Part shown: positions 1-64,000 of the stretch, one piece after another | How positions within the stretch are numbered: the first letter of the stretch is position 1 | Layout of the letters: every line of letters starts with the position of its first letter | Assembly (NCBI GenBank): GCA_965199855.1 | Contig: OZ241326.1 | Location: forward strand, 2,367,486-2,431,485 | Source: a bacterium | GTDB lineage: Bacteria > UBA8248 | DNA: 64,000 bases | Direction of reading: 5' to 3' | Notes under the pieces: model-generated | What the model was told of the DNA's origin: nothing | The model's input: the letters and a program-made list of their open reading frames with translations, nothing else | Database searches by the model: none | Position numbers and translations under genes: made by a program

Positions 1-1888
1 AGGCCGCTACGCCGTATTCCTCCATCTCCTTTCGGGGAAGATAGACGCGCCCCCGCCCGGCGTCCTCCCAGACGTCCCGCAGGATATTCGTCATCTGGAG
101 CGCCCTCCCCAGAGATACGGCGTAATCCTTCGCGGACTCGGACGCCACCCCGAAGACGCCCAGACAGGCCAGCCCCACCGCCGAGGCCACCTTGTCGCAA
201 TAGGCTTCCAGTTCCCGGAAATCCTCGAATCTCCGCTCCTCGAGGTCCATCGCCACTCCGTCGCAAATCGCCTCGAAATGCTCCTGCGGCAAGTCGTATT
301 TCCGCGCCGCCCGGGCGAGCTCCGCGATGATCGGGTGGGCCGGACTCTCATCTCCCAAACGCGCCGCGGCATCCCTCCATTCGCGCAGCAGGATTCTTTT
401 TCCGGAAACCTCGCCCGGCTCGTCGGCGATGTCGTCGGCCATGCGGCAATAGGCGTAGATCGCGATGATGGCGCGCCTTTTCTCCGCCGGCAGGGTGAAA
501 AAGGAGAGGTAGAAATTCGAGCGGCTCTGGCGAACGAGCCAGAGGCAATATCTGCGGTTCAGCTCCTCTTCCGCGCGAGCGTCCACGAGAGATTCGAGCC
601 GATGAATCGGGCGAAACGCGGCGAGAAACGACTTGGCCTTGTCCCGCCTGTTCAGCTTCGGCGAACCGGCGCAGACGTTCCACTCCTCGCGGGAAATCGC
701 ATCGAGCGCCGCCGCGCCGCCCCGCCAGATCGCCCGAAACTCGCGGCCCGACCTGCCGCGAATCCTGCGAAAAAGGGGCAGGCCCTCCCGGAAGTGGCGC
801 TTCGTTCTGTTGATGTGATGCACGAGAAGGGCGCGCAGCTGGGGCGTCGCCGCATCCTTCAGCAAATCATCGTCGGACACGCCGAACTTCCTCATGTCGT
901 CCTGGGGCATATAGATGAGGTTCCGCTCGGCGTTTTCCCTGATATCCTGCAAATGGTTCGCAATCTGCAGGCCCGTGCATATCGCGTCCGACGCGCGAAA
1001 GGCGGCCGCGCCGCGCGCGCCGTGCAACATGAGATAAATCCGCCCGACGGGGTGCGCGGAGCGGCGGCAATAGTCGATCAGCGCCTCGTAGTCCGGATAC
1101 CTGGATACCGTGACGTCCTGCCGAAAGGCGGAGAGCAGATCCTGAAAAGGCCGCAGGGGAAGATCGAACAGGCGAATCGTATGGGAAAGCGCCGCGAAAA
1201 CGTCCCTCTTCGCCCCTCCTCCCTTGGCCTCGACGAGCTCTTCCTCCCATTCGTCGAGACGGGCGAGCCGCTCGGCCGGAGGCGCGGCCGCATCTGATAT
1301 GTCGTCCGTGCTTCTGCAAAACGCATAGACCGCGAGGATGTGCGGCCTCAGCTTCGGCGGCAGCAGCCGTGAAGCGACAGGGAAATTCTCGGGGTGGGCG
1401 TCCACGATTCTCCGACATGCGTCATAGGCGGCGCCTGCGTCTTCCCGATCGCTTTTTCCGTTTTTTCCCGAACCGGGTATCTCCTCGCCTCGTCTCAGAG
1501 ACTCTATCAGGGGCGCGTCGGCCGGCAGAAAATCGAAATCCCCCAGCGCGAAAGGATGCGCCCATTCATGTCCGCTCACCCCCAGATTCCTCGCCGTCCC
1601 GCTCTTCCACTCGCAGTCATAGAAGCGGAGGTGGACGGCGCGGTCGGGGTAACGATGATGCGTCTTCCAGCGAAGACGCCCGACGCGGGCCTCGATGCCG
1701 AGCTCCTCGCAAATCTCCCGCCGCAGCGCCTCCCGGGGGTTCTCGCCGGGTTCCACCTTTCCGCCGGGAAACTCCCAGAGGCCGGGCATCTGTCCGCCCT
1801 GCGGGCGGCGGCAGACGAGAACGCGCTCCTCGCGCCAGACGATTCCGGCGACGACGCTAAGCTCCAAAGCGGCGGCTTCTTCTTTCAT
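1..1888 (-). CDS. NUDIX (MutT-like) hydrolase fused in frame to HpnC-like hydroxysqualene synthase and HpnD-like presqualene-diphosphate synthase; partial, 3' end beyond the window start
   Basis: Hand translation of the minus strand starts at ATG 1888-1886 in a TGAATG overlap with the upstream gene. The frame is not in the ORF track. It begins MKEEAAALELSVVAGIVWREERVLVCRRPQGGQMPGLWEFPGGKVEPGENPREALRREICEELGIE, a perfect Nudix box Gx5Ex7REUxEExGU. A linker IPGSGKNGKSDREDAG follows, then the HpnC signature ENFPVASRLLPPKLRPHILAVYAFCRSTDDISD ... LQIANHLQDIRENAERNLIYMPQDDMRKFGV. With no stop it continues into the HpnD signature RSNFYLSFFTLPAEKRRAIIAIYAYCRMADDIADE ... LQMTNILRDVWEDAGRGRVYLP. Codon phase (tops congruent 1 mod 3) was verified at 1888, 1519, 1441, 973, 778, 718 and 478. 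Confidence 0.8.
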   Translation of the reverse strand, partial: MKEEAAALELSVVAGIVWREERVLVCRRPQGGQMPGLWEFPGGKVEPGENPREALRREICEELGIEARVGRLRWKTHHRYPDRAVHLRFYDCEWKSGTARNLGVSGHEWAHPFALGDFDFLPADAPLIESLRRGEEIPGSGKNGKSDREDAGAAYDACRRIVDAHPENFPVASRLLPPKLRPHILAVYAFCRSTDDISDAAAPPAERLARLDEWEEELVEAKGGGAKRDVFAALSHTIRLFDLPLRPFQDLLSAFRQDVTVSRYPDYEALIDYCRRSAHPVGRIYLMLHGARGAAAFRASDAICTGLQIANHLQDIRENAERNLIYMPQDDMRKFGVSDDDLLKDAATPQLRALLVHHINRTKRHFREGLPLFRRIRGRSGREFRAIWRGGAAALDAISREEWNVCAGSPKLNRRDKAKSFLAAFRPIHRLESLVDARAEEELNRRYCLWLVRQSRSNFYLSFFTLPAEKRRAIIAIYAYCRMADDIADEPGEVSGKRILLREWRDAAARLGDESPAHPIIAELARAARKYDLPQEHFEAICDGVAMDLEERRFEDFRELEAYCDKVASAVGLACLGVFGVASESAKDYAVSLGRALQMTNILRDVWEDAGRGRVYLPRKEMEEYGVAA

Positions 1889-2716
1889 TCAGGCGCCTCC
1901 CGCCTCCTTCCGCGCGGCCCCCTCCTCCGCGCGCTTCGACAATCGCGCCAGCGTGCTGGAGAACACGACCGGCTCCGCCCGGGGCAGGGCTTCGGCCAGC
2001 GCCTTTTCATTCTCGAAGCGGGCGCCGGGGATGATCCATCCGGGCGTTTGCAGCTCCACCGAGCCCATGGAAAACGGCCATGGGGAGATTTCCAGATCGT
2101 TCGCGCCCGAGGTTCTCACCTTCAGGCCGCCCTGCGTCAGCGGGTGGACGGCGTCGTCGGGCGGGGTGATCTCGGGCGCGCGGCACGCCAGCAGGGAGAG
2201 CGTGTCGCAGGCCCTGAGCAGCGCCGCGCCGCTCTCAATCGAGTCCCTGGACTCCGGCTCGATGCGGGCGTCGAGCGTCTCGCGCCGCTTCGCCTCGGCG
2301 TGAATGAAGCCGCTCAGCAGCCTGGAGACCTCCTGGGGCGCGCCCCGCCTGCCTCCGGCGGCGAGCGAGGCGAAATGGACGCTGACCAGATAGCCGGAAA
2401 ACGGATGGAAGGACGCGCATGAATCAATGCCCTCCGCCCATATTTTCACGGCCTCATCCGCCGTGACCCCGAAAAAGCTGCATGGCAGACTCGTCACGTC
2501 GTCCCATTTCGGCGTAGCGTCCGAGCGGCACCATCCCACGTCGTGGTTGTCCACGGCGAAGAGAACTTTCTCCCTGGCCCCGGCGGGCGGGGCGGGGAGC
2601 GACTCGATGCCCGTCCACTTTCGCGCGATCGTCCCCGCCGCCCTGGCGTGATCATGCTGGGAAATGAGGCAAACGTCATTCTCTCTCGGACGAACTATCA
2701 TGCGGCGCACCTGCAA
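1889..2716 (-). CDS. conserved hypothetical protein (possibly DUF3891-like), translationally coupled to the downstream NUDIX-HpnCD gene
   Basis: 275-aa ORF with mixed composition (MIVRPRENDVCLISQHDHARAAGTIARKW...). Its stop codon overlaps the start of the next gene (TGAATG). The overlapping plus-strand ORFs are antisense to real minus-strand genes. Confidence 0.5.
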   Translation of the reverse strand: MQVRRMIVRPRENDVCLISQHDHARAAGTIARKWTGIESLPAPPAGAREKVLFAVDNHDVGWCRSDATPKWDDVTSLPCSFFGVTADEAVKIWAEGIDSCASFHPFSGYLVSVHFASLAAGGRRGAPQEVSRLLSGFIHAEAKRRETLDARIEPESRDSIESGAALLRACDTLSLLACRAPEITPPDDAVHPLTQGGLKVRTSGANDLEISPWPFSMGSVELQTPGWIIPGARFENEKALAEALPRAEPVVFSSTLARLSKRAEEGAARKEAGGA

Positions 2717-2938
2717 ACGCGGCGGCTAGGACGCGGACGGCCTGCCGGCTTCCCCGTCGCGGGGAACTCCGTCGCATTGTAGGCGCCCGGGGAAAATCCG
2801 GCAACCGCCATGGCGTCCGAGAAGGGAACGGCGCGCGAGCCGGGCGTCCACTTGAAGGGACGCATGAAAAATACGTAACCTTGCCGGAAGGCAACGCGCG
2901 AGCCCGAACTCCCGAGAAGAGGAAGCCGCAAGCCGACT

Positions 2939-4375
2939 ATGAGCGAGAAGAACTCCCCGCAAGACCCCGGTTCGGTCGGCCTGACGAGGACGCGGACGAT
3001 AACGCTGCCCGATCCGTTCAGGACGGATTCGGGCGAAACGCTGCCCGAAGTCCGCGTCGCCTACGAGACATACGGCGAGCTCTCCCCCGGCGGTGACAAC
3101 GCCGTCCTCGTCATCCACGCCTTGACGGGCGACGCGCACGCGGCGGGCTTCCACAGCGAGGCTGATCCGCGCCCCGGCTGGTGGGATCCGATGATCGGCC
3201 CCGGCAAGGCCATCGACACCGAAAAATACTTCGTCGTCTCCTCCAACAACCTGGGGGGATGCGCGGGCACGACGGGGCCCGGCTCCATAAATCCCGCCAC
3301 GGGGAAGCCCTACAACATGCGCTTCCCCGTCATCACGGTGGAGGACACGGTTCGAGCGCACAGGCTGCTCCTCGAGCGCCTGGGGGTAAAGCGCCTCAGG
3401 ACGGTCATCGGCGGCTCCCTCGCCGGGATGCAGACCCTGGAGTGGGGTCTGCGCTACGGGGACTTCTGCGACTCCGTCATCCCGGTCGCGGCCGCCGCCC
3501 GCCTGGATCCCATGGGAATCGCGTGGGGCAAAATCGCCCGCAGGGCCATTACGGCGGACGCCGCCTGGAAAAGCGGCGACTACGCCCCCGGCCAGGGGCC
3601 GCGCAAGGGCCTGAGCGCGGCGCGGATGCTGGCCCACGTCACCTACCTGAGCCGGGGAATCATGTGGGAGAAATTCGGGCGCGAGACGCGGGACAAGGAC
3701 GCGATGCTGGCGGACATCGCCTCCCGCTTCGAGGTGGAGAGCTATCTCGACCACCAGGGCGAGAAATTCGTCGATCGATTCGACGCCAACTCGTATCTGT
3801 ATATCTCCCGCATGATGGACCTCTACGACGCCTCGCTGGGCTTCGAGAGCCTGGAAGCCTCCCTCTCCCGCCTGAGCGCCAAGTGCATGCTCGTGTGCTT
3901 CATCTCCGACTGGCTCTTCCCGCCGGAGAGAAGCATTGAGATGGCCGAGGCGCTGCGAAAGCTCGGGCGTGAGGTGGAGCTGCACACCGTGGAATCCACC
4001 TACGGTCACGACGCCTTTCTGGTGCAATACGACAAGCTCACCGAGATCGTCGGCGGCTTTCTGGAAAGGCTCGAAAGGGGCGGGGCGATCGGCATCGACG
4101 CGACCCCCGTCCCCCCGGGGTGCCGCCGCCTCGTTCTCTCTTTTCCCGGCGACTTGGCGGACAAACCCGTTTTGTGGGAACTCGGCGAGAGATACTCGTT
4201 TTCCGTCAACGTGGCGAGAAGCGAGCTCGACGCCCGCTCGGGCTGGCAGGTATGCGAATTCCAAGGAGACGCGGAGGAAATCGCGCGCGCGGCGGCGGAA
4301 CTCAGAAGCATGGGCGTCTGGGTCGATGCGGGAGGGCACGACGCCATCGACCACGATCGCGCCGAAGTGGTATAA
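2939..4375 (+). CDS. metX: homoserine O-acetyltransferase MetX with a ~90-aa C-terminal extension domain
   Basis: VAYETYGELSPGGDNAVLVIHALTGDAHAAG...GGSLAGMQTLEW is the classic MetX alpha/beta-hydrolase core. At 478 aa it exceeds the usual ~370-400 aa; the extra tail is ...LVLSFPGDLADKPVLWELGERYSFSVNVARSEL... Confidence 0.85.
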   Translation: MSEKNSPQDPGSVGLTRTRTITLPDPFRTDSGETLPEVRVAYETYGELSPGGDNAVLVIHALTGDAHAAGFHSEADPRPGWWDPMIGPGKAIDTEKYFVVSSNNLGGCAGTTGPGSINPATGKPYNMRFPVITVEDTVRAHRLLLERLGVKRLRTVIGGSLAGMQTLEWGLRYGDFCDSVIPVAAAARLDPMGIAWGKIARRAITADAAWKSGDYAPGQGPRKGLSAARMLAHVTYLSRGIMWEKFGRETRDKDAMLADIASRFEVESYLDHQGEKFVDRFDANSYLYISRMMDLYDASLGFESLEASLSRLSAKCMLVCFISDWLFPPERSIEMAEALRKLGREVELHTVESTYGHDAFLVQYDKLTEIVGGFLERLERGGAIGIDATPVPPGCRRLVLSFPGDLADKPVLWELGERYSFSVNVARSELDARSGWQVCEFQGDAEEIARAAAELRSMGVWVDAGGHDAIDHDRAEVV

Positions 4376-4450
4376 ATCAGGGAGCGCGGCCCGGAACATA
4401 AAGATCGCTTTCTTTTCTCAAACCCGCAAACACAAGACGGAGACGATCCG

Positions 4451-5083
4451 ATGAGCGCACTGAAAGAACCCATCGTCGTGGTGAAATACTCGGATTACAC
4501 GTGACCGTTCTGCTACGTCGCCACCGTGGGTGGCACGCCCGTGATCGAGGAAGACTCCGACGTGGTCGTCGAATGGGTCAGCTGGGAGGGCAGACCCCCC
4601 GGGCAGGATTTCGCCGGCTACACGCCCGAGCAGAAAAAAGAGAACTACGAGAACCACCACAAGCCTCTCGCCGAGAAATACGGCGTGCCGCTCCGCCCGG
4701 CGGGGGCGGACTACCGCACGACGGGCCTCCACATGGCCACCTACTACGCCCGGGACAAGGGAAAATTCAGGGAATTCCGGGATCGCTGCTACAAGGCGCG
4801 CTGGGTGGACGACCTCGACCTCGAGGACGCGGAGACCATCGCCGCGCTCGGCGAGGAGGTCGGCCTGGCCGGGCAGGAAATCAAGGCCGTCATCGCCGAG
4901 GGGCGCTACATCGGCGCCCTGCGCAGCCAGCGCGCCCAGGGCAAGGGTCTGGGCATTTTCGGAATCCCCACCTTCGTGGTGGAGGGCAAGCTCTTCTGGG
5001 GCAAGGACGTCATCGACGACGTGCGCGCCGAGGTCGCCCGCGTCCGGCGGGAGCGGCTCGAAAAGCAAGAGGAAGAGGGCTAG
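4451..5083 (+). CDS. DsbA-like thiol-disulfide oxidoreductase selenoprotein (UPFC active site), 210 aa including Sec
   Basis: The ATG at 4451 gives MSALKEPIVVVKYSDYT-TGA(4502-4504)-PFCYVATVGG..., continuing in frame into track ORF 4526..5083. The TGA sits exactly at the first Cys of the DsbA CPFC motif. A GC hairpin gccacc-gtg-ggtggc (4520-4534) lies 15 nt downstream of the TGA, consistent with a bacterial SECIS. The GIFGIPTFVV DsbA motif is present. Confidence 0.7.
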
Positions 5084-5219
5084 CCGCTCCCTCCTTGCGC
5101 TCAGGGGCCGTCCCCGCGCGAAGCAGGCGCCGCCTCGGCGGGCTGCGCCCGCCTCACCCTTTCAGCACTGGTTCCGCAGGCCGGAGCTCCCGGCCCCGAC
5201 ATTTCGAGGAGAGAACCCG

Positions 5220-6812
5220 ATGGCGCAATTCGACGGCATCATCATCGGCGCGGGCCACAACGGCCTGGTGTGCGCGGCCTATCTCGCGCGGGCGGGGCTG
5301 AAGGTCGCCGTCCTCGAAAACGAACCCGAAATCGGCGGCGGATCAAGCACGAAGGAATTTCTCCTGCCAGGCTACCGCTCGAACATGCACGCGAATTTCT
5401 TCATCGGCCTCGACGATTTTCCCATCGTCAAGGATTTGGAGCTGAACAAACACGGCTTCAGGTGGCTTACGCCGGACGCCCAGCACGCCGCGCTCTATCG
5501 GGACGGCACGGCGATTCTCCTCCATCGGGATCCGGAGAAAAGCGCCGCTTCCATCTCGAAATTCTCCCGAAAGGACGCTGAATCCTACGTCTATCTTCAC
5601 AGGCGATTCGCCGTGGAGCTCGCCCCCCTCATGCGCAGCTTCCTGTTTCATCCGCCGCTGCCTCCGGGAGAAATCGCCGAGCGGATGGAGAGCGAAGCGG
5701 GTCGGGAGGTTCTGGGCTTCGCGAAGACGTCCATCTTCGAGGCTATCGAATCCCACTTCGAGCATCCCAAGATGCGCGCGCTTTTCTTCCTCTTCTCCCA
5801 CGCCATCACGGTGGAGGACGCGCCGGGCACGGGCATTTTTCTCCCGAGTCTGTTCTCCACCCACACGACGCTCGGCCTTCCGGTGGGAGGCGCCCTCCAG
5901 TTGCCGCTGGCGCTCGAGCGCATCATCCTCCAGAATGGCGGCGTCGTCCTCAGAAACAGCCGCGTCCGCGAAGTGACGCGCGAAGCCGGCCGCGCGGCGG
6001 GCGTCGCGCTCGAAAACGGAGAGAGGATGACGGCGGGGCGGTTCGTCGCCTCCAGCCTCAACGCGCCGGCGTCCATCCGGATGGCGGGAGAGGACGCCTT
6101 CCCCGACGAGGTGAACGAGAAGGCGCGAAACTGGGACTGGGGCTTCCACTCCCTCAGCACGCTGCATCTCGCCCTGGCCGAGCCTCCGAAATACGCGGCG
6201 GAGGACTTCGACCCGGACGTGGTCCGCGCCTACAACGTCATCTTCGGCGCGGATTCGGGCGAGGAGATGGCCGAAAACGCGCAGGAGCGCAAGAGCGGCG
6301 CCCTGCCCTCGCGCCCTATGGGCAACGGCGCGTGCAACAGCCGGCACGACCCTTCCTACGCGCCCGCCGACGGGCACGTCGCCTTCTGGTGGCCGGGCGC
6401 GCCCTACGACCTCAGGGACGGCGGCCCCGAAAAATGGGATGAGATAAAGGAGGAATACGCCGAGCGTCTGGTGGGCGCGTGGCGAGGCTACGCCCCGAAC
6501 CTCACGCCCGGGAACATTCGCGCGGCGAAGCTCTACACCCCGCTCGACGTGGAGCGCGGGAACGGGAACATGGTGCGCGGCGGCGTGCGCATGGGCGCCT
6601 ATATTCCCGAGCAGCTGGGCGTCAACAGGCCCCATCCCCTGCTCTCCGGCATGAGGACGCCGCTGGAAGGGTTTTATCTGTGCAGTTCGAGCTGCCAGGG
6701 GGGCGGCCTGAACGGAGCGCCCGGCTACAACGCGGCGGGCGTCATCGCGGACGACCAGGGCGTGGAGAAGTGGTGGGAGCCGCTGCCCGCGCCCGCGTCG
6801 CCCGCGCTCTAG
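5220..6812 (+). CDS. CrtI/phytoene-desaturase-family FAD-dependent oxidoreductase
   Basis: N-terminal Rossmann fold MAQFDGIIIGAGHNGLVCAAYLARAGLKVAVLE; 530 aa with amine-oxidase/CrtI-like architecture. Confidence 0.75.
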   Translation: MAQFDGIIIGAGHNGLVCAAYLARAGLKVAVLENEPEIGGGSSTKEFLLPGYRSNMHANFFIGLDDFPIVKDLELNKHGFRWLTPDAQHAALYRDGTAILLHRDPEKSAASISKFSRKDAESYVYLHRRFAVELAPLMRSFLFHPPLPPGEIAERMESEAGREVLGFAKTSIFEAIESHFEHPKMRALFFLFSHAITVEDAPGTGIFLPSLFSTHTTLGLPVGGALQLPLALERIILQNGGVVLRNSRVREVTREAGRAAGVALENGERMTAGRFVASSLNAPASIRMAGEDAFPDEVNEKARNWDWGFHSLSTLHLALAEPPKYAAEDFDPDVVRAYNVIFGADSGEEMAENAQERKSGALPSRPMGNGACNSRHDPSYAPADGHVAFWWPGAPYDLRDGGPEKWDEIKEEYAERLVGAWRGYAPNLTPGNIRAAKLYTPLDVERGNGNMVRGGVRMGAYIPEQLGVNRPHPLLSGMRTPLEGFYLCSSSCQGGGLNGAPGYNAAGVIADDQGVEKWWEPLPAPASPAL

Positions 6813-7210
6813 CTCCCGGATTCGGGGATCATCGCCACCGCCTCGATCTCCACGATGTCGTCCTGGTTCAGCGCGCTCACCTCCACGATGGTGCGCGCGG
6901 GGAGGTTCGGCCCGAAGTATTCCTCATACAGCCGGTTGACGACCGGACGATGGGCGTTCATGTCCCGCACATAGACGACGGTGGAAACGAAGGTCGCCAG
7001 GGACGCCCCCGCCGCCTCCGCGATGGCTTTCAGATTCTCGAGCGCCCTTCTCGCGCGAGCCTCGATGCTCCTCTCGACGAGCTCCCCCGTTTCGGGGTCG
7101 ATGCCGCGCTGGCCGGCGATGAACAGCAGATTCCCCGCCCGGCGCGCCTGAACGAACGGCCCAGTGGGCGAAGGCGCGCGGCCCGTCTGAATGGTTCGAG
7201 GCGACTCCAA
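6809..7210 (-). CDS. ridA: RidA/YjgF family reactive-intermediate deaminase
   Basis: 133 aa; GPFVQARRAGNLLFIAGQ...ARTIVEVSAL is typical of RidA. Confidence 0.8.
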   Translation of the reverse strand: MESPRTIQTGRAPSPTGPFVQARRAGNLLFIAGQRGIDPETGELVERSIEARARRALENLKAIAEAAGASLATFVSTVVYVRDMNAHRPVVNRLYEEYFGPNLPARTIVEVSALNQDDIVEIEAVAMIPESGS

Positions 7211-7274
7211 GACGCCCCCCGATTGAAGGAGGAAGAACAGACGCGCGAGCGGCCTGTTTCGGCTTCGCGCCGCG

Positions 7275-7499
7275 CTATTTCTTCTTGCCTTTGGGCAGCT
7301 CCGCCGGAAACGCGATTTTGAGCCATTGCCGCGTCAGGATGGTCGCGGCGTTCTCGTCTTTTCCGGGAATGAACGCTATCGGCTCCTTCGGCTGCGCGCC
7401 TTCCCGATCCAGCATGAAGACGTCGACGCCGAACCCATAAAGATCGTGCTCGCGGGTCTGAAGATTGTATTTCACCCCGTTGTTCGTCAGTTCGCTCAT
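7275..7499 (-). CDS. small hypothetical protein (74 aa), lower GC than its flanks
   Basis: Clean ORF MSELTNNGVKYNLQTREHDLYGFGVDVFMLD... with local GC about 57%. Confidence 0.4.
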   Translation of the reverse strand: MSELTNNGVKYNLQTREHDLYGFGVDVFMLDREGAQPKEPIAFIPGKDENAATILTRQWLKIAFPAELPKGKKK

Positions 7500-7664
7500 C
7501 TCGAATCATCCCCTCAAAACCGCTTGCGAAAACCGGACGATGGCGATTCCAGCGCTTCCCAGCATAGCGGACGGCGCGAATCGCCGCAAATTCGGGCGGG
7601 CGCGCGCCTCGAATCCGGCCGTTCTTGACCCTCTCCCGGCTCTGTGATACACGCAACGGCCCAT

Positions 7665-7739
7665 GGGCCGTTAGCTCAGTGGCAGAGCGCTGCCTTCACA
7701 CGGCAGAAGTCACTGGTTCAAATCCAGTACGGCCCACCA
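7665..7739 (+). tRNA. tRNA-Val (anticodon CAC)
   Basis: Cloverleaf: acceptor gggccgt/acggccc, anticodon stem ctgcc/ggcag with loop ttCACac, T-loop ttcaaat, encoded CCA. Confidence 0.85.
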
Positions 7740-7854
7740 CAGGAATTTTATCGTTCATCTTCCCGACCGTCTCCCAAGCGAAGCGCCCTCCGCGCCGCCC
7801 CTCGCGGGCGGACGCGCCCGCGCATCCTTCCGCCGCGCTTCCAGGAAAACCGCC

Positions 7855-10407
7855 TCACATCATGCTTATCGGGTCCACGTCCACCGCCAGCTGAACGGAG
7901 GAAAACGCCGCCTGCGCGTCGAATTCGGCCGCCAGCGATTCGAGCGCCTCGCCCAGGCGCCTCGACGTCCTCGCCTTGAGAATCATGTGATGCCGCCATA
8001 CGCCGCGCGCCTTGGGAACCGACGCCGGCGCGGGACCCAGGCATTCGACCTCCTCCGCTCCGGCGGCGCGCTTTTTCAGAAAGGAGGCCGTCCACTCGGC
8101 CGACTGCGCGGCCAGCCGCCCGTTTTTCGACTCGAAACGAAGCCGCGCCAAGCGTCGATACGGCGGATAGCCCATCCGCTCCCTCGCCAGAGCCTCCCGC
8201 CGGTAGAAGCCCGCGTAATCGTGCGCGCGCGCGCACTGAATCGCAAAATGATCCGGCCGGAACGTCTGGATGATGACCTCGCCCGGCAAATCGGCGCGCC
8301 CCGCCCGGCCGGCCACCTGCGTCAGCAGCTGGAAGGTGCGCTCACTCGCCCTGAAATCCGGCAGATGAAGCCCCACGTCGGCCACGACGACGCCCACGAG
8401 CGTCAGCTTGGGGAAATCATGTCCCTTCGCCGCCATTTGCGTTCCGATGAGGATGTCAGCCTCCCCGCTTCGCATCGCCCCGAATATCCGCTCATGCGCC
8501 CCCGCACGGCGGGTCGCGTCGCTGTCGATTCGCAGCACGCGCGCGCCCGGAAACCGCGCCTTCGCCGCCTGCTCCACGCGCTCCGTTCCGACCCCGAAAT
8601 AGCCCACCCGCCCGCCGCCGCAGGAGGGACATTCACCGGGCGGACGCGCGCTGTAATCGCACCAGTGGCACTGCTCCCTTCCCCCGCCTTCCCGGTGAAA
8701 CGTGAGGGGAATGGCGCAATGAGGACACTGAAGCGCCTCGCCGCAGTCGCGGCACAGGATGGTCGAGGAAAATCCGCGCCGGTTCAGAAACAGCAGCGTC
8801 TGCTCGCCTCTCGCCAGGCGATCCCGGATGGCCTCGGACAAATCGGGCGTGAGGAGCTCGGGCGCCCCGGATCGCGCGCCGGCCTCCTTTCTCAAATCCA
8901 CCAGCCGCACCTTCGGCAGCGCGCCGCCCGTCGGCCGACCGGACAGTTCGCAAAGCCTGTAGCGCCCGCTTCTCGCGCTCGTATAGCTCTCGATGGAGGG
9001 CGTCGCCGAGCCCAGAACGACCGGAACGCCCAGATTCCTGGCGCGCACGATGGCGGTGTCCCGCGCGTGGTAGCGCGGCGATTCCTCCTGCTTGTAGGAG
9101 CCGTCGTGCTCCTCGTCCACCACAATCAGCCCCAGATTCGGAATCGGGGCGAAAACGGCGGACCGCGCGCCCACGACGATGGGCGCGTCTCCCTTTTTGA
9201 CGCGCCGCCACGCGGCGAGACGCTCCCTGTCTGAATATGCGCTGTGCAGGCAGACCGCCAGACGGCCGAAGCGCTCCTGGAACCGCCCCAGCAGCTGAGG
9301 AGTCAGGCCGATTTCCGGCGCCAGGATCAGCGCGCCCAGACCATTGTCGAGCGCCTCCTGCGCGAGCCGCATATACACTTCCGTCTTTCCGCTGCCCGTT
9401 ACGCCGTGAAAAAGGGTGACCGAAAAAATTTTCGCCCCCACGTCCCCCCTCACCGCCCGGAACGATCCCTCCTGCTCCTCCGTGAGAACGGGCAAAGCGG
9501 CGCCGCGCGCGACAGCGTCCGCCCCTCCAGACGTCCCGTTCGCCCCATCCGGCGCGAGGGCCTCCTCCACCTCGATCCATCCTTTTTTCTCCAGGGCCGC
9601 GCAGGCGGCGCGCGCGCCCCGCAAGCGGGCTTCCAGGTCTCGCAACGGCATCCGCCCGCCTTCCGTCCCGCCCAGAAGGCGCAAGACCTCCGCCTGCCGC
9701 TCCGCGCGATTCTCCAGGCGCCTCCACGCATCCCCCGAAGGCTTCCTGAGCAGACGCGCGCATCTGACCTTTCTCGGCCCGGCGCCGCCCACGGACTCGA
9801 CGCTCTTCTCCACCAGACCCGCATCGAGAAGACGCGCAAGCTCCGGGCGCGTTCCCCGTCCGAACGCCGCCGCGAGAGAGGGGAGGGTTCTCGGGCGTCC
9901 GCGAAGCCCCGCCAGAATTCGCGTCCTGAGATTCCCTTTCGCCTCCGGGGATGCGAGACCGGGCAGCCCCAGGCCGCCTTCCTCGAGGGCGGCTTCGCGC
10001 CGGCCGGCCGCGCTCAGCCGATAGCGTTCCACGGTCTTCTTCTCCCGGTGGGCCGGAAGAGCGAATTTGAGAGCTTCCCCCCAGCCGCAGCAGTAATACC
10101 GCGACACCCACCTGGTGAGCTTCAGAAGCTCCGGCGTGAGCAGAGGCTCCTCGTCGATCATCTCCAGAACGGGCCGGATGGAAGCGGGCGCGACGCCCGC
10201 GGGCGGCCGCTCGCTCGGCGCGCCGAGGACGTATCCCGTCAGCTTCCTCTTTCCCAGGGGAACCAGGACGCGCAGCCCGGGCGCGAGCCGCTCCGCGAAC
10301 TCCGGAGACGCGCGATAGGTGAGCGATTCGAGATGGGGCACGCTGAGGGCGACCTCGACGTAGCGGCTTCGCGGCTCGCCCGCCTCTTTTTTGAGGGCGT
10401 ATTTCAC
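7855..10407 (-). CDS. priA: primosomal protein N' (PriA replication-restart helicase)
   Basis: 850 aa with helicase motifs GVTGSGKTEVY and DEEHDGSYKQEESPRYHARD, plus a Cys-rich zinc-binding region. Confidence 0.85.
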   Translation of the reverse strand: MKYALKKEAGEPRSRYVEVALSVPHLESLTYRASPEFAERLAPGLRVLVPLGKRKLTGYVLGAPSERPPAGVAPASIRPVLEMIDEEPLLTPELLKLTRWVSRYYCCGWGEALKFALPAHREKKTVERYRLSAAGRREAALEEGGLGLPGLASPEAKGNLRTRILAGLRGRPRTLPSLAAAFGRGTRPELARLLDAGLVEKSVESVGGAGPRKVRCARLLRKPSGDAWRRLENRAERQAEVLRLLGGTEGGRMPLRDLEARLRGARAACAALEKKGWIEVEEALAPDGANGTSGGADAVARGAALPVLTEEQEGSFRAVRGDVGAKIFSVTLFHGVTGSGKTEVYMRLAQEALDNGLGALILAPEIGLTPQLLGRFQERFGRLAVCLHSAYSDRERLAAWRRVKKGDAPIVVGARSAVFAPIPNLGLIVVDEEHDGSYKQEESPRYHARDTAIVRARNLGVPVVLGSATPSIESYTSARSGRYRLCELSGRPTGGALPKVRLVDLRKEAGARSGAPELLTPDLSEAIRDRLARGEQTLLFLNRRGFSSTILCRDCGEALQCPHCAIPLTFHREGGGREQCHWCDYSARPPGECPSCGGGRVGYFGVGTERVEQAAKARFPGARVLRIDSDATRRAGAHERIFGAMRSGEADILIGTQMAAKGHDFPKLTLVGVVVADVGLHLPDFRASERTFQLLTQVAGRAGRADLPGEVIIQTFRPDHFAIQCARAHDYAGFYRREALARERMGYPPYRRLARLRFESKNGRLAAQSAEWTASFLKKRAAGAEEVECLGPAPASVPKARGVWRHHMILKARTSRRLGEALESLAAEFDAQAAFSSVQLAVDVDPISMM

Positions 10408-11372
10408 GGACGGGGCGTCCCGCCGCTCAGGATGACGTCCAGATGCGCCCGGGTGAGATTCCGCCCGCTCAGGATTCCGGCGACCCGCCTGCCCCGCAAG
10501 TCCATCTTCATGGCGGCCGCCGTCGCGGCGGCGCCCGCGCCCTCGGCGATGACGCGAGCCTCCGAGACGAGCAGGCGTATGGCCTCGCAGAGCTCCTCCT
10601 CGCTCACCAGGACGACTTCGTCCACATATCGCCGGAGCATCGAAAAGGTCAGTTCAAAGGGCGTTCTCGTGGCGAGGCCATCCGCGAAGGTGTTCGCCGC
10701 AGGCTCGGAGAGCATCTCGCCCGCGTGAAAACTCCGGAACACGGCGGGCGCGTTCGCCGCCTGAACGCCCACGACGCGAATGCCGGGGTTCACGCTCTTG
10801 GCGACGAGGCCGGCGCCGCACGCCCCGCTCCCTCCGCCCAGGGGAACGATGATGACTTCGATCTCCGGTTCGGTCTCCAAAATTTCCAGGGTCTGGGTCG
10901 CCACGCCCGCGATGAGATGCGGCTCGTTGGCCGAGTGCACGTAGCGCATACCCCGTTCGCCGCATTGCGCCTCGCACCACTCCCTCGCCTCGTCGAAATC
11001 CTTCCCGACGAAGGCGACTTCCGCCCCCAGTCTCCTGATGGACGATATTTTATCCGGATTCGCCCCGCGCGGCGCGGCTATCAGCGCCTTGACCCCGAAA
11101 ATTCTCGCGGCGTAGGCGATGGATTGGCCGTGGTTGCCGGTCGAGGCCGTGATGAGGCCCGCTCTTTTCTCCTTCGGCGAAAGTCGTGAGACGAGATTCA
11201 AGCCGCCTCGGACCTTGAACGCGCCGATGGGCTGCATGGACTCGAATTTCACGAAATACCGGCACCCCAAACGCTCCGACAGCGCCTCCACCTCGTGAAA
11301 GGGAGTGGGGCGCAGGTAGGGGGCGATGCGCTTTCGCGCCTGCAAGACGTCCTCGAACGTGGGCGCGCTCAT
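10404..11372 (-). CDS. PLP-dependent threonine/serine dehydratase (IlvA/TdcB-like, no regulatory domain)
   Basis: FKVRGGLN around the PLP lysine; glycine-rich GGGSGACGAG loop; 322 aa. Confidence 0.8.
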   Translation of the reverse strand: MSAPTFEDVLQARKRIAPYLRPTPFHEVEALSERLGCRYFVKFESMQPIGAFKVRGGLNLVSRLSPKEKRAGLITASTGNHGQSIAYAARIFGVKALIAAPRGANPDKISSIRRLGAEVAFVGKDFDEAREWCEAQCGERGMRYVHSANEPHLIAGVATQTLEILETEPEIEVIIVPLGGGSGACGAGLVAKSVNPGIRVVGVQAANAPAVFRSFHAGEMLSEPAANTFADGLATRTPFELTFSMLRRYVDEVVLVSEEELCEAIRLLVSEARVIAEGAGAAATAAAMKMDLRGRRVAGILSGRNLTRAHLDVILSGGTPRP

Positions 11373-11483
11373 GGAGCCTCCCGGCGGCGGGCGTATCTCC
11401 GTATCCTTATAGCAAAACTTATCGCAAAATAGGCGGCGCGGGGAGCGGCCGTCTCTGATTGGCGCTCGCCGGAAGCGGGAATG

Positions 11484-11512
11484 TTGACCCGTCTTCGCGC
11501 ACGGACTAGAAT
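11484..11512 (+). promoter_or_regulatory. sigma70-like promoter (TTGACC, 17-nt spacer, TAGAAT) upstream of 11558..11887
   Basis: ttgacc at 11484-11489, a 17-nt spacer, tagaat at 11507-11512, about 45 nt upstream of the ATG. Seen in the sequence only. Confidence 0.35.
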
Positions 11513-11557
11513 GTCCTCGCGCATGAGGCCATCACGCTGCCGTGGAGGGTTGTCGCC

Positions 11558-11887
11558 ATGAAAAGCGCCCTGGAAATCGCGATGGAGAAGACTTCCGCCA
11601 TCGGGGAGGAAGCGCGTCGGGAGCTGGAAAAACTCACCCCCGGGCAAAAAAGCAGAATCGAGGAAATCAAAAAGCGCTACGAGGGAAAAATCGCCGAAAA
11701 AGACGTTCTCCACCAGCAGGAACTGTCGAAAATGACGGGGGGCGCGCCCATTGAAGCCGTAGAAGCGCAACTGGAGTCCGAGGCCAAAGAGGCGCTCGCC
11801 GCGTTTCGCCGGAAATTCAGGGAAGACCGCGACGCGCTGGAAGCGGAGCGCGACGCGGAGATAGAAGCCATCCGAAAAGAAGGCTGA
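11558..11887 (+). CDS. hypothetical charged/coiled-coil protein (109 aa)
   Basis: Good RBS (ggaggg); balanced composition; the long minus-strand ORF opposite it is compositionally implausible. Confidence 0.5.
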   Translation: MKSALEIAMEKTSAIGEEARRELEKLTPGQKSRIEEIKKRYEGKIAEKDVLHQQELSKMTGGAPIEAVEAQLESEAKEALAAFRRKFREDRDALEAERDAEIEAIRKEG

Positions 11888-12003
11888 GCGGGCGATGCGG
11901 AGCGCGCGCGCGGGCCGGGAAGCCTGCGGGAGCGCGGACGGCGCCCTCGCCGGTCGGATCATCAAACGCATGAACTTCGGGAAAGCGAACCGGGAGACGC
12001 CGG

Positions 12004-12414
12004 ATGCCTCGCTCCGTTAGGATATTCGAGAGAACCTGGCTGTGCGCCTGGCTCATCGGAATCGTCGTCGCCACGATCGTCCATCCCGGCATGGTCAGCG
12101 CGGCATCCGGCATTTTTGGCGATCTGGCGCGGCTGTTCGTCGTTTTTTTCCAGATCTTCACCTTGGGCTTCACCCTGCTGTTCGTTCTCCTCGCCTCCAG
12201 AAAACGGAACAGGATCGCCATGCGGACCTTGATCGCCTTCTTCGGGGTGGGGCTCGTTTTCTACATCCCGCAGCTCTTCGTCATTTCCGAGGCCGGGATG
12301 CTGGGGGTACTCTCGTCCGTCCAGCTGCTGATGCAGTGCGTGGGCGTCTATTTCCTGCTAACCGAGGAGAGCCGCGACTGGTTCAACGGGACGGATCTCT
12401 ATCCGGCGAACTGA
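12004..12414 (+). CDS. hypothetical integral membrane protein (136 aa, about 4 TM)
   Basis: Hydrophobic segments WLCAWLIGIVVATIV, LFVVFFQIFTLGFTLLFVLL and LIAFFGVGLVFYIP. Confidence 0.5.
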   Translation: MPRSVRIFERTWLCAWLIGIVVATIVHPGMVSAASGIFGDLARLFVVFFQIFTLGFTLLFVLLASRKRNRIAMRTLIAFFGVGLVFYIPQLFVISEAGMLGVLSSVQLLMQCVGVYFLLTEESRDWFNGTDLYPAN

Positions 12415-12474
12415 AAGCGCGAAGCCTCTCCGTTGAATCTCCTTAACCTTCGGCCCCGCCGCGCGCGCGGACCG

Positions 12475-13248
12475 CTAGATGTTCGAGCGGCTTTGCGAGC
12501 CGTCCACGCTCCAGCAGGCCCCATGCACCAGACTCGCCCTCGGACTCACCATGAAGACGGCCACGGCGGAGAGCTCCTCCACTCGCCCGAACCTGCCCAG
12601 GGGCATTTCCGAATCCATAAAGCCCTTCAGACCGTCGGGCGCCTCGTCCATCCGTCGCTCCCAGACCCCTCCCGGAAAGAGGATGCTGCCGGGCGCAATC
12701 GAATTCACGCGAATGTTGTCCTCCGCCGTCTGCTGGGCGAGGCCCTTGGAGAAGCTGATGAGCGCGGCCTTGGAGGCGTTGTAGGTTATCGCGCCCCTCG
12801 ATTCGCGGCCATAGATGGAGGCGACATTCAGGATGGCGCCGCCGCCCCTTTTCTTCATCTCCGGCACCGCGAGGCGCGAGAGCGTCACCGCGTGATACAG
12901 GTTGAACTCGAAGCCCTCGCGCCATTCCGCGTCCGTGATGTCGAGAAACGCCTTGGGGCTACTGCCCCCGACGTTGTTCACCAGAATATCGACGCCGCCG
13001 AACGCATCAAGCGCCCTTTGCAAGAAAACCTCGGGGACGCCCTCCCGCGTCACATCGCCGACGAAGCCCGCCGCGCGGCCGCCGTCCAGCGCGTTCAACT
13101 CGGCAAGCGCCTCGTTCAGGCGCTCCTCCCCCCGCGCGCTGATCGCCACGTGGCAACCCTCGCCGACCAAGTCCCTGGCGATGTGAAAGCCGATGCCCCG
13201 GCTGGCGCCCGAGATCATCGCCACCTTGTCGGCGAGCATCAAATCCAT
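12475..13248 (-). CDS. SDR-family oxidoreductase (3-oxoacyl-ACP reductase-like)
   Basis: GASRGIG cofactor motif, NNVG, and YNASKAA catalytic Y-x3-K. Confidence 0.85.
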   Translation of the reverse strand: MDLMLADKVAMISGASRGIGFHIARDLVGEGCHVAISARGEERLNEALAELNALDGGRAAGFVGDVTREGVPEVFLQRALDAFGGVDILVNNVGGSSPKAFLDITDAEWREGFEFNLYHAVTLSRLAVPEMKKRGGGAILNVASIYGRESRGAITYNASKAALISFSKGLAQQTAEDNIRVNSIAPGSILFPGGVWERRMDEAPDGLKGFMDSEMPLGRFGRVEELSAVAVFMVSPRASLVHGACWSVDGSQSRSNI

Positions 13249-13307
13249 CGCTTCTCCTCCCGAGCGGAGAGGCCGAAAGCGCGCCCCTCCGCATCGCCCG
13301 ACCGCCG

Positions 13308-14492
13308 CTAGACGGGTTCGTCGAGCGTCTGGGCGGCGCGCAGCAGCGTCATCGAGTCCGTTCCGTCGCCGTGCAGGAAGGTGAGGAGGTCGCGCATCAT
13401 CTTCTCCGTCGGCGTCTCCTTCATGATGCCGATGCCGCCGAGAATGTCCGTGGCGAAGCGAATCGTCCTGAGCGCCACCTGATCGCTGAATACCTTCCCG
13501 TAGCGCGTGAAGCGCGTGTTGAAGCTCTCATCGTTCTCCACGCCCCAGCAAATGCGCCACATGAACTGCTCGGCCACCTCGATGTTCATCAGCATCTCGG
13601 CGAGCTGGTGCTGCATCACCTGATGCTCGATGATGGGCTTGCCGCCCTGGACGCGCTCCTTCGCGTGCTGGAGGCAGAAATCGTAAATCCCCCGGGCGAT
13701 GCCCGTGTTGCAGGCGGGAAGCTCCGCGCTGCCGCGAAACACCGTGGCGAAGGTGTGAAAGCCCCTGTTGACCTCGCCCAGGACGTCGTCCTTGTGCACG
13801 CGGACGTTGTCGTAGTAGCTCTCCGCGTTGGGATAGAGACGATAGCCGAGCTTGTCGTGCACGTTGCCGTAGGTTACGCCCTCCTGATCCCCGCGCACGA
13901 GAAAGCACGTGGTGCCCTCGTGCACCGGCGCGTCGGGGTTCGTCCGCGCGAATACCAGCAAAATCTTCGCCCAGCTCGTCAGCGAGGTGAACCGCTTCGC
14001 CCCGTTGATGACGTAGTAGTCGCCGTCCTCCACCGCCGAGGTCTTGAGGCCCAGTTTGGGGTCGGGCTGGCGGTAGAGATTGTCCGCGCCGTAGTCCGGC
14101 TCCGTCATCACGAAGGAGCCCACGCAGTCGTGATCCTCCACGAACATCCTGCCCCACTTCTCGAGCTGCGCCTCCGTCCCGCACTTGAAGAGCGCGTTCG
14201 ACATCTTCCAGCACTGGCTCAGGCACTTGATGACGCCGATCTCTATCTGCGCTCCCGTCCAGAGGCACAGAGCCTTCGTCGTAGTGTCGGCGCCGATGCC
14301 GCCATGCTCCTCCGGCACCGCCATGGTGCGCAGGCCGAGCTTCGACGCCTTGTTGAGAAGCTCGCCCGGGTAGCAGTCCTTCGGGTCAGGCCGCCTGTCC
14401 ATCTCCGCGGCGACGGGCGCCACCTCGCGCTCCATGAAGTCGCGGGTGAGATCGGCCAGCGCCAGCTGCTCTTCAGTGAATGGGTATTGCAT
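13308..14492 (-). CDS. acyl-CoA dehydrogenase family protein
   Basis: 394 aa; FTEEQ start and acyl-CoA dehydrogenase fold motifs (YVINGAKRFTS..., C-terminal ...ILGGIGIMKE). Confidence 0.8.
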   Translation of the reverse strand: MQYPFTEEQLALADLTRDFMEREVAPVAAEMDRRPDPKDCYPGELLNKASKLGLRTMAVPEEHGGIGADTTTKALCLWTGAQIEIGVIKCLSQCWKMSNALFKCGTEAQLEKWGRMFVEDHDCVGSFVMTEPDYGADNLYRQPDPKLGLKTSAVEDGDYYVINGAKRFTSLTSWAKILLVFARTNPDAPVHEGTTCFLVRGDQEGVTYGNVHDKLGYRLYPNAESYYDNVRVHKDDVLGEVNRGFHTFATVFRGSAELPACNTGIARGIYDFCLQHAKERVQGGKPIIEHQVMQHQLAEMLMNIEVAEQFMWRICWGVENDESFNTRFTRYGKVFSDQVALRTIRFATDILGGIGIMKETPTEKMMRDLLTFLHGDGTDSMTLLRAAQTLDEPV

Positions 14493-14677
14493 GGCTCCCC
14501 CCGAATCGGTGGACGAAAATCCCGCGCCTCAGGCCGCCGCGCCGCTTCTGGTTATCCTCTCGGCCGCATGGTGTCAACGCCCATCCGCCCGCGCGCGGCG
14601 AAAGCGGCGGGCGCCGCGGCCGCCTCCCCAGGCGGGCGATTCGGGCCGCGCGCCCTCCTCCGGGGCTTCGCGAGCCA

Positions 14678-15367
14678 TCACGCTCGGGGATAGGGGAGCG
14701 GGTCCCGTTCGCCGATTTCCTCGAAGCCCCTTCGCCTCAGGACGCAGGCGTCGCACGCGCCGCAGGGCCGCCCGACGCCCAACGGGTCGTAGCAGGTGTG
14801 GGTGAGGGAAAAATCCACTCCCAGCTCCAGCCCCCTGCGCGCGATGTCGGATTTTCGCATCGCGCTCAGGGGCGCGTGAATCGCAAGCGGCGCGCCGCCC
14901 GCCCCCGCCTTCGTGGCCAGACGCGCCATGCGCGCGTAGGCTTCGATGTATTCGGGGCGGCAGTCGGGATAGCCCGAATAATCGAGCGCGTTCACCCCGA
15001 TGAAAATGTCGCGCGCGTCCTTCACCTCGGCCAAGGCGAGGGCGTAGCTCAGAAAAATGGTGTTCCGCGCGGGCACGTAGGTGACGGGCACGCCCTCCCC
15101 GATGTCCTCGCGCTCCTTGGGAACCTCGATGTCGTCGGTGAGCGCGCTCCCGCCGATGGCGCGCATGTCGATGGGCAGCACGGCGTGGCCGGCCGCGCCG
15201 ACCTGCTCCGCCACGCTCTTCGCGGCCAGAAGCTCGCACCGGTGCCTCTGCCCGTAGTCGAAGCTCAGCGCCTCGCAGAAGAATCCCTCCTGGTTCGCGA
15301 TCGCCAGGGCGACGGCCGAATCCATGCCGCCGCTCAGGAGGACGACCGCCGCTCTTTTCCCGTTCAC
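14678..15367 (-). CDS. queC: 7-cyano-7-deazaguanine synthase QueC
   Basis: [10 protein letters not shown]-loop, YVPARNTIF, and C-terminal zinc cysteines [10 protein letters not shown]. Confidence 0.85.
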
Positions 15368-15543
15368 GCCCGGAATTCCTCCCCCGCCCCCGGTCCGGCG
15401 GAATGAACCACCCTCCCCGGGAAGTCGCTTTCAACATGCCGCCGTATCCATAGCGCGGCGTTCATATTAAAGTATGGAGGCGGCGCGCGGCAAAGAGACT
15501 CCACGAGAAGGCGCGAATCCACCGCCCGAGAAGGAGAACCCCC

Positions 15544-15945
15544 ATGACGCGGGACGAGGCGCTGGCCTTTTTGAGCGAACAGCATCACGGCGTCCTGAGC
15601 ACCCTGCTCAAGGACGGCAGGCCGCACCCCACGCCCATCGCGTTCGCCTACCGGGAAGGAGTCGCGGAATTCTCCATGACCTGGGATCGCGTGAAGGCAA
15701 GAAACCTCCAGCGCGACCCGAGGGCGACTCTTTGCGTCCTCCCCGAGAGTAGTTTTTACCCCTATCTTTGCGCGGAAGGAGAAGCCGCGCTCATTGAGGA
15801 TCCTGACGGACTCGGGAACCTCGGCCTCTACCGGCGCATCACCGGAAAGGAGCCTGACGATCGCGACGAATATCTCCGGGCGATGAAGGATGAGAAGCGG
15901 CTCGTGGCGCGGCTTCGCGTCACGCGCGTGTATCCGCTCGATTGA
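15544..15945 (+). CDS. PPOX-class (pyridoxamine 5'-phosphate oxidase-like) FMN/F420-binding protein
   Basis: 133 aa; HGVLSTLLKDGRPHPTPIAF is typical of the split-barrel PPOX class. Confidence 0.65.
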   Translation: MTRDEALAFLSEQHHGVLSTLLKDGRPHPTPIAFAYREGVAEFSMTWDRVKARNLQRDPRATLCVLPESSFYPYLCAEGEAALIEDPDGLGNLGLYRRITGKEPDDRDEYLRAMKDEKRLVARLRVTRVYPLD

Positions 15946-16129
15946 GGCGCGCTGCAAGACGGCGCGCCCGGGATAGACGGAGAGCGAAGCCCATGCGCGC
16001 GTCGCCGGCGCCTGCCCGCCCTTCACCGCGCTTTTCAGGCGACAAGGCGACGCAGGGCGCGGCCAAGGCGAGCGATCTCCGCTTCGTGCTATGTTCGGGG
16101 AAATCCATCGAACGGAGGAGGATGCTTCC

Positions 16130-16447
16130 ATGGCGGTCACCGCAATCGTTCGCTTCACGCTTCCCGAAGGCAGAACCCGCGAGGAGACGGCCGCGGCCTT
16201 CGAGAAATCCGCGCCTCTCTACAGGGACGTTCAGGGGCTGGTGCGCAAATACTATCTCGTGTCCGAGGACGCGCGCACCGGCGGCGGGGTGTATCTCTTT
16301 GAATCGCGCGCGGACGCCGAGCGGCTCTACGACGACGCCTGGCGCGCCGGGCTGCGCGAGCGTCTGGGCGTCGAGGCGAGCGTGGAATACTTCGACTCGC
16401 CCGTCATCGTGGACAACGAAGCGGGAGCGATCTCCACCGCGTCCTGA
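16130..16447 (+). CDS. YdhR-like putative monooxygenase (dimeric alpha+beta barrel)
   Basis: MAVTAIVRFTLPEG...GGVYLFESRADAERLYDD resembles the YdhR family. RBS ggagga precedes the ATG at 16130. Confidence 0.55.
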   Translation: MAVTAIVRFTLPEGRTREETAAAFEKSAPLYRDVQGLVRKYYLVSEDARTGGGVYLFESRADAERLYDDAWRAGLRERLGVEASVEYFDSPVIVDNEAGAISTAS

Positions 16448-16553
16448 AAGAGACCGCCCGCGCCGCAAGCATCGGCGGCGCTCGTCGATTCCATGAAAAT
16501 GGGCGGGACTGCGAAAAAATCAGAAAACGGCTGACTTTCCCCACAAAACAATC

Positions 16554-17246
16554 TTACTCCTGGCCCGCCGCCGCTCTCGACAGAATCTCCCGAAAGCCCT
16601 CATACACCGCTTCGCCGAAGGCGGGCGGAGGGCGGACTTCCGTCAGTTTTCCGCCCTCTATCGTCTTCTCGGATGCGTATGGGTTATGAACGGCCTCCCC
16701 GTTCGGGAGGATCAGGGTAGGGCTGGTCATCGGCAGGCCCTCCTCGTCCCGCAGACGCATGGCTTCCCGGCAGTCGTCCATCACGCCTTCCTCGTATGCG
16801 CCCGATTCCAGGTCCGCACGCACCCTGTCGGCGTCGAGGCCTGCCTCCCCGGCGATTTCGCAAAGAACCGACTGCTCATCCACCCGCCTGCCCTCGAAGA
16901 AAAAGCCGCGCCGTATAGCGAGGTCGAACGCGCGCGCCTTTTCCGGATCTTGCGTCCAGGCGCTCGCGCAGGCCTGAAAAGCGGGAATCGTGCTTCTCAC
17001 ATATTCGTCATGCGGCCAGCTTCTGCACGGGGCGAGCGGCTCCTGCACCGCCACCAGAGGCCACTCCTGATCCACGATGTGGCGAGGCGCCGGGCGGTCG
17101 TTGATGATTTCGAGGGGAAACGCGCGCCATTTGAGGCGCAGCTTCTCCCGGAAGGCGGGCATCACCCTGTCCAGCCGCGCCGCGGCCATATATGCCCAGG
17201 GTCAATGGTATTCGTGAAAAATTTCGACAACCGCCGGATTCGCCAT
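16554..17246 (-). CDS. DsbA/FrnE-like thioredoxin-fold selenoprotein (UPWA active site), 230 aa including Sec
   Basis: Minus-strand ATG at 17246-17244, with RBS GGAGG 7 nt upstream. It gives MANPAVVEIFHEYH-TGA(17204-17202)-PWAYMAAARLDRV..., in frame with track ORF 16554..17189. The TGA is at the first Cys of the DsbA-family CPWC motif, and the second position is Ala. Phase was verified base by base. Confidence 0.65.
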
Positions 17247-17385
17247 ACCGCCTCCTCGCTGAGAACTTAAAAGTAACTCTTTCATCCTGACGCCCCGACG
17301 CCCCGCGCGCAACCCGCCGGGGATTCAGGCGCGCGGCCGCGGCTTCTTCCGCCGCCTTGATGCGCTCGCCGAAACGTGTGATACG

Positions 17386-17829
17386 ATGAAGGATATTCGA
17401 GGAGACGCCCGCATGAACCCCGACAGCCGGGCCATCGCCGACATTCTTTCAGCCGCCGGGACGATAGCCGTGGTCGGCCTCTCGGCCGATCCTTCCCGGA
17501 CGAGCCACCGAATCGCCGCCTATCTCCAAGAGGCGGGCTACCGCGTCATTCCCGTGAACCCCAACGTCGAGCGCGTCCTCGGGGAAAAGGCGCATTCTCG
17601 CCTCGGCGAGATCGAGGAGCGCGTCGATATCGTCAACGTGTTCAGACGCTCCGGGGAAATTCCGGCCCTGGCGGACGAGGCGCTGAAAAAGCGCCCGCGC
17701 GCGTTCTGGATGCAAAAGGGCGTCTCGCATCCTGCGGCCGCGCGCCGCCTCGAGGTGGCGGGAATCGCCTCGATTCAGGACCTCTGCATCAAGGTCGCCC
17801 ACCGCGGCCTCGCCCCCACCCCTCTATGA
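17386..17829 (+). CDS. CoA-binding domain protein (YccU-like)
   Basis: IAVVGLSADPSRTSHRIAAYLQEAGYRVIPVNP. Confidence 0.75.
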   Translation: MKDIRGDARMNPDSRAIADILSAAGTIAVVGLSADPSRTSHRIAAYLQEAGYRVIPVNPNVERVLGEKAHSRLGEIEERVDIVNVFRRSGEIPALADEALKKRPRAFWMQKGVSHPAAARRLEVAGIASIQDLCIKVAHRGLAPTPL

Positions 17830-17899
17830 GAGCGGGCCGCTGCGATTCTCCCGAAAATTTCATCGCTACGCGCTCCTGGCGCTCGCCGCGCTGACGGCG

Positions 17900-18685
17900 A
17901 TGGGAATTCCGTCTTTTCTGGAAAACGTTCTTCTGTATCACCCCCACCGGGAGCTCGACCTGACGCCCGAAAGCTACGGCGTCCCATACGAAGACGTCCG
18001 TTTCCGCGCCGCTGACGGCGCGCGACTTCACGGCTGGCATGTTGCGCCGAAGGAGGCGGGCGGCCCGGTTCTCCTGTGGGCGCACGGCAACGCCGGCAAC
18101 CTCTCGCACCGGGCGGAGAACATCGCGCTCATTCAAAGGGAGCTGGGCGCGGGCGTCTTCGCGTTCGACTACCGGGGCTACGGGAAAAGCGAGGGCAGAC
18201 CGAGCGAGGATGGCCTCTACGCCGACGGCAGGGCCGCCCACGACTGGCTGCTGGCGCGCGCGCCGCGTGAGCGCGTTTTCCTGTTCGGCCGCTCGCTGGG
18301 CGCGGCCGTGGTCGTCCGACTCGCCTCGGAGGGAAGAAAGGCGCGCGGCCTCATCCTGGAGAGCCCTTTCGAGAGCACCCTCGCCATGGGCAAGAAGATG
18401 TTTCCCTTCCTGCCGGTCGGCTGGCTCGTCTCCAAGAAGTTCGACAATGCGTCCATGCTCCCGCAAGTGAAGACGCCCCTGCTGATCCTGCACGGCGACC
18501 GGGACGGCATCGTGCCCCACGCCCAGGGGAGACGGCTCTTCGAGGCGGCGCGCGCGCCCGGCAAGCGCTTCTTCACCATCGAGGGGGCGGGCCACAACGA
18601 CACGTATCTCGCGGGAGGCGCGCTCTACTGGAAGGCGTGGCGGGATTTTCTGCAAAACCCCGAGGGCGGGCGAAGCGGGAGCTGA
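17900..18685 (+). CDS. alpha/beta-fold hydrolase
   Basis: Nucleophile elbow GRSLG and the LILHGDRDGIVP catalytic-triad region. Confidence 0.75.
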   Translation: MGIPSFLENVLLYHPHRELDLTPESYGVPYEDVRFRAADGARLHGWHVAPKEAGGPVLLWAHGNAGNLSHRAENIALIQRELGAGVFAFDYRGYGKSEGRPSEDGLYADGRAAHDWLLARAPRERVFLFGRSLGAAVVVRLASEGRKARGLILESPFESTLAMGKKMFPFLPVGWLVSKKFDNASMLPQVKTPLLILHGDRDGIVPHAQGRRLFEAARAPGKRFFTIEGAGHNDTYLAGGALYWKAWRDFLQNPEGGRSGS

Positions 18686-18760
18686 GCAAAGAGTCCGCGC
18701 CCGGCGTCTTTCTCCGCGCTCTTCCGTCCGCGTGGAGCGGCGCGCCGCCGAAGGCCGGCC

Positions 18761-19546
18761 TCAGGGCTTTCGCGCCCGCCGCCTCTCTCGAAACTCCTCC
18801 ACCAGCCGCTCGTGACGCGCGCTGGCGAGAAATCCCTCGACGAACGGGCCGGCCGGATGGTTCACGAGATTCTCCGGCGCATCGACCTGAACGATCGCCC
18901 CCTCGCGCATCACGGCGATTCGGTCGGCGATTTGAAAAGCGTCGGAAAGATCATGCGTCACGAGCAGGCTCATCGCCCCGAGCTCCTCGTGCACCCGCCT
19001 CAACTCCTTGCGGACCTCGACCCTGGCGACCGGGTCGATGTTCGCCATGGGCTCATCAAGGAGAAAAACGCGCGGAGGAATGGCGATGGCGCGGCCGATC
19101 GCCACCTTCTGCCGCTGGCCCGCGCTCAGACCGCCCGGGCGGCGGCCAGCCCAGCTCTCGCCGATCCCCAGGCGGCGCATCACGCCGCGCGCGCGCTCGT
19201 TCAGGGCGCCAGGCAGCCACCCGCGAATTTTCAGGGCGAAACCCAGGTTAGAGTGTCTCTTCGGGTCGAACACCTTCATGTGCGGCCACAGGGCGTAGCT
19301 CTGAAACACCAGTTGAATCCCGCGCCGGCCGGGCGGCACGCCGTTCATCCGCGCCCCGTCGAGGTAGATGTGGCCCGCGTCCTCGTCCTCCACGCCGGCG
19401 ATCAGGCGCAGCAGGGTGGATTTCCCGCAACCGGTCGGCCCGACGAGCGCCATGAATTCCCCGTCCTCCAGCGTGAGGGAGAGGCCATCGACCGCCCGCG
19501 CGCCGTCGAAATCCTTTCTGAGTCCCACAATTCTCAAAGGGCTCAC
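18761..19546 (-). CDS. ABC transporter ATP-binding protein
   Basis: Walker A GPTGCGKST, signature LSAGQRQKV, Walker B VFLLDEP. Confidence 0.85.
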   Translation of the reverse strand: MSPLRIVGLRKDFDGARAVDGLSLTLEDGEFMALVGPTGCGKSTLLRLIAGVEDEDAGHIYLDGARMNGVPPGRRGIQLVFQSYALWPHMKVFDPKRHSNLGFALKIRGWLPGALNERARGVMRRLGIGESWAGRRPGGLSAGQRQKVAIGRAIAIPPRVFLLDEPMANIDPVARVEVRKELRRVHEELGAMSLLVTHDLSDAFQIADRIAVMREGAIVQVDAPENLVNHPAGPFVEGFLASARHERLVEEFRERRRARKP

Positions 19547-19684
19547 CGGCCTGCCTCGCTGTGAAAAAGGGGGGTTGGTTTGTGAGAATCACGGCGCCGG
19601 ACAGCGCGCGCTCCGCTCCCGCCGGCCTTTCGGCGCGGCGTCCGGCCCCATCCCGGAGGCGGGTCGTCTCCTCCCGACGCTTCC

Positions 19685-20032
19685 CTATCCGCTCTCGGGG
19701 GCGAGGCTGTTCAGCTTCTCGACGCCCGGCGTGAAAATCTCCTCCAGAACGAGCTCCCCCTCGCCCGCGTTTCGCGTGGAATGCTCCTGGTTCGGCGGAA
19801 AGACCACGACGCCGCCCGGCCCGAGCGTCACCTCCCGTCCGCCGCAGGCGAACCGCGCCTTTCCCTCGAGAACAATCGTCATCTGCTCGTTCGGATGCGA
19901 ATGGGGGTTGTACATGTCCACGCCCGCGCGAATCGTCTGGCGAAGCACGGTAAGATTCTCCCCCGCCGCCACCCGCTGCGCCCGCTCCCCGGTGTCATGC
20001 GCCGCCATCTTCCCGAAATGATAGACTCTCAC
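19685..20032 (-). CDS. cupin-domain protein
   Basis: 115 aa; HSHPNEQMTIVLEGKARF...GGVVVFPPNQEH, a two-His cupin motif. Confidence 0.65.
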   Translation of the reverse strand: MRVYHFGKMAAHDTGERAQRVAAGENLTVLRQTIRAGVDMYNPHSHPNEQMTIVLEGKARFACGGREVTLGPGGVVVFPPNQEHSTRNAGEGELVLEEIFTPGVEKLNSLAPESG

Positions 20033-20182
20033 GCTTCCCTCCGCCCGGATGGCTGAAAATTCGATGGAAAATGCGGACCCCGCGTTATGGAATCGCTCCC
20101 CTCATCGTATAGAAGTATTTGCATCCCCTCAATCGTTCTCTTAGAGTATTCTTACGCCTTCCCCCCCGCTCTGGAGACCGTG

Positions 20183-20707
20183 ATGAAGCGAATCCGCATC
20201 CCCGTCATCGCCGCCGCCCTGGCGGCCGCCCTGTGGGCGATACATCCGGCGACCTCCTCGGGGCTCGGGCCCGGCGCGCCCGCCCCCGAACTGAAGGGCG
20301 GCCCCTGGCTGGGCGTCGAGAAGCCCCTTCAACTGAAGGAGCTGCGCGGCAAGGTCGTGCTTCTCGACATGTGGACGTTCGGCTGAATCAACTGCGTGCG
20401 GGAGATTCCCGCGCTGCGCTCGTGGCACGAGCGCTACGGGGACAAGGGGCTGGTCGTCATCGGAAACCACGCGCCCGAGTTCGGCTTCGAGAAGAGCAGG
20501 GCGAACGTGGAGAAGGCCATCGCCAAGCTCGGCATCGCCTACCCCGTTGTGATGGACAACGGGTTCGTCAACTGGAACGCCTACGGCAACCGCTACTGGC
20601 CGACGAAATACCTGATCGACAAGAAGGGAATCGTGCGCTTCAAGGCGATTGGCGAGGGGGGCCACGAGCGCGCCGAGGCGATGATCAAGAAGCTGCTCGC
20701 CGAGTGA
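20183..20707 (+). CDS. periplasmic thioredoxin-like (TlpA/redoxin-type) selenoprotein with a UINC active site, 174 aa including Sec
   Basis: Signal peptide [19 protein letters not shown], then ...[15 protein letters not shown](20384-20386)[10 protein letters not shown]... The TGA joins track ORFs 20087..20386 and 20396..20707, which share one frame. It aligns with TlpA WCxPCRxEMP as U-x-x-C. A hairpin gcggga-gat-tcccgc (20398-20412) lies 11 nt after the TGA. Confidence 0.65.
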
Positions 20708-20830
20708 TGGAGACGGAAAAGCGGGCGCGTGGTTCGGCGCGCCGCTTTATCTCTTCATCCGGGCGGGCCTCCTGCGGGGATGGCGGAGCGGACGCCTCTC
20801 GCCGAAGCGAAGCGTCGGGAGGTGAGCGCG

Positions 20831-21123
20831 TGAGCGAGCGCGAACGGGCGGAATTCACGCTTCCCACCCGGCTGGCGAGGCGCAGGCTCCTCGTGGGGAG
20901 GCTGGCGCTGGGCGTCGTCTGCGCCAACGCTCTTCTCGCTCTCGCCGCCGCATATCTGCTGAGCGGGCCGATGGCCTGGGCGACGAGCTTCCGGCTCGGC
21001 TTTCTCGGCTGGGCGGGCGTCCTGTTTCCCGCCTCCCTCATGCTGGCGGTTCCGGTGATGGCGCCTCTCGTCATCAGACTGCTGAAGCCGCCGACGGAGG
21101 AAGCGCCCGGAGAGCGAAAATGA
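20831..21123 (+). CDS. small hypothetical membrane protein (GTG start)
   Basis: RBS gggagg precedes a GTG start; two hydrophobic helices (LALGVVCANALLALAAAYLL, GWAGVLFPASLMLAVPVMAPLVI); only the C-terminal part of the Arg-rich 334-aa track ORF is retained. Confidence 0.35.
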
Positions 21124-21432
21124 AGGCGGGCGAGAAGCGAAAAAAAGACGCCGCGGGAAGCGCGCCTGCGTGGAGGGCTGGAGCGCGATTCGCCACTGGC
21201 GGGGGGCGAGCCTCGCCGACGAACGTGGGCTGGCAGCGCCCGAAGTTCCTCCGCTGCGTCTTCTTCACGAACGAGGACGCGGGCGGCTTCTCTGGGAGAA
21301 GCGGGACTACCCGCGCTGCTACGGATTCTGACCTAGAAGCCCCCCGGCGCGTCTTGACAACGCCCTCCCGCCGCCTTCATATAGAGGGGGAATTTCAGCG
21401 CAAGCCCCAGTCCCCATGAGGTCCCCTCTCGC

Positions 21433-21507
21433 TCCGGCGTAGCTCAACGGCAGAGCAATCGGCTGTTAACCGATGGGTTGTAGGTTCGAATCCTACCGCC
21501 GGAGCCA
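21433..21507 (+). tRNA. tRNA-Asn (anticodon GTT)
   Basis: Acceptor tccggcg/cgccgga, anticodon stem atcgg/ccgat with loop ctGTTaa, T-arm gtagg-ttcgaat-cctac, discriminator G, encoded CCA. Confidence 0.85.
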
Positions 21508-21577
21508 TGGGGGAGGGGGGCAACGGGCCGCCCATTGCAAGTTCTTGACTCCAAGACCGGCGAAAGGAGGCTTGACC

Positions 21578-23455
21578 GTGCTCTTTGCGGAAGCCAAAGA
21601 TAGGATCCGGAGCTGGATTCGCCGCCTTATCAAGTGGCTGACCAAGCCCGAATATCCCACAGAGGCACCCGAACCAATTCCATCGAACGAGGCAAGGCCG
21701 GAGACAACCCACATACTGGCGTCTCCCCCAACTACGGCATCGCCAAAGTCAGAACCGGCCTCTCCTTCCGACCCAGGCGAAGGCACCGACGCGGAACCCA
21801 AGACAACGGACGATTCAGCAAGCAAAGAAGAGCCCAAGAAAGAACCGCGCAAGATAGGACCGAGACGTATCAAGCCGGACAACAATCGCCAAAAACCAAA
21901 TCGCCCCGCACAACTCACCCGCCCCTTCACTCCCAGGGCGGAGTTGCTCTGCCGCCAAGCTCGGGGTTCATCCTGGGAGTTAATTCTGTCCGTTCCCGAA
22001 GAATGCGGCATTGTGAAAATACAACATGACAACAACCCCTTGTCAGTCGACGAAAACGGCGAATGTCGCCCGTCATCATTCTCCGGCACCCTGAAAGTTG
22101 AATACAGCGACGGAAAAACTGACGAGATTATCCCATTGGTCTGCGACAAGACGCCGCTGGTTTTTAAAATGCGGAACGGCTGGCAAGGGTCTGGCCGCAA
22201 AATTAGCGGAATTACTCGTGGGCACTTCATTGTTTTCACGCCTGCTGAATGGAAGCGAACGGGTCGCGTTCCGGTAGAAGCCGAGAACTGCGTGGACGCT
22301 GACTTCCGGGCGCACTACTTCCATGCGCGCAAGAACGACGCAAACGATGAAATTGGCGGATTTAAGGAATATGAAGTCCCGTTGACCCCAACCGGATTCG
22401 AGTTGGAAGGTACTAGAATTTTCGATGATTCTGAAGATGGGGAACTATTCGTTGATACAGTTCCAAGGGTGAAGCCCGCGTCCGGCATCGTCTGGGCGCG
22501 CGTGGGCGAAGAGCGGCAGAGAGGCTGGTCTGGAGAAAATTTCAGACCCGATGACAAATCTCTCAAGAAAGTTCTGAATGGCCGCCAGAGGCGATTTTAT
22601 GTCCGCGTCTATGACGACGCGCCCAAGTTGATGGACAGCGGCGAGTTCCGCTATTACGCGGATCTGCAAGATATTCAGGTGAATGGCGTATCGTATTCGC
22701 AGGACATGCTGTTGCTCCCCACGTCGGACGGGCATTCGCCAACAAGACTGCAATTCATTGCCCGGAATGGAGAGCTGATCTCCCAAGATCGGCTGGAATT
22801 GAAAGGAAACAACCCTCACGCGGCCATTACGCCAGATGGCGTTTTGACAATAGCCCCACACCCGGATGGCGATGAAATAACCTTAGTCTTAAAAGCCAAT
22901 ACAAGTAGCGTGGCCGTCAAGCTCCACTTGCCGCGCGTCTGGTGGAGGCTTGAGCGATCAGGAGAGGAGCCAAGCAGGTGGGGCGACCAACCCCTAAATA
23001 TGACGCGCGATGAGTTTCGAGATCGGGCCAATAAGAGCACCGTGATAAAATTGCGATTGCCTTCACGCATCAAATCTGCCGATGTGGGATTTGGTGATAA
23101 TCTGGACCGGAGACTTCCCATAGGGGACGGATTGCCACTTGGGAACTTTATCGATTATACGGAAATCGACAATCCATCAAGTGAAGAGGTCGAACTGCGA
23201 ATTCGATGCAATAGTGAAAGGCTAACTCTAATCCAACTTGCCGCTGACTTACCTGCCCCTACAAAGAAGCCTCTAACAAACAATATGCCAGACACTTGTC
23301 CAAGCGGCAACAAGGGATTCAGCTGCGGCGAATTGCGGAAGGCCAATCTCACAGCCGCCGATGCGAAACGCTTGCAATTACGTATCGACAGGCGACGCCG
23401 CAGCGAACACAATAGCAATATAGACAGGCTCATGGAGATTGGAAACGATGCCTGA
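21578..23455 (+). CDS. island protein A: 625-aa protein of unknown function (N-terminal amphipathic helix, Pro/Thr/Ser/Glu-rich linker, ~480-aa beta-rich C-terminal region)
   Basis: The track ORF starts inside the tRNA; the likely true start is GTG 21578, with GGAGG 8 nt upstream. The protein runs VLFAEAKDRIRSWIRRLIKWLTKPEY..., then a PTS/E-rich segment, then ...GHFIVFTPAEWKRTG... No nuclease, methylase, ATPase or other catalytic motif was recognised by eye. It overlaps gene B by 8 nt. Confidence 0.6.
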   Translation: MLFAEAKDRIRSWIRRLIKWLTKPEYPTEAPEPIPSNEARPETTHILASPPTTASPKSEPASPSDPGEGTDAEPKTTDDSASKEEPKKEPRKIGPRRIKPDNNRQKPNRPAQLTRPFTPRAELLCRQARGSSWELILSVPEECGIVKIQHDNNPLSVDENGECRPSSFSGTLKVEYSDGKTDEIIPLVCDKTPLVFKMRNGWQGSGRKISGITRGHFIVFTPAEWKRTGRVPVEAENCVDADFRAHYFHARKNDANDEIGGFKEYEVPLTPTGFELEGTRIFDDSEDGELFVDTVPRVKPASGIVWARVGEERQRGWSGENFRPDDKSLKKVLNGRQRRFYVRVYDDAPKLMDSGEFRYYADLQDIQVNGVSYSQDMLLLPTSDGHSPTRLQFIARNGELISQDRLELKGNNPHAAITPDGVLTIAPHPDGDEITLVLKANTSSVAVKLHLPRVWWRLERSGEEPSRWGDQPLNMTRDEFRDRANKSTVIKLRLPSRIKSADVGFGDNLDRRLPIGDGLPLGNFIDYTEIDNPSSEEVELRIRCNSERLTLIQLAADLPAPTKKPLTNNMPDTCPSGNKGFSCGELRKANLTAADAKRLQLRIDRRRRSEHNSNIDRLMEIGNDA

Positions 23456-26400
23456 AACTCGTGACATTGAGAGATGGGTTGATACGATTGGTGCTCGCTA
23501 CGAAAATTATTTGAAAACCTCGTTTTACTTCAAGGACTCGAAACTCCGTGAATCGTTTCAACATGCGTTACAGGGTGGCCGCCTGCTGAAAGGGCCTTTT
23601 CCCGAACCGGCGCGCGACTTCAAAAAAGGCGTAGACGCGAGGCAACTGGCGAAAGAATGTTTTCCTGACAGGGGCGGCGCTCTACTTCCGGCATTACGGA
23701 AAGGCGCTTTGTATGTCCATCAAGAGCGCGCCGTGCGTTGTACTCACACAGACCAGCGGAACATCGTGGTCGCCACCGGTACCGCCAGCGGCAAGACGGA
23801 GAGTTTTCTCTACCCGATTCTGTTCGAGTTGTACCGCCAATACTTGGCGGGAGAACTCAGCGAGCCCGGCGTGCGGGCCATGATCCTGTATCCGATGAAC
23901 GCGCTCGCCAACGATCAAAGAGAACGCCTTGGCGAAATTTGCGAGCAGCTACGCAAGGAGGGTTCAGATTTTGCCCCCATTTTCGGACAGTACATCGGAC
24001 AAACACCCGAAGATCAAAGAGACCGTCGGCGTAACGCCTCTACTCGGGAAGAGGAACGCCTGCCCGGCGAGTTGGTTTTCCGGGAAGAGATGCGGAACAA
24101 TCCGCCGCATATCCTGCTGACCAATTATTCCATGCTGGAATACCTTCTTATTCGTCCGAGCGACAGCCCGCTTTTCGACGTAGACCGAGGCAAACACTGG
24201 CAATTCATCGTGCTTGATGAAGCTCACCAGTACCGGGGCGCCAAAGGGATGGAGATGGGCATGTTAATCCGGCGTCTCAAGCAACGGTTGCGCGATGGAG
24301 GGCGCGAAGATCGTTTCCGCTGCATCGCCACCAGCGCGACCATCGCCACCGGCGAAGGCGAAGAAGACAAACAGGTCGTCGCGAAATTCGCCGAGGAACT
24401 CTTTGCCGAGCCTTTTCGGACATCCGGCATCATTTTGGGAGAACACGAACAACAGTCACTCAAAAAGGAGCCGCGTCGCTTCCATGCGTTCGCGCGCGCC
24501 TTGGAAGGGGCTTTTTTGCTCCATGATGACGGTGAGGATGCGGTCATCCTCAATCGCAAGAGAGAGGTTGGGTGCCGCGCCGAGCCCTTGGAAATCGCGT
24601 TATGCCGGGAATGCGGACAACACTATTACGTCGGCCGGGAAAATGATGGCAAGTTGAAAGAAGCGGTGCGAGATCCCAGTCATCCGAAATTTGGCGTGGA
24701 TTATTACCTGCCATTGGAAAGCGATAATGCCGCTTCTCATGTCTTATGCCGATGCTGCGGCCAACTCTCCGCCGACGGGTCTGCTTGCGATTGCGGCGAC
24801 AGCGCCTCAATTCTCGTCAAGAAGTGCGAATCTCATAAAGAACATCCGGATCACCTGAAGAAATGCGAAGCCTGCGGCTATAGCCGCGGCGGCATCGGCG
24901 ACCCTGTTCAGGAAATCGTGCACGGCTCCGACGGCCCCAACACCGTCATCGCGACCGCCCTTCACGAGTTGCTACCGGAAAGCAGGCGCAAGGTGCTGGC
25001 GTTCGCCGACAGTCGGCAGGAGGCCGCGTTCTTCGCCTGGTATGCTCAGGACTCCTATACGGAGGTACGCGACCGCAATTTGATGTTGCGCGCTTTGAAG
25101 GCTGGGGCAATCGATTCTGAAGGACTGTCCATTGACGACCTCAAAAACCGACTGTTCAAACAGTGGGAACAGTCTGGTCTGTTTGAGAGAGCGGATACCA
25201 GGGAAAGCAAGGACCGAAAGGTGCTGACGGCAATCCTCGGAGAAGCGTTGACGGACGAGAAGAGGCTGTCCTTAAGTGGAGTCGGTTTGGTCAGGTGGTT
25301 CGTCAAAATCCCGGACGACTTGAGACCGCCGGCCTCAATGCTGGAGCCGCCTTGGAATCTAACGGATGAAGAAGCGCGCCGCCTTCTCGCATATCTTTTA
25401 GACGAGTGGCGTGTGCGCTACGCCTTGGCTTTGCCGGACGGTGCAGGGACCCCGTTATGGAACGACGTATCACCCCTGCGGCGGCAACAGGCTTACGGTC
25501 TGGGCACCCCCGGCAAAAGAAAAAACATCGCAGAATGGGGCAGCTCCCAATCCGCAATCGTTGGTCACTTCCTGCGCCGGCTCCTTATGCGAAATGGACA
25601 GTCCGGCAATGACGACCATTCACAATCGATCATGCTGATGAAGGATGTATGGAGCGCATTGCGCGAGCGGGATAAAAAATATGGCCAAAAAGCCGACCAA
25701 ATTCTTTCGTCCGCTAACACAAACGGGACATTCCGCCTCAACTCGCGCTGGCTGCGGACCAAGCTCGCCGAGCCATCTGAAATTTGGGAGTGCGACACGT
25801 GCGCAAGCCTGAGCACCCACAACATTCACAACATCTGTCCTCGAAACGGATGCCCCGGAAATCTGTCGCCTGCCGGCCAATCACGGCTTGAAGAAAACCA
25901 CTATCGAATCCTTTACGAAAAACCCGGCCTGCCACCCACGCTATGCGCTGAAGAACATACGGCTCAAATCGAAAGCAGCGAGGCGCGCCAGAGACAGGAT
26001 CGCTTCAAAAGCGGACAAATACACCTCCTCAGTTCCTCAACCACGTTTGAGGTTGGCGTCGACTTGGGCGATCTCGAGGTCGTATTCCTCCGCAACGTGC
26101 CGCCGGAGCCGTTCAACTATACCCAGCGCGTCGGGAGGGCGGGACGCCGAGAAACGCCGGGATTGGCGCTGACCTACTGCCGCCGCAACCCACATGACTT
26201 GTACCACTACGAAGACCCGGAAAAGCGCGTGATAGAGGGAAAGGTGCAACCCCCAAGGCTCCGGATGACCAACGACAAAATCATCTCCCGGCACATGGCC
26301 GCCGTCGCTCTGTCCGCATTTTTCAAGAATGAGGGAAACGAGGAACGCTTCAGGAATGTCGAATCCTTCATCGGCGATTGGGAGAATCCTCGCGCCGTTT

Positions 26401-27716
26401 CGGACCTGAAGCAGTTTTGCGAAAACAACGAGGCGTTGAAGAATTCGCTACTCCGGAGCGTGCCGGAAGCCATGCGCGAAACAACCGGACTCAACAGCAA
26501 TGATTGGATTAAAATCATCGCCGGCCCGGACAGCCGCCTTGACCGAGCCGAGAAAGAAGTTTCCGACGACTATCAGCGCATGGAAGCGCTTGAAAAAGAG
26601 TACTCGGACAACAGCAAATATAGCGACGCGAAACGTATCAAGCAACGGAGGGATACCATCGCTAACGAACAAACCTTGACCTTCCTCTCACGCAAAGCCG
26701 TAATTCCCAAATATGGCTTTCCGGTTGACGTGGTGGAACTCGATACCCGGGAACTCGATACCCGGCCGCAAAACAGAAGTTCGGCAAGAGTATCGTTGCA
26801 AAGAGACCTGTCTCAAGCCATTGCCGAATATGCGCCGGGCGGTAAAGTCGTGGCGAACAAGCAAGAGTGGGAATCATGCGGTGTAAAAGTAATTTCCGGA
26901 AAGCAATTTCCGGTCAAGCGTTACGCTTACGACGATGCCCGCTATTTTCAGCAATGTGATGAAGAGGGCAATCTTCCAAACAGCAGAAGCAGAAGATACC
27001 TTTCTCCGGTCTTCGGTTTCGTGACACCGCTATTTGAGAAACCCAAGAAGCCGCGGGGACGAGCGCAACGCCTATACACAACACGACCGTTTTTTCCGGG
27101 TTTTGATGAAGAACCGGAATCCAAGGACCTGTTCGGGATTACGGTAACAAAAGCGCAACCGGGAAGCTTGGTCATCCTGTGCGAGGGGCGGAATCAGAAA
27201 GGGTTCTATATTTGCCGCACTTGCGGAAGCCACATGACGAAGCCAGCGAGCGCGCACAAGACGCCGGCAGGATCCAAATGTACCGAGAGATTAGAGAAAT
27301 TTTCGCTCGGGCACGAGTTGGTTACGGATGTAGTGCGCCTGCAATTTTCAGACTTGGGCGACCAGTGGGACGCTTACTCCCTCGCTTACGCCATACAGCT
27401 GGGCGCGTCGAAAACAATGGATGTGCCGGACACGGACTTGAACGTCACTATCACTGGCGACAAAGCATCGGACGAGACGGCGATTGTCTTATATGACAAT
27501 GTTCCCGGCGGTGCCGGTCTGGTGGCGCAGTTGGAACACGAGGGTATATTTCGAGAAATGCTCGGCAATGCCCGAGAACGGGTACAAGGCGGATGTGGCT
27601 GTGACTCAAGTTGCTACGGTTGTCTGCGCAGCTACCGCAACCAGTTCGCGCACCCGCACTTGAATCGCAAAAGAGCTCAAGCCTTTTTACCCGCCGTAGG
27701 CGTCGGGGCGGAATAG
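23448..27716 (+). CDS. island protein B: large DExH-box SF2 helicase with a Zn-ribbon insertion and C-terminal DUF1998/MZB Cys4 domain (DruE/MrfA/DrmA-like)
   Basis: The track start at 23439 is TTG; ATG 23448 gives MPETRDIERW... Motif I VVATGTASGKTESF, Ia ILYPMNALANDQ, II VLDEAHQY, III ATSATI, VI QRVGRAGRRETPG. An insertion between the RecA-like halves carries four CxxC pairs (LCRECGQHYY..., CRCCGQ, CDCGD, CEACGY). The C-terminus CRTCGSH...C..GGCGCDSSCYGCLRSYRNQFAHPHL matches the DUF1998 signature. Confidence 0.85.
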   Translation: MPETRDIERWVDTIGARYENYLKTSFYFKDSKLRESFQHALQGGRLLKGPFPEPARDFKKGVDARQLAKECFPDRGGALLPALRKGALYVHQERAVRCTHTDQRNIVVATGTASGKTESFLYPILFELYRQYLAGELSEPGVRAMILYPMNALANDQRERLGEICEQLRKEGSDFAPIFGQYIGQTPEDQRDRRRNASTREEERLPGELVFREEMRNNPPHILLTNYSMLEYLLIRPSDSPLFDVDRGKHWQFIVLDEAHQYRGAKGMEMGMLIRRLKQRLRDGGREDRFRCIATSATIATGEGEEDKQVVAKFAEELFAEPFRTSGIILGEHEQQSLKKEPRRFHAFARALEGAFLLHDDGEDAVILNRKREVGCRAEPLEIALCRECGQHYYVGRENDGKLKEAVRDPSHPKFGVDYYLPLESDNAASHVLCRCCGQLSADGSACDCGDSASILVKKCESHKEHPDHLKKCEACGYSRGGIGDPVQEIVHGSDGPNTVIATALHELLPESRRKVLAFADSRQEAAFFAWYAQDSYTEVRDRNLMLRALKAGAIDSEGLSIDDLKNRLFKQWEQSGLFERADTRESKDRKVLTAILGEALTDEKRLSLSGVGLVRWFVKIPDDLRPPASMLEPPWNLTDEEARRLLAYLLDEWRVRYALALPDGAGTPLWNDVSPLRRQQAYGLGTPGKRKNIAEWGSSQSAIVGHFLRRLLMRNGQSGNDDHSQSIMLMKDVWSALRERDKKYGQKADQILSSANTNGTFRLNSRWLRTKLAEPSEIWECDTCASLSTHNIHNICPRNGCPGNLSPAGQSRLEENHYRILYEKPGLPPTLCAEEHTAQIESSEARQRQDRFKSGQIHLLSSSTTFEVGVDLGDLEVVFLRNVPPEPFNYTQRVGRAGRRETPGLALTYCRRNPHDLYHYEDPEKRVIEGKVQPPRLRMTNDKIISRHMAAVALSAFFKNEGNEERFRNVESFIGDWENPRAVSDLKQFCENNEALKNSLLRSVPEAMRETTGLNSNDWIKIIAGPDSRLDRAEKEVSDDYQRMEALEKEYSDNSKYSDAKRIKQRRDTIANEQTLTFLSRKAVIPKYGFPVDVVELDTRELDTRPQNRSSARVSLQRDLSQAIAEYAPGGKVVANKQEWESCGVKVISGKQFPVKRYAYDDARYFQQCDEEGNLPNSRSRRYLSPVFGFVTPLFEKPKKPRGRAQRLYTTRPFFPGFDEEPESKDLFGITVTKAQPGSLVILCEGRNQKGFYICRTCGSHMTKPASAHKTPAGSKCTERLEKFSLGHELVTDVVRLQFSDLGDQWDAYSLAYAIQLGASKTMDVPDTDLNVTITGDKASDETAIVLYDNVPGGAGLVAQLEHEGIFREMLGNARERVQGGCGCDSSCYGCLRSYRNQFAHPHLNRKRAQAFLPAVGVGAE

Positions 27717-28010
27717 CCGAAAACACTTTCATTGAGGTTCGTTGGGCGGCTTTTTCGAATTGCAACGCCCCCCTAGTCCCGGCGGTAGCCCCGGCATTTG
27801 GCGAGGATGGCGCCGTCGCGCGAGAACCACTCGGCGGTGAAGCCCGTCCCCTTGGGCAGAAACTTCACCAGGAGCAGGCCCTCGCTCCTGCCGCGCCGCC
27901 AGCGATACCACGAGCCCCTGGAGTCCCGCCCGTCCAGTTTGAGTCCCGTCCTCTTGAGGCGGCTGCCCTGGATGAAGCCCTCCTTCTCCCGGAAGCCGGC
28001 GGCGATGCCC

Positions 28011-29030
28011 TCATCCCTCCCTTCGCCCTCGCAGATGCCGCGAAATCCGCGCCAGCCCGAGGCGAAGCGGAGACGGGGCGCGGCGGAGAGCAGGCGCTTG
28101 TTGCGCCGCTTGATCTTCTTCCTCTCCGTTCTGATCGCATCCTTTATCTCCCATTTGTCGAACCAGCCGAAGGCGAGGGTGTTGATCGCGGCGGAGAGCG
28201 CGTCCTCCTCCTTCTTCTCGCCGGGCGCGGGGGTTGAGCTGTCCCGGAACGTAGTAGCGCCGCGCCTTGTCGGCGATATTCCGCGCGCGGCGGACGCGCC
28301 CGGGCCCCGCCGGGTGCGTCCTGAAATAGGCGCGGCCCCTGCCCGGCCCGCGCGCCCAGAGGCGCGAGGCGGCGTAGGGGTCGTAGCCGGCGAGCGCCGC
28401 GTAGAGAATGCCCATCTTGTCCGCCTCCTCCTCTTCCTTGAAGGAGTAGGTCGCGCCCCTGCCCTTCCGACCCGTCCTTCCGCCGGCGAGGTTGATGAAC
28501 GTTTGCGAGGATACGCGATCGGAGACGTGGGAGGCCGCGTTGTGGGCCATCTCGTGGCCGATCACCGCGGCGAGCTCCTCGTCGTCCAGGTCGTCGGTCA
28601 GGCCCGTGAAGAACACCATCTTGTTGCCGCCGAGAGCGGCCGCGTTCCAAAGCGGGTCGTCAAAATAGACGAACCTGACGGAGCGCTCGATCTCGTCCGC
28701 CGCGTGGCTCGCGGAGACCACGCGATGGAAGACGCGCGCGAGGCGCTCGTAGCGAGGGTCGAAGGGCGACACCCGCCTCGCTCCGGGCCGCGCCCCGATT
28801 TTTTCGGGATTGCGGATAATCTCCCTCATCCGCCTCTCGGAGGCGCGGACTTCCGCGGCCCGGGGGATGAAGTTGGGCGAGCGCTCCCCCGCGCTCGCGC
28901 CGCGCCTGCCCGGGGCACCGGGTTCCCGATACCGCTCGAGGATCGCGTCCGCCTGCGAGATGAGGTCAACGAGCTCCGCGCACGCGCTCATAGAAAGCGA
29001 GAGAAGCAGGAGCGCCGCCAGATTTCTCAT
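28011..29030 (-). CDS. M48-family zinc metallopeptidase lipoprotein (C-terminal tail uncertain)
   Basis: Signal/lipobox LLLLSLSMSAC; HEMAH zinc motif (HExxH) in AVIGHEMAHNAASH; downstream THPAGPGRVRRARNI. The last ~100 aa are low-complexity Arg/Gly-rich, so the true stop may lie earlier. Confidence 0.65.
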   Translation of the reverse strand: MRNLAALLLLSLSMSACAELVDLISQADAILERYREPGAPGRRGASAGERSPNFIPRAAEVRASERRMREIIRNPEKIGARPGARRVSPFDPRYERLARVFHRVVSASHAADEIERSVRFVYFDDPLWNAAALGGNKMVFFTGLTDDLDDEELAAVIGHEMAHNAASHVSDRVSSQTFINLAGGRTGRKGRGATYSFKEEEEADKMGILYAALAGYDPYAASRLWARGPGRGRAYFRTHPAGPGRVRRARNIADKARRYYVPGQLNPRARREEGGGRALRRDQHPRLRLVRQMGDKGCDQNGEEEDQAAQQAPALRRAPSPLRLGLARISRHLRGRREG

Positions 29031-29115
29031 CGCGCGCCTCCTTTTCGGGCCGGCGGCCAGCGAGAGCCGGCGGCCGCTCCCTCCCGGCTTCGGCCGCGGC
29101 GCCTCGCCCGAAGAT

Positions 29116-30333
29116 TCAGACCATCATGCCCGCCAAAGCCGCCGTGAGCCAGGACGCCAGCGCGCCCGCGACCATCGCCCGCAGCGCGAGTTTCGCCAGA
29201 TCGCCCCTGCGCTCGGGCGCGAGCCCCCCGATGCCGCCCACCTGGACGCCGATGGAGGCGAAATTTGCGAAGCCGCACAGGGCGTAGCTGGCGATGACCG
29301 CCGTGCGGTCGGAGAGGGCGCCGGCGGCGTGCAGCTCGCTCAGGTTGTGGTAGGCGATGAACTCGGTGAGGACGACCTTCTCTCCCATCAGCCGTCCCAG
29401 AACGTCCGCCTCGGCCCAGGGCGCGCCCATCGACCACGCCAGGGGGCGGAACGCCCAGCCGAGAATTTGCTGCACGCTCAGGCCCGCGAGGTCCAGCGCG
29501 CCGTTGATCATGGCGACGAAGGCGACGAAGGCCACCAGCATGACGGCCACGTTCATCACGAGCGTCAGCCCCTCCGCCGCGCCGCGCGTCATGGCCTGGA
29601 TGAGGTTGGCGTCGGGACGCTCCATCTCTATCCGCGCGTCGCCCAGGGTCTCCGGCGTCTCCGTCTCCGGGAAGACGATTTTCGCCATCACGAGCGCGGC
29701 GGGGGCGCTCATGATGGAGGCGGCCATCAGGTGGCCGGCGATTCCCGGCACGTCCTTCAGCATCCCCGCATAGACGGCCAGCAGCCCGCCGGTCATGGTG
29801 GCGAAGCCGCCGGTCATCACCGCCATGAGCTCGGAGGAGGTCATCCGCCCGAGGAAGGGCCGCACGACCAGGGGCGCCTCCGTCTGCCCGACGAAGATGT
29901 TGGCCGACACGCTCAGCGTCTCCGAGCCGCTCGTCCCCATGAACCTGCGCATGACGATGGCGATTCCGCGCACGACGGGCTGCATGACGCCCAGGTGGTA
30001 GAGCACGGCCATGAGCGAGGAGAGAAAGATGATGACCGGCAGAAAGCGGAAGGCGAGGTTGAACAGCGCGGGCTCGACGTTGCCCGTCTGGACGGAGCGG
30101 AAGATGAACGCGGTGCCCTCGTCGGCGAAGTTCAGGAGCTTGCGGACGAAGCCGTCCACCGCCGCGAAGAACGGCCGGCCCGCGGGCGTCTTCAGGATGA
30201 GGACGGCGAAGAGAAGCTGCAGGCCGAGACCCGCGGCGACGACGCGCCTCGATATGGCGGCGCGGTCGCGGGACATGGCGTAGGCGGCGCCAAGCAGAAC
30301 GAGGATGCCCAGAATCCCGACGAATCTCCCCAT
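29116..30333 (-). CDS. NupC/CNT-family concentrative nucleoside transporter
   Basis: Multi-TM protein with CNT hallmark motifs around GQTEAPLVVRPFL and YALCGFANFASIGVQ. The start was placed at the internal Met (MGRFVGILGILVLL). Confidence 0.75.
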   Translation of the reverse strand: MGRFVGILGILVLLGAAYAMSRDRAAISRRVVAAGLGLQLLFAVLILKTPAGRPFFAAVDGFVRKLLNFADEGTAFIFRSVQTGNVEPALFNLAFRFLPVIIFLSSLMAVLYHLGVMQPVVRGIAIVMRRFMGTSGSETLSVSANIFVGQTEAPLVVRPFLGRMTSSELMAVMTGGFATMTGGLLAVYAGMLKDVPGIAGHLMAASIMSAPAALVMAKIVFPETETPETLGDARIEMERPDANLIQAMTRGAAEGLTLVMNVAVMLVAFVAFVAMINGALDLAGLSVQQILGWAFRPLAWSMGAPWAEADVLGRLMGEKVVLTEFIAYHNLSELHAAGALSDRTAVIASYALCGFANFASIGVQVGGIGGLAPERRGDLAKLALRAMVAGALASWLTAALAGMMV

Positions 30334-30469
30334 CGCGCCTCCTTCGGCGGGCGGGAAACGGCGTGAAGCGATATCAAAAAATGTAGCACCCCCGCCCGCG
30401 AACGCAAAGCCGCGCGCGGTGATCCGGCCTCCATTGGACATTGGCGAACCGTCCGCGGCAACGGCCGCG

Positions 30470-31231
30470 TCAGGCGCCCGCTTCCTCCGCCAGCGCCTCG
30501 GCGGTCCGCGCGATGAGGGCGAGGTCCCGGGGTCTCGAGAGTCTGTGATCGCCGTCCTTTACGAGCGTCAGGCGCGCGTCTCCGCCCTCGAGGGCGTTCG
30601 CCAGGCGAAGCGAGGTCTCCCATGGCACGCTTTCATCGCGCATTCCGTGAATGAGGCGAACGGGCTGTGTCAGCCCGATCCCGCCGCGCAGGAGCAGGTG
30701 GTTCGCTCCCTCGTCCAGCAGGCTCCGGGTGATGGGGTAAGGCGGCTCGTAGTCGGAGGCGCGCATGAAAAAGCCGCGTTCGGCCAGCTCCGCCCGCGCG
30801 GCGTCGTCGAGCCTGCTCCTTATCAAATCCTCCGTGAAGTCGGGGGCCGCCGCCACGCCCACCAGCCCCCGCACACGATCGGGCCGCGCCAGGGCGGCGA
30901 GCAGCATGATCCACCCGCCCATGCTCGAGCCGACGAGCACCTGGGCCCCCCGGGCGACCTCATCCAGAACCGCGACGGCGTCCTCCGCCCACGCCCCGAT
31001 GGTTCCCTCCTCGAACGCTCCCGAGGACTCTCCATGTCCGCCGTAGTCGAAGCGGACGTAGGCGCGTCCCGCGCGCCGGCAGCGCGCCTCGAGCGCGCTC
31101 GCCTTCGTCCCGCTCATGTCCGAACGGAAGCCGCCCAGGAACATCAGCCCGGGGGACTTCCCCTCCAGCCGAAAAAAGGCGAGCGAGGCCCCGCCCGGCC
31201 GGGACAGAAATCTTGAGCCGGCGCGCGGCAT
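30470..31231 (-). CDS. alpha/beta-fold hydrolase
   Basis: GSSMGG nucleophile elbow; 253 aa. Confidence 0.7.
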   Translation of the reverse strand: MPRAGSRFLSRPGGASLAFFRLEGKSPGLMFLGGFRSDMSGTKASALEARCRRAGRAYVRFDYGGHGESSGAFEEGTIGAWAEDAVAVLDEVARGAQVLVGSSMGGWIMLLAALARPDRVRGLVGVAAAPDFTEDLIRSRLDDAARAELAERGFFMRASDYEPPYPITRSLLDEGANHLLLRGGIGLTQPVRLIHGMRDESVPWETSLRLANALEGGDARLTLVKDGDHRLSRPRDLALIARTAEALAEEAGA

Positions 31232-31240
31232 CTTTCTCGT

Positions 31241-31774
31241 CTAGGAGGATTTCTTCAGGTGATCGAGCAGGCCGGCGGCGACGCTCCGGATGGCGGCTTC
31301 CGCCTCCGGGTCCGCGCAGCGCCCCTTCTCGTCGAAGCGCTTGTGAACGCTCCCTAACGAGGCCTGGACGGGCAGAACCTCCGCGCCGACGTGGGTGAGG
31401 ATGTGCCGCAGGTGCGAGAGGGCGTCGTCCGCGCCCGGCCCCATCGCCACGCCCAGGATGGCGACGCTCCCGCCCTCGAGAGTGGAGGGATAGCCCAGAT
31501 TGTCTATCGCCAGCTTGAGGGTGCTGCTGACGCTGCCGTGATAGACCGGCGTCCCGATGAGGATTCCCGCCGCCCCCGACACGAGCCCCCGCAGGGCTTC
31601 GGGGTCCTTCGAGTCGCTCGGCTCGCCCGGCAGGGGCAGGTCGAGCTCGCCCAGATGAATCCGGGTGATCGCGAAATCGCCCTTCTCCAGTTCGTCCAGG
31701 GCGATCGCCAGCGCCTTGTCCGTGTTGTTCCCCGGCCGGCGGCTGCCGCCGAAAACGAGAATGTAGGGAGTCAC
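31241..31774 (-). CDS. NAD(P)H-dependent FMN reductase
   Basis: ILVFGGSRRPGNNTDKAL flavodoxin-like N-terminus; ...IGTPVYHGSVSS. Confidence 0.75.
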   Translation of the reverse strand: MTPYILVFGGSRRPGNNTDKALAIALDELEKGDFAITRIHLGELDLPLPGEPSDSKDPEALRGLVSGAAGILIGTPVYHGSVSSTLKLAIDNLGYPSTLEGGSVAILGVAMGPGADDALSHLRHILTHVGAEVLPVQASLGSVHKRFDEKGRCADPEAEAAIRSVAAGLLDHLKKSS

Positions 31775-31793
31775 GTCCGGCGCTTGCGCTTGA

Positions 31794-32900
31794 TCAGGCG
31801 GCGACGCCCGCGGGATCGGGCAGCGCGACGGGGGCGGTGTCCTTGAGCAGCGGCAGAACCTCCCTGCCGAAAATCTCCGCTTCCTCCCTGTGCGGCCATC
31901 CGTTCATGATGAAGTGCCGCACGCCCGCGTCGTAATACTCGCGGATGGTGGCGGCGACCATCTCCGGCGTGCCGACGAACATCGTGCCCGCCCCTCCGCG
32001 CACCCGGTTCACCCCCATCCAGATGGTGTCGGTGAGCCACAGGCTCCCGCGGGAGCCCATCTCGTTGATGCGCATCTGGCCGGTGGATTCGGTGTTGTTC
32101 TTCATGTCGGCCCAGGTTCCCGTGTTGGCGATGTCGCTCCTGTCGATGAGCGCCTCGGCGGCGCGCGCCGCCTCCTTCCTCGTCTCGCGCACGCAGACCA
32201 GATGGCGGACGCCGTAGCGCAGCGGACGCTCGCGGTCGTATTTTTGGGACTCCCGCGCGCCCTCCTCGATGTCCCTGGCGACCACCTCGGGCTCGGCGGC
32301 ATACATGACGTGCACGTCCCCGTATTCCCACGCCACCCGCTTGCCCGCCTGCGAGCTTCCCGCCAGGAAAATCGGGGGGTTGGGCTTCGTCACCCGCTCC
32401 GGGAAGATGGACGCGCCCTCGATCTCGAAAAATTTCCCCTTGTAGTCCATCGGCCCCTCCGAGCGCCAGAGCCTGCGCACCACGTCGAGAAACTCGCCCG
32501 TGCGCTCGTAGCGGTCGTCGTGGGGCATGAAGTCCCCGTATCGCTTCTGATCGACGGGCGTGCTGCCCGTCACCACGTTCAGGGAGCAGCGTCCGCCCGT
32601 GAGGTAGTCGAGGCTGTTCGCCTGCTGCGCCGCATAGACCGGGCCGGTGATGCCGGGTCGGAAAGCCACGAGAAACCTGATTTTTTTGGTTCTTCCCGAA
32701 ATCGCGCCCGCCGTCGTCCAGGCGTCGATGCAGTGCGTGCCGCACGGCACGAGGATGTTGGCGAAGCCCGCCGCCTCGGCCGCCGCCGTCACCTGGGCGA
32801 GATAATCCAGCGTGGCGGGGCGATCCGGCGTCTTCTGGTTCACCTGGCTGCCGTCGCCCGCCCTGTGGGAGCAAAGCGCCCAGATGTATTCGGTGGACAT
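31794..32900 (-). CDS. LLM-class (luciferase-like) flavin-dependent monooxygenase
   Basis: 368-aa TIM-barrel LLM family (..LDYLTGGRCSLNVVTGS..); adjacent to the FMN reductase, suggesting a two-component monooxygenase. Confidence 0.75.
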   Translation of the reverse strand: MSTEYIWALCSHRAGDGSQVNQKTPDRPATLDYLAQVTAAAEAAGFANILVPCGTHCIDAWTTAGAISGRTKKIRFLVAFRPGITGPVYAAQQANSLDYLTGGRCSLNVVTGSTPVDQKRYGDFMPHDDRYERTGEFLDVVRRLWRSEGPMDYKGKFFEIEGASIFPERVTKPNPPIFLAGSSQAGKRVAWEYGDVHVMYAAEPEVVARDIEEGARESQKYDRERPLRYGVRHLVCVRETRKEAARAAEALIDRSDIANTGTWADMKNNTESTGQMRINEMGSRGSLWLTDTIWMGVNRVRGGAGTMFVGTPEMVAATIREYYDAGVRHFIMNGWPHREEAEIFGREVLPLLKDTAPVALPDPAGVAA

Positions 32901-33146
32901 ATCCCCCTCCCGCGCGCGAAGAAAGCGCCCGCGTCTTACCGCTCACGCCTGCGCTTCCTCGTCAGGATAAAGGCATTTTCACGGCGGATCAAGATAGCGG
33001 AGCGGGCGGGCGGCGCAAGGACGCGCCCCGGGAGGCGAAGCGCATCCGCGAAATCCGGCGCGGCAGGCTCGGCAGGAAGCGCGCTCCGACCGGCGAGGCG
33101 GCCCAACGTCCCGGAGGCGGCTCGCTCGCCGGCCGATGGAGCGGGT

Positions 33147-33725
33147 CTAAGGCTCCTTGTCCAGGACGACCAGATAGCGCCGCTCCCGCCTGCGCTCGAC
33201 GACGACGCCGCGGCGCTCCATGCGGTATCCCGGCAGCCGCAGCCACAGGGAATGCTCGCCCGGAACGAGTGTCGATATCTCGAGCGTCGGTTCCGCCTTT
33301 CCGTAATACCGGCTGTTGACGAAGACCTCGGCGCCCGGCGGGTTCGAGCGGACGACCAGGCGGCCGAAGCCGTCTTTCGTCAGCCTCACCTTCAGGGGAA
33401 CCTTCTCCGCGCGCACGTCGAACTCCACGACCTGCGCGACTCGGCCCGGAAATTCCGCCCGCAGCGAATGACGCCCGTAGGCCACGCCCTTGATCTCAAG
33501 GGGCTTTCGGGCGTATGCGACCCCGCGCGGATTGCCGTCGAAGATGACGGCCGCCCCGTCGGGTTCGCTCGTCACCACGACGATGCCCATGCCCCGCGGA
33601 ATTTCGGCGGCCTTCTTTCCCAGACATCCGCCGCCCGCCGCCAGAGCGCAAAGCGCGAACGCCATGATCGTCGGGCGGATGCGATTTCTCCCCGCGCGCC
33701 TCGAAGCCAAGCGTCTCTCCTCCAT
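33147..33725 (-). CDS. PEGA-domain (lipo)protein
   Basis: Two PEGA-like repeats (VVTSEPDGAAVIFDG; VRSNPPGAEVFVNS). The start was moved to an internal Met preceding the hydrophobic signal MAFALCALAAGGGC. Confidence 0.55.
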   Translation of the reverse strand: MEERRLASRRAGRNRIRPTIMAFALCALAAGGGCLGKKAAEIPRGMGIVVVTSEPDGAAVIFDGNPRGVAYARKPLEIKGVAYGRHSLRAEFPGRVAQVVEFDVRAEKVPLKVRLTKDGFGRLVVRSNPPGAEVFVNSRYYGKAEPTLEISTLVPGEHSLWLRLPGYRMERRGVVVERRRERRYLVVLDKEP

Positions 33726-33894
33726 GTTCAGGCCCCTCTCTCCTCTCGAATCCCGCGTTTCAGCGTAACGTATCCTGTTTGGCCGGGGAGTGGAAGCCGC
33801 CTCCGAAGACGAACCCCGGACGCGCTTGCCGATTCGCGGCGCATGGGGAATGATGCGGCGCGAGCGTGAGGCGCCCATGGGGAGAGGCCGCGCA

Positions 33895-35598
33895 ATGCGG
33901 GGACACCTGAGAGGACTGACGAGCTACGGCGATCCGGGCTTCAGCGCTTTCGCGCGGGGCGCCTACGCGCGGGGGTTCGGCCTCACGAAGGAGGACCTGG
34001 AAAAGCCCATCGTCGGCATCGCCCAGACCTGGAGCGAGCTCAACCCCTGCCATCGCCACCTGCGGGAGATCGCCGAGGCCGTCAAGCGCGGCGTCTGGCA
34101 GACGGGCGGCCTGCCGCTGGAGTTTCCCACCATTTCGCTCGGCGAAATGTATATGAACCCGACGGCCATGTTCTTCCGCAACCTCCTCTCGATGGACACC
34201 GAGGAGATGATTCGCGGACAGCCCATGGACGGCGTGGTGCTGCTCGGCGGATGCGACAAGACGCTGCCCGCGCAGCTCATGGGCGCGGCCAGCGCGGGCA
34301 TCCCCGCCATCTGCGTGACGGCGGGACCGATGATCGGCGGAAGGTTCGAGGACAAGACGCTGGGGGCGTGCTCGGACTGCCGCGGGATGTGGAGCGAATA
34401 CCGCGCGGGCGGCCTCGACGACGCGCGCCTCGAGGAGGCCCAGGGCGCGCTCTTCCCCTCGGCGGGCGCCTGCATGGTGATGGGAACGGCGAGCACCATG
34501 GCCTCCCTCGCCGAGGCGATGGGCATGATGCTCCCCGGGCTCGCGGCGATTCCGGCGGTGAATTCGCGCCGCATCCGCCTGGCGGAGCAGAGCGGGCGGC
34601 GCATCACCGACCTGATCGAGAAGAACCTCACGCCCGACGGAATCATCACGCGCGAATCGCTCGAAAACGCCATCCGCGTGCTCATGGCGGTGGGCGGCTC
34701 CACGAACGCCGTCGTTCACCTGCCGGCCATCGCCGGAAGGCTGGGCATCGACCTCCCCCTGTCCGTCTTCGATGACATCTCCCGCGAGACGCCGCTGCTG
34801 GGAAGCGTCCGCCCCTCGGGCGAGAAATACCTGATGGAGGATCTGGCGGCGGCGGGCGGGATTCCGGTCGTGATGAAGGAGCTCGAACCCCTCCTGCACG
34901 GCGAGTGCATGACGGTGACGGGCGGAACCGTCCGGGAAAACCTGTCGAGCGTCCCCAGGGCGCAGGCTTGGCAGGACGTCATCCGCCCCCGGGAGAAGCC
35001 CCTCTCCCCCGAGGGCGGCCTCGTCATCCTGAAAGGCTCGCTCGCGCCCGACGGGGCGGTCATCAAGGTTTCGGCGGCCAGTCCCGGTCTGCTGAGGCAC
35101 ACCGGCCCGGCGGTCGTCTTCTCCTCGCTCCAGGATTTGATCGAGCGCATTGACGACCCCGACCTCCCCGCGACGGCCGAGAGCGTCTTCGTGCTCCAGA
35201 ACGCGGGGCCGCTCGGCGCGCCCGGCTTCCCCGAGGCAGGCTCCCTGCCCATTCCGAAGAAGCTGCTCGAAGCCGGCGCGCGCGACGTCGTCCGCGTCTC
35301 GGACGCGCGCATGAGCGGCACGGCGTCGGGAACCATCGCGCTGCACGCCGCCCCCGAAGCGGCCGCGGGCGGGCCCCTCGCCCTGGCGCGGGACGGGGAC
35401 ATGATAACCCTCGACGTCCCGAGCCGCAGGCTCGACCTGAACGTCCCCGATGAGGAACTCGCGCGCCGCCGCGCCGCCTGGAAGCCGCCGCCGCCCCATT
35501 ACGAGCGGGGCTACGGCAGGCTGTTTCTCGAAAACGCGCTCCAGGCGCCCCAGGGGTGCGACTTCGGCTTTTTGAGAAAGACGCCGCCCGAAGCGTGA
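33895..35598 (+). CDS. IlvD/EDD-family dehydratase (dihydroxy-acid / sugar-acid dehydratase)
   Basis: KPIVGIAQTWSELNPCHRHL, the [Fe-S] ligand region CDKTLPAQLMGAA, and ...MSGTASGTIALH. Start at MRGHL, with an RBS upstream. Confidence 0.85.
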   Translation: MRGHLRGLTSYGDPGFSAFARGAYARGFGLTKEDLEKPIVGIAQTWSELNPCHRHLREIAEAVKRGVWQTGGLPLEFPTISLGEMYMNPTAMFFRNLLSMDTEEMIRGQPMDGVVLLGGCDKTLPAQLMGAASAGIPAICVTAGPMIGGRFEDKTLGACSDCRGMWSEYRAGGLDDARLEEAQGALFPSAGACMVMGTASTMASLAEAMGMMLPGLAAIPAVNSRRIRLAEQSGRRITDLIEKNLTPDGIITRESLENAIRVLMAVGGSTNAVVHLPAIAGRLGIDLPLSVFDDISRETPLLGSVRPSGEKYLMEDLAAAGGIPVVMKELEPLLHGECMTVTGGTVRENLSSVPRAQAWQDVIRPREKPLSPEGGLVILKGSLAPDGAVIKVSAASPGLLRHTGPAVVFSSLQDLIERIDDPDLPATAESVFVLQNAGPLGAPGFPEAGSLPIPKKLLEAGARDVVRVSDARMSGTASGTIALHAAPEAAAGGPLALARDGDMITLDVPSRRLDLNVPDEELARRRAAWKPPPPHYERGYGRLFLENALQAPQGCDFGFLRKTPPEA

Positions 35599-35638
35599 GC
35601 CGCCCGCCCCGAAAAACGCCCGACGGGATTTTCACCCC

Positions 35639-36370
35639 ATGTGCGGACGCTTCACCCTCACCGAACCCGCCCCCTGGCTCGCGGAAATCCTGGGGCCGGG
35701 CGCGGAGAGCCCAGAGGCGCTCGGAGAGATTCCCCCCCGCTACAACGCCGCGCCGGGGACGGAGATTCACATCGTCCGGGCGGCGGGGGAGACGCCGCGC
35801 GAACTCGCCCGCGCCCGCTGGGGGCTGGTTCCCCACTGGGCGAGAAGCCCCGACTTCGCCGCCAGGACCATCAACGCGCGCGCGGAGACGGCGGCGGAGA
35901 AGCCCGCCTTCCGCGCCGCCTTCCGCCGCAGGCGCTGCCTCGTGCCGGCGGACGGCTTCTACGAGTGGGCGGGAGATTCAGGAAAAAAGCGCCCCTGGTT
36001 CATCCACCTGAGCGGCGGGAGACCCTTCGCCTTCGCGGGTCTTTGGGAGTCCTGGCGCGGAGCGGACGGGGCGCGGCTCGATACCTGCGCGATTCTCACG
36101 ACGGAGGCGAACGAGCGGCTCGCCGCCCTCCATCCCCGGATGCCCGTCATCCTGCCCGAAAGCGCCCATGGCGCCTGGCTCGACCCGAAGGCGGGCCGCG
36201 CCCCGCAGGCGCTACGGGCGCTCCTGGGTCCCTGGCCGGCGGAGGACTTCGCCTGCTATCCCGTGGGCGAGCGGGTGAACAGCCCCGGAAACGACGACCC
36301 CGCCTGCCTCGAAAGACTCGCCCCGGAAGCCGCCCCGCCGCCGCGCCAGGGGTCGCTCTTCGGGGATTGA
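35639..36370 (+). CDS. SOS-response-associated peptidase (SRAP/YedK abasic-site processing protein)
   Basis: MCGRF N-terminus with catalytic Cys2; ...RYNAAPGTEIHIV...LVPADGFYEW. Confidence 0.85.
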   Translation: MCGRFTLTEPAPWLAEILGPGAESPEALGEIPPRYNAAPGTEIHIVRAAGETPRELARARWGLVPHWARSPDFAARTINARAETAAEKPAFRAAFRRRRCLVPADGFYEWAGDSGKKRPWFIHLSGGRPFAFAGLWESWRGADGARLDTCAILTTEANERLAALHPRMPVILPESAHGAWLDPKAGRAPQALRALLGPWPAEDFACYPVGERVNSPGNDDPACLERLAPEAAPPPRQGSLFGD

Positions 36371-36399
36371 CCGGAGAGCGGCCCAGGCGGGACGCCGGG

Positions 36400-38520
36400 T
36401 CCGCCCCCGGCGTGAGGGCCTTCGGGCGGGGAGGCTCCGTCTCGATCCGTCTCGGTTCCCGGCCCCCGTCGGGGCGCAAGTGCGGGCGGATGCGCGCAAA
36501 CGCCGCGGCCTTGCGAAATGACCTCTCCGGGAGCCTCTTTTTCGCACAATCCTTTTATTTTCAATGACTTGATATTTTTTCCGCGCTCCGAAGGGTCTTG
36601 AATTTGTCGAATAAAGGCGCGAATTTGCGGGATAAAGGCGTGAATTTGTCGGATTTTGTCGAAAATAGGATTGTTTTCATCATGGCGCGGACGACGCGCG
36701 AACGCCGCGCCTGAAACGCGCAGGGGCGCCCCCTCCTCGGCGCCGCCCCACAACTCCCGAGCCGCCCGTCGCCGGACGACAACCCCCGGATTCCGCAATC
36801 CTTCCTTCTCATCGGAATTGACGACGCGGGAACGGCGCGGGGCGACAAACGCCCTGACCCGCGCCCACGCCTTCGTCATCATTCGTATTCCGAAACCCAT
36901 GCGTTCGCCTCCTCCTTCTCGCGGCGGATTCTCGCGCATTCAGGGGAAAGCCCGACAGGCGCAAATGCGGGCAAATGCGCAATCGATTCCGAATGGGCGG
37001 AAGGATTCTCCCGATGCGGGGAGAGACGCGGGCGGACAACCACAGGGGGTTGTCCCTACGGGGCCGGATGGCGTGATTCACCCGTAGGGGACGCATATAT
37101 GTGTCCCGCGCCGTTCCCGTTTGTGGCGCGGGCGGTTCTCGAACCGCCCCTACGGGGTTTTCGCGCGGCGGCGGGACGGGAATCTGGCGAAGGACAACCA
37201 CGGGGGTTGTCCCTACGGGCCAAGGCATCGCCAACCCACAACGGGGCGCAAGAATGCGCCCCCTACGGGAATCGGATGGCGTGATTCGATTGTAGGGGCG
37301 GTTCGCGAACCGCCCGTTTGGGGATGGTTGCCTATGGGTGATGATGGGGCGTAGGGGCGGCCCCTCCCCGGGGCCGCCCCACAATTCGGGAACCGCCCGT
37401 TTTGAAGGAAGACAATCAAAACCCTGGATTCCGGCCTTCGCCGGAATGACGGCGGAATGAGGACGCGGTGCGGACAACCACAGGGGGTTGTCCCTACGGC
37501 GGGGCGCATGAATGCGCCCCCTACGGCGAGGGTTTCCCCTCCGGCGCGCGCCGCCGCAAAACCCGTCATTCCGGCGAAGGCCGGAATCCAGAACCGGGGC
37601 GCGCGGCGGCAAACGGGCGTTCCCGGTCAATCCATGCGCGGGTTCATGGTTCCGTAGGGGCGGCTCGCGATTGGCGGGGCGGGTCGTTCACGAACGACCC
37701 CTACGGGATTGTCGCGCGGCGGCGGGACGGGAATCCGGCGAAAGACAACCCCCCGTGGTTCGCTACGGAGGGCGAGCGCGGTTCGCCTCCGCAGGGGCGG
37801 CCCCTTCCCGGGGCCGCCCCACAATTCGTGAACCGCCCGTTTTGAAGGAAGACGATTAAAACCCTGGATTCCGGCCTTCGCCGGAATGACGGCCGGGGAT
37901 GCCCCTTACGGCGGGGAACGCGGGGTTCATGGTTCCGTAGATGAAACGCGAGAGCGTTTCCATTCATGCGTCCCGCGCCGTTTCCGTTGATTCGATGCGG
38001 GCGGTTCTCGAACCGCCCCTACGGGGTTTTCATCCGGCGGAATGAGGACGCGGTGCGGACAACCACAGGGGGTTGTCCCTACGATTTGATCCGCGTTATC
38101 GCCGGGCCCGCAACGGGCGCAAGAATGCGTCCCCTACGAAACTGTCGCCGCCCTCGCCTTTGTAGGGGACGCATATATGCGTCCCGCGCCGTTTTCCATC
38201 AATGGCGACGCGGGCGGTTCGCGAACCGCCCCTACGGGGTGGGTCGTCTATGGATGACGACGACGGGCCGCCCGTTTTGACGGGAAGACAATCAAACCTC
38301 CGGATTCCGGCCTTCGCCGGAATGACGGCCGGGGATTCCCCCTACGGCGGGGAACGCGGGGTTTGTGACTTCGCAGGGGCGCCCCCTCCCCGGGGCCGCC
38401 CCGCAATTCGGGAACCGCCCGTTGGGGAGCGGCCAGCCTCGCCGGGTTCCGCAATCCCTCCGCCCCGTCGGGGAATCTCTCCTCCTTCGGGCGGGACGGC
38501 TCCTCACGCCAGCCTTCTCA
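36400..38520. repeat. large cluster of REP/BIME-like mosaic palindromic repeats (GTAG/CTAC-headed palindromes of at least 6 unit types)
   Basis: Units recur many times here and at four other loci, each flanked by gtagg/cctac. Examples: ggacaaccacagggggttgtccctacgg, cggttcgcgaaccgcccctacgg, ggcgcatgaatgcgccccctacgg, attccggccttcgccggaatgacgg, ggcggcccctccccggggccgcc, ggattccgcaatccctccgcc. Confidence 0.85.
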
Positions 38521-39397
38521 CCCCCGGGAATTCCTCCTCGACGCGCAGGTCGCGCTCGTCGTGGCCGGCGAAGAGGAGGCCGGGGGAGGCCGCCATGTCC
38601 TTCACGGCGTCCAGGGCGCGCAGGGCGTCGTCCACGTGGACGTGGACGCCCGGCGGAATCATCGACTCGAAGCTGCGGTAGAGACAGGCCGCGTCCACCG
38701 CCAGCGCCGCCCAGCCCCCCTTCGCCCGGAAGCGGACGACCTGGAGGCCGGGCGTGTGCCCGCCCACCCGGTGGAGGCGGACGCCGTCGGCGATTTCCGC
38801 CTCGCCGTCCACGAGCTCCAGGCGGCCCGCCTCCAGCAGCCGCTCGGCTTCCGCCAGATCGCCCAGAAAATGGTTGAGGAAGTGGTATGCGCCCGCGTCG
38901 CTCCGCCAGAAGTCGAGCTCGCGCCTCTGGAGCCAGAACCGCGCGGAGGAGAACAGCCGGGGCGAGGCGAAATGATCCCAGTGCAGGTGGCTCACGACGA
39001 GCCGCTCCACCTCCGAGGGTCTGAGTCCGAAATGCGCGAGAAGCTCCCGCTGGGAGCGGTAGCCCTCGTAGTCGGGATTGCGCGCCCGCTGCGCCTCCTC
39101 GCCGAAGCCGGTGTCCACCACCACGGGCGCGCCGCCCCCCTCGGGCATGAGCAGCCAGAAGAAGTAGGGCAGCCGCCGCGTCCGCCCCGACTCGCTCAGA
39201 TACAGCAGCCAGGAGGCGTCGCACCGACGCCAGCCCTGGCACAGGGCGTAGAGCCGCCAGGTCGCCTCGCGCAAGATGCGGTCCTCCCCCTTTTGTTGTC
39301 CGCGCCCGCCGATTATGCCATTATTTTCGAGGACGCGAACTTCTACGGCCCGGACAACCGCGAACCACCCCCGAAGGGCGCCTGTCTTGGACAACAT
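38504..39397 (-). CDS. MBL-fold metallo-hydrolase (AHL-lactonase-like)
   Basis: HLHWDH (HxHxDH) zinc motif in VVSHLHWDHFAS. The N-terminal start is uncertain; the annotated Met of the track ORF would overlap mrpA. Confidence 0.7.
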   Translation of the reverse strand: MLSKTGALRGWFAVVRAVEVRVLENNGIIGGRGQQKGEDRILREATWRLYALCQGWRRCDASWLLYLSESGRTRRLPYFFWLLMPEGGGAPVVVDTGFGEEAQRARNPDYEGYRSQRELLAHFGLRPSEVERLVVSHLHWDHFASPRLFSSARFWLQRRELDFWRSDAGAYHFLNHFLGDLAEAERLLEAGRLELVDGEAEIADGVRLHRVGGHTPGLQVVRFRAKGGWAALAVDAACLYRSFESMIPPGVHVHVDDALRALDAVKDMAASPGLLFAGHDERDLRVEEEFPGVRRLA

Positions 39398-41732
39398 CCT
39401 CATCGCCGTGTTCTTCCCGTTTCTGGCGGCGCTCATCGTCCCCCGGTTCGCCGCGCGATTCCGCCGGCGCGCCGCGTGGTTCGCCATGGCGGCGCCCCTC
39501 GCAAGCCTCGGGGCGCTGCTCTCCCTCTACGGCGAATGGGCGGCGGGGGGCGGGAAGACCCTCGTCCGCCCCCTCTCCTGGGTGCCGGCGGCGAACGTGG
39601 AAGTCTCCTTCATGACGGACGGCCTGAGCCTCATGTGGGGCTTTCTGGTGGCGGGCATGGGCGCGCTCATCGTCCTCTATTCGCATTGGTATCTCCCCGA
39701 AGACGAGGCGCTCGGGCGCTACTACGGCTTTCTGCTCGCCTTCATGGGGTCGATGCTCGGGGTGGTGTTCTCGGATCACCTGCTCTCGCTCTTCATCTTC
39801 TGGGAGCTGACGAGCGTCACCTCGTTCTTCCTCATCGGCTTCTGGTCGGAGCGCGGCGCCTCGAACTACGGCGCGGCCAAGGCGATTCTCATCACCGGAA
39901 GCGGGGGGCTCGCCATGCTGGGGGGCTTCCTGCTCCTGGGCGAGGCGGCGGGCGAGTGGCGGCTCTCGCGGCTCATCCTCACGCCCGACGCGGCCGCGAA
40001 GGTCTCCCTGGGCGTCTTCCTGCTCATCATCCTGGGGGCGGCGACCAAGAGCGCGCAGTGGCCCTTCCACATCTGGCTGCCGAACGCCATGGAGGCGCCC
40101 ACGCCCATCAGCGCCTTCCTGCACTCGGCGACGATGGTGAAGGCGGGGGTCTATCTGCTCTCGCGCTTCTACCCGATTCTGGGGGCGCACCCCGCCTGGG
40201 GCTACGTCGTGACGGGCTTCGGCATGACGACGATGATCGCGGGCGGCCTGCTCTCCCTGCGCGCCCATGACCTCAAGGCCATCCTCGCCTACGGGACGAT
40301 CAGCCAGCTGGGCCTCCTCGTCACCTTCCTGGGCTACGGGGGGCGGGGCGCCGTCGTGGGCGCGACGCTCCACCTCTACAACCACGCGGCGGCGAAGGCG
40401 GCGATGTTCATGACGGTGGGCGTCATCGACCACGAGGCGGGCACGCGCGACGCGCGGCTGCTGGGGAACCTGCGGAAGCTCATGCCGAAAACCCACCTCC
40501 TCGCGCTCCTCGCCGCGCTCAGCCTCATCGGCGTCCCGCCCCTGGGCGGCTTCATCACCAAGGAGATGCTCTACGAGGCGAGCCTGCGCCCCGGAGGCCC
40601 GGGCGCGTGGGGCTGGTTCTGGCCCTGGCTCACCGTTCTGGCGGGCGCGTTCACCGCGCTCTATCACCTGCGCTTTCTGGGCGAGCCCTTCTGGCGGGCG
40701 GCCGAGGGGGAGGCGCCGAAGCGCCCGCACGACCCGCCCTGGGGGATGCTCGCCGCCCCCGCCGCCCTCGCGCTCCTCGCGCTCGCCTTCGGCCTGGCGC
40801 CGTGGATCATCCAGGACGCCCTCGTCGCGCCGGCGGCGGAGGCGACCCTGGGCGGAGGCGCGCGGCTCGACCTCCGCCTGGGTCTCTGGCACGGGGTGAA
40901 CGCGCCCCTGCTCATGTCTGTCCTCACCATGGCGCTGGGCACCGCGCTCTACTTCGGCTTCGCGCGCGTGAAGGCGCTGCTCGACGCCTCGGCGCGCGCG
41001 TGGGGGAGCGCCCCCGCTCCCGACAGAATATACGACGCCTGCATCGGCTGGATGCGCGGCGGGGCGCGGGAGATCCTCCTCCTCCTCCAGGACGGGAACC
41101 TGAGAAGATACATGCGCTGGACGATGGCGGCCCCCGCCGTCCTCGTCCTGGGCGTCGTCTGGCCGATGCGCTGGGGGGAGAGCGTCTTTCCCCGGACGCT
41201 CGAGGGCGTCTCGCCCCTCCTCGTCGTGATCGCGGCGATGATCGCGGCCTCCGCCCTCGCCACGGCGCTCTTCCGGCGGCGCATCCCGGCGATTCTCTCC
41301 CTCGGCGTGATGGGCTATTCCATCTCGGGGCTGTATCTGCTCCTCAAGGCGCCGGATCTGGCGCTCACCCAGATCATGGTCGAATCGGCCTCGGTCGCGC
41401 TGTTCCTGCTCGTGTTCCGGCGCCTGCCCGAGCTCGAACCCGTCCCCTCCTCCCCCGCCAGAAAGGCGCGGGACTGGGGAATCGCCGCCGCCCTGGGCGC
41501 CTTCACGGCGCTGGGCATGGCCGCCGCCATGAACGCGCACCACTTCCGGACGATCGCGGACTACTTCATGCGCACGAGCAAGCCGGTCGCCGGCTTCAAG
41601 AACGTGGTGAACGCGATCATCGTCGACTACCGCGGCTACGACACGCTGGGGGAGATTACCGTGCTCGTCATCGCGGGCATCGCCATCTACGCCCTCACGC
41701 GGCTGACGGGGGGGGTTCGATGGGATCACTGA
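39383..41732 (+). CDS. mrpA: Na+/H+ antiporter subunit MrpA/MnhA (with fused MrpB-like domain)
   Basis: NuoL-like multi-TM protein ([28 protein letters not shown]). Start uncertain (TTG 39383 proposed); the track ORF begins upstream in a GC-rich leader. Confidence 0.8.
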
Positions 41733-42157
41733 TTCTCCAGACGGTCGCGCCCGTCGTCCTCCACCTGACGCTCCTGTTCTCGCTCTTTCTGCTCCTCTAC
41801 GGCCACAACCAGCCGGGGGGCGGCTTCATCGCGGGGCTGATGACGGCGGTGGGCGTCATCCTCCAGTGGGTGGCGGTGGGCGCGGAGGAGGGCCGGCGGC
41901 GCTTCCACTGGCCCTACGAGACGATTTTCCTGCTCGGGCTGGCGCTCTCCACCCTCACGGGCCTGTGGGGCTATCTCAAGGGGGCGTATCTCAAAAGCTC
42001 GATCTACCGCTTCGTCCTGCCGTTCATCGGCGAGGCGGAGCTGTTCACCGCGTTTCTGTTCGACGTAGGAGTCTATGGCGTGGTGGTCGGGGTGGTGATG
42101 TCCATCCTCACCAACCTGTGCCCGCCGCCGGAGGGGACGAACCCCCAGGGGCGGTGA
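41720..42157 (+). CDS. mrpB: Na+/H+ antiporter subunit MrpB/MnhB
   Basis: The ATG at 41720 overlaps the mrpA stop; 145-aa membrane protein ([40 protein letters not shown]). Confidence 0.75.
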
Positions 42158-42228
42158 CGCCCGCGGGGGGCGGAGCTTCCGGCGTCCGCCCGCCCCGCCG
42201 GACGAGAAGAAGCGGAGGAGGAAGGGCC

Positions 42229-42579
42229 ATGGTCTGGACGCTGGCGGCGACGATAGGCGCGCTGGTCGCGGTCGCCTCCTATCTCATCATGCAGCGCAGA
42301 ATCATCCAGGTCGTGCTGGGCATGTCGGTGCTCAGCCACGCCGCGAACCTGATGATCGTCGCCTCCGGCTGGGTGGGGGACGGAAAAGCCCCCATCGTCC
42401 CCAAGAAGGAGGGCTTCCTCGACCCGTTCCTCTACGTGGACCCCCTGCCCCAGGCCATGGTGCTGACCGCCATCGTCATCAGCCTCGCGGTGACGGCGTT
42501 CCTGCTCGTCCTCGCGCTCTTCGCCTACCGCAGGTTCGGGACGGACGACATCGACAAAATCAGGAGGCTCAGGGGATGA
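42229..42579 (+). CDS. mrpC: Na+/H+ antiporter subunit MrpC/MnhC (NuoK-like)
   Basis: MVWTLAATIGALVAVASYLIMQRRIIQVVLGMSVLSHAANLMIV. Confidence 0.8.
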   Translation: MVWTLAATIGALVAVASYLIMQRRIIQVVLGMSVLSHAANLMIVASGWVGDGKAPIVPKKEGFLDPFLYVDPLPQAMVLTAIVISLAVTAFLLVLALFAYRRFGTDDIDKIRRLRG

Positions 42580-44051
42580 GCGCCCTCTTCCCCCTGCTCG
42601 TCGTCTGGCCGCTCGCCACGGGCGTCGTTCTCTTCCTCGTCCGCAAAAGGCGCGCCCTCCAGGAGAGCCTGAGCCTCCTCTCGCTGCTGGCGAACCTGAT
42701 GCTGGCCGTCGCGCTCCTGAGCGCCACGGCGGACGGGACGATATTCGTCCACAGGATGGGGCTGTGGCCCTTCCCCTACGCCATCGTTCTCGCCGCCGAC
42801 CGGCTCGCCGCCACGCTCCTGTGCCTCTCCGCCTCCATCGTGGGGGCGTGCGCCGTGTTCGCCGGAAGCTACCTCACCGACGAGCAGCGCAGGGAGGCCT
42901 TCAGCCCCCTGCTGCATTTTCTCCTGATGGGGATGCAGGGCTGCTTCATCACGGGCGATCTGTTCAACCTGTTCGTCTTCTTCGAGGTCATGCTCATGGC
43001 CACCTACGCGCTGCTCGGCTTCCACTACAGCCTCGACCAGCTCGAGATGGCCTTCAAATACGTCTGCCTGAACCTCATCGCCTCGGCCCTGTTCCTGATC
43101 GGCGTCTCGCTGCTCTACGCCCAGACGGGCACGGTGAACATGGCGGACCTCGCCGGGAAAATCGCGCTCCTGGGCCCCACGCCCCTCGTCGTGGCGACCG
43201 CCCTCGTCTTCATCTTCACGTTCAGCGTCAAGGCGGCCATCTTCCCCATGCACCTGTGGCTGCCCTCGGCGCATTCGATATCGCCCACCCCCGTCAGCGC
43301 CATCCTGGCGGGCGCGCTCGTCAAGGTGGGCCTCTACGCCGTCATCCGGTGCGCCACGCTCATCTTCCCGGCCGCGTTCCTGGAGCTCCAGCCGGGCCTC
43401 ATCGCCCTCGGGCTGTGCACCATCGCCATGGGCGCGCTCGGCACCCTCTCGCAGACGAGCCTGAAGCGCATCCTCGCCTACAGCACCATCAACCAGCTCG
43501 GCTACATCGCCTTCGCGGTCGCCCTGCTCTCGCAGGCGGGGCTGGCGGCGGCGGTCTTCTACATCGCCGCCCACGCCTACCTGAAAAGCGCGTTGCTGCT
43601 GGGGGCGGGCCTCAGCCAGAAGCTCACCGGCACGGTGGACCTCGAGGAGATGGGCGGCATGATGGGCAAGGCGCCCTTCGCCAGCCTCCTGATGCTCGTG
43701 GGCTTCCTCTCCCTGGCGGGCTTCCCGCCCTTCGCGGGCTTCTTCGCCAAGCTCTTCGTTCTGCAGGCGGGGTTCGCGCAGGGGGCGACCCTCGCGACGG
43801 GCGTCGCCCTGGGGTTCGGCGTCATATCGCTCTACTACAACTTCACGACCTATCAGCGCTACGCCTGGGGAACGGGCGGAGGCGAGGTCGCCGCGGCGTC
43901 TCCCGCCCTCTACGGGGCCGCGGCCTTTCTCTCCGCCTTCGCGGTCATCTTCGGGGCGGGCGCGTTCTGGCTCTTCGAGTGGGCGCAGCTCGTGGCCGCC
44001 CAGATCACGAGGCCGGAGCTCTACGTCGCCGCCATGCGGCAGGCCGGATAG
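42576..44051 (+). CDS. mrpD: Na+/H+ antiporter subunit MrpD/MnhD (NuoN/M-like)
   Basis: 491-aa multi-TM protein with AIFPMHLWLPSAHS; its start overlaps the mrpC stop. Confidence 0.85.
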   Translation: MSALFPLLVVWPLATGVVLFLVRKRRALQESLSLLSLLANLMLAVALLSATADGTIFVHRMGLWPFPYAIVLAADRLAATLLCLSASIVGACAVFAGSYLTDEQRREAFSPLLHFLLMGMQGCFITGDLFNLFVFFEVMLMATYALLGFHYSLDQLEMAFKYVCLNLIASALFLIGVSLLYAQTGTVNMADLAGKIALLGPTPLVVATALVFIFTFSVKAAIFPMHLWLPSAHSISPTPVSAILAGALVKVGLYAVIRCATLIFPAAFLELQPGLIALGLCTIAMGALGTLSQTSLKRILAYSTINQLGYIAFAVALLSQAGLAAAVFYIAAHAYLKSALLLGAGLSQKLTGTVDLEEMGGMMGKAPFASLLMLVGFLSLAGFPPFAGFFAKLFVLQAGFAQGATLATGVALGFGVISLYYNFTTYQRYAWGTGGGEVAAASPALYGAAAFLSAFAVIFGAGAFWLFEWAQLVAAQITRPELYVAAMRQAG

Positions 44052-44062
44052 GAGAACAGCGG

Positions 44063-44536
44063 ATGCCGCTCGCCGCCCTCGCCCTCGTCATCGCCGCCCT
44101 GTGGATCTTCCTTCACGGCAGCGCCACGCCCGGGCGCTTCTTCGTGGGCCTCGTCATGGCCGCCCTCATCATCGGCTTTCTGAGAAAATCCTGCTACGAG
44201 GAGCGGACGTTCCTGCGGCTCGGCAGCTACGCCCGATACCTGAGAAGCTTCGCCTGGGAGCTCCTCGCGGCGAATCTGCAGGTTCTGAGAATCGTCCTAA
44301 GCCCCCGGCTGTCGATTCGCCCGGGCATCATCTCCTACCGGACGGTCTGCAGGACGCCCCTGGGGGTGACGATGCTGGCCAACTCCATCACCCTCACCCC
44401 CGGAACGCTGAGCGTGGACGTGTCCGAGGATCACGCGACGATCTTCGTCCACACCCTGGACATCGACCACCCCGACGAGGTCGCCGCCGGCATCCGGGAG
44501 GGGCTGGAGCGCCCCATCGCGGGAGCGGTGGAATGA
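44063..44536 (+). CDS. mrpE: Na+/H+ antiporter subunit MrpE/MnhE
   Basis: MPLAALALVIAALWIFLHGSATPGRFFVGLVMAALIIGFL...TLTPGTLSVDV. Confidence 0.75.
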   Translation: MPLAALALVIAALWIFLHGSATPGRFFVGLVMAALIIGFLRKSCYEERTFLRLGSYARYLRSFAWELLAANLQVLRIVLSPRLSIRPGIISYRTVCRTPLGVTMLANSITLTPGTLSVDVSEDHATIFVHTLDIDHPDEVAAGIREGLERPIAGAVE

Positions 44537-44802
44537 TCGCCGCCGCCGTCCAGATCAGCCTCGTCATGCTGGGCCTCTCGGTGGCGCTGGCGTTCGTCCG
44601 CCTCGTCAAGGGCCCCACGACCTCCGACCGCGTCGTGGCCGCCGACGCCATCGCCACGAACGTGCTGGGCGTCATCGCCCTCTACGCGATACAGACGGGC
44701 AACGGCCTGTTCATCATCGCCGCCCTCGCCCTGGCGATTCTGAGCTTCGTGGGGACGACGGCGTACGCGAAGTTCCTGGAGAGGGGGAGAATCATTGAGT
44801 GA
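44533..44802 (+). CDS. mrpF: Na+/H+ antiporter subunit MrpF/MnhF
   Basis: MIAAAVQISLVMLGLSVALAFVRLVKGPTTSDRVVAADAIATNV; overlaps the stop of mrpE. Confidence 0.75.
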   Translation: MIAAAVQISLVMLGLSVALAFVRLVKGPTTSDRVVAADAIATNVLGVIALYAIQTGNGLFIIAALALAILSFVGTTAYAKFLERGRIIE

Positions 44803-45178
44803 GGCCCTCGCCTGCGCCCTCCTGCTCATCGGCGCGTTCTTCATGCTGGTGGCGAGCGTCGGGCTTCTGCGCCTGCCGGACGTCTATTGCCGGATGCACG
44901 CCGCCACCAAGGCGACCACCTTCGGAATGCTCGGCATCCTCCTGGGGGCGAGCCTCGTGTTCCAGAGCGCGGCCGTGACGACGCAGGCGCTCCTCGCCGT
45001 CTTCTTCCTGTTCCTGACCGCCCCCGTCGCCGCGCACCTCATCTCGCGCGCCGCCTACAAGCGCGGCCCCGACCTTTGCCCCGAGACCACGCACGACGAA
45101 TACGGCGAATACCTCAGGAAGCGAGAGGGCGCGGCCGGGGAGGAGGAAGCCGGCGGCGAGGGGCGGGAAAGCCCTTGA
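44795..45178 (+). CDS. mrpG: Na+/H+ antiporter subunit MrpG/MnhG
   Basis: MSEALACALLLIGAFFMLVASVGLLRLPDVYCRMHAATKATTFG. Confidence 0.8.
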   Translation: MSEALACALLLIGAFFMLVASVGLLRLPDVYCRMHAATKATTFGMLGILLGASLVFQSAAVTTQALLAVFFLFLTAPVAAHLISRAAYKRGPDLCPETTHDEYGEYLRKREGAAGEEEAGGEGRESP

Positions 45179-45196
45179 AAAAGCGCGGCGAGGCGC

Positions 45197-46045
45197 ATGG
45201 CTGAGCCGAAGAGCGTCTTCATCGAAAGGGGCGGCGTCCGGCTTCACGCCCTGGATCACGGGGGCGAGGACAGGCCCGTTCTCCTCATGCTGCACGGCGC
45301 GGCGGCCCACGCGCGCTGGTGGGATCACGCCGCGCCCCGCTACGGGGACATCCTGCGGCCGGTGGCGACGGATCACCGGGGCCACGGCGACAGCGCGTGG
45401 CAGAGCGAATACCGCTTCGAGGACCTCCTGGGCGACCTCGCCGCCTGGGTGGCGTGGGCGACCGGGGCGGCGGGCGGGCGGAAGCCCTGGCTGCTGGCGC
45501 ACTCGATGGGCGGCGTCGTCGCCCTCAACCTCTTCGCCCTCGCTCCGCCCGAGGCGGCGGGCCTCATCGTCGTGGACGCCCCGCTCCGGACCACGGGCGA
45601 AATCCTCGCCGAGGTGCGCGCCTTCGGGAGGCGGCCCGAGAGGCCCTGGGCCTCGCGGGAGCTTTTCGTGGAAAAATTCAGGCTCCTGCCCTCATCGGAC
45701 AGGGCGGATCCGGCCGTCATCGCCCACATCGCGCGCCACGCCGTGCGGCGCGGCGGCGAGGACGCCTGGACGGTGAAGGCGGACAGGCGGTTTCACCTCA
45801 CCCGCCCCGAGACCGACCAGCGGCCCGGCTGGCTGAAAGTCGGGACGCCCGCCCTGCTCGTGGCGGGGGGGATGTCCGACCGCCTGAAGGAGGAGGGCTT
45901 CGCCTGGATGCGCGAAAACGCGCCGGGCGTGGAGATCGCGGTGATTCCGGGAGCGCATCACCACGTCTTCATCGACGCGCCGGAGGAGTTCATCCGCGTG
46001 ACGCGGGCGTTTCTGAAAAGGGAGATTTCCCGCGCGTCCGAATGA
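45197..46045 (+). CDS. alpha/beta-fold hydrolase
   Basis: LMLHGAAAHARWWD...LLAHSMGG nucleophile elbow. Confidence 0.75.
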   Translation: MAEPKSVFIERGGVRLHALDHGGEDRPVLLMLHGAAAHARWWDHAAPRYGDILRPVATDHRGHGDSAWQSEYRFEDLLGDLAAWVAWATGAAGGRKPWLLAHSMGGVVALNLFALAPPEAAGLIVVDAPLRTTGEILAEVRAFGRRPERPWASRELFVEKFRLLPSSDRADPAVIAHIARHAVRRGGEDAWTVKADRRFHLTRPETDQRPGWLKVGTPALLVAGGMSDRLKEEGFAWMRENAPGVEIAVIPGAHHHVFIDAPEEFIRVTRAFLKREISRASE

Positions 46046-46237
46046 GGAGGGCGGAGCGCGCGCCGGGCATGGTAAGTTGCCCCGGGAGGGGCGGCAAGCG
46101 GGCTGCGCCTCCTGTTAGACAAGGCGGACGGACGGGGGCGGGATGGCGAAGCTCATGGACGGCGCGGGCGATATGGCGTCCCTTCCGGGCTCGCTCGACG
46201 GCGGGCCTCTCCTGAAAATCGAACGGGAGGAGAAGGC

Positions 46238-47446
46238 ATGAAGAAAACGCGGCTCCTGACGGGGTGGGCGTTGACGCTGATCATGGCGGGATGCGCTGCG
46301 CCCACCATGAAAGTTCCGCCCGTGACGAAGTACGAGCAGAGGGAGGAGGCCAGGAAGCAGATAGCGATGGCTTCCAGAAGAACCCCGCTGAAAATGAGGA
46401 AGAACGAGAAGAACCTCGATCCGGAGAAGTGGCTGAACGAGATCGCCTATCAGATTTATCGAGCGAACGCCGAGTTTTGCGACAAGACGAGATTCATATC
46501 GGGATTCAGCTGGGAGAGCAGGCCGTATCTCTACAAGGGGGCGTTGGGAGATCGGGCGGCCTACGTCCTTCAGGTGTACGAGGACTCTCCGGCGGAGAAG
46601 GCGGGCTTGAAGGAAGGGGATCGGATTATCAGGATAAACGGGCATTATTTGGGGACATCAGGCGCGGGCGGGAAGAATATGCTTGAAAATCATTTCAGGC
46701 AGGGGGGGATGACGAACCAGCTCGTGGTGGACAGGGGAGGGACAAGGAGGGGAGCGCCGGCGGAACTGGTGGAAATAAGCGTAGGACAGACCAGGAACTG
46801 CGACTATCCGGTTCACATAAAGCCGGACGGCAAGGTCAACGCCTACACCGACGGGAAGAAGATCGTCTTTACCACGGGGCTGTTGAAGTTCGCGGACACC
46901 TCGGAGGAGCTGGCGTTCGTGCTCTCCCACGAGTTGGCGCACATCATCGAGAAGCACGTGGACAAGTCGAAAGCCAACACGTTCATCGGCGCCGGAATTG
47001 GAGCGGCGGTAGGAGCCGCGCTGGGGGTATTGCTGGACGCCGGACGTTCCCGATCTTCCGGCGGAGAGAAGAAAAGGACGACGAATTACGCCGAGAGACT
47101 GGGGACGGTGGGGATGGCGGCCGGAGCGATAAAGGGAAGACTGGCGTACTCCCCCGAGTTTGAAGGAGAGGCCGACTACATCGGGGTGTATTTGATGGGA
47201 AGGGCGGGATACGAGCTCGACAACGTAGCGGGGTTCTGGAGAAGGATGGGAGCGAAGCATCCACAGGCGATTATGCACAGCGTTACGCATCAGCCGACGG
47301 CGAAAAGGTTCGTGGCGGTGGAAAAAGCGGTAAGAGAGTTCAAGTGGAAGCAGAGCCGGGGGGAGAGGTTGATTCCGGAGAAGAAGGCGTTCTCGACGGG
47401 GAGCTACGCTGAATCCGAACATGGGAACGAGGGAGAAGGCAACTAG
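46238..47446 (+). CDS. M48-family metallopeptidase lipoprotein with internal PDZ-like domain (lower-GC gene)
   Basis: Lipobox LIMAGC; HELAH zinc motif (FVLSHELAHIIEKH); PDZ-like AEKAGLKEGDRIIRINGH; local GC about 56-58%. Confidence 0.7.
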   Translation: MKKTRLLTGWALTLIMAGCAAPTMKVPPVTKYEQREEARKQIAMASRRTPLKMRKNEKNLDPEKWLNEIAYQIYRANAEFCDKTRFISGFSWESRPYLYKGALGDRAAYVLQVYEDSPAEKAGLKEGDRIIRINGHYLGTSGAGGKNMLENHFRQGGMTNQLVVDRGGTRRGAPAELVEISVGQTRNCDYPVHIKPDGKVNAYTDGKKIVFTTGLLKFADTSEELAFVLSHELAHIIEKHVDKSKANTFIGAGIGAAVGAALGVLLDAGRSRSSGGEKKRTTNYAERLGTVGMAAGAIKGRLAYSPEFEGEADYIGVYLMGRAGYELDNVAGFWRRMGAKHPQAIMHSVTHQPTAKRFVAVEKAVREFKWKQSRGERLIPEKKAFSTGSYAESEHGNEGEGN

Positions 47447-47518
47447 ATTCAACCCGGGATGGAGCCTCTCCCCTCCGCCGGAGGTCGGCCCCGCCCGCCT
47501 CGCTCCGTCCGCGTCCTT

Positions 47519-47785
47519 CTACGCTCTCAGGACGGGTATTCTTCCGTTCGCGCAATCCCGATCAATATCCAGATACCGGACGAGTTTTTTCACGTGGCCC
47601 GGCTCGATCTCCGCGTTCTCCGATATGCGCTTCCGGCCATGCTCTCCCCGGGGAAAGGACGGGTATGTCTTCCCGCCGTAATGGAAGCGCAGAAAATGCG
47701 GCGTCGGCTTGTACACATAGCCGGGGGCGCATTCATCCAGCATGTCGAAAACGGCCTTGAGCTTCACCCTGCCGACCGAGGGCAC
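47519..47785 (-). CDS. HicA-family (YcfA-like) putative mRNA-interferase toxin
   Basis: 88 aa. VKLKAVFDMLDECAPGYVYKPTPHFLRFHYGGKTYPSFPRGEHGRK...IEPGHVKKLVRYLDI aligns by eye to the HicA consensus (GSHhifrhpdg...PhH...lkkgtlrsilkqagl). Confidence 0.45.
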   Translation of the reverse strand: MPSVGRVKLKAVFDMLDECAPGYVYKPTPHFLRFHYGGKTYPSFPRGEHGRKRISENAEIEPGHVKKLVRYLDIDRDCANGRIPVLRA

Positions 47786-47788
47786 GGG

Positions 47789-48280
47789 TCAGGCGGCGAT
47801 GAGGGCCGTCGGAGGATCGATGAGGTTTTCCTTCGCGTTTTCTTTCGGACCGATTCTCTCCAGCGCCACCCTGGCGATGACGACGCGCGCCGGGGAGTCG
47901 GCCGACTTCCTCGGCATGTCCTTCCGCCGGATTTTTCCACTCCGCACCTCTTCCACCGCCCGGCTCCACAGCGCCTGCGTTTCCGCGCAGGATTCGGAGA
48001 AGAACGCCCGCGCTCCGGCCCTGAAGTCCTTGAAGCCGGCCGCCTCTTCGGCGACGTCCTCGAGCACGTTGAAAAAGGCGCGCCGGAAGTTCATGTATGC
48101 TTCGCGCTCGTTTTCGCCCGACGCGGCCAGCCCGCCCGGCGTGACGCCGTAGAGCCACACGCGCCGGCTCGCTCCCCTGCCTTCGAGCTCGCCCAGAACG
48201 CGGCCCCTCGCGCGCACGTCGGCCAGAAAGCCCTTGCCGAACACCTTGTCCCTGAAATCGAACAGGAACGGATACCTCAT
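47789..48280 (-). CDS. HicB-like putative antitoxin partner (start moved to MRYPF)
   Basis: MRYPFLFDFRDKVFGKG...GVTPGGLAASGENEREAYMNFRRAF resembles the HicB N-terminal domain. RBS aaagggggcg precedes the ATG. A 3-nt gap separates it from the HicA-like gene. Confidence 0.4.
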   Translation of the reverse strand: MRYPFLFDFRDKVFGKGFLADVRARGRVLGELEGRGASRRVWLYGVTPGGLAASGENEREAYMNFRRAFFNVLEDVAEEAAGFKDFRAGARAFFSESCAETQALWSRAVEEVRSGKIRRKDMPRKSADSPARVVIARVALERIGPKENAKENLIDPPTALIAA

Positions 48281-48402
48281 TTCGCCCCCTTTTTTTCTCT
48301 GCTGGATGTCGCGCCTGCAGAATGCAACACGACGTCTCAACGTCGCCACCGCCCCGGCGGCTCGTCAAGTCCCGCCTTGAAGCCCCCGCGTCGTCTCCCG
48401 TC

Positions 48403-50082
48403 TCACTCCGTCACCGCCAGGGGCGCCATGGCCTCGATGTCGCTCACGCAGTCGATGACGACGGGCCGGTTCGCGCTGAACGCCTGATCGAGCGCGCTTT
48501 CGAGCTCGCCCGGCTTCTCCACGCGGATGCCGAGGGCGCCCATCGTCCCGGCGATTTCGGCGAAGTTCACCGCGTTGAGCTTCCACAGCTCGCCGGCCTG
48601 CTCGGTCTGCGCGCCGCCGTAGGCGCGGTCGAAGCCGCGCTTGGACTGGTTGCCCGAGGCGTTGTTGTTCACGAGGGTCACCGCGTTGATCTTCCAGCGC
48701 GCGGCGGTCTCGATTTCCGGGAGGTGGTACCAGAAGCCCGAATCGCCGTTGAAGGCGAACACGGGCCGGTCGGGGAGGGCGCACTTGGCGCCCAGCCCCG
48801 CCGGGAAGGCCCAGCCCAGATGCCCCGCGCTCCGGATGTAGCTCTGCTCCGGGTGCGAGAGGTCGTACATGCCGCCCATCCACATGCCCGAGTGGCCCGT
48901 GTCGGCGAGCACCACGCAGTCGGAGGGCAGATGCTCCGTCAGCTCCCGGCAGATGCGCTCGGGGCGCATGGGCGCGGCGTCGGATTCGAGATATTCGCGG
49001 AACTCCTCGCGCCACCCCGCCACGAAGCCCCGCGCCTTCTCCGCCCAGCCCGCGCGCGAGGCGGCGGACTCCCCGCTCGCCGCCTCCGCCATTTTCCGCA
49101 GGCTCGTCCTGGCGTCTCCCAGAACCGCCGCCCGGAGGGGGTAGTTGCGCGCCAGAGCCTCGGGGTCGATGTCCAGCTGGACGGCGGGCGTCCCGATGGG
49201 AGGGACGGCCCAGAAGTGGGTGGTCATGCCGCCCGTCTCGGTGCCGACGAAGAACGCCAGATCCGCCGCGTTCACCACACGGTTCGCGCTTTTTCTCGAA
49301 TAGGTGCCCACGACGCCCACGGAGAGGGGATGATTGCCCGGAATGCTGTCCTTGCCGTTCAGGGAGGTCGCCACCGGAACGTTCAGCTTCTCCGCCAGGG
49401 CGATGAGCTCGGCGGACGCTCCCGAGGCGCGAACGCCGCCGCCCGCGACGATGACGGGCCGCTCCGCTCTTTCCAGCAGCGCGACCGCCGCCTTCACGCG
49501 CTCGGGCTCGGGCTCGGGCCGATAGGGGGGCAGCGCTCTGAAGTCCTCCTCGATGATCACCTCCATCTCGGCTTCCTCCACGTCGAGCTGCCCCTCGTTT
49601 CCGGCGAACTGGAGATGGACGGGGCCCGGGCAGCCCGAGGTCGCCGCGCGGAAGGCCTGGCGCAGCATATCGGGAAAGCGCGACACGTCGTCCACCGTGG
49701 CGTTGAACTTCGTCACCGGCTCGAAGGCGGGGACGTCGTCCACCTCCTGATAGACCTTTCGGAACTTTGTCTCCGGCAGGCGCCCTCCCGTGAAGGCGAG
49801 GACGGGAGACTTCGCCAGGAAGGCGTCGCGCAGGCCGGCCGCCAGATTCAGCGCGCCGATGACCTGCGCCATGCAGACGCCCGGCTTCCGGCCCGCGCGC
49901 GCGTAGCCGTCCGCCATGTAGGCGGCGGACTTCTCGCCGTGGGTCTGGATGCGGGCGATGCCCGTTCGCTCCTCCATCTCGGCCATCGAGCGCCTGAGAA
50001 CGGCGGGAACCATGAACGTGTGGGTCACGCCGTAGCCCTTGAGCATCTCGGCCATGACGCGGGCGCCTGTCATCCTGGGCAT
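48403..50082 (-). CDS. thiamine-diphosphate-dependent enzyme (acetolactate-synthase-like large-subunit family)
   Basis: 559 aa with three TPP-enzyme domains; TPP-binding GDSGFWYHLPEIETAARWKINAVTLVNNN. Confidence 0.8.
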   Translation of the reverse strand: MPRMTGARVMAEMLKGYGVTHTFMVPAVLRRSMAEMEERTGIARIQTHGEKSAAYMADGYARAGRKPGVCMAQVIGALNLAAGLRDAFLAKSPVLAFTGGRLPETKFRKVYQEVDDVPAFEPVTKFNATVDDVSRFPDMLRQAFRAATSGCPGPVHLQFAGNEGQLDVEEAEMEVIIEEDFRALPPYRPEPEPERVKAAVALLERAERPVIVAGGGVRASGASAELIALAEKLNVPVATSLNGKDSIPGNHPLSVGVVGTYSRKSANRVVNAADLAFFVGTETGGMTTHFWAVPPIGTPAVQLDIDPEALARNYPLRAAVLGDARTSLRKMAEAASGESAASRAGWAEKARGFVAGWREEFREYLESDAAPMRPERICRELTEHLPSDCVVLADTGHSGMWMGGMYDLSHPEQSYIRSAGHLGWAFPAGLGAKCALPDRPVFAFNGDSGFWYHLPEIETAARWKINAVTLVNNNASGNQSKRGFDRAYGGAQTEQAGELWKLNAVNFAEIAGTMGALGIRVEKPGELESALDQAFSANRPVVIDCVSDIEAMAPLAVTE

Positions 50083-50170
50083 TCGCGGTGTCTCCTCATC
50101 GAAAAGTCTCGGGAAAAGCGCTCAATCGCCGGCTCGGGGATTCATGGGAAATACGGAACAGGGATATCAG

Positions 50171-51076
50171 TTACGCGGGAGAAAATCCAGCGCCCAGCGC
50201 GCCGCGCGCGGCGGCGGGAATCTCGCGCATGTCCTCCACCACGACGGCGCCCGCCTCCTCGAGCATCGCCTTCTTTCGCGCCGGAGAGCCTTCGCCGCGC
50301 TCGATGATGGCCGCCGCGTGGCCGAAGCTCGCCCCGCGCGGGGCGGACTCGTGAACCATGCCCGCGATGAAGGCGACCACCGGCTTCGTGAAGCCTCCCT
50401 CGCCCATCAGCCGCGCCGCCTCCTCCTCGAAGCAGGAGCCGGGCTCCCCGAACAGGACGACGCACTCCGTTTCGGGATCATCCTGGAGCAGGGGCATGAG
50501 ATCGGCGAAGGAGGAGCCGATGAGCGCGTCGCCGCCCACGCTCACGTAGGCGCTCTGGCCGATTCCCTCCCGGCTCAGGAGCCAGCAGGTCTCGCTGCCC
50601 ATCCCCCCGCTTCGGCTCAGCACGCCCACCGGCCCCCGCCGGAACAGGAGGTTCGTGACCGCCAGGTCGCCGCCCACGCCGCCCATCTTGGCGCGTCCGG
50701 GGCAGATGACGCCCTGGCTGTTCGGGCCGATGAGCCGCGCCCCCGCGCGCCGGGCGCGGGCGATCATCCGCGCCGCGTCGTGTTGCGGCAGCCCCTCGGC
50801 GCAGACGAGAATCAGCCCGACGCCCGCCTCCGCCGCCTCGATGGCCGAATCCGCCGCCGCGGCCGCCGGCACGAACAGGACGGCGGCGTCCGCCGGATGC
50901 GCGTCCAGGGCGTCGGCGAAAGAATCATGGACGGGGACGCCGTCGCAGTCCTCGCCCCCGCGGCCCGGCACCACGCCCGCGACCACCCGCGTCCCGTATT
51001 TCCGCATGAAGCCCGCGTGGGCGCGCGCCTGCCAGCCGGTGATGCCCGCCACGACGACGCGCGTCGCCTCGTCGAT
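50171..51076 (-). CDS. succinyl-CoA-synthetase alpha-subunit-like (CoA-binding) protein
   Basis: TRVVVAGITGWQARAHAGFMRKYGTRVVAGVVPGRGG and SRSGGMGSE; proposed TTG start overlapping the upstream stop. The track merges it into an Arg-rich 448-aa ORF. Confidence 0.65.
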   Translation of the reverse strand: MDEATRVVVAGITGWQARAHAGFMRKYGTRVVAGVVPGRGGEDCDGVPVHDSFADALDAHPADAAVLFVPAAAAADSAIEAAEAGVGLILVCAEGLPQHDAARMIARARRAGARLIGPNSQGVICPGRAKMGGVGGDLAVTNLLFRRGPVGVLSRSGGMGSETCWLLSREGIGQSAYVSVGGDALIGSSFADLMPLLQDDPETECVVLFGEPGSCFEEEAARLMGEGGFTKPVVAFIAGMVHESAPRGASFGHAAAIIERGEGSPARKKAMLEEAGAVVVEDMREIPAAARGALGAGFSPA

Positions 51077-51084
51077 GAGGGCGC

Positions 51085-52326
51085 TCAACGCCCGCCCCCC
51101 GTCCGGGGCGCGCCGCGCTTCAGCGCCTCGACCTGGGCGACGATGCGCCCTGCGGCCTCCTCGAGCGTCGCCTCCGCGCCCAGATACTGAAGCCCCGGGC
51201 ACGTCCGCGCGATCTCGCGCGCCTCCTCGCCGCCCGCGCCCGCGAAGCGGACGATGAAGGGGAAGGCGGCGAGATCCACCCCCGTCTCCCGGACGGCGCG
51301 GACGATGGCGCGGACCTTCAGCTGCACGCGCGAGAAGCTCGTGATGTTGCTCCCCGCCAGCGCGCCCCTGACGCCGGGCATCTTCAGGATTTCCTTCGCG
51401 ATCAGGAAATACTTCTCCTCCAGCGGCCCCGGCGTGATGTCGAACGCCGTCGCCGGCTTCCCGCCCAGGCGCGCCATCACGTCGAGGAGATACAGGCCGC
51501 CTCCGCCCCCGCTCCACAGCAGGGCGATCTCCCCGCCCTCGAACTCCGTGAAGCGCGCCGCGCCGCGGGGCGGCACGCGGGCGTCTATCTCCGCGACGCG
51601 CGCCTCGAGAGGGGTGGGCGGGCGCCAGCCGCCGAGGGAGTCCTCATCGAGCAGCGCCTCCAGTTCGGGATGGCGAAACAGCGCGTCCGCGTCCAGATCG
51701 AGCGCGCACGCGGCGGCGGCGACCTCGCCGCTCTCCTCCAGGACGAGCGGGTTGACTTCCAGAAGCCGCGCCTCCGTCCGGCGAAACAGCGCGAAGCAGG
51801 CGTGAGCGGCGAGCACCGCGCGATAGAGCGCCTCCCCGCTCAGCCCGCAGGCGCGCAGAAAGGAGACGCACGCCTCCTCGCTCAGCCCCTCCAGAATATC
51901 GACCTCGATCCGCTTGAGCGCGCCCGGGTTCTCCTCCAGCAGCGTCTCGACCTCGACGCCGCCCTCGGCGCTGAACATGACGAGCGGCCCGCGCGAGGCG
52001 CTGTCGAAGGAGACGGAAAGATACCACTCCCGCTCGATCGCGAGCCGCTCCTCCACCAGAACGCGCCTGACAGGAAAGCGGCGCGCGACGCCGCCCAGCA
52101 GCTTCCGCGCCGCCCGCTCCGCCTCCTCCGGAGTATCCGCCGGCAGAATCGCCCCCGCCTTGCCGCGCCCGCCCACGGGCGCGAGCGCCTTCACCATGAC
52201 GGGCGCGCCGATGCGGCGCGCGGCGCCGGCCGCCTCGGCGGGCGTTCGCGCCGCGCGGCCTTCGGGGACGCGGACGCCCGCGTCCCCCAGCAGCGCTTTC
52301 GCCTTGTCCTCATAGAGGCGGGGCAT
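51085..52326 (-). CDS. succinyl-CoA-synthetase beta-subunit-like ATP-grasp protein
   Basis: MPRLYEDKAKALLGDAGVRVPEG...VMVKALAPVGGRGKAG ATP-grasp N-domain; 413 aa. Confidence 0.75.
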   Translation of the reverse strand: MPRLYEDKAKALLGDAGVRVPEGRAARTPAEAAGAARRIGAPVMVKALAPVGGRGKAGAILPADTPEEAERAARKLLGGVARRFPVRRVLVEERLAIEREWYLSVSFDSASRGPLVMFSAEGGVEVETLLEENPGALKRIEVDILEGLSEEACVSFLRACGLSGEALYRAVLAAHACFALFRRTEARLLEVNPLVLEESGEVAAAACALDLDADALFRHPELEALLDEDSLGGWRPPTPLEARVAEIDARVPPRGAARFTEFEGGEIALLWSGGGGGLYLLDVMARLGGKPATAFDITPGPLEEKYFLIAKEILKMPGVRGALAGSNITSFSRVQLKVRAIVRAVRETGVDLAAFPFIVRFAGAGGEEAREIARTCPGLQYLGAEATLEEAAGRIVAQVEALKRGAPRTGGGR

Positions 52327-52358
52327 TCGCTCTCACCCGAACGCGGGAGGGGGACGCT

Positions 52359-53165
52359 CTACAGGATGGCGACGGGGCGGACGGGCGAGCCGGTGCCGCC
52401 GCGTATCTTGAGCGGCAGGCAGACGAAGAGGAACTCGCGCGCCCGCGCCCGGCTCAGCTCCTCCAGCATCGCCACCTCGAGCAGGTGGACGCCGCGCTCC
52501 ACGAGCAGATGGCAGTGCACCGGCAGGGAGGGGGCGGGCAGAACCTCGACCGCGAAGTTGTCGCTCCCCGCCATGAAGACGCCCGCGTCGGAGAGCCACC
52601 GCGCGGCGTCCAGGTCGATTCCGGGGACGCCTCCCTTCTGGAAGTAATAGTCCCGGCCCGGCCAGTGGCGCATGTGGCCGGTGCGAATCAGGACGACGTC
52701 GCCCTCCTCCACCCGCGCGCCCTGGGCGCGGGCGGTCGCCTCGAGCTCCGCCTTCGTTATGGGGCGGCCCGCCTCGAGGACGTCCTTCTTGAGGTGCGCC
52801 GCCGCGTCCAGCATCACCCCGCGCCTGACGACGGGCGCCACGCTCTCGATTCCGTGGACTCTCAGCCCCTCCGTCTTGCTCTGGGAGGCGGCGGCGTCCG
52901 CCCCGCCGTGAAGCTTCATCTCCCGCGAGACGTGGCCCAGGGCGTCGATGTGGGTTCCCGTGTGGCCGGTGCAGAAGATCGCGTCCACCGCCGCGCACGC
53001 CCCGTCCGCATACATGAAGTCGCCGTGCTCCCGGATCATCGAATACCCGAAGGGGCCGTGGAGCGGCACGTGGGGCATTCCGGGGAAAAGCTCCACCCCC
53101 AGGTCGAACACCCTGCCGCCGCGCGCGATGGCGCGCAGGTCTTCCATGTCCATCGCTTCCTCCAT
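52359..53165 (-). CDS. cyclase-family protein (kynurenine-formamidase-like)
   Basis: HTGTHIDALGH metal-binding motif. Confidence 0.75.
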   Translation of the reverse strand: MEEAMDMEDLRAIARGGRVFDLGVELFPGMPHVPLHGPFGYSMIREHGDFMYADGACAAVDAIFCTGHTGTHIDALGHVSREMKLHGGADAAASQSKTEGLRVHGIESVAPVVRRGVMLDAAAHLKKDVLEAGRPITKAELEATARAQGARVEEGDVVLIRTGHMRHWPGRDYYFQKGGVPGIDLDAARWLSDAGVFMAGSDNFAVEVLPAPSLPVHCHLLVERGVHLLEVAMLEELSRARAREFLFVCLPLKIRGGTGSPVRPVAIL

Positions 53166-53292
53166 CGGGCGTTCGGGCGCCGGAAGCCCCGGCTTCGGTT
53201 TTCGTCATTGTATCTTTGCGCCCCGCCCCCCGACAAGGTAAAGAGGGCGGGAGAGAAGAAGCCCTCGCTGGACTTTCCGGGATCGGCGGCGC

Positions 53293-53712
53293 ATGAATTT
53301 CTCTGCATACGTTCATCCGGCCTTTCAGATCGCCACGCTCTCGCTGTGTCTGCTCACTCTGGCGAACGGCCTGCGGGTCAGGCGCGCCCGGCGGGGGAGG
53401 CTGTCCGGCAGGGCGGGAATCGCCCGCTTCCACGTGAGGCTCGGGCGGTGGCTCGCCGCTTTTTTCTCGACGGGCTACGCGCTCGGCCTGGGCGGGATGC
53501 GCTTCGCCCTGGAGGAGCCGCTTTACGAGACGGCGCACGGCTACTTCGCCACCCTCGCCCTGGGCCTTCTGTGGACGACGGCCTGGCTGGGGCGCAGGCT
53601 GCGAAAGGCTCCGGGCAGGGACGATCTGCGGCAGATTCACGCCTTCTGCGGCTTCCTCGCCGTCTTCGTCTCCCTGTTCGTCTCGTTTCTGGGGATGCGG
53701 CTGCTCCCCTGA
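53293..53712 (+). CDS. DUF4079-like integral membrane protein
   Basis: 139 aa, four predicted TM segments. Confidence 0.5.
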   Translation: MNFSAYVHPAFQIATLSLCLLTLANGLRVRRARRGRLSGRAGIARFHVRLGRWLAAFFSTGYALGLGGMRFALEEPLYETAHGYFATLALGLLWTTAWLGRRLRKAPGRDDLRQIHAFCGFLAVFVSLFVSFLGMRLLP

Positions 53713-53731
53713 CGCCCGGAATTCCGCTAGA

Positions 53732-54940
53732 ATGGAGGCGCCGCCCGGTCTCGGCTGCGCCCCGCCTCCTTTCGCGTCCCCCGGCGAGGCGAAGCCATCC
53801 CGCGAGGGGGAGCGCCCTTTGCGACCCGAAACCGAAAAGCGCGCGCCGAAGCCCTCCTCCGGGCGAGGCGGAATCCCTGGGGGAAAGCCGGGGCTTCTCC
53901 CCGCGCTCGCGCTTCTCGCCGCGGCGCTCTGGGCCGCGGCCCCGGCCCGGGCGGCGAGCCCCCCGGCGCGAAACCCCTGCGCGGTCAATCCCCCCGCGGC
54001 GAATCCATCCGGCGGAAACCCCTGCGCGCCCTCAAGAAGCCCGCGCCCCGAAGCCGCCGGGGGAGGAAACCCCTGCGCGCCCCGGAATCCCCGCGCCGGA
54101 GACGCCGGCGCGAAGGCGGGGACGAATCCGCAGGGCGGCAGGCTTTTCGATCCCTTCGCCGACGACGCGGGGCGGGCGGGCGGCGAAAAACCCCCTCCGC
54201 CGCCTCCGTCGCCGGGCGGGGGCGTCCAGTGGGGGGAGAGCCGGGCGGGCGTCGCGCGGCCGCGCTACCTCTTCACCCAGCGGCCCGACGCCAGCGTGCG
54301 CGACGCCGTCGCGCGCGGCAGGCGGGCGTTCAGGCGCGCGGGTTGCGTGGGTTGCCATCCCCGGGGGCGCACCATCTACGGCCACGCGGCGGACGTGACG
54401 GGCGCGACGCATCCGTTTCCCATCCCCACCCTCATCGGCGCGGCGGAGCACTTTCCGCGCCTGGGCCCGGCGGGACGGGCGCTCAGCGTCGGGCAGTTCA
54501 ACGACTTCTGCGCCACGACCTTCCTGGGCGAGCCGCCCATGGACCCCTATTCGCAGAAATACAAGGACCTGGAAGCCTACGTGGTCTCGCTCTCTCCCGA
54601 ACGCTACGAGCGGATGCTCGCCTGGGAGGCGAAGCGCAAGGCGCTCGCGCGGGCCATGCGGGGGACGCCGGGACCGGGAGCGGGCGGCGGCGCTTCGACG
54701 CCTTCTTCCGGCGGGGGAGAGAAGCCCGCCGCGCCGACCGCGCGAATCCCCGGCGGGGGCGGAGGGAAACCGGTCGGGGGAAACCCCTGCGCGCCCTCGA
54801 ATCCGCGCGCGGGGAAGCCCGGCGCCGCCCCAAGCGCCCCCGCCGGGGTCAACCCTTGCGCCCCCCGAAATCCATGCGCGGCGAAAAATCCCTGCGCGAT
54901 TCCGAACGCGCGCGCGAAAAACCCCTGCGCGAAGCCGTAG
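53732..54940 (+). CDS. secreted mono-haem c-type cytochrome domain protein flanked by tandem 'G-NPCA-P' repeats
   Basis: Signal-like LLPALALLAAALWAAAPARA; single CxxCH (RAGCVGCHPRG); at least 9 NPCA motifs (NPCAVNPP, GGNPCAPS, GGGNPCAPRNPRAG, GGNPCAPSNPRAG, VNPCAPRNPCAAKNPCAIPNARAKNPCAKP). The N-terminal start is uncertain. Confidence 0.55.
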   Translation: MEAPPGLGCAPPPFASPGEAKPSREGERPLRPETEKRAPKPSSGRGGIPGGKPGLLPALALLAAALWAAAPARAASPPARNPCAVNPPAANPSGGNPCAPSRSPRPEAAGGGNPCAPRNPRAGDAGAKAGTNPQGGRLFDPFADDAGRAGGEKPPPPPPSPGGGVQWGESRAGVARPRYLFTQRPDASVRDAVARGRRAFRRAGCVGCHPRGRTIYGHAADVTGATHPFPIPTLIGAAEHFPRLGPAGRALSVGQFNDFCATTFLGEPPMDPYSQKYKDLEAYVVSLSPERYERMLAWEAKRKALARAMRGTPGPGAGGGASTPSSGGGEKPAAPTARIPGGGGGKPVGGNPCAPSNPRAGKPGAAPSAPAGVNPCAPRNPCAAKNPCAIPNARAKNPCAKP

Positions 54941-54959
54941 GGCAGGCGCCTCCTGTCGT

Positions 54960-55520
54960 TGTCCTTCTTGAATAAGAAACTGTAGGGGGACAAGCCGCAG
55001 CTTGTCCTCCCTGCGCAAAATCAAGGCGCGGCCGCAGGGCCGCATTCATGCGCTTCGTTCGAGGGCCGGCGGTGAAGACGCCCCGGCCTCCCGCAGGGGG
55101 CGTTCGCGAACGCCCCGCCGCCTGCGATGCGAATCCTTCCCAAAAACGGGCGGCCGCAGGAGTCGCCCCTACGGAACGTCCCCCACGGGGGACCATCCCA
55201 AACGGGCGGTTCGCGAATTGTGGGGCGGCCCCGGGGAGGGGTCGCCCCTACGGAAACCTGAAAACCCCGCCCCCGCGCCAACGGGGACGCGCCCCGCCGT
55301 AGAGGCAACCCCCGTGGCTGTCCTTCGCTGGGTTCCCGTCCCGCCGCCGCGCGAAAATCCCGTAGAGGGCGTTCGAGAACGCCCCGCCCGGCTCCGGCTT
55401 CCGGCGAAGGCCGGAATCCAGGGGGTTGGTTTTCTTCCACGCAAACCCTGCGAAGGCGAGTCGTCGGGAATGTAGGGGCAGCCCCGCGGCTGTCCTTCGC
55501 TGTCGGCATGGGCAGGCGCG
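54960..55520. repeat. REP/BIME-like palindromic repeat cluster
   Basis: Contains cggttcgcgaa, ggcggccccggggaggggtcgcccctacgg, attccggccttcgccgga and tgtaggggcagccccgcggctgtcc units. Confidence 0.8.
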
Positions 55521-55624
55521 GGGGGCCTGTCCCCGTGAGGCCCTTTGACGCCCTCCTTGCCGCGCCGCCTTCGCTCTGCTAGCGTTGCCGCGAATCCATT
55601 TCTCATCATCGGGAGGAGCGCGCG

Positions 55625-56146
55625 ATGGCGGAATTCACCGTGGCGAATTTCAGGGACGTCTCCGGGGGGCTCCAGGAGGGCCAGTTCGCCGTGGGCGAGC
55701 GGAAGAAGGCGAGCGGCCTGGCCGACCTCGACCCCATCTACGGGCAGCTGCTGGACATGCCGATCACGGTCACGCTCGGGCTCGTCGGCCCCGACGGGCG
55801 GGTGAACCTCACGCCCATGTGGTTCGACTACGAGGGCGACATGATTCTGGTGAACACCGCCGCGCACCGGGCGAAATGCGGATGGATACGCGCGAACCCG
55901 CGGCTCACCATCCTCCTCGTCAACCCCGAGAACCCCTACCACTGGATGAGCGTGAAGTGCGAGGTCGTGAACGAAATCCGCGAGGGGGAGCCGGGCGGGG
56001 AGCGGGCCGCCGAGCAGCTCGACCGCATCTGGACGAAATACACGGGGCAGGAGCCGCCCTACGCGCTGCGCGATCCCGTCATCGACGAGAAGCGCGTCCT
56101 CTTCGAGTGCCGCGTGGACAGAATCGCCACCTTCGGAAAGCCCTGA
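55625..56146 (+). CDS. PPOX-class F420/FMN-binding split-barrel protein
   Basis: 173 aa; ...RVNLTPMWFDYEGDMILVNTAAHRAKCGWIRANPRLTILLVNP. Confidence 0.65.
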   Translation: MAEFTVANFRDVSGGLQEGQFAVGERKKASGLADLDPIYGQLLDMPITVTLGLVGPDGRVNLTPMWFDYEGDMILVNTAAHRAKCGWIRANPRLTILLVNPENPYHWMSVKCEVVNEIREGEPGGERAAEQLDRIWTKYTGQEPPYALRDPVIDEKRVLFECRVDRIATFGKP

Positions 56147-56306
56147 GGCCGGGGGGCGCGCCGCTTCGCGTCATCGATGCGCGCGTCTCTTGCGGGAGGC
56201 GCGAAGCTGCGCGGCGCCGAAGCGATGGCGGGGAGGAATGGAAACGGCCTTTTCAACGTCTTCAGCGACCCCGAGTTTCCAAAACCCTGAATCTACCGTT
56301 GCGCTA

Positions 56307-56732
56307 TCAGAGTTCCCAAAGCTCCACATCAGACGGAATCATGTGGAAGCAGGCGCGTCTGAAATAGGAAAGCAGAGTCTCGCCCGTAGATTTCCTCACG
56401 CTCCGCTCAACGATAAATATCTTCCGATAAGCCTTGGGAGCCATGTGAAAATGGAACATGGCTTCCGCCCAGTTTTTCATCTTCGCGCTTGGAACATTCC
56501 CCCCTGCTGTCCAAGTGTGCGATTTGCATTCCACGATGATTTTGGGACGCTCTGATCCAAAATCGAACGTGTGCTCCTTCTTGTCCTTCTTGGCTCGTCC
56601 AAGCCCCACCGCCAATTTGAAGTTGGATTCCAAATCGAGGCCATGCTTGGCCAGCGCCCTCTTGGCCTTCTTCTCAAATTTCCGTCCGACATCCGCATTG
56701 CTGTTCGCGCCCTCGCGCTGATGATTCGCCAT
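56307..56732 (-). CDS. small PD-(D/E)xK nuclease-fold protein (Mrr-cat/restriction-endonuclease-like), low-GC gene
   Basis: 141 aa; HTFDFGSERPKIIVECKSHTW gives a D...E-x-K arrangement; local GC about 52% versus ~70% flanks. Confidence 0.5.
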   Translation of the reverse strand: MANHQREGANSNADVGRKFEKKAKRALAKHGLDLESNFKLAVGLGRAKKDKKEHTFDFGSERPKIIVECKSHTWTAGGNVPSAKMKNWAEAMFHFHMAPKAYRKIFIVERSVRKSTGETLLSYFRRACFHMIPSDVELWEL

Positions 56733-56744
56733 ATTCTTCCTCCT

Positions 56745-57872
56745 CTACCAGACGCAGCCGCGGGCGGCGACGGGAATGACGACCTCGAGGACGCCCTCCT
56801 CCGTCCCGCCGCGAATTCCATGATAGACGTCGTAGAGGTTGATGGTCGGGTCGCAGTGGCTGGGCTGGAACAGGAGCGTCTCGCCGATTTCGGGACGCCG
56901 GGCGGAGGGCGAGAGCGTCAGCACGCCGTGCTCGTCCGAGGCGCGCGCGTGCTCGGCGCCCTCGAGCTCCAGGCAGGGGGCGAGCCCGCTGTCCGAGGCG
57001 AGCGCCTTGTGGCCGGCGTCCACGACGGCGCGGTCGGACGAGGCGCTCACCACCGTCGTCAGCACGAACAGGGCGGGCCGGAAGTCGTCGTAGGCTTCGG
57101 AGTCCTCGCCGCCGATGCTGCGGTAGTGGGAGTCCATGAAGAGGTAGCTGCCCGCCTGGAGCTCGTTCAGAACGCACGCTTCCGCGTCCCAGCGCCAGGA
57201 GCCGGTGCCGCCGCCGCTTCTGATCTCCGTGGAAAGCCCGGCGGCGCGGAAGGCGGCTATGGTCTCCTCCATCAGCGCGATGGCGCGCGCATAGACCGCG
57301 CGCCGCTCGGCGAAGCCCTCCACGTGCTGCGCCGCGCCCTGATACGCCTGAATCCCCCGGAGCGCGAGCCCGGGCAGCCTCTCCACGCGCTCGGCCAGCT
57401 CGACGGCCGCCGCCCCCGGCGCGACCCCGCAGCGCCCCTGGCCTACGTCCACGTCCACGAGCGCGCCGATCTCCGCCCCCGCCTCCACGGCGGCCTCGGA
57501 GAGCATGGCCGCCCCCCGCGGGTGATCTACCACCGCCGCGATCCGCGCGTGGCGCGCAAGGGCGGCGAGGCGCCCGAGCTTCGAGGCGGCGGCGACCTCG
57601 CTGCTCACCAGCGCGTCCTCCACGCCGCCCGCCACCATCACCTCCGCCTCGCTCACCTTCTGGCAGCACACGCCCACCGCGCCCAGGGCGATCTGCTTTT
57701 TCGCCAGCCAGGGGCTCTTGTGCGTCTTGGCGTGGGCGCGCAGGCGGACGCCCGTGCCCTCCAGGCGCGCCGCCATGCGCGCGAGGTTCTCCTCCATGGC
57801 GTCGAGGTCGATGAGCAGGGCGGGGGTTTCGAGCTCGCGCGCGGGCGTCCCGACCCTCTGGCTCGGTCGCAT
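56745..57872 (-). CDS. alanine-racemase-N-domain / DSD1-family PLP enzyme (D-serine deaminase or D-threonine aldolase-like)
   Basis: LLIDLDAMEENL...RAHAKTHKSPWLAKKQ (PLP-binding Lys); 375 aa. Confidence 0.75.
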   Translation of the reverse strand: MRPSQRVGTPARELETPALLIDLDAMEENLARMAARLEGTGVRLRAHAKTHKSPWLAKKQIALGAVGVCCQKVSEAEVMVAGGVEDALVSSEVAAASKLGRLAALARHARIAAVVDHPRGAAMLSEAAVEAGAEIGALVDVDVGQGRCGVAPGAAAVELAERVERLPGLALRGIQAYQGAAQHVEGFAERRAVYARAIALMEETIAAFRAAGLSTEIRSGGGTGSWRWDAEACVLNELQAGSYLFMDSHYRSIGGEDSEAYDDFRPALFVLTTVVSASSDRAVVDAGHKALASDSGLAPCLELEGAEHARASDEHGVLTLSPSARRPEIGETLLFQPSHCDPTINLYDVYHGIRGGTEEGVLEVVIPVAARGCVW

Positions 57873-58199
57873 GGAGAATTCTCCCCGGGGAAGGGGCGCG
57901 GCCCGAACCGCGGGACAACGGCGCGGGCCTCGGGCGCGAAAAGCGAAAGGGACGAATTCAGGGGATAATACCCCGGGGATCAGGCAAAGGGAAGCGCAGC
58001 CGGCGCCCCTCGCTCCATATCCGCAAGCCCGGCGTCAGCGCGAGGGTCTCGCTTCGCTCCCTGGCGAATTGTTTCCTCGCGTCCATGCTGCGAACATAAA
58101 AAAAGCCACCAAGGTCCGCGTCATCGAGAAACATCCTCAATGAGAGGCGTGGCGGCTACGTTGGAGAAAACGTATCCGCGCATCGCATTCACGTCAAGG

Positions 58200-58500
58200 T
58201 AAAAGCGAATCCGAAAAGGCGAGAGCATATCTGACGCGCGCTGAAGGATATTTCGCTTTTCATCGTCATTGCGGCGAAAGCCGCAATCCAGGACCGACGG
58301 GAAAACAAGGGATTCCGCAATCCCTCCGCCTGGTCGGGATTGACGCCGGAATGACGACGGGGGACGCGGGCTTTATGATTCGTAGGGGCGGTTCGGGAAC
58401 CGTCCGTTTTGGAACGGCAACCCCCGGATTCCGCAATCCCTCCGCCCTTCCGGGTAGGGTGGGACGACTTGCCCGGCGTCCCTTCCTGCCGCATGATGGG
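58200..58500. repeat. REP/BIME-like palindromic repeat cluster
   Basis: ggattccgcaatccctccgcc (x2), gacgccggaatgacgacg and tcgtaggggcggttcgggaaccg units. Confidence 0.75.
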
Positions 58501-58539
58501 GTGGTTTTGCGCCGCCCCGCTCGCGTTCGGAGGACTTTC

Positions 58540-59430
58540 ATGCGCACCAAGGCGGACGATCTCCTCGAGGGCGCCATCGACGTCCACGCCCACATCTTCC
58601 CGCAGGTGTTCGTCGAGGAGTCCGGGCGCGTGCTGGATCACGAATGGGCCGAACTCGCCCGCGACGCCGGGATGCGCGGCTTCGTGATGAAGAGCCACCT
58701 GTGGCCCACCATGGCGCAGGCGCGTATTCTGAACGAGGTCTATCCCGACGTCGCCGCCTTCGGCGCCATCGTCCTGAACGCGAACGTGGGCGGGCTTTCG
58801 CCCTTCGCGGCGGAGAGCGCGGTTCGCCTGGGCGCGAAGGTCATCTGGATGCCCACCTACTCCGCGGCGAACGACATCGCGGTCGGCGCCTACAGCGCGC
58901 GCATCGCGGAAGCCTACCGCCGGCCGCCCCCGGACGCGGGCCTCGCCGTCCTGGACGAGGACGGCGCGGTTTCGCCCGACGCCGAGGCCGTCCTCGAAAT
59001 CGCCCGTGACGCGAACGTCGCCGTGGCGACCGGCCATCTCTCGGCCGACGAGGGCGTCGCCCTCGCGCGGCGCGCCCGCGAGATCGGGCTGGAGAAGTTC
59101 ATCTTCACCCATCCGATCATCTTCATCGTGCGCGCGAGCGAGGCGCAGCTGCGCGAGGTGGCGGATATGGGCTACATCATCGAGTTCACCTGGATCTCCG
59201 CCTTTCCGATGTGGCGCGACCTCGACCCCTGGGAGGTGGCGCGAACCGCGCGCGCCCTGGGCCCCGAGCGCTGCGTGATGAGCACGGACGCGCAGCTCGA
59301 CCTCAACCCCCCGCCGCCCGAGATGCTGCGGATGTTCATCGCCACCATGCTGCGCCTGGGGTTCGGCGAGGACGAGATTCGCTGGATGACGCAGCGAAAC
59401 CCCGCCCGGCTGATGGGCCTGGAAGGATGA
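58540..59430 (+). CDS. amidohydrolase-2 family TIM-barrel metal-dependent hydrolase
   Basis: AIDVHAHIFPQ... N-terminal His pair; start at MRTKADD with RBS ggagga. The track ORF begins 63 codons upstream inside a repeat. Confidence 0.75.
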   Translation: MRTKADDLLEGAIDVHAHIFPQVFVEESGRVLDHEWAELARDAGMRGFVMKSHLWPTMAQARILNEVYPDVAAFGAIVLNANVGGLSPFAAESAVRLGAKVIWMPTYSAANDIAVGAYSARIAEAYRRPPPDAGLAVLDEDGAVSPDAEAVLEIARDANVAVATGHLSADEGVALARRAREIGLEKFIFTHPIIFIVRASEAQLREVADMGYIIEFTWISAFPMWRDLDPWEVARTARALGPERCVMSTDAQLDLNPPPPEMLRMFIATMLRLGFGEDEIRWMTQRNPARLMGLEG

Positions 59431-59933
59431 GAGGCGCGCGCGGCGGCGCCCGCTCCGCCGGCTTCCGGGGAGGAGCGGGCCTCCGCGGGACGGGGCTGAT
59501 TCTCTGCGCGGCGGCCCTCCTTCTCCTCGCGCCTGCGGCCTCGGGCGCGGAGACGCTCGTCATCGCCCTCACCCAGACGGGCTGCCAGTTCCTCGAACCC
59601 GAAGGCGGGGATCGCGGCTTCCGGCCCGAAAGGGCGGCCGACTGCCGGCGCGTCAACGCCGAGACCGGGGCGCGGCGCCTCGCCGCCGCCCGGACGATGA
59701 CGCTCCGGCCCGGCCGCTACGTCTTCCGGGTGACGAACCGGAGCGTGCCCTACGAGCTCGGCTTCTACCTGCGCGGGGCGGGCGTCGGACGCCTCACGCT
59801 GCCCAAAGTCTCGGGCGGCGGCATCGCGCGCGGGCGGACGCGCGACTACGCCGTCACCCTGACGGAGGGCGAGTATCGCTACTCCTGCCCCCTGAACCCG
59901 ACGCCCGACTACAGACTGCGCGTGAGAAACTAG
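59427..59933 (+). CDS. secreted hypothetical protein (168 aa)
   Basis: Signal peptide ...LILCAAALLLLAPAASGAE; ATG overlaps the upstream stop (GATGA). It corresponds to the C-terminal part of track ORF 59211..59933. Confidence 0.5.
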   Translation: MRGARGGARSAGFRGGAGLRGTGLILCAAALLLLAPAASGAETLVIALTQTGCQFLEPEGGDRGFRPERAADCRRVNAETGARRLAAARTMTLRPGRYVFRVTNRSVPYELGFYLRGAGVGRLTLPKVSGGGIARGRTRDYAVTLTEGEYRYSCPLNPTPDYRLRVRN

Positions 59934-59939
59934 CCGCGG

Positions 59940-61040
59940 CGCGCCGGGACGCATGAATGCGCCGCGCGTTCGTAGATGGAATCGCCTTCGCATTCGTAGG
60001 GACAGGTCGCGACCTGCCCCTACACAAAACATGAACGCCCCGCCGCCTCCGATGCGAACGCCTCTTGAACACGGGCGGCCATTCCTTGCGGAACCGTCCC
60101 CGCGCCCCGGTTCTGGATTCCGGCCTTCGCCGGAATGACGGGCTTTGAGTCGCGCCCGCCGGGATCGTAGGGACGCCCCCCTGTGGTTGTCCTTCCGCCG
60201 TAGGGGCGGTTCGTGAACCGCCCACATCGCCATCAATACAAAACGGCGCGGGACGCATGAATGCGTCCCCTACAAAACCGTCGCACCCTCCCCGCCGTAG
60301 GGGGCGCATTCTTGCGCCCCGCCCTGTGGTTGTCCGCCCGCGTTCTTCCTCCGTCGGGACGATCCTTCCGCCCTGTCGGAATGGATCGCGCATTTGCCCG
60401 CATTTGCGCCTGTCGGGCCTTTCCGCGAACGCGCGAGAATCCGCCGCGAGGGGGAGGCGGCGAGCATGGGTTTCGGGAAGCGGATGATGACGAAGGCGGG
60501 GGCGCGCGTCAGGGCGTTTTTCGCCCTCGGCCGTTCTCGCGTCGTCAATTCCGATGAAGAGGCAAGATTGCGGAATCCGGGGGTTGTCGTCCGGCGACGG
60601 GCGGCTCGGGAGCTGTGGGGCGGCCCCGGGGAGGGGCCACCCCTGCGCGTTTCAGGAGTGACGCGCGCGCGTCGTCCGCGTCATAATAAAGACGACGCTA
60701 TTTTCGACAAAATCCGACAAATTCACGGCTTTATCCCGCAAATTCGCGCCTTTTTTCGACAAATTCAAGACCCTTCAGGGCGCGGAAAAAACATCAATAC
60801 ATTGAAAATAAAAGGATTATGGGAATCAGGGGGCGCCGGGAGGGGGTATTTCGCAAGGCCGCGGCATTTGCGCGCATTTGCCCGCACCCGCGCTTCCCGC
60901 GCGCTGAGGCGCCGCCCGGCCAACCCCCCGCAGAGGCTGCTCTCCAGGAAGCGGCGGGCGCGGCGGCTTGCGGCTTTTCGCGAAAGGCGCGATGATGAGG
61001 CGTCCTTTTGGCGAACGGATTTTCCCTTGAACCCATGAAG
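59940..61040. repeat. REP/BIME-like repeat cluster including the inverted copy of the ~0.5-kb 36.42-36.94 kb segment
   Basis: The reverse complement of 36420-36935 aligns by eye to 60460-60990. Matching stretches include atgggtttcgg..gatgatgacgaaggcg..gtcagggcgttt..cgtcgtcaattccgatga..gattgcggaatccgggggttgtcgtccggcgacgggcggctcgggag..tattttcgacaaaatccgacaaattcacg. Confidence 0.8.
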
Positions 61041-61050
61041 GAGAGCGCCC

Positions 61051-61383
61051 ATGAGCAGCGAGCTTGCGGCGAAGGAGTGCGTCCCCTGCAAGGGCGGCGT
61101 CCCCCCGCTCAAGGGAGACGAACTCACCGCCCTCCAGGAGCGGCTGGGCGGCGGCTGGCGCGTGGTGGACGAGCATCACCTGGAGAAGGAATACCGGTTT
61201 CCCGACTTCCGCGCGGCGCTCGACTTCACGAACCGCGTGGGCGAGATGGCCGAGGAGCAGGGCCACCACCCCGACGTCCATCTGGCGTGGGGGAAGGTCG
61301 GAATCACCATCTGGACGCACAAGATAGACGGGCTGACGGAGAGCGACTTCGTCTTCGCGGCGAAGGCGGACAGCGTTCTGTAG
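61051..61383 (+). CDS. phhB: pterin-4a-carbinolamine dehydratase
   Basis: 110 aa; ...EEQGHHPDVHLAWGKVGITIWTHKIDGLTESDF is the signature [EDKH]-x3-H-[HN]-P. Confidence 0.85.
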   Translation: MSSELAAKECVPCKGGVPPLKGDELTALQERLGGGWRVVDEHHLEKEYRFPDFRAALDFTNRVGEMAEEQGHHPDVHLAWGKVGITIWTHKIDGLTESDFVFAAKADSVL

Positions 61384-61443
61384 GAAGCCGCGGCTTTCAG
61401 CCGGGGGCGCGGGGCGGCGTCCCCTTTCCTTTCGGGGCGGGGC

Positions 61444-62523
61444 GTGCGGATCGCCTTCCTGAACTCCTGGATGCTCGACGCGGCGCGGGGCTCCGGCACG
61501 GCGGCGGCCATCGCGGGCCTGGCGGACGGGCTGGAGGCGAACGGCCACGAGGTGGAGATCGTCGGCCCGCGCGAGCGCGCCTCGAGCCTTCTCCTCCAGC
61601 GGCTCCTCTACAACTTCGAGCTCGGGGAGCGGCTCCCTCCGGACGGCTTCGACCTCGTCACGGGCTTCGACATCGACGGCTTCTGGCTGGACGTCCGCGC
61701 CCCCTTCGTCGTCTTTCTGCACGGCGTGGCGGCGGACGAGATGCGCTTCGAGCGCGGCGCGCCGCGCCGGTATCTCCGCGCCCTCTCCCACCTCGAGCGC
61801 GCCAACGCGCGGCGCGCGGGCAGGGTCCTCCTCACCAGCGAATACAGCCGCCGCGCGGCCTGCGAGGCGTATGATCTTCCGCCGGAGAAGGTCGGCGTGG
61901 TTCCGAACGGGATTCATCCGGCCCACTGGGAGCGCGTCCGGCGGATGAAGGGGCCGCCGGGCCGGACCATCCTCTCGGTGGCGCGGCAGTATCCCCGGAA
62001 GAACACGCGGAGCCTGATTCGCGCCATGCCGCGGGTGCTCGCCGCCCTCCCCGACGCGAGGCTGCGCGTCGTGGGCGGGGGACCGAGCCTGGGCGCCCTG
62101 CGAAGGCAGGCGACCAGCCTGGGGCTGGGCGGGGCGGTGACGCTTCTGGGCGAGATTCCCGACGATGAGGCCGCGCGCCTGGAATACGCGGCGGCGGACG
62201 TGTTCTGCCTCCCCTCGCTCCAGGAGGGCTTCGGCATCGCGTTTCTGGAGGCCATGGCGGCGGGGCTGCCCGTCGTGGGGCTGCGCGCCGCGGCCGCGCC
62301 CGAGGTCGTGGGCGAGGCGGGCGTTCTCCTGCCGCCCGGGGACGCCCCCGGCGGGGAGGCCGACGCGCGCGCCCTGGCCGACGCGCTCATCGGCCTCCTG
62401 AAGGACGAGGCGCTGCGCGAGAGGCTCGGACGCGCCGGCGCCGCGCGCGCGGCGGCCTACGACTGGCGCGCCGTCGCCCGCCGCTTCCTGGAGGAGGCCG
62501 CGCCCCTCCTTGCGGCTCCGTAG
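61444..62523 (+). CDS. GT4-family glycosyltransferase
   Basis: C-terminal E-x7-E region ...PSLQEGFGIAFLEAMAAGLPVVG; GTG start. Confidence 0.8.
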   Translation: MRIAFLNSWMLDAARGSGTAAAIAGLADGLEANGHEVEIVGPRERASSLLLQRLLYNFELGERLPPDGFDLVTGFDIDGFWLDVRAPFVVFLHGVAADEMRFERGAPRRYLRALSHLERANARRAGRVLLTSEYSRRAACEAYDLPPEKVGVVPNGIHPAHWERVRRMKGPPGRTILSVARQYPRKNTRSLIRAMPRVLAALPDARLRVVGGGPSLGALRRQATSLGLGGAVTLLGEIPDDEAARLEYAAADVFCLPSLQEGFGIAFLEAMAAGLPVVGLRAAAAPEVVGEAGVLLPPGDAPGGEADARALADALIGLLKDEALRERLGRAGAARAAAYDWRAVARRFLEEAAPLLAAP

Positions 62524-63180
62524 GGGCGACCCCTCCCCGGGGCCGCCCCGCAATTCGGGAACCGTCCTCATTCAAGGGGCATTCGCATCACGGGCGGCGG
62601 GGCGTTCCCGAACGATCCCTGCGGGATTTTCACGCATCGGCGGGGCGGGATGCGGCGAAGGACAATCCCCGTGGTTGTTCGCTGCGGAGGGCGGGCGCGG
62701 TTCGTCTTCGTAGGGGCGGTTCGAGAACCGCCCGTTTTGAAGAAAGACAATCAAAACCCTGGATTCCGGCCTTCGCCGGAATGACGGGTTTGAGGCGGCG
62801 CTCGCCGGAGGGGAAATCCTCGCCGCCGTTCGAGCGGCGTCTTCAAACAGGGAAAGGGTTGGCCTTTCGTCGTCATTCCGGCGAAGGCCGGAATCCCGAA
62901 CCGGCGCGCGCGGCGGAAAAGAGCCTTTCCGGCCCATCCATCCGTGGGCCGCGTATATGCGCCCCGCGTTGTTTTTCATGGACGGCGACGCGGGCGGCCT
63001 TCGCGCGAACCGCCCCTACGGGATTTTCGCGCCTTGCCGGCGCGCGAACCCGGCGAAGGACAACCACAGGGGGTTGTCCCTACGCCCCACGTCTTTCGGT
63101 GACAAAAAACGGGCGCGGGGATCGTCGGTGGATCCCCGCGCCCGGTTTCTTCAAATGCGGGCGGTTCGCGCGAAGGCCGC
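62520..63180. repeat. REP/BIME-like palindromic repeat cluster
   Basis: gtaggggcgacccctccccggggccgcc, cggttcgagaaccg, attccggccttcgccggaatgacgg (both orientations) and ggacaaccacagggggttgtccctacg. Confidence 0.8.
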
Positions 63181-63188
63181 CCGCGCGC

Positions 63189-64000
63189 CTAGAACTTCAC
63201 GCCGAGGCTCGCGTCGCCGCCGTATTGGTTCGTGTCGCTTCCGCTCGCCTCGTAGTGGCCGGAGACGGTGAGCGCCGCGCTCTCGCCCAGCGCCACGGTG
63301 CCGCCCACGACCACGCGCGCCGTCGTCGGCTCGACCTTCGTCCAGATTCTGGCGTCGGCGACCTTCACGGTCGTCTCGTCGGAGAGCTCGCGCTCGATGT
63401 CCGCCGAGAGGAACGCCCGCGCGCCCCGCCCCCACGCCTCCAGGGTGAAGCCCGCCCGCGCCCGCGCGCTCCGCGCCTCCCGCAGCGAGACCCGCGCGGC
63501 GGAGCCGACCGAATCCGCGAAGTCGTCCAGGTCCGCCGACGACCAGACCAGGCCCAGGCGCGGGGTGACGGTGATCGCGCCGCCGGCGAAGGACATCCTC
63601 CGCCCGACCTCGACGCCCGCCGCCGCGCCCGCGCCGCTCGCGTCCTTCTCCAGCGCGCCGCTGATGGTCGAGGCGATCTCGGCCTCGAACCAGGTCGCGT
63701 GCCCGGAGAAGTCCAGATGGAAGCCGCCCCACGCCCAGGTCGCCGAGGCGCCCGCGCCCGCGCCGTTCACGACGATCTCGCCCGTGCCGGACATCTTCGC
63801 CTTCGCCTTCAGAACGTGCGCCGAGAGGCCGAAGCGGGAAATCCTCCCGCCCAGGTCAACCCCCGCGCGCCCGCCGGATATGCTGTAGTCGTAGCTGAGC
63901 TCCTCCGCCGAGGCCGCCTTGTCCGCCTTCCACTCCCCGCGCGACGCCTCCCCGCGCGCCCAGAAGCCGCTCGCCCCGCGCGGGGCGGAGGTGCGCTCGG
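63189..64000 (-). CDS. autotransporter / outer-membrane beta-barrel domain protein (C-terminal part; gene continues beyond the window end)
   Basis: Ends ...YGGDASLGVKF with a C-terminal aromatic residue; alternating-hydrophobic beta-strand pattern. The frame stays open upstream of the track Met (..VLKAKAKMSGTGE..). Confidence 0.6.
   Translation of the reverse strand, partial: ERTSAPRGASGFWARGEASRGEWKADKAASAEELSYDYSISGGRAGVDLGGRISRFGLSAHVLKAKAKMSGTGEIVVNGAGAGASATWAWGGFHLDFSGHATWFEAEIASTISGALEKDASGAGAAAGVEVGRRMSFAGGAITVTPRLGLVWSSADLDDFADSVGSAARVSLREARSARARAGFTLEAWGRGARAFLSADIERELSDETTVKVADARIWTKVEPTTARVVVGGTVALGESAALTVSGHYEASGSDTNQYGGDASLGVKF

Follow-up and report, generated by a model that had tools for sequence, protein, structure and literature searches.

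A tRNA-Asn-adjacent, horizontally acquired gene pair with a DruE-family helicase: a candidate Druantia-like antiphage cassette of undescribed subtype

We analysed a bacterial DNA stretch of 64,000 nucleotides (the window). It presents a low-GC segment that follows a tRNA-Asn gene and carries exactly two genes, named here A and B. They are co-directional, overlap by 8 nt, and encode proteins of 625 and 1,422 aa. The borders and genes of the segment are as follows.

21433..21507, plus strand: tRNA-Asn, anticodon GTT (ARAGORN; Rfam RF00005, 71.3 bits), the left border of the island.
21508..27760, no strand: low-GC foreign segment of 6.25 kb, with 54.8% GC against 67.8% in the rest of the window.
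21564..21570, plus strand: Shine-Dalgarno-like AAGGAGG read from the sequence, 7 nt ahead of the GTG of gene A.
21578..23455, plus strand: gene A, GTG start, a 625-aa partner protein from a large unannotated family.
23448..27716, plus strand: gene B, a 1,422-aa DruE-family (YprA-like) SF2 helicase without a nuclease domain.
27768..27788, no strand: imperfect inverted copy of the tRNA 3' end, pairing with 21493-21513 (81% over 21 nt, with a 10-nt exact core).

The right limit of the low-GC segment was placed approximately at the 3' end of a convergent M48 peptidase frame, as in a 99%-identical relative (loci L075/L076). This relative represents the same population with the same insertion. Between the tRNA-Asn and the M48 peptidase gene, no further real gene was found besides A and B.

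The composition of the segment is foreign to its surroundings. Its GC is 0.548, and that of the remainder of the window is 0.678. More precisely, 1-kb windows outside the island have a mean GC of 0.678 (sd 0.033, minimum 0.589), and those within it range from 0.512 to 0.571. Likewise, GC3 is 0.57 in gene A and 0.63 in gene B, against 0.80-0.91 in the flanking genes. A preliminary description of this DNA reported a low-GC segment beside tRNA-Asn(GTT) that held exactly these two overlapping genes and no integrase, methylase or nuclease gene. All of this is borne out, and the domain and profile searches detected no integrase, methylase or nuclease domain in A or B. The same description set the GC shift 1 nt past the tRNA. 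The segment does adjoin the tRNA, but GC declines gradually across the first ~300 nt and shows no step at +1.

As a tRNA-associated island, the segment abuts the tRNA 3' end and has an atypical composition; it lacks an integrase and a direct repeat. Direct repeats (att sites) of the tRNA 3' end were not found at the island borders. The inverted copy listed above lies within the M48 reading frame of L075/L076. Its significance is doubtful, and it is probably a chance match. The absence of an integrase and of att repeats to account for the insertion counts against our main reading. A metagenome scan for the empty insertion site, run with the NupC-like neighbour, yielded no relative above 64% identity; none of the relatives was syntenic or had tRNA-Asn. 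A second locus adjacent to tRNA-Asn(GTT), L026, is not syntenic with this one. The Rfam scan of the island found no RNA element apart from the tRNA. No convincing sigma-70 promoter was found between the tRNA-Asn and gene A, and terminator-like sites occur at background frequency.

Gene B shows the architecture of a DExH helicase that ends in a zinc-binding module. Its parts are listed below.

23718..24347, plus strand: B residues 91-300, RecA1 (Pfam DEAD 1e-17), with motif I GTASGKT at aa 111-117, motif II DEAH at aa 257-260 and SAT at aa 296-298.
24603..24875, plus strand: B residues 386-476, cysteine-rich insert with CREC, CRCC, CDC and CEAC (domain scheme in PMC12458937).
25950..26150, plus strand: B residues 835-901, RecA2 core (Pfam Helicase_C 1e-10), with motif VI QRVGRAGR at aa 893-900.
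27381..27626, plus strand: B residues 1312-1393, MZB/DUF1998 zinc-binding domain (Pfam PF09369 4e-13).

The Pfam models DEAD, Helicase_C and MZB all match, as expected from the earlier proposal of a DExH helicase with DUF1998/MZB. The MZB cysteines are intact (CGC at aa 1383-1385 and CYGC at aa 1389-1392), with CRTC at aa 1256-1259 upstream. CxxC/CxC clusters at aa 386-476 and 782-785 fit the published domain scheme (PMC12458937), a fit read from the sequence only. The cysteine-rich insert probably corresponds to the zinc-binding module that defensive YprA-like helicases typically carry. Only 29 aa follow the MZB domain, so the protein has no PLD or Vsr domain. The inactivated Vsr-like C-terminal domain of type I/II DruE (PMC12458937) is thus absent in B.

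In the PADLOC search, B matches DruE3 (3.8e-154) and DruE1 (4e-154), followed by DpdJ (4e-26) and DrmA (2e-18). Among PDB entries, it matches E. coli DruE 9tu7 at 9e-76 and YprA/MrfA 6znp at 1e-20. These matches place B in the DruE family and outside the MrfA repair clade. A MrfA/YprA-type housekeeping or DNA-repair helicase, with A as an unrelated neighbour, would agree with the 6znp match, with the YprA-family architecture (DExH core plus MZB) and with the housekeeping genes around the cassette. MrfAB/YprAB shares with B an SF2 DExH core followed by an OB-CON-MZB canopy, and these helicases have a common ancestor family. Nevertheless, the DruE models match about 130 orders of magnitude better than the MrfA-type ones. 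MrfA has about 750 aa, lacks the zinc-module inserts and is paired with the 3'-5' exonuclease MrfB. In contrast, B is twice as long, with cysteine-rich inserts and an Ig-array partner, and is horizontally mobile; A and the neighbouring genes contain no exonuclease domain, MrfB-like or other. The 8-nt overlap, the joint travel of A and B through unrelated genomes and the foreign composition also speak against a repair gene with a chance neighbour. We regard this explanation as highly improbable, in agreement with the earlier view that the helicase is not of the repair type.

Within the DruE family, B seems to stand apart. On the DruE3 model it scores 514 bits in 3 stretches, whereas E. coli DruE matches this model in a single stretch with 2,180 bits. 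Its scores on DruE3 and DruE1 are equal, and they stay at the cross-type level against every typed Druantia clade. YjiV_N, a domain of type III DruE, was found in 0 of the 120 closest B homologues. By its sequence, B would fall outside all typed DruE clades; for type III, III-B included, the comparison covered YjiV_N and the DruE3 model.

The partner protein A has the following regions.

21581..21640, plus strand: A residues 2-21, N-terminal amphipathic helix (AlphaFold model).
21647..21937, plus strand: A residues 24-120, disordered linker rich in Pro, Glu, Lys and Arg (pLDDT below 50, column entropy, composition).
21938..23242, plus strand: A residues 121-555, array of about five beta-sandwich (Ig/Fn3-like) domains.
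22175..22702, plus strand: A residues 200-375, most conserved core of the A family.
23306..23452, plus strand: A residues 577-625, small helical domain resembling the conserved core of ribosomal protein eL13.

The AlphaFold model (pLDDT 86) presents about five Ig-like domains and the eL13-like C-terminal tail. The linker is hypervariable across the family. The core carries the motifs GHF.V..P..W.R.G, C.D..F.AH.F, FDDS..G.LFV, WARVGEE...GW.G.NF, RF..RVY and DS..FRY, and residues R343 and R358 are invariant. The family is large, with about 1,000 clusters at 50% identity (E <= 1e-30), which is an upper estimate. No model for it exists in the PADLOC, Pfam and NCBIfam libraries searched, so by these models its loci register at most as orphan DruE. 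No A homologues were found on IMG/VR viral contigs.

The tail of A has only the core motif of eL13 (Pfam PF01294; archaeal PRK12277), fused to a bacterial multi-domain protein. Both matches are under the whole-protein cut-offs (17.9 bits vs 24.9 for PF01294; 39.5 vs 96 for PRK12277). The likeness is therefore at the domain level, and the tail is best described as an exapted domain, not a ribosomal protein. To our knowledge, eL13 is normally absent from bacteria and otherwise confined to archaea and eukaryotes. A literature search found no paper that links L13e with DUF1998 helicases. The eL13 core is the C-terminal module in 38 of 65 A-family members. Other relatives of A have replaced it with a complete bacterial uS5 (TIGR01021, 208 bits, cut-off 164) or with a NusA-type KH domain, and these variants retain the same helicase neighbour. 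Among the structured parts of A, the tail shows the lowest conservation, and it is swapped between relatives.

We compared A with DruH, the partner of DruE in Druantia type III. None of the 65 family members matched the PADLOC DruH models, ten of which match a genuine E. coli DruH. NCBIfam YjiT_fam (NF038336) does not match A and matches E. coli DruH at 2e-286. In precomputed Pfam annotation, none of 118 A-family proteins has YjiT_N or YjiT_2nd (PF27201/PF27205). Of 45 DruH homologues, nearly all have them, the exceptions being two truncated sequences that lack one or both. An hhalign comparison of the A-family and DruH profiles gave a probability of 0.8%. A is also shorter (625 aa against about 1,100-1,190 aa) and lacks the N- and C-terminal helical domains. 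The exonuclease and ssDNA-binding activities of DruH have been mapped to the N-terminal helical domain. The DruH structure (PDB 9TUD) may be newer than the fold libraries, and the missing fold match to A carries no weight. By any sequence test tried, A is not a DruH homologue. It has no match to a housekeeping family either, and the earlier idea that the partner is not a known one is upheld.

These results bear on whether the cassette is an ordinary Druantia III-B, with B as a compact DruE without PLD and A as a strongly diverged, shortened DruH. Type III has two subtypes: III-A is that of E. coli and P. aeruginosa, whereas III-B has a compact DruE. Type III and the cassette both consist of two genes, of which the partner gene lies upstream and overlaps the helicase gene in the same direction. 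The signature helicase is of the DruE/YprA family, with a C-terminal MZB and, in B probably, zinc-binding inserts. In both, the partner is rich in Ig-like domains, carries no annotated catalytic domain and diverges more quickly than the helicase; DruH has several Ig/Fn3-like domains and diverges faster than DruE (PMC13192584). Like B, the III-B helicase lacks PLD nuclease domains, and a compact nuclease-less DruE is what the III-B description contains (PMC12458937; 10.64898/2026.05.13.724758). However, A belongs to another family. It has half the size of DruH, no DruH mark in PADLOC, NCBIfam, Pfam or hhalign, and an eL13-like tail. B lacks YjiV_N and is 250-700 aa shorter than type III DruE, and the alignment of the two is confined to RecA1 and the stretch from RecA2 to MZB (24-42% identity). 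True type III loci, the compact one included, pair a YjiT-type DruH with a DruE that bears YjiV_N. This domain is present in the DruE beside a true DruH in all three loci, including the compact 1,708-aa DruE of Desulfatirhabdium. An ordinary III-B is thus unlikely. The position of B outside the typed DruE clades and its lack of YjiV_N make "Druantia-like, with a new partner" a better fit than "Druantia III".

A and B form a unit that is conserved together. In about 65 of 71 genome loci, the gene directly after a homologue of A (31-51% identity) is a homologue of B (58-72% identity). Among these, 59 are complete, and the others are cut by contig ends or decayed. The helicases beside A-family proteins all have about 1,400-1,440 aa and, for the best 120, are at least 66% identical. 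The sequences indicate that A evolves faster than B. The hosts belong to more than 12 phyla and are largely sponge symbionts. All-against-all comparison of the flanking ORFs revealed no conserved third gene, with no other family common to more than 4 of 59 loci. The flanks of the pair are unrelated between loci. The module has a GC of 0.57 +/- 0.06 across loci with flank GC from 0.40 to 0.72, and it departs from its host in both directions. The unrelated flanks in many phyla and this two-way departure point to horizontal acquisition, as had been proposed. In the few annotated contexts, variants of the pair have toxin-antitoxin pairs, a transposase or a Schlafen/AlbA_2 ATPase as neighbours, and a full Menshen system (NsnABC) lies immediately beside one A homologue. 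In the window, no other defence genes lie near the cassette and the neighbours are housekeeping genes, which counts against the defence reading. The proposed defence island is in this sense a horizontally acquired cassette, but a single one and not a group of several systems.

The closest cultured relative found for B is the helicase of an unclassified locus (L073) on Clostridium butyricum pNPD4_2, where a compact DruE-like helicase accompanies a 1,069-aa partner. Both helicases align end to end with 25-39% identity, far under the 58-72% of the B clade. The two loci share the two overlapping genes, the absence of a nuclease domain after MZB, and a partner that DruH models do not recognise. On the other hand, the C. 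butyricum partner is unlike the A family (hhalign 0.2%) and has no ribosomal-protein-like tail. Druantia I, II and IV (DruA-D, DruM/F/G and DruF/L with DruE) have a DruE-family helicase in common with B. Their accessory proteins do not occur here: A has no PADLOC match, and no third gene is conserved. DISARM, with a split DrmA + DrmB, the PLD nuclease DrmC and a methyltransferase, differs as well. In B, the helicase and MZB are in one protein, DrmA matches at 2e-18 only, and no PLD or methylase is present. The comparison supports the divergent or undescribed Druantia-like variant suggested in the preliminary description: B stands outside the typed DruE clades without YjiV_N, and there is no type I, II or IV accessory gene.

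Taken together, the segment is probably a horizontally acquired two-gene cassette that encodes a Druantia-like antiphage system of an undescribed subtype. We infer the defence function; its support is indirect and lies in the mobility of the pair and in neighbours such as toxin-antitoxin pairs, Menshen or Schlafen-like genes. By homology with the solved DruE, B would load on ssDNA, 3' tails or forks of replicating phage DNA. It would then translocate 3'-to-5' and unwind the duplex. A would be translationally coupled to B. Its Ig-like domains may form a scaffold in the cytoplasm, preceded by a variable N-terminal part and followed by a module that binds nucleic acid. Most likely, A senses the infection or serves as an adaptor, and thereby licenses the helicase or directs it to its target, as has been proposed for DruH. 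No nuclease or other effector domain is recognisable in A or B, which counts against the defence reading. Since no nuclease is recognisable, clearance of the phage would have to depend on the helicase disrupting replication intermediates, or on nucleases of the host that are recruited.

The ribosomal-protein-like tails could also mean that the role of the pair relates to RNA or the ribosome and not to immunity directed at DNA. The pair would then be an RNA- or ribosome-linked helicase system that, for instance, detects a takeover of translation or works on R-loops or transcripts, with the partner tethered to RNA or ribosomes by its ribosomal-protein-derived tail. Phage defence directed at DNA would not be its main function. 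The C-terminal module of the A family is always RNA-binding and translation-related in origin, and the lack of a nuclease agrees with this. Nevertheless, every characterised relative of B (DruE, MrfA, SftH, DrmAB) acts on DNA, and KH and dsRBD-like folds bind ssDNA too. The poor conservation and exchange of the tail are those expected of an accessory targeting module, and the genomic contexts are those of defence genes. We consider this alternative quite improbable. A bolder version of the antiphage reading, to which we give limited credence, is a new type of DruE-centred, nuclease-free immunity. Through an exapted eL13 core, a whole uS5 or a KH domain, an Ig-array sensor or adaptor would link the helicase with RNA, R-loops or the ribosome. 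Such a system would have spread horizontally, largely in marine-sponge microbiomes.

Druantia is widespread. Its mechanism is contested in 2026 preprints: DruH is taken variously to be a sensor, to bind ssDNA or to act as an exonuclease, and views differ on whether DruE needs its PLD nuclease domains. The cassette would be a natural minimal version that lacks both candidate nucleases, since the helicase has no PLD domains and the partner has no N-terminal domain of the DruH type. With this cassette one can ask directly whether DruE defence works without a dedicated nuclease and what the partner necessarily contributes. The A family also marks a gap in current annotation, and ribosomal-protein domains in a defence-type operon are an unusual recruitment. 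Finally, the concentration of the pair in sponge symbionts of many phyla would be an example of the habitat-wide sharing of a defence gene pair.

The low-GC island begins immediately 3' of a tRNA-Asn gene and contains two co-directional genes, A and B, which overlap by 8 nt:

21433-21507, + strand: tRNA-Asn(GTT), detected by ARAGORN and Rfam
21578-23455, + strand: gene A, 625 aa, GTG start at 21578 with AAGGAGG 7 nt before it
23448-27716, + strand: gene B, 1,422 aa

The island (21508 to about 27760) has a GC content of 0.548, compared with 0.678 in the remainder of the 64-kb window. In 1-kb windows, the values within the island range from 0.512 to 0.571, and outside it they have a mean of 0.678 (sd 0.033) and a minimum of 0.589. 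Likewise, GC at the third codon position is 0.57 for A and 0.63 for B, versus 0.80-0.91 in the flanking genes. On the right, the island is bounded by a convergent M48 peptidase gene, at its 3' end. Domain and profile searches found no integrase, methylase or nuclease domain in A, B or the remainder of the segment. Therefore, the preliminary description of a low-GC segment at tRNA-Asn, with two overlapping genes and none of these enzymes, is correct in all its particulars, and the sliding-window GC confirms the island.

Two metagenome contigs of the same population (L075 and L076) carry the identical insertion, with 98.7-99% nucleotide identity. The bordering M48 peptidase gene (27745-29030, − strand) encodes 339 aa in the window versus 443 aa in both contigs. 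An indel of ~64-74 nt near 28221-28231 shifts its frame, so the C-terminus is truncated in the window or the assembly is wrong. In addition, L075 (98.7% identical to the window) has an extra 2.3-kb gene at L075:265-2610, missing from window 15961-16044, about 5.5 kb upstream of the tRNA. It encodes 695 aa without a Pfam domain and marks an insertion or deletion between strains. Another M48 peptidase gene (46238-47446, + strand), whose product has a PDZ domain, lies in a mild low-GC patch (0.59-0.62) and shows a strong purine skew on its coding strand. It has no relation to the island.

The DUF1998-bearing helicase announced in the preliminary description was recovered when PADLOC and Pfam were applied to both proteins; A gave no DruH match. 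B consists of DEAD, Helicase_C and MZB/DUF1998 domains. It retains intact motifs I (GTASGKT), II (DEAH) and VI (QRVGRAGR) as well as the cysteines of MZB, and a cysteine-rich insert separates the two RecA domains. The PADLOC DruE models match B at 4e-154, followed by DpdJ (4e-26) and DrmA (2e-18). Among solved structures, the best match is E. coli DruE (9tu7, 9e-76), and then MrfA/YprA (1e-20). Judged by these comparisons, B groups with DruE and not with repair helicases.

On the DruE3 model, E. coli DruE reaches 2,180 bits in an end-to-end match; the models of types I, II and IV give it 570, 357 and 337. The same four models give B 514, 514, 398 and 362 bits, in separate stretches. The distance of B from types I and III is therefore about as great as that between these two types. 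On such scores, B is placed outside every typed Druantia clade. Its alignments to E. coli DruE and to a compact type III DruE of 1,708 aa cover only RecA1 (36-42% identity) and the part from RecA2 to MZB (24-27%). The protein ends 29 residues past MZB, which leaves no PLD or Vsr-like nuclease domain. The Pfam domain YjiV_N, carried by the DruE beside a true DruH in three of three loci, is absent from all 120 closest B homologues.

The closest cultured relative found for B is a 1,559-aa helicase from Clostridium butyricum pNPD4_2, which aligns end to end with 25-39% identity. At this locus (L073:2759-10644), the compact DruE-like helicase, without a nuclease, overlaps a gene for a 1,069-aa partner that matches neither DruH nor the A family. 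It suggests that further unclassified partner families exist for DruE-like helicases.

A has 118 homologues, all unnamed, in a 90%-clustered protein collection. A profile search of 1.84 billion representatives gave 1,032 clusters at E <= 1e-30; looser thresholds draw in unrelated Ig-repeat proteins. The AlphaFold model from the family alignment (mean pLDDT 85.8, above 90 for residues 121-555) predicts four parts: an N-terminal amphipathic helix, a disordered Pro/Glu/Lys/Arg-rich linker of ~100 residues, about five beta-sandwich domains and a small C-terminal helical domain. Residues 200-375 are the most conserved stretch of the family, with R343 and R358 invariant, and the N-terminal 120 residues are hypervariable. 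The tail of A is eL13-like. In some relatives this position holds a complete bacterial ribosomal protein uS5 (TIGR01021, 208 bits, cut-off 164), and in others a NusA-type KH domain. At L077:8001-15175, L079:8001-14100 and L080:433-7534, such variants, with uS5 (N and C domains) or KH tails, are immediately followed by a ~1,420-aa DEAD/Helicase_C/MZB helicase. An Ig-like domain (profile positions 590-682) precedes the tail in most members and is missing from the A of the window. One representative-library match, P0291 (4,314 aa), contains 47 repeats of this domain.

We took as reference the DruH of E. coli plasmid pRHB39-C18_2 (L074:2199-5558), identical in sequence to PDB 9TUD. It matches PADLOC DruH3 with E = 0 and NCBIfam YjiT_fam at 2e-286. 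Neither A nor any of 65 relatives matches the PADLOC DruH models, and A does not match NCBIfam YjiT. In precomputed Pfam annotations, YjiT_N and YjiT_2nd occur in none of 118 A-family proteins and in nearly all of 45 DruH homologues (two truncated ones lack one or both). Finally, hhalign gave a probability of 0.8% between the 118-sequence A profile and a 31-sequence DruH profile. On these four sequence-based comparisons, the identification of A as DruH is rejected. Compared with DruH, A is half as long and has neither of the helical domains, N- and C-terminal, in which 2026 studies locate the ssDNA-binding or exonuclease site and the ATP site of DruH. The likeness between the two proteins is general: several Ig-like domains, a gene that precedes that of the helicase, and faster divergence than the helicase shows. 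A and DruH may have a common ancestry.

When one genome per species was scanned, A relatives turned up at 71 loci. A complete B homologue directly follows A in 59 of them; several others are cut by contig ends or decayed. Identity to the window proteins is 58-72% for B homologues and 31-51% for A homologues. An all-against-all comparison of flanking ORFs found no family common to more than four of the 59 loci, and those four are syntenic Latescibacterota. Therefore, the unit consists of exactly two genes.

The hosts span more than 12 phyla. They include Chloroflexota (Dehalococcoidia/SAR202), Latescibacterota, Poribacteria, Binatia, Acidobacteriota, Gemmatimonadota, Dadabacteria, Nitrospinota, Spirochaetota, Bacteroidota (Rhodothermales), Verrucomicrobiota, and Alpha- and Gammaproteobacteria. 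According to record titles, many genomes are MAGs of sponge or coral symbionts, among them Poribacteria, Poriferihabitaceae, Latescibacterota, SAR202, Dadabacteria and Binatia. SAR202 bin127 comes from the sponge Aplysina aerophoba (PMC5649159), and other hosts bear sponge-associated names (Poribacteria, Poriferihabitaceae), the second of which is used in a genome note on a sponge and its associated metagenomes (PMC12859430). Bacteria of this habitat appear to share the cassette, as far as sponge association can be read from bin names. No A homologues were found on IMG/VR viral contigs.

Where the surroundings were annotated, they contain toxin-antitoxin pairs (PhdYeFM/PIN and HigB/HTH), a transposase and two ATPases, one of DUF4143 and one of Schlafen/AlbA_2 type. 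Of these, the toxin-antitoxin, transposase and Schlafen-like genes lie close to the uS5- and KH-tailed variants. At L001:9515-15239 (MAG contig CBDBHR010000029.1), the gene for an 818-aa A-family protein with an eL13-like tail shares 8 nt with a complete Menshen system (NsnA 6e-145, NsnB 5e-104, NsnC 8e-50), which stands where the helicase would be. Either an A-family partner can also pair with effectors of other kinds, or this is a defence hotspot in which the helicase has been replaced.

A and B are horizontally mobile as a two-gene unit. Module GC across loci is 0.57 ± 0.06 versus 0.40-0.72 in the flanks, deviating in both directions. A tRNA adjoins only two other of the 59 complete modules; the remaining 57 have none nearby. 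In SAR202 bin127 (L026:9230-16133), the module is directly 3' of tRNA-Asn(GTT) with flanks unrelated to the window, and at L011 it follows tRNA-Pro. The second, non-syntenic case hints at an insertion preference for tRNA-Asn(GTT). Neither an integrase nor a direct repeat was found at the island borders. An imperfect 21-nt inverted repeat (81%, with the 10-nt exact core CTACCGCCGG) links 21493-21513, at the 3' end of the tRNA, to 27768-27788, at the right border. The latter copy falls inside the M48 reading frame of the sister contigs. Since integration should yield a direct repeat, this inverted one may be due to chance. No empty site was found among metagenome relatives of the neighbouring NupC-like gene (at most 64% identity, none syntenic).

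The locus presents an intact DruE-family helicase and belongs to a mobile two-gene unit that is associated with defence genes. The partner A, coupled to the helicase in translation and evolving faster, is an Ig array whose nucleic-acid-binding tail is exchangeable in the family. Characterised DruE proteins unwind 3'-to-5' from ssDNA, 3' tails or forks (10.64898/2026.05.13.724758, 10.64898/2026.05.12.722862, 10.64898/2026.05.13.724313, PMC13192584). By analogy, B would engage phage DNA replication or recombination intermediates. A might sense infection or target B, its Ig domains recognising protein and its tail binding nucleic acid. As no nuclease domain is recognisable in either protein, clearance would have to depend on the unwinding itself or on nucleases of the host. 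A DruE system that works without a nuclease is plausible, given that the PLD domains of E. coli DruE proved dispensable in one study. The tails (eL13, uS5, KH) are ribosomal in origin, so the system may also be connected with RNA or the ribosome.

Of the known systems, Druantia type III is closest to this locus in how it works, and B belongs to the DruE family. Two features that define type III are lacking, a YjiT-family DruH and a YjiV_N-bearing DruE matching the type III model end to end, and none of the accessory genes of types I, II and IV is present. A possible place for the B clade is the 'Druantia type III-like' branch, with helicases mostly lacking nuclease domains (Bell et al. 2025, PMC12458937). 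In the literature searched, we found no paper linking L13e with DUF1998 helicases and no A-type partner described for Druantia. The earlier interpretation holds for the Druantia-like character, the horizontal acquisition and the novel partner, but the locus falls outside type III proper. We consider it probable that this is a horizontally acquired Druantia-like module with a predicted role in defence and a novel partner. Its value lies in a natural nuclease-less DruE system, a large partner family without a model in the searched family libraries, and an unusual recruitment of ribosomal-protein domains.

Follow-up and report, generated by a model that had tools for sequence, protein, structure and literature searches.

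A 625-residue Ig-like protein encoded upstream of a compact DruE-like helicase: candidate subunit of a Druantia-type-III-like cassette

Druantia systems of type III-A, known from E. coli and P. aeruginosa (DruH-DruE; PDB 9tud, 9tu7), are encoded by two genes, for a DruH protein of about 1119 aa and for DruE, a helicase of about 2100 aa with PLD nuclease domains. DruH was described as a chain of Ig-like domains followed by a helical C-terminal domain which binds ssDNA and the DruE stalk, and its N-terminal domain has been reported to hold an exonuclease site and to contact the C-terminal domain (10.64898/2026.05.12.722862, 10.64898/2026.05.13.724313). The roles published for DruH conflict, namely that of an ssDNA binder without nuclease activity, that of a 3'-5' exonuclease and that of a protein sensor. 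For DruE, the PLD nuclease domains were reported to be dispensable for defence, and the DruE of type III-B is devoid of PLD (10.64898/2026.05.13.724758). In Mycobacterium smegmatis, the DruH-DruE pair blocks phage DNA replication without a canonical nuclease (PMC13316683). Recent work presents DruE as the constant core of Druantia, with the partner proteins deciding on triggering. Another helicase of the YprA family with an MZB domain and one dedicated partner is found in MrfA-MrfB (YprA-YprB), where MrfB is a DEDDh 3'-5' exonuclease.

This paper describes a gene pair located in a stretch of 64,000 nucleotides of a bacterial genome (GTDB lineage UBA8248; contig OZ241326.1), referred to as the window. 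Like the Druantia III-B or 'type III-like' branch (for example MSMEG_1253/1254 of M. smegmatis, and GIH50614.1 in Bell et al. 2025), it combines a compact, nuclease-free DruE with a single partner encoded upstream. The overlap of the two genes is 17 bp in M. smegmatis and 8 or 17 nt in the window. However, the M. smegmatis helicase is larger (1667 aa versus 1422 aa), and its partner is a DruH of 1132 aa, whereas the partner described here belongs to a separate family.

Gene organisation and the downstream helicase

The two genes and the elements around them are as follows.

21433..21507, forward strand: tRNA-Asn(GTT), forming the left border of the low-GC insertion with the two genes (ARAGORN)
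21508..27720, no strand: low-GC island of 6.2 kb, 50-59% GC in a genome of about 68% GC, containing the partner and helicase genes only
21563..21570, forward strand: Shine-Dalgarno sequence AAAGGAGG, 7 nt 5' of the partner GTG, read directly from the sequence
21578..23455, forward strand: partner gene, GTG to TGA, 625 aa (open reading frame and translation)
23448..23455, forward strand: partner/helicase overlap ATGCCTGA, 8 nt, between the partner TGA and the helicase ATG
23448..27716, forward strand: DruE-like SF2 helicase of the YprA family, 1422 aa, with DEAD, Helicase_C and MZB/DUF1998 domains (Pfam)

Directly after tRNA-Asn, the GC content drops from about 66% to 50-59%. Neither an integrase nor an att-like direct repeat was identified at the island, and a repeat search gave no copy of the tRNA 3' end. 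Among 56 related loci scanned, just two have a tRNA gene immediately before the partner, so that this adjacency is not general. The neighbours of the island are housekeeping genes, coding for an M48 peptidase, a nucleoside transporter, an ABC ATPase and hydrolases. The cassette stands alone among housekeeping genes in the window, which is a point against a role in defence.

A longer reading of the partner gene, starting at ATG-21473, is not credible, because it would run into tRNA-Asn (21433-21507). In a scan for regulatory elements, promoter-like sites were only about 2 SD above chance and terminator-like sites were at chance, and none of them precedes the partner gene. The ATG of the helicase, at 23448, lies within the partner sequence GAT GCC TGA, which confirms the overlap of partner stop and helicase start claimed in the earlier note: it amounts to 8 nt, or to 17 nt when the helicase starts at TTG 23439. 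Measured from the partner stop to the earliest possible start of the helicase, the commonest distance among related loci is likewise -8 nt (19/54). The coupled stoichiometry which had been read from this overlap is more than an overlap can show; among the relatives, the gap ranges from -164 to +202 nt, the negative values being inflated by longest-ORF calling.

The helicase matches the PADLOC DruE3 and DruE1 models (E about 4e-154), the solved DruE (PDB 9tu7_Y, E=9e-76) and YprA/MrfA (6znp, E=1e-20), and GTASGKTE, DEAH and the MZB cysteines are all present. What had been called a putative system can thus be worded more exactly as Druantia-like. The protein ends 29 residues past the MZB domain by Pfam, with no nuclease domain, and the BLASTP alignment with E. 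coli DruE (2104 aa) halts at DruE residue 1715, before the PLD region. A C-terminal nuclease, either PLD as in type III-A or Vsr-like as in types I and II, is absent from the 1422 aa. By its sequence, the helicase is classified as DruE-like and nuclease-free, in agreement with the type III-like branch, which has 'most frequently no nuclease' (Bell et al. 2025). Among those retrieved, the nearest annotated compact DruE-like helicase, from a Clostridium butyricum plasmid, shares 25-39% identity. Its partner was considered as a relative and rejected, being unrelated both to the family described here and to DruH.

Domain architecture of the partner protein

The predicted structure of the partner (AF2; mean pLDDT 84.6 for the whole model) is composed of the following parts.

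21581..21640, forward strand: basic amphipathic helix, residues 2-21 (AKDRIRSWIRRLIKWL), from AF2
21641..21931, forward strand: disordered Pro/Thr/Ser/Glu-rich tether, residues 22-118, pLDDT < 50
21845..21868, forward strand: motif PRKIGPRR, residues 90-97, within the disordered tether (family consensus PRxIGGRR)
21932..23275, forward strand: about five consecutive Ig/FN3-like beta-sandwich domains, residues 119-566 (predicted structure)
23306..23452, forward strand: eL13-like helical module, residues 577-625, with the pattern GFSxxEL..A.L....A..L.I..D.RRR

The basic amphipathic N-terminal helix noticed earlier is present in the model at residues 2-21; for its best 18-mer, DRIRSWIRRLIKWLTKPE, the hydrophobic moment is 0.71 and the net charge +4. 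It is a candidate in-plane membrane anchor or docking helix. Such a helix was scored in 111 of 198 full-length relatives (56%) versus 8% of control windows, and in six relatives a transmembrane-like segment replaces it. Wrong start calls may partly account for the full-length members in which it was not scored. That just 56% of these members score for the helix is a point against the anchor function considered below. The linker, previously estimated at about 110 aa, is borne out as a disordered tether of 96 aa (residues 23-118; P+T+S+E = 51%; pLDDT < 50). In most full-length relatives, the helix and tether together span 80-400 aa before the core. Two positions of the tether motif, P90 and R97, show at least 90% conservation across an alignment of 64 members.

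Residues 119-566 are nearly all beta-strand in the AF2 model, with a pLDDT mostly above 90. The core is, in this model, a chain of Ig/FN3-like sandwiches, recognisable by fold. Its conservation peaks at residues 281-360, with DDSExGxLF, WARVGEE, GRQGRFFVRVYD and DSxEFRY. Fold searches against PDB and viral libraries listed generic Ig/FN3 arrays and eL13, with adhesins, S-layer proteins and cell-adhesion molecules among the matches and no enzyme fold among the hits listed. Motif regexes gave no Walker A, PLD, HxH or SAM-binding motif in the partner. Two long, permissive H..N..H matches and one loose PD-ExK-like match in the tail were judged trivial, so that the beta-rich part without catalytic motifs stands as described before. 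Ig-like folds are generic, which is a point against the role proposed below.

In single-sequence searches, the partner gave no above-threshold match to Pfam, PADLOC or NCBIfam, and the sole match there and in PDB was a weak one to eL13 in the tail. The earlier statement that the protein has no recognisable domain therefore holds at curated thresholds, but not beyond them, since Ig/FN3 folds and the eL13-like tail can be identified. The last 50 aa or so form an eL13-like module, whose homology to the ribosomal protein eL13 is supported both by sequence and by structure. The family profile matches eL13 chains with E=3.7e-8, the match being significant only with this profile; the 625-aa partner itself scores 17.9 bits with Pfam Ribosomal_L13e versus a gathering score of 24.9, which is exceeded by two relatives (P0054, 29.5 bits; P0023, 25.2 bits). 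In comparison to eL13 proper (Pfam PF01294; archaeal PRK12277), the partner has this module only, as the tail of a bacterial protein; the homology is at the domain level, and the partner is not a ribosomal protein.

Some relatives carry, in place of this tail, a complete uS5 (TIGR01021, 207.8 bits versus a cutoff of 164), and others a KH domain of the NusA type. Partner variants that end in uS5 or KH, or that start with a transmembrane segment, are likewise followed by the helicase gene. eL13, uS5 and the KH domain of NusA are RNA- or nucleic-acid-binding modules of the translation or transcription apparatus, and the eL13-like tail is predicted to bind nucleic acid. To our knowledge, eL13 is absent from bacteria. 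A description of a bacterial eL13-like defence domain was not found in the literature.

Family distribution, pairing with the helicase and comparison to DruH

Relatives of the partner form 118 homologous clusters at 90% identity. At E<=1e-30, the family comprises 913 representative clusters at 50% identity, which puts its size at at least about 900 such clusters. This family is large and undescribed; no paper on it was found in the literature. Judged from their taxon names, many of the host genomes appear to be those of sponge or coral symbionts.

The partner co-evolves with one clade of DruE-like helicases and is nearly always encoded just upstream of them. At 63 of 69 loci, from more than 10 phyla, the gene that comes next on the same strand matches the helicase; 62 of these 63 are full-length or insertion-split orthologs (52-73% identity), and one is a decayed remnant (L044). 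The distances of partner core and helicase correlate with r=0.88 (Mantel p~0.001), and the partner diverges 1.67 times faster than the helicase. A third conserved gene was not identified, additional 'clusters' being antisense or overlapping ORFs within the two genes. Together with the overlap of stop and start, this conserved co-occurrence and co-evolution substantiate the earlier view of a dedicated helicase partner, and the gene-neighbourhood analysis which had been proposed for it shows the pairing to be conserved.

The flanks of the cassette are non-syntenic between genomes, and its distribution across phyla is patchy. Large ORFs flanking the related loci match type I and type III restriction enzymes, PglZ, DrmA, GajA, Avs2 and PsyrT. 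At one locus (L001), GmrSD_N and an AAA_15 ATPase follow the partner gene, and at another (L076), HigB/Phd toxin-antitoxin genes follow the helicase gene. In the window, the low-GC insertion beside a tRNA gene also points to a defence context.

No confident HMM match of the partner to DruH or to an adhesin family was obtained. The PADLOC DruH3 models gave no match at E<=1 for the 625-aa partner or at E<=0.01 for ten relatives. As a positive control, E. coli DruH (plasmid CP057056) was recognised by PADLOC with E=0 and by NCBIfam YjiT_fam (NF038336) with E=2e-286; the latter model gave nothing for the partner and four relatives. By precomputed Pfam matches, PF27205 and PF27201 were both assigned to 43 of 45 DruH relatives and PF27205 alone to one more, and neither was present in any of the 118 partner relatives. 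Aligning the profile of 64 partner sequences with that of 31 DruH sequences in hhalign gave a probability of 0.6%, and with the single E. coli DruH 0.3%; BLASTP was also negative. Searched against PDB sequences, the partner profile gave eL13 only among the 60 matches listed, and the DruH chain 9tud_A was not among these. By these comparisons the partner is unrelated to DruH in sequence, and the analogy between the two is therefore solely one of architecture and gene order.

In gene order, the cassette resembles Druantia III-A, which likewise has two co-directional, overlapping genes with the partner first. Both partners are non-annotatable and both are found in a mobile, defence-island type of context. 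Both contain an Ig-like array and a C-terminal helical domain, as far as published descriptions of DruH go. However, DruH has a large N-terminal alpha-helical domain and about 1119 aa, whereas the partner, with 625 aa, has in this place a helix of 20 residues and about 96 disordered residues. No eL13-like tail has been reported for DruH. The helicases differ as well, DruE of type III-A having about 2100 aa with PLD nuclease domains and the helicase in the window 1422 aa without PLD.

Proposed role of the partner and alternative explanations

We consider it probable, though far from assured, that the partner is a non-catalytic subunit of a compact, nuclease-free two-gene defence cassette of the Druantia-type-III-like kind. 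In the best reading, it may be a sensor or adaptor, DruH-like without being homologous to DruH, which would bind nucleic acid and possibly membrane and license the helicase. The sensor or effector-scaffold function proposed earlier fits the Ig-like array and the published DruH roles, and is still something that we infer. In a mechanism drawn by analogy from the published work on DruH and DruE, the N-terminal helix and tether would, until triggering, probably tie the partner either to the inner side of the membrane or to the helicase. Recognition of an infection-specific ligand would then fall to the Ig-like array together with the basic module at the C-terminus; most likely, this ligand would be single-stranded or structured nucleic acid on intermediates of phage replication or transcription, or alternatively a phage protein. 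The ligand-bound partner might recruit or release the helicase, which would load on ssDNA, unwind it in the 3'-to-5' direction and stop phage DNA replication without a built-in nuclease.

The partner might instead be a true DruH, extremely diverged and truncated, in a plain Druantia type III-B locus. The order and overlap of the genes with a DruE-like helicase are identical in kind, and DruH as described shares with the partner the overall layout of serial Ig-like domains ending in a helical domain (10.64898/2026.05.12.722862, 10.64898/2026.05.13.724313). Ig-like domains readily diverge past sequence recognition, and the C. butyricum partner of a compact DruE-like helicase is likewise missed by every DruH model. 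Given the negative results with PADLOC, NCBIfam YjiT_fam and Pfam PF27205/PF27201, the hhalign probability quoted above, the size of 625 aa versus about 1100 aa and a tail unreported in DruH, this origin is nevertheless unlikely. The ligand may also be RNA or the ribosome rather than DNA, because the tail modules derive from RNA-binding proteins of the ribosome and of transcription; the tail would then bind phage transcripts, R-loops or the translation machinery and so license the helicase. All three interchangeable tails are such RNA-binding modules, one of them is a complete bacterial uS5 above the equivalog cutoff, and the eL13 homology is significant in sequence and structure. The related Druantia type II and type IV CoCoNuT systems have also been predicted to target RNA (PMC11090510). 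However, the YprA/DruE helicases characterised so far act on DNA, and a basic helical module can bind ssDNA just as well as RNA. The commonest tail, the eL13-like one, cannot be accounted for as a mimic of a ribosomal protein of bacteria, because eL13 is absent from bacteria as far as we know. A sensor directed at RNA or the ribosome, with DNA not being the primary ligand, is on balance quite improbable.

Two explanations outside immunity find much less room. A DNA-repair module like MrfA/MrfB, whether housekeeping or accessory, is suggested by the match of the helicase to YprA/MrfA (6znp, E=1e-20) and by the repair branch which the YprA helicases include (10.1101/2025.09.15.676423). It is very improbable, the helicase being much closer to DruE than to MrfA, and the low-GC insert, the patchy spread across phyla, the non-syntenic flanks and the frequent defence-gene neighbours all speak against it. 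In contrast to MrfB, the partner has no nuclease fold or exonuclease motif, no exonuclease domain having been identified by Pfam, by NCBIfam or among the fold matches listed, and the helicase is from the DruE branch. A surface adhesin or secreted 'eukaryote-like' Ig/FN3 protein of a host-associated bacterium, placed beside the helicase by chance, would account for the adhesins, S-layer proteins and cell-adhesion molecules among the fold matches and for the apparent sponge and coral symbionts among the hosts. It is already disfavoured and the least probable of the explanations, in view of an N-terminus that is a charged amphipathic helix and no signal peptide, the strict pairing and co-evolution with a cytoplasmic helicase over more than 10 phyla, and tails that are intracellular RNA-binding modules.

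Returning to the non-catalytic sensor or adaptor, a more far-reaching version, which we regard as doubtful, would make the cassette a distinct, unnamed Druantia-like type. Its partner would be a membrane-tethered 'fishing-line' sensor, with anchor helix, tether, Ig array and an interchangeable eL13-like, uS5 or NusA KH tail, sensing close to the membrane either RNA of the phage, R-loops or RNA-DNA intermediates of replication and licensing the nuclease-free helicase to abort phage replication. Such a type would have spread horizontally through many phyla, notably in apparent sponge and coral symbiont communities.

None of the PADLOC, Pfam and NCBIfam models tested recognises the family, which is a gap in defence annotation; annotation with these models would therefore report at most a lone DruE helicase, with the partner unrecognised. 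This second partner family, similar to DruH in overall layout but not in sequence, offers a natural comparison to it. The partner has no N-terminal 'exonuclease' domain and the helicase no nuclease; if the cassette defends, neither nuclease would be essential to the logic of Druantia III. The swaps between eL13-like, uS5 and KH tails among the members provide a testable handle on the ligand.

Gene layout and pairing with the helicase

The GC content is about 68% across the window and, in the composition profile, 50-59% at 21,508-27,720. This low-GC stretch starts immediately after a tRNA-Asn gene and contains just two genes, both read in the same direction and referred to here as the cassette.

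21433-21507: tRNA-Asn(GTT)
21578-23455 (+): partner gene, GTG 21578 to TGA 23455, 625 aa, with AAAGGAGG 7 nt before the start
23448-27716 (+): gene of the DruE-like helicase, 1422 aa

A longer reading of the partner from ATG-21473 is not credible, since it would traverse the tRNA-Asn gene. The helicase ATG at 23448 produces an overlap of 8 nt with the partner stop.

The partner family consists of 118 clusters at 90% identity, and an exhaustive profile search identified 913 representative clusters at E<=1e-30. An earlier note, made from the sequence alone, had proposed co-occurrence with the helicase as a check, and this was borne out when one genome per species was scanned: a helicase match lies directly downstream on the same strand in 63 of the resulting 69 loci, 62 of which contain full-length or insertion-split orthologs with 52-73% identity. 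Between the end of the partner gene and the earliest codon at which the helicase could begin, the commonest spacing is -8 nt. Insertions of 1-4.5 kb interrupt the helicase gene in loci L039, L055 and L063, and L044 retains only a decayed remnant in fragments, which suggests that the cassette is frequently inactivated. The six loci devoid of a helicase match include short contigs (L025, L041), truncated partner copies (L046, L061) and L001. In the latter (9964-12311), a GmrSD_N (DUF262) gene and a gene for an AAA_15/AAA_21-DUF3696 ATPase take the place of the helicase downstream of the partner; the locus may be a defence island that has undergone recombination, or the partner may be paired differently there.

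Partner variants whose tail is uS5 or KH, or whose N-terminus is transmembrane, likewise have the helicase downstream, and no third conserved gene was present in the cassette neighbourhoods of the related loci. The distances of partner core and helicase are correlated (r=0.88, Mantel p~0.001, 55 pairs), with the partner diverging 1.67 times faster than the helicase. The pairing of partner and helicase is real.

Synteny of the cassette flanks between genomes was not found. The large flanking ORFs (n=58) gave strong PADLOC matches to type I and type III restriction enzymes, PglZ, DrmA, GajA, Avs2, PsyrT and PDC-S68. Pairing, co-evolution and context bear the signature expected of a mobile defence cassette; in the window itself, however, it is flanked by housekeeping genes. 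Besides the cassette, locus L035 encodes another DruE-like helicase of a different kind (1815-6812, minus strand; 1665 aa; PADLOC DruE1, E=1e-75), located a few kb upstream of it.

Domain architecture and comparison with DruH

The helicase contains the Pfam domains DEAD, Helicase_C and MZB/DUF1998, and its top PADLOC matches are DruE models (E ~4e-154). Among solved structures it matches 9tu7_Y, a 2108-aa 'DEAD/DEAH box helicase' (E=9e-76), more strongly than YprA/MrfA; 9tu7_Y is taken to be DruE, based on its fitting length and on the neighbouring entry 9tud, which is E. coli DruH. The protein ends 29 residues past the MZB domain, and the BLASTP alignment with the 2104-aa E. coli DruE ends at DruE residue 1715, before the PLD region; the protein is therefore a compact, nuclease-free, DruE-like helicase. 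This agrees with the 'Druantia type III-like' branch as presented by Bell et al. (10.1101/2025.09.15.676423) and with III-B as named by Himpich et al. (10.64898/2026.05.13.724758). Within the helicase gene, a 15-nt sequence (GGAACTCGATACCCG) is perfectly duplicated in tandem at 26735-26764, which results in an in-frame ELDTRELDTR repeat.

For the partner, an AF2 model built with a 64-sequence family alignment (mean pLDDT 84.6) revealed a helix at residues 2-21, disorder from 22 to about 118, a nearly pure beta-strand core at about 120-566 (pLDDT mostly >90) and a three-helix tail at 583-624. The linker consists of 51% P+T+S+E. A regex scan identified no Walker A, PLD, HxH or SAM motif, the only matches being long, loose and judged trivial. 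Given the start, architecture, motif scan and overlap, the earlier description of a basic amphipathic N-terminal helix, a Pro/Thr/Ser/Glu-rich disordered linker, a beta-rich remainder lacking such motifs and a stop overlapping the helicase start is therefore correct.

The best-conserved portion of the core is residues 281-360. A basic amphipathic 14-mer is present inside the first 35 residues in 111/198 full-length relatives, compared to 8% of control windows, and in six relatives a transmembrane-like segment replaces the helix; the N-terminus is kept across the family as a feature, not as a sequence. In most full-length members the pre-core region of helix and tether comprises 80-400 aa, with a family-wide composition of about 60-70% P/S/T/E/A/G/K/Q. 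Mid-way in this otherwise unconserved linker lies a PRxIGGRR motif (21845-21868, residues 90-97, here PRKIGPRR), conserved in at least 90% of the members, which may serve as a docking or nucleic-acid-contact motif.

The tail, about 50 aa in length, is the exception to the Ig-only picture of the partner. The best sequence match of the family profile is an eL13 chain (E=3.7e-8), and the archaeal L13e NCBIfam model matches the window partner with E=3e-10 and its relatives with E=6e-8 to 4e-14. The claim of 'no recognisable domain' holds only above curated cutoffs, with none of the PADLOC, Pfam and NCBIfam models tested recognising the family; the tail is an eL13-like module, and by its fold the core can be recognised as Ig/FN3-like beta-sandwiches. 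Some distant members carry a complete bacterial uS5 as tail (TIGR01021, 207.8 bits, cutoff 164), and others a NusA-type KH domain in its place; a helicase of about 1415 aa is still next in both examples.

L074:306-2957: partner variant P0111, uS5 tail
L076:433-3072: partner variant P0114, KH tail

In view of these replacements, the C-terminus is an exchangeable cassette, predicted to bind nucleic acids.

The reference DruH was the 1119-aa E. coli protein from plasmid CP057056, whose gene overlaps that of the 2104-aa DruE. It is of the same length as the solved DruH chain 9tud_A, matching over residues 3-1119, and as positive control it gave E=0 on the PADLOC DruH3 models and E=2e-286 on NCBIfam YjiT_fam. 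Neither set of models matched the window partner or its relatives. In the precomputed Pfam annotation, PF27205 and PF27201 are present on 43/45 DruH relatives found, with PF27205 alone on one more, and on 0/118 partner relatives; hhalign of the two family alignments gave a probability of 0.6%. An identity of the partner with DruH, a match which the earlier note had named as contrary to its proposal, was ruled out by sequence on these grounds.

A compact, nuclease-free DruE-like helicase of 1559 aa, the closest annotated one retrieved, is encoded on the Clostridium butyricum plasmid NZ_CP013238.1 (L073:2759-10644), preceded by an overlapping gene for a 1069-aa hypothetical protein. The latter matched no PADLOC or NCBIfam DruH model and by hhalign is unrelated to DruH and to the partner family. 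It may represent a further partner family, and DruE-like helicases without a nuclease thus seem to have diverse partners. Druantia III and III-like systems already provide examples of this class of helicase and of the two-gene logic; for the partner family, no description was found in the literature searched, and Bell et al. do not mention it in the text and supplements that were searchable.

Proposed role of the partner

Beyond the architecture, pairing, co-evolution and defence-type context observed here, the partner is proposed to act as a sensor/adaptor without catalytic activity. The ligand recognised by its Ig array and basic tail would be specific to infection, most probably ssDNA or intermediates that contain RNA, though it could also be a phage protein; the partner would recruit or release the helicase, which would unwind 3'-to-5' as DruE does. 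That the cassette has no nuclease agrees with two published findings: E. coli III-A still defended when the PLD domains of DruE were dispensed with (10.64898/2026.05.13.724758), and in M. smegmatis the system keeps phage DNA from circularising and replicating although it lacks a canonical nuclease (PMC13316683). Through its N-terminal amphipathic helix the partner may be tethered to the membrane, as favoured by the transmembrane segment which sometimes substitutes for this helix and by the long disordered linker; alternatively, it may dock onto the helicase.

DruH's C-terminal domain binds ssDNA and the DruE stalk (10.64898/2026.05.12.722862, 10.64898/2026.05.13.724313). DruH and the partner have the plan of an Ig array and a C-terminal domain in common, whereas the partner lacks the N-terminal domain of DruH and is half its size; a very remote common ancestry of the two is rather unlikely. 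An RNA- or ribosome-directed sensor stays a serious rival for the role of the partner, because all three tail types are of RNA-binding pedigree.

Hosts of the cassette

Nearly all of the 69 cassette-bearing genomes are MAGs, from more than 10 phyla, with taxon names including Poribacteria, Poriferihabitaceae, Spongiisociaceae, SAR202/Dehalococcoidia, Latescibacterota, Binatia and Gemmatimonadota. Since such names are typical of sponge and coral holobionts, many of these genomes presumably belong to symbionts. In the Latescibacterota loci L003, L012 and L028, a few kb separate the partner from an upstream alpha/beta-hydrolase gene resembling that at 17900-18685 of the window. The helicases of these loci are among the closest to the window helicase, with about 70% identity, and the lineage of the window is thereby weakly hinted at.

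Follow-up and report, generated by a model that had tools for sequence, protein, structure and literature searches.

In the ARMADA, BRIGADE, TALON and Druantia helicases, a β-barrel zinc-binding module (ZBM) carrying two or more CxxC motifs has been described where RecA2 begins (Bell et al., 2025; PMC12458937). The same study reported a MarR-like domain within RecA2 that has a C-terminal ZBM, and proposed that a BrxA-like helical domain following RecA1 is a shared derived feature of the lineage. The E. coli DruE protein of Druantia type III-A has been solved (PDB 9tu7–9tuc; Himpich et al., 2026, bioRxiv 10.64898/2026.05.13.724758), and its dZBD (double Zn-binding domain) contains two zinc motifs, one of which touches DNA, and forms the duplex entry channel together with the DBD. 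Deletion of the ‘lock’ in this domain abolishes defence (Himpich et al., 10.64898/2026.05.13.724758). In a second DruE cryo-EM preprint the dZBD region is named ZBM_L, and the duplex is engaged by it together with the Cap domain (10.64898/2026.05.12.722862).

Druantia type III-B comprises DruH and a compact DruE without PLD, for example M. smegmatis MSMEG_1253/1254 (PMC13316683). Here, a cysteine-rich insertion in a compact DruE-like helicase is compared with these systems. The cysteine cluster proves to be genuine and conserved, but the domain that contains it has already been described, so that it ranks as one more ordinary case of a known type.

A two-gene locus encoding a DruE-like helicase

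The window (the whole stretch of DNA that was analysed, 64,000 nucleotides) contains at 21.4–27.7 kb a low-GC locus that is predicted to be a two-gene Druantia type III-like module. The downstream gene (positions 23448–27716, forward strand) encodes a DruE-like, YprA-family SF2 helicase of 1422 residues. The protein matches the Pfam families DEAD (PF00270, E 1e-17), Helicase_C (PF00271, E 1e-10) and MZB (PF09369, E 4e-13), and the Walker A, DEAH and motif VI sequences that define the SF2 core are invariant in the alignments. The PADLOC models DruE3 and DruE1 were matched with E-values of 3–4e-154, the best stretches lying mostly within residues ∼735–1417, and profile A3 aligned with DruE (PDB 9tu7) over nearly the full length (E 2.7e-186). 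Residue 1 is taken to be the Met encoded by the ATG at 23448, because homologues start ‘MPD’; the ORF caller placed the start at a TTG at 23439.

The RecA1 lobe (23718–24347, forward strand; PF00270, ORF residues 94–303) contains Walker A and DEAH, with the SAT motif (TSAT, residues 295–298) at its C-terminal edge, and aligns to MrfA residues 47–230 and DruE residues 85–330. RecA2 begins with a strand and a helix (KVLAFADSRQEAAFFA; 24990–25037, forward strand), a segment in which F519, D521, R523, A526 and A527 are invariant and which aligns to LTFTDSRQ of 9tu7 and IVFSDSRQDAA of 9wae. RecA2 then carries an insertion of its own, the second in the protein (25050–25853, forward strand), which is mostly helical over residues ∼535–780, as judged from the AF2 model (pLDDT ∼84–95 across residues 540–830). 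The helical part is followed by a Cys4 motif (C782, C785, C797 and C802; 25791–25853), each cysteine of which is found in 50/50 representatives, and which aligns to FWRCSNCERV...CTRC of 9wae. The idea that this Cys4 arose by duplication of a portion of the zinc domain described below was rejected (hhalign probability 0.5%). The rest of RecA2 contains motifs V and VI (25950–26150, forward strand; PF00271, ORF residues 838–904) and aligns to MrfA 334–447 and DruE 1076–1204, and motif VI itself, QRVGRAGRR, occupies residues 893–901 (∼nt 26124).

Nearer the C-terminus, conservation revealed a Cys3His cluster upstream of MZB (C1256, C1259, H1270 and C1278; 27213–27281, forward strand), with cysteines kept in 46–47/50 representatives and H1270 nearly invariant; this region probably corresponds to the OB/CON region. 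The MZB/DUF1998 domain (27381–27626, forward strand; PF09369) carries the terminal Cys4 (C1383, C1385, C1389 and C1392; 46–48/50). The initial annotation had placed zinc sites in the protein beyond this DUF1998 Cys4, and such sites are indeed predicted, but their number had been underestimated, since the Cys4 at 25791–25853 and the Cys3His cluster were not counted; the predicted metal sites in the whole protein amount to five. The protein stops ∼30 residues past the MZB Cys4, and Pfam identified no PLD nuclease domains in the helicase. The BrxA-like helical domain right after RecA1 is also absent, as judged from two measurements: the spacing from DEAH to the zinc domain is 87–89 residues in this protein and its close family versus ∼170–230 residues in other relatives, and the alignment contains a gap of ∼100–130 residues in this protein.

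The upstream partner gene (21473–23455, forward strand; start uncertain) was recognised by synteny and hhalign, and is predicted to encode a short DruH-like protein of ∼560–640 residues. Its stop codon overlaps the ATG of the helicase gene (ATGCCTGA), and by synteny the partner gene lies directly upstream in all close loci and in many distant ones. The loci of relatives, actinobacterial ones included, contain upstream ORFs of ∼1100–1200 residues, and the partner matches the central region of these when compared with an independent alignment of them (hhalign probability 96.8%, E 2.8e-10). No PADLOC model matched the partner or the longer ORFs found upstream in relatives, and when the partner profile was searched against the PDB, eL13 alone was matched; the partner ends in an eL13-like basic motif.

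The cysteine cluster lies within an all-β domain

The translation of the ORF at 23439–27716 holds the sequences LCRECGQHYY, CRCCGQ, CDCGD and CEACGY, exactly as initially read, and these are located where the initial annotation had put them, between the DEAH/SAT motifs and motif VI. They had been described as four CxxC pairs; there are four pairs, encoded at 24603–24875 (C386/C389, C434/C437, C447/C449 and C473/C476), but the third is CxC, and is CxH in many relatives. All four are encoded on the forward strand. Knuckle 1 (C386-R-E-C389, 24603–24614; codons 24603–05 and 24612–14) and knuckle 4 (C473-E-A-C476, 24864–24875; codons 24864–66 and 24873–75) are predicted to be the two halves of an outer zinc site, while knuckle 2 (C434-R-C-C437, 24747–24758; codons 24747–49 and 24756–58) and knuckle 3 (C447-D-C449, 24786–24794; codons 24786–88 and 24792–94) are predicted to be the first and second halves of an inner site. 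A stretch of 91 residues here contains 10 cysteines, against 2.25% cysteine protein-wide (binomial P 4e-5 per window of this kind), and P is ∼0.05 once corrected for all such windows. The composition is therefore merely suggestive, and conservation is the decisive evidence.

The cluster belongs to an all-β, predicted double zinc-binding domain of residues ∼343–495 (24474–24932, forward strand), delimited with an AF2 model and the matches of domain profile A4, that sits between RecA1 and the first RecA2 strand of this DEAH/MZB helicase. The interval originally given, 24590–24900, covers the core of the domain but falls short of its full extent. The AF2 model of the domain alone has a mean pLDDT of 80, rising to 88–96 over residues 355–484, and comprises nine strands. 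In this model C386 closes strand 381–386 and C389 precedes strand 392–399; in terms of AF2 secondary structure, knuckles 1 and 2 are at strand ends and hairpin turns in a manner that is zinc-ribbon-like. In zinc ribbons, a pair of CxxC-type knuckles located on β-hairpin turns gathers four ligands around one metal.

The domain alone gave no match when searched against Pfam (best Ribosomal_L37e, E 2.9), and as a single sequence it gave no match in the PDB (best Cas12f1, E 2.9); DruE was reached with profiles only. The precomputed Pfam family PF27116 marks fragments covering residues ∼342–430.

Conservation of the cysteines points to two nested metal sites

Across ∼140 homologues that span many phyla and range from 75% down to ∼25% identity, all but one of the eight cysteines are near-invariant. 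In a set of 50 representatives with 32–60% full-length identity, C386, C389, C473 and C476 are each present in 50/50, C434 and C437 each in 49/50, and C449 in 48/50. The same seven positions are all invariant in domain alignment A4 (41 sequences), and are kept in ∼133–140 of 143 domain matches, taken from 80 genome loci plus the representatives; knuckle 1 is present in every complete match. The other two cysteines of the stretch, C436 (2/50) and C460 (3/50), are not conserved among the representatives.

The eighth ligand is variable in position. C447 is found in 21/50 representatives, and among the 143 domain matches position 451, two residues past C449, is Cys or His wherever 447 is not Cys, so that many relatives use C449-x-C/H451 in place of C447-x-C449. 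Five domain matches have lost all of the inner ligands while keeping both outer knuckles, and four of these five are proteins of DruE III-A size. The pattern is repeated by 9tu7 and 9wae, in which the inner ligands are absent and the outer knuckles are kept. From these co-loss patterns the two zinc sites are most likely nested, C386/C389 pairing with C473/C476 on the outside, and C434/C437 with C449 and C447 (or C/H451) on the inside. The sequential alternative, in which knuckle 1 pairs with 2 and knuckle 3 with 4, was set aside on the strength of the same pattern. The two additional putative zinc ribbons first noted in the sequence hold as two predicted sites, in agreement with the DruE dZBD/ZBM_L, but are probably nested rather than consecutive.

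The domain is homologous to the dZBD region of DruE and is missing from MrfA

Searched against the PDB, domain profile A4 matched residues 427–655 of 9tu7 (E 2.2e-8) and residues 606–847 of 9wae (E 4.7e-11), and a full-length profile ran continuously through the domain onto 9tu7 residues 20–692. Part of the dZBD match leans on RxHxFxR and FxDSRQ, the motifs that flank the domain. As in E. coli DruE, the domain follows RecA1 and precedes the FxDSRQ strand of RecA2, and it shares the flanks RxHxFxR...G.F at its start and P.r....G..ap ahead of RecA2. Knuckles 1 and 4 align to cysteine pairs of DruE, and there are two zinc sites per domain, those here being predicted: knuckle 1 aligns to RC483SGC486G of 9tu7, and knuckle 4 to CVCCG in 9tu7 and CCPKCG in 9wae. 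A conserved loop and hairpin, L403–P422 (LKEAVRDPSHPKFGVDYYLP; 24654–24713, forward strand; consensus GxLxEAxRDP...FGVxYYLP), was placed by HMM alignment, weak at this point, opposite 9tu7 residues ∼505–523, and may be the positional equivalent of the dZBD ‘lock’; the lock loop (505–523) falls inside the matched 9tu7 range.

There are also clear differences. The second zinc site of 9tu7 (C441/C446/C471/C473) is N-terminal to knuckle 1, whereas here it is predicted to be nested between knuckles 1 and 4. The zinc domain is ∼150 residues long, compared with ∼230 in E. coli DruE, and the latter protein has in addition a WH/BrxA-like domain on the N-terminal side of the dZBD and, at its C-terminus, two PLD domains, the pair typical of type III-A that this DruE does not have. 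The architecture also corresponds to the module of Bell et al. in being β-rich, located at the RecA2 start, provided with at least two CxxC motifs and followed by a helical insertion with a further ZBM near its C-terminus; by position, this second RecA2 insertion agrees with their MarR-like domain and C-terminal ZBM. The BrxA-like domain after RecA1, which they regard as a feature of the lineage, is however missing from the compact family to which this protein belongs.

With MrfA/YprA (PDB 6znp), the founding DUF1998/MZB helicase, the protein has in common the RecA1/RecA2 core and, near the C-terminus, the MZB Cys4, residues 78–302 corresponding to 6znp 47–230 and residues 845–959 to 6znp 334–447. 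MrfA, however, has a single zinc site and no insertion between RecA1 and RecA2: 543 residues separate the RecA1 and RecA2 anchors in this helicase, as opposed to 104 in 6znp. The early impression that the insertion is foreign to MrfA was therefore correct, although in the DruE-like lineage it is a named domain and nothing unusual. A whole-model Foldseek search, using a fold library without DruE entries, returned MrfA as the top match.

Discussion

The cysteine cluster is probably the metal core of an all-β domain that is the counterpart of the dZBD, ZBM_L and β-barrel module, most likely binds two structural zinc ions at nested sites and would act as a DNA-entry platform in a compact DruE. The outer site, C386/C389 with C473/C476, would be ancestral and common with E. 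coli DruE, and the inner site would consist of C434/C437, C449 and C447 or, in relatives, Cys/His 451. By homology, zinc would keep a small β scaffold rigid, and this scaffold on the RecA2 flank, together with the adjacent helical insertion, may present a platform to the incoming DNA duplex. The loop LxEAxRDP (residues 403–410) may lie along the tracking strand close to the fork, like the DruE ‘lock’. Nucleic-acid binding had been suggested when the cluster was first noticed, and would agree with the position of the homologous DruE dZBD/ZBM_L, which rests on duplex DNA. Details of DNA contact may differ from DruE, since 9tu7 contains nothing equivalent to the inner site, and the slightly acidic character of the domain (20 K+R, 26 D+E) counts against the platform model.

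That the domain is not basic overall would fit with a docking surface for the DruH-like partner or for a second helicase protomer, in which the zinc is purely structural and DNA is not contacted. Such a role would also sit well with a partner gene that is conserved and translationally coupled to the helicase, and with the M. smegmatis study, in which defence depends on the DruH–DruE interaction (PMC13316683); moreover, complex formation is among the possible ZBM roles named by Bell et al. (PMC12458937), and one preprint proposes a structural-integrity role for the DruE Cys-rich motifs. Docking is nonetheless considered unlikely, as the two E. coli DruE structures with bound DNA show the homologous domain on the duplex or tracking strand, the DruE–DruH contact is indirect (Himpich et al., 10.64898/2026.05.13.724758), and DruE dimerisation has been assigned to the DD domain in one study and to a subdomain of Cap in the other.

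Fe-S domains inserted into helicase motor domains are a known theme, and eight conserved cysteines within a helicase core could in principle hold Fe-S clusters, in the style of XPD/DinG or AddB/Dna2, as a redox or DNA-damage sensor. The ligands here, however, form two independent sets of four that are separately lost, the insertion follows RecA1, whereas helicases of the XPD/DinG type have a single four-Cys 4Fe-4S cluster inside the first motor domain, the CxxC knuckles are at β-hairpin turns, and the sites of solved DruE to which they align have been reported to be zinc-binding motifs. Alternation of Cys and His at one ligand position is typical of a zinc site. The metal is presumed to be zinc, and an Fe-S sensor is judged highly improbable. 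Practically no weight is given to the idea that the enrichment is chance, or a functionless lineage-specific decoration. Its only footing is the marginal composition, and it is refuted by the conservation of the cysteines across phyla down to ∼25% identity; in addition, the β domain is confidently predicted and a deletion variant of the homologous domain loses defence. A DNA-entry platform built on two zinc sites is the preferred reading.

The protein belongs to a family of helicases of ∼1400–1440 residues that are without BrxA-like/WH and PLD domains, have the predicted nested inner zinc knuckle, and are accompanied by a half-length DruH-like protein with an eL13-like C-terminal tail. Members occur mainly in uncultured Latescibacteria, Binatia, Acidobacteriota, Dadabacteria and sponge-associated lineages. 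Two overlapping genes and a DruE without PLD domains are features shared with Druantia type III-B, but the helicase is ∼1420 residues rather than ∼1500–1670, the partner is ∼560–640 rather than ∼1130 residues, and identity of the helicase to actinobacterial proteins is only ∼30%. It is possible, if doubtful, that the family is an unclassified minimal Druantia subtype and not ordinary type III-B; if so, the inner zinc knuckle and the conserved LxEAxRDP loop would take on functions that belong to other elements in E. coli DruE.

Little is added here to general knowledge of the domain: its prediction dates from 2025, and cryo-EM showed it in E. coli DruE in 2026. The co-loss analysis shows an outer-knuckle zinc site that is apparently universal in the lineage and a second site that appears to have moved during evolution, and this tells mutagenesis which cysteines come first. 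The compact family is in effect a naturally trimmed DruE, of ∼1420 versus ∼2100 residues, that has retained MZB along with both insertions, the double zinc domain and the second one in RecA2, and as such it helps to set the minimal accessory domains needed by a Druantia helicase.

Conserved cysteines in the helicase core

The cysteine-rich stretch in the core of the DruE-like helicase was shown to belong to a conserved β-domain that carries two four-ligand sets and is homologous in sequence to the double Zn-binding domain (dZBD) of DruE. The helicase is encoded by a single long ORF (window 23439–27716, + strand), in which a Pfam search detected DEAD, Helicase_C and MZB/DUF1998 domains. The true start is the ATG at 23448, chosen because close homologues start 'MPD..', giving a protein of 1422 aa. 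This ATG shares bases with the stop codon of the upstream partner gene (ATGCCTGA, window 23448–23455), an overlap that suggests translational coupling of partner and helicase. All four cysteine motifs quoted in the initial annotation are present in the translation and lie, as stated there, between the SAT motif and motif VI. Its description of four CxxC pairs holds for knuckle 1 (C386 and C389, codons at window 24603–05 and 24612–14), knuckle 2 (C434 and C437, 24747–49 and 24756–58) and knuckle 4 (C473 and C476, 24864–66 and 24873–75), but knuckle 3 (C447 and C449, 24786–88 and 24792–94) is CxC (or CxH).

With 10 cysteines per 91 residues, versus 2.25% across the whole protein, the stretch is only marginally unusual (P ∼ 0.05) once corrected for all windows, and on composition alone the cluster might pass for a chance feature. 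The cysteines are, however, conserved across homologues, and this conservation decides against chance, which is now a barely credible explanation. All eight ligand cysteines are invariant in 73 homologues at 67–75% identity. In a representative set of 49 full-length proteins (50%-identity cluster representatives, 32–60% identical to the query; counts are out of 50), C386, C389, C473 and C476 are each found in 50/50, C434 and C437 each in 49/50 and C449 in 48/50. Position 447 is cysteine in 21/50, the remainder having C449-x-C or C449-x-H, while C436 and C460 are not conserved. The same pattern recurs in 143 domain matches (80 genome loci plus the representatives), through which the cysteines are near-invariant.

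A β-rich domain shared with DruE and missing from MrfA

In an AF2 model of residues 1–957 the cysteine stretch forms a β-rich region of moderate confidence, and residues ∼535–830 form a confident, mostly helical domain. A domain-only AF2 model (residues 335–535), built on a more diverse alignment, has a mean pLDDT of 80, rising to 88–96 over residues 355–484, and comprises nine β-strands followed by the first RecA2 helices. Its secondary structure places knuckles 1 and 2 where a strand ends and a hairpin turn begins, in the manner of a zinc ribbon. According to this model the Zn domain spans residues ∼343–495 (nt 24474–24932, + strand); the originally annotated interval, 24590–24900, contains the cluster but falls short of the domain. 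Precomputed Pfam matches to PF27116.1 on many homologous fragments (P0271–P0329, query residues ∼342–430) cover its N-terminal half. The conserved RecA2 strand KVLAFADSRQEAAFFA lies directly after the Zn domain, and is followed in order by a second insertion ending in a Cys4 cluster, the remainder of RecA2, a Cys3His cluster and the MZB Cys4.

The insertion has no counterpart in MrfA, as had been suspected. Query residues 78–302 align with MrfA (6znp) residues 47–230 and query residues 845–959 with 334–447, leaving 543 residues between the anchors in the helicase versus 104 in MrfA, which has no such insertion at the position of the Zn domain. The initial interpretation thus withstands the first of the refuting checks proposed for it. 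A fold-library search with the whole-protein model recovered MrfA and not DruE, but this library ends in April 2026 and the search is for that reason uninformative on the dZBD.

By sequence the relationship to DruE is clear. The helicase is identified as DruE by PADLOC models (E 3e-154), and a profile of the query and 49 diverse relatives matches the 2108-aa chain 9tu7_Y, E. coli type III-A DruE (Himpich et al., 2026, bioRxiv 10.64898/2026.05.13.724758), with an E-value of 2.7e-186, profile positions 11–677 corresponding to residues 20–692 without a break through the Zn domain. A profile of the Zn domain alone (A4) matches 9wae_A residues 606–847 (E 4.7e-11) and 9tu7_Y residues 427–655 (E 2.2e-8), the latter region including the lock loop. 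Knuckle 1 falls on RC483SGC486G and knuckle 4 on a CVCCG motif of 9tu7. The dZBD of E. coli DruE contains two zinc motifs, one contacting DNA, forms the duplex entry channel with the adjoining DBD, and bears a 'lock' loop (residues 505–523) that is required for defence (Himpich et al., 2026). In a second cryo-EM study the same region, termed ZBM_L, grips the duplex jointly with the Cap domain (bioRxiv 10.64898/2026.05.12.722862). Bell et al. (2025, PMC12458937) describe a MarR-like domain beside a zinc module, with a further zinc module near the MarR-like C-terminus, which the Zn domain and the Cys4 of the RecA2 insertion fit. Given the dZBD/ZBM_L match and this fit, the insertion is a known, named domain, the double zinc-binding domain of DruE-like helicases; the initial interpretation is supported, for a feature already described.

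Probable nested pairing of the ligands and further predicted metal sites

Five domain matches lack the inner ligands, each without 434, 437, 447, 449 and 451 and each with both outer knuckles kept; four of them, at ∼1960–2130 aa, are as large as type III-A DruE. The same pattern is seen in 9tu7 and 9wae. This joint loss favours a nested pairing of the ligands over the two consecutive ribbons implied previously. Since the inner ligands are lost as a set while the outer knuckles are retained, the outer site (386/389/473/476) is probably universal as well as ancestral, with the inner site (434/437/449 and either 447 or 451) forming a separable module. In E. coli DruE the second site is N-terminal to knuckle 1 (C441/C446/C471/C473, from the A4 alignment), whereas that of the query lies between the outer knuckles. 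In some relatives (P0243, P0252, P0259, P0264, P0266) knuckle 1 is preceded on its N-terminal side by a third set of ligands, C..H...CPxC, in the same place as the second zinc motif of E. coli DruE; a domain would therefore have two or three sites, depending on lineage.

A third invariant cluster, absent from the initial annotation, is the Cys4 C782/C785/C797/C802 (nt 25791–25853, + strand; each 50/50) at the end of the RecA2 helical insertion, which aligns with FWRCSNCERV...CTRC of 9wae. Together with a conserved Cys3His cluster (C1256/C1259/H1270/C1278, nt 27213–27281, + strand) upstream of the MZB domain and the conserved MZB Cys4 (nt 27594–27623, + strand), this brings the predicted metal sites to five, rather than the three counted earlier. 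Five are also reported for E. coli DruE, differently distributed.

A compact two-gene module

The partner gene (window 21473–23455, + strand, putative start) lies directly upstream of the helicase, as it does in all close relatives and many distant ones. The two-gene module (window ∼21500–27800) has 52–58% GC against 64–70% in its surroundings, which suggests horizontal acquisition of both genes, and it looks like a small acquired island among ordinary neighbours, an α/β hydrolase upstream and, on the minus strand downstream, an M48 peptidase and a nucleoside transporter. Close relatives (58–70% identity; loci L004–L012, L025, L031) all come from metagenome-assembled genomes, with taxa including Latescibacteria, Candidatus Binatia, Longimicrobiales, Dadabacteria, Vicinamibacteraceae, Thermoanaerobaculia, Bryobacterales, Limisphaerales and the sponge-associated Candidatus Spongiihabitans; a 152-kb JGI metagenome contig (L002) carries a copy at 99% identity. 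At one homologous locus, L001 (13288–15464), the helicase is followed by a gene for an Eco57I-type methyltransferase and by an XhoI-like fragment, with nothing comparable in the window.

Model searches assigned the partner to no Pfam or PADLOC family, and PADLOC models did not recognise DruH at the locus. Profile–profile comparison with an independently built alignment of relatives' ∼1100–1200-aa upstream ORFs, actinobacterial loci included, gave a match (probability 96.8%, E 2.8e-10, 367 columns) through the central part of the partner. Its N-terminal ∼150 residues are of low complexity and rich in Pro/Lys/Glu, and its C-terminus (ORF residues ∼612–654) is eL13-like (NCBIfam PRK12277, E 3e-10; family profile versus PDB eL13, E 2e-4). 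In their gene sizes, loci with the long upstream ORFs follow the M. smegmatis type III system, which has been validated by experiment (DruH 1132 aa, DruE 1667 aa; PMC13316683). On this homology and these sizes, the most plausible reading of the locus is a compact Druantia type III-B-like module. Three differences mark it out: the helicase has no BrxA-like/WH domain and no PLD domains, and the partner, with the eL13-like basic motif at its end, reaches only about half of DruH's length. The absence of the BrxA-like/WH domain, which Bell et al. (2025) regard as derived and common to the lineage, is deduced from the DEAH-to-Zn-domain spacing, only ∼88 aa in the query family (window 24220–24480) versus 170–230 aa in other relatives (loci L001–L083).

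Proposed role of the domain

The ligand sets would bind zinc, as they align with sites that are zinc motifs in solved DruE. Cysteines of this kind could alternatively hold an Fe–S cluster, but the Cys/His alternation at one ligand position fits zinc better and makes this very improbable. The Zn domain is net slightly acidic, which counts against a simple DNA-binding role; that it serves as a docking surface for the partner is unlikely, though less so than an Fe–S cluster. In the favoured zinc-scaffold model, the ions would stiffen a small scaffold on the RecA2 flank which, with the helical insertion that follows, would hold up the incoming duplex. The most conserved non-cysteine stretch of the domain, LxEAxRDP..FGVxYYLP (residues 403–422), faces the DruE lock loop in a part of the HMM alignment that is weak, and may act as the lock does. 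Since the domain is already described, only two aspects are mildly novel here, namely the nesting of the second zinc site and the query family's trimmed architecture.
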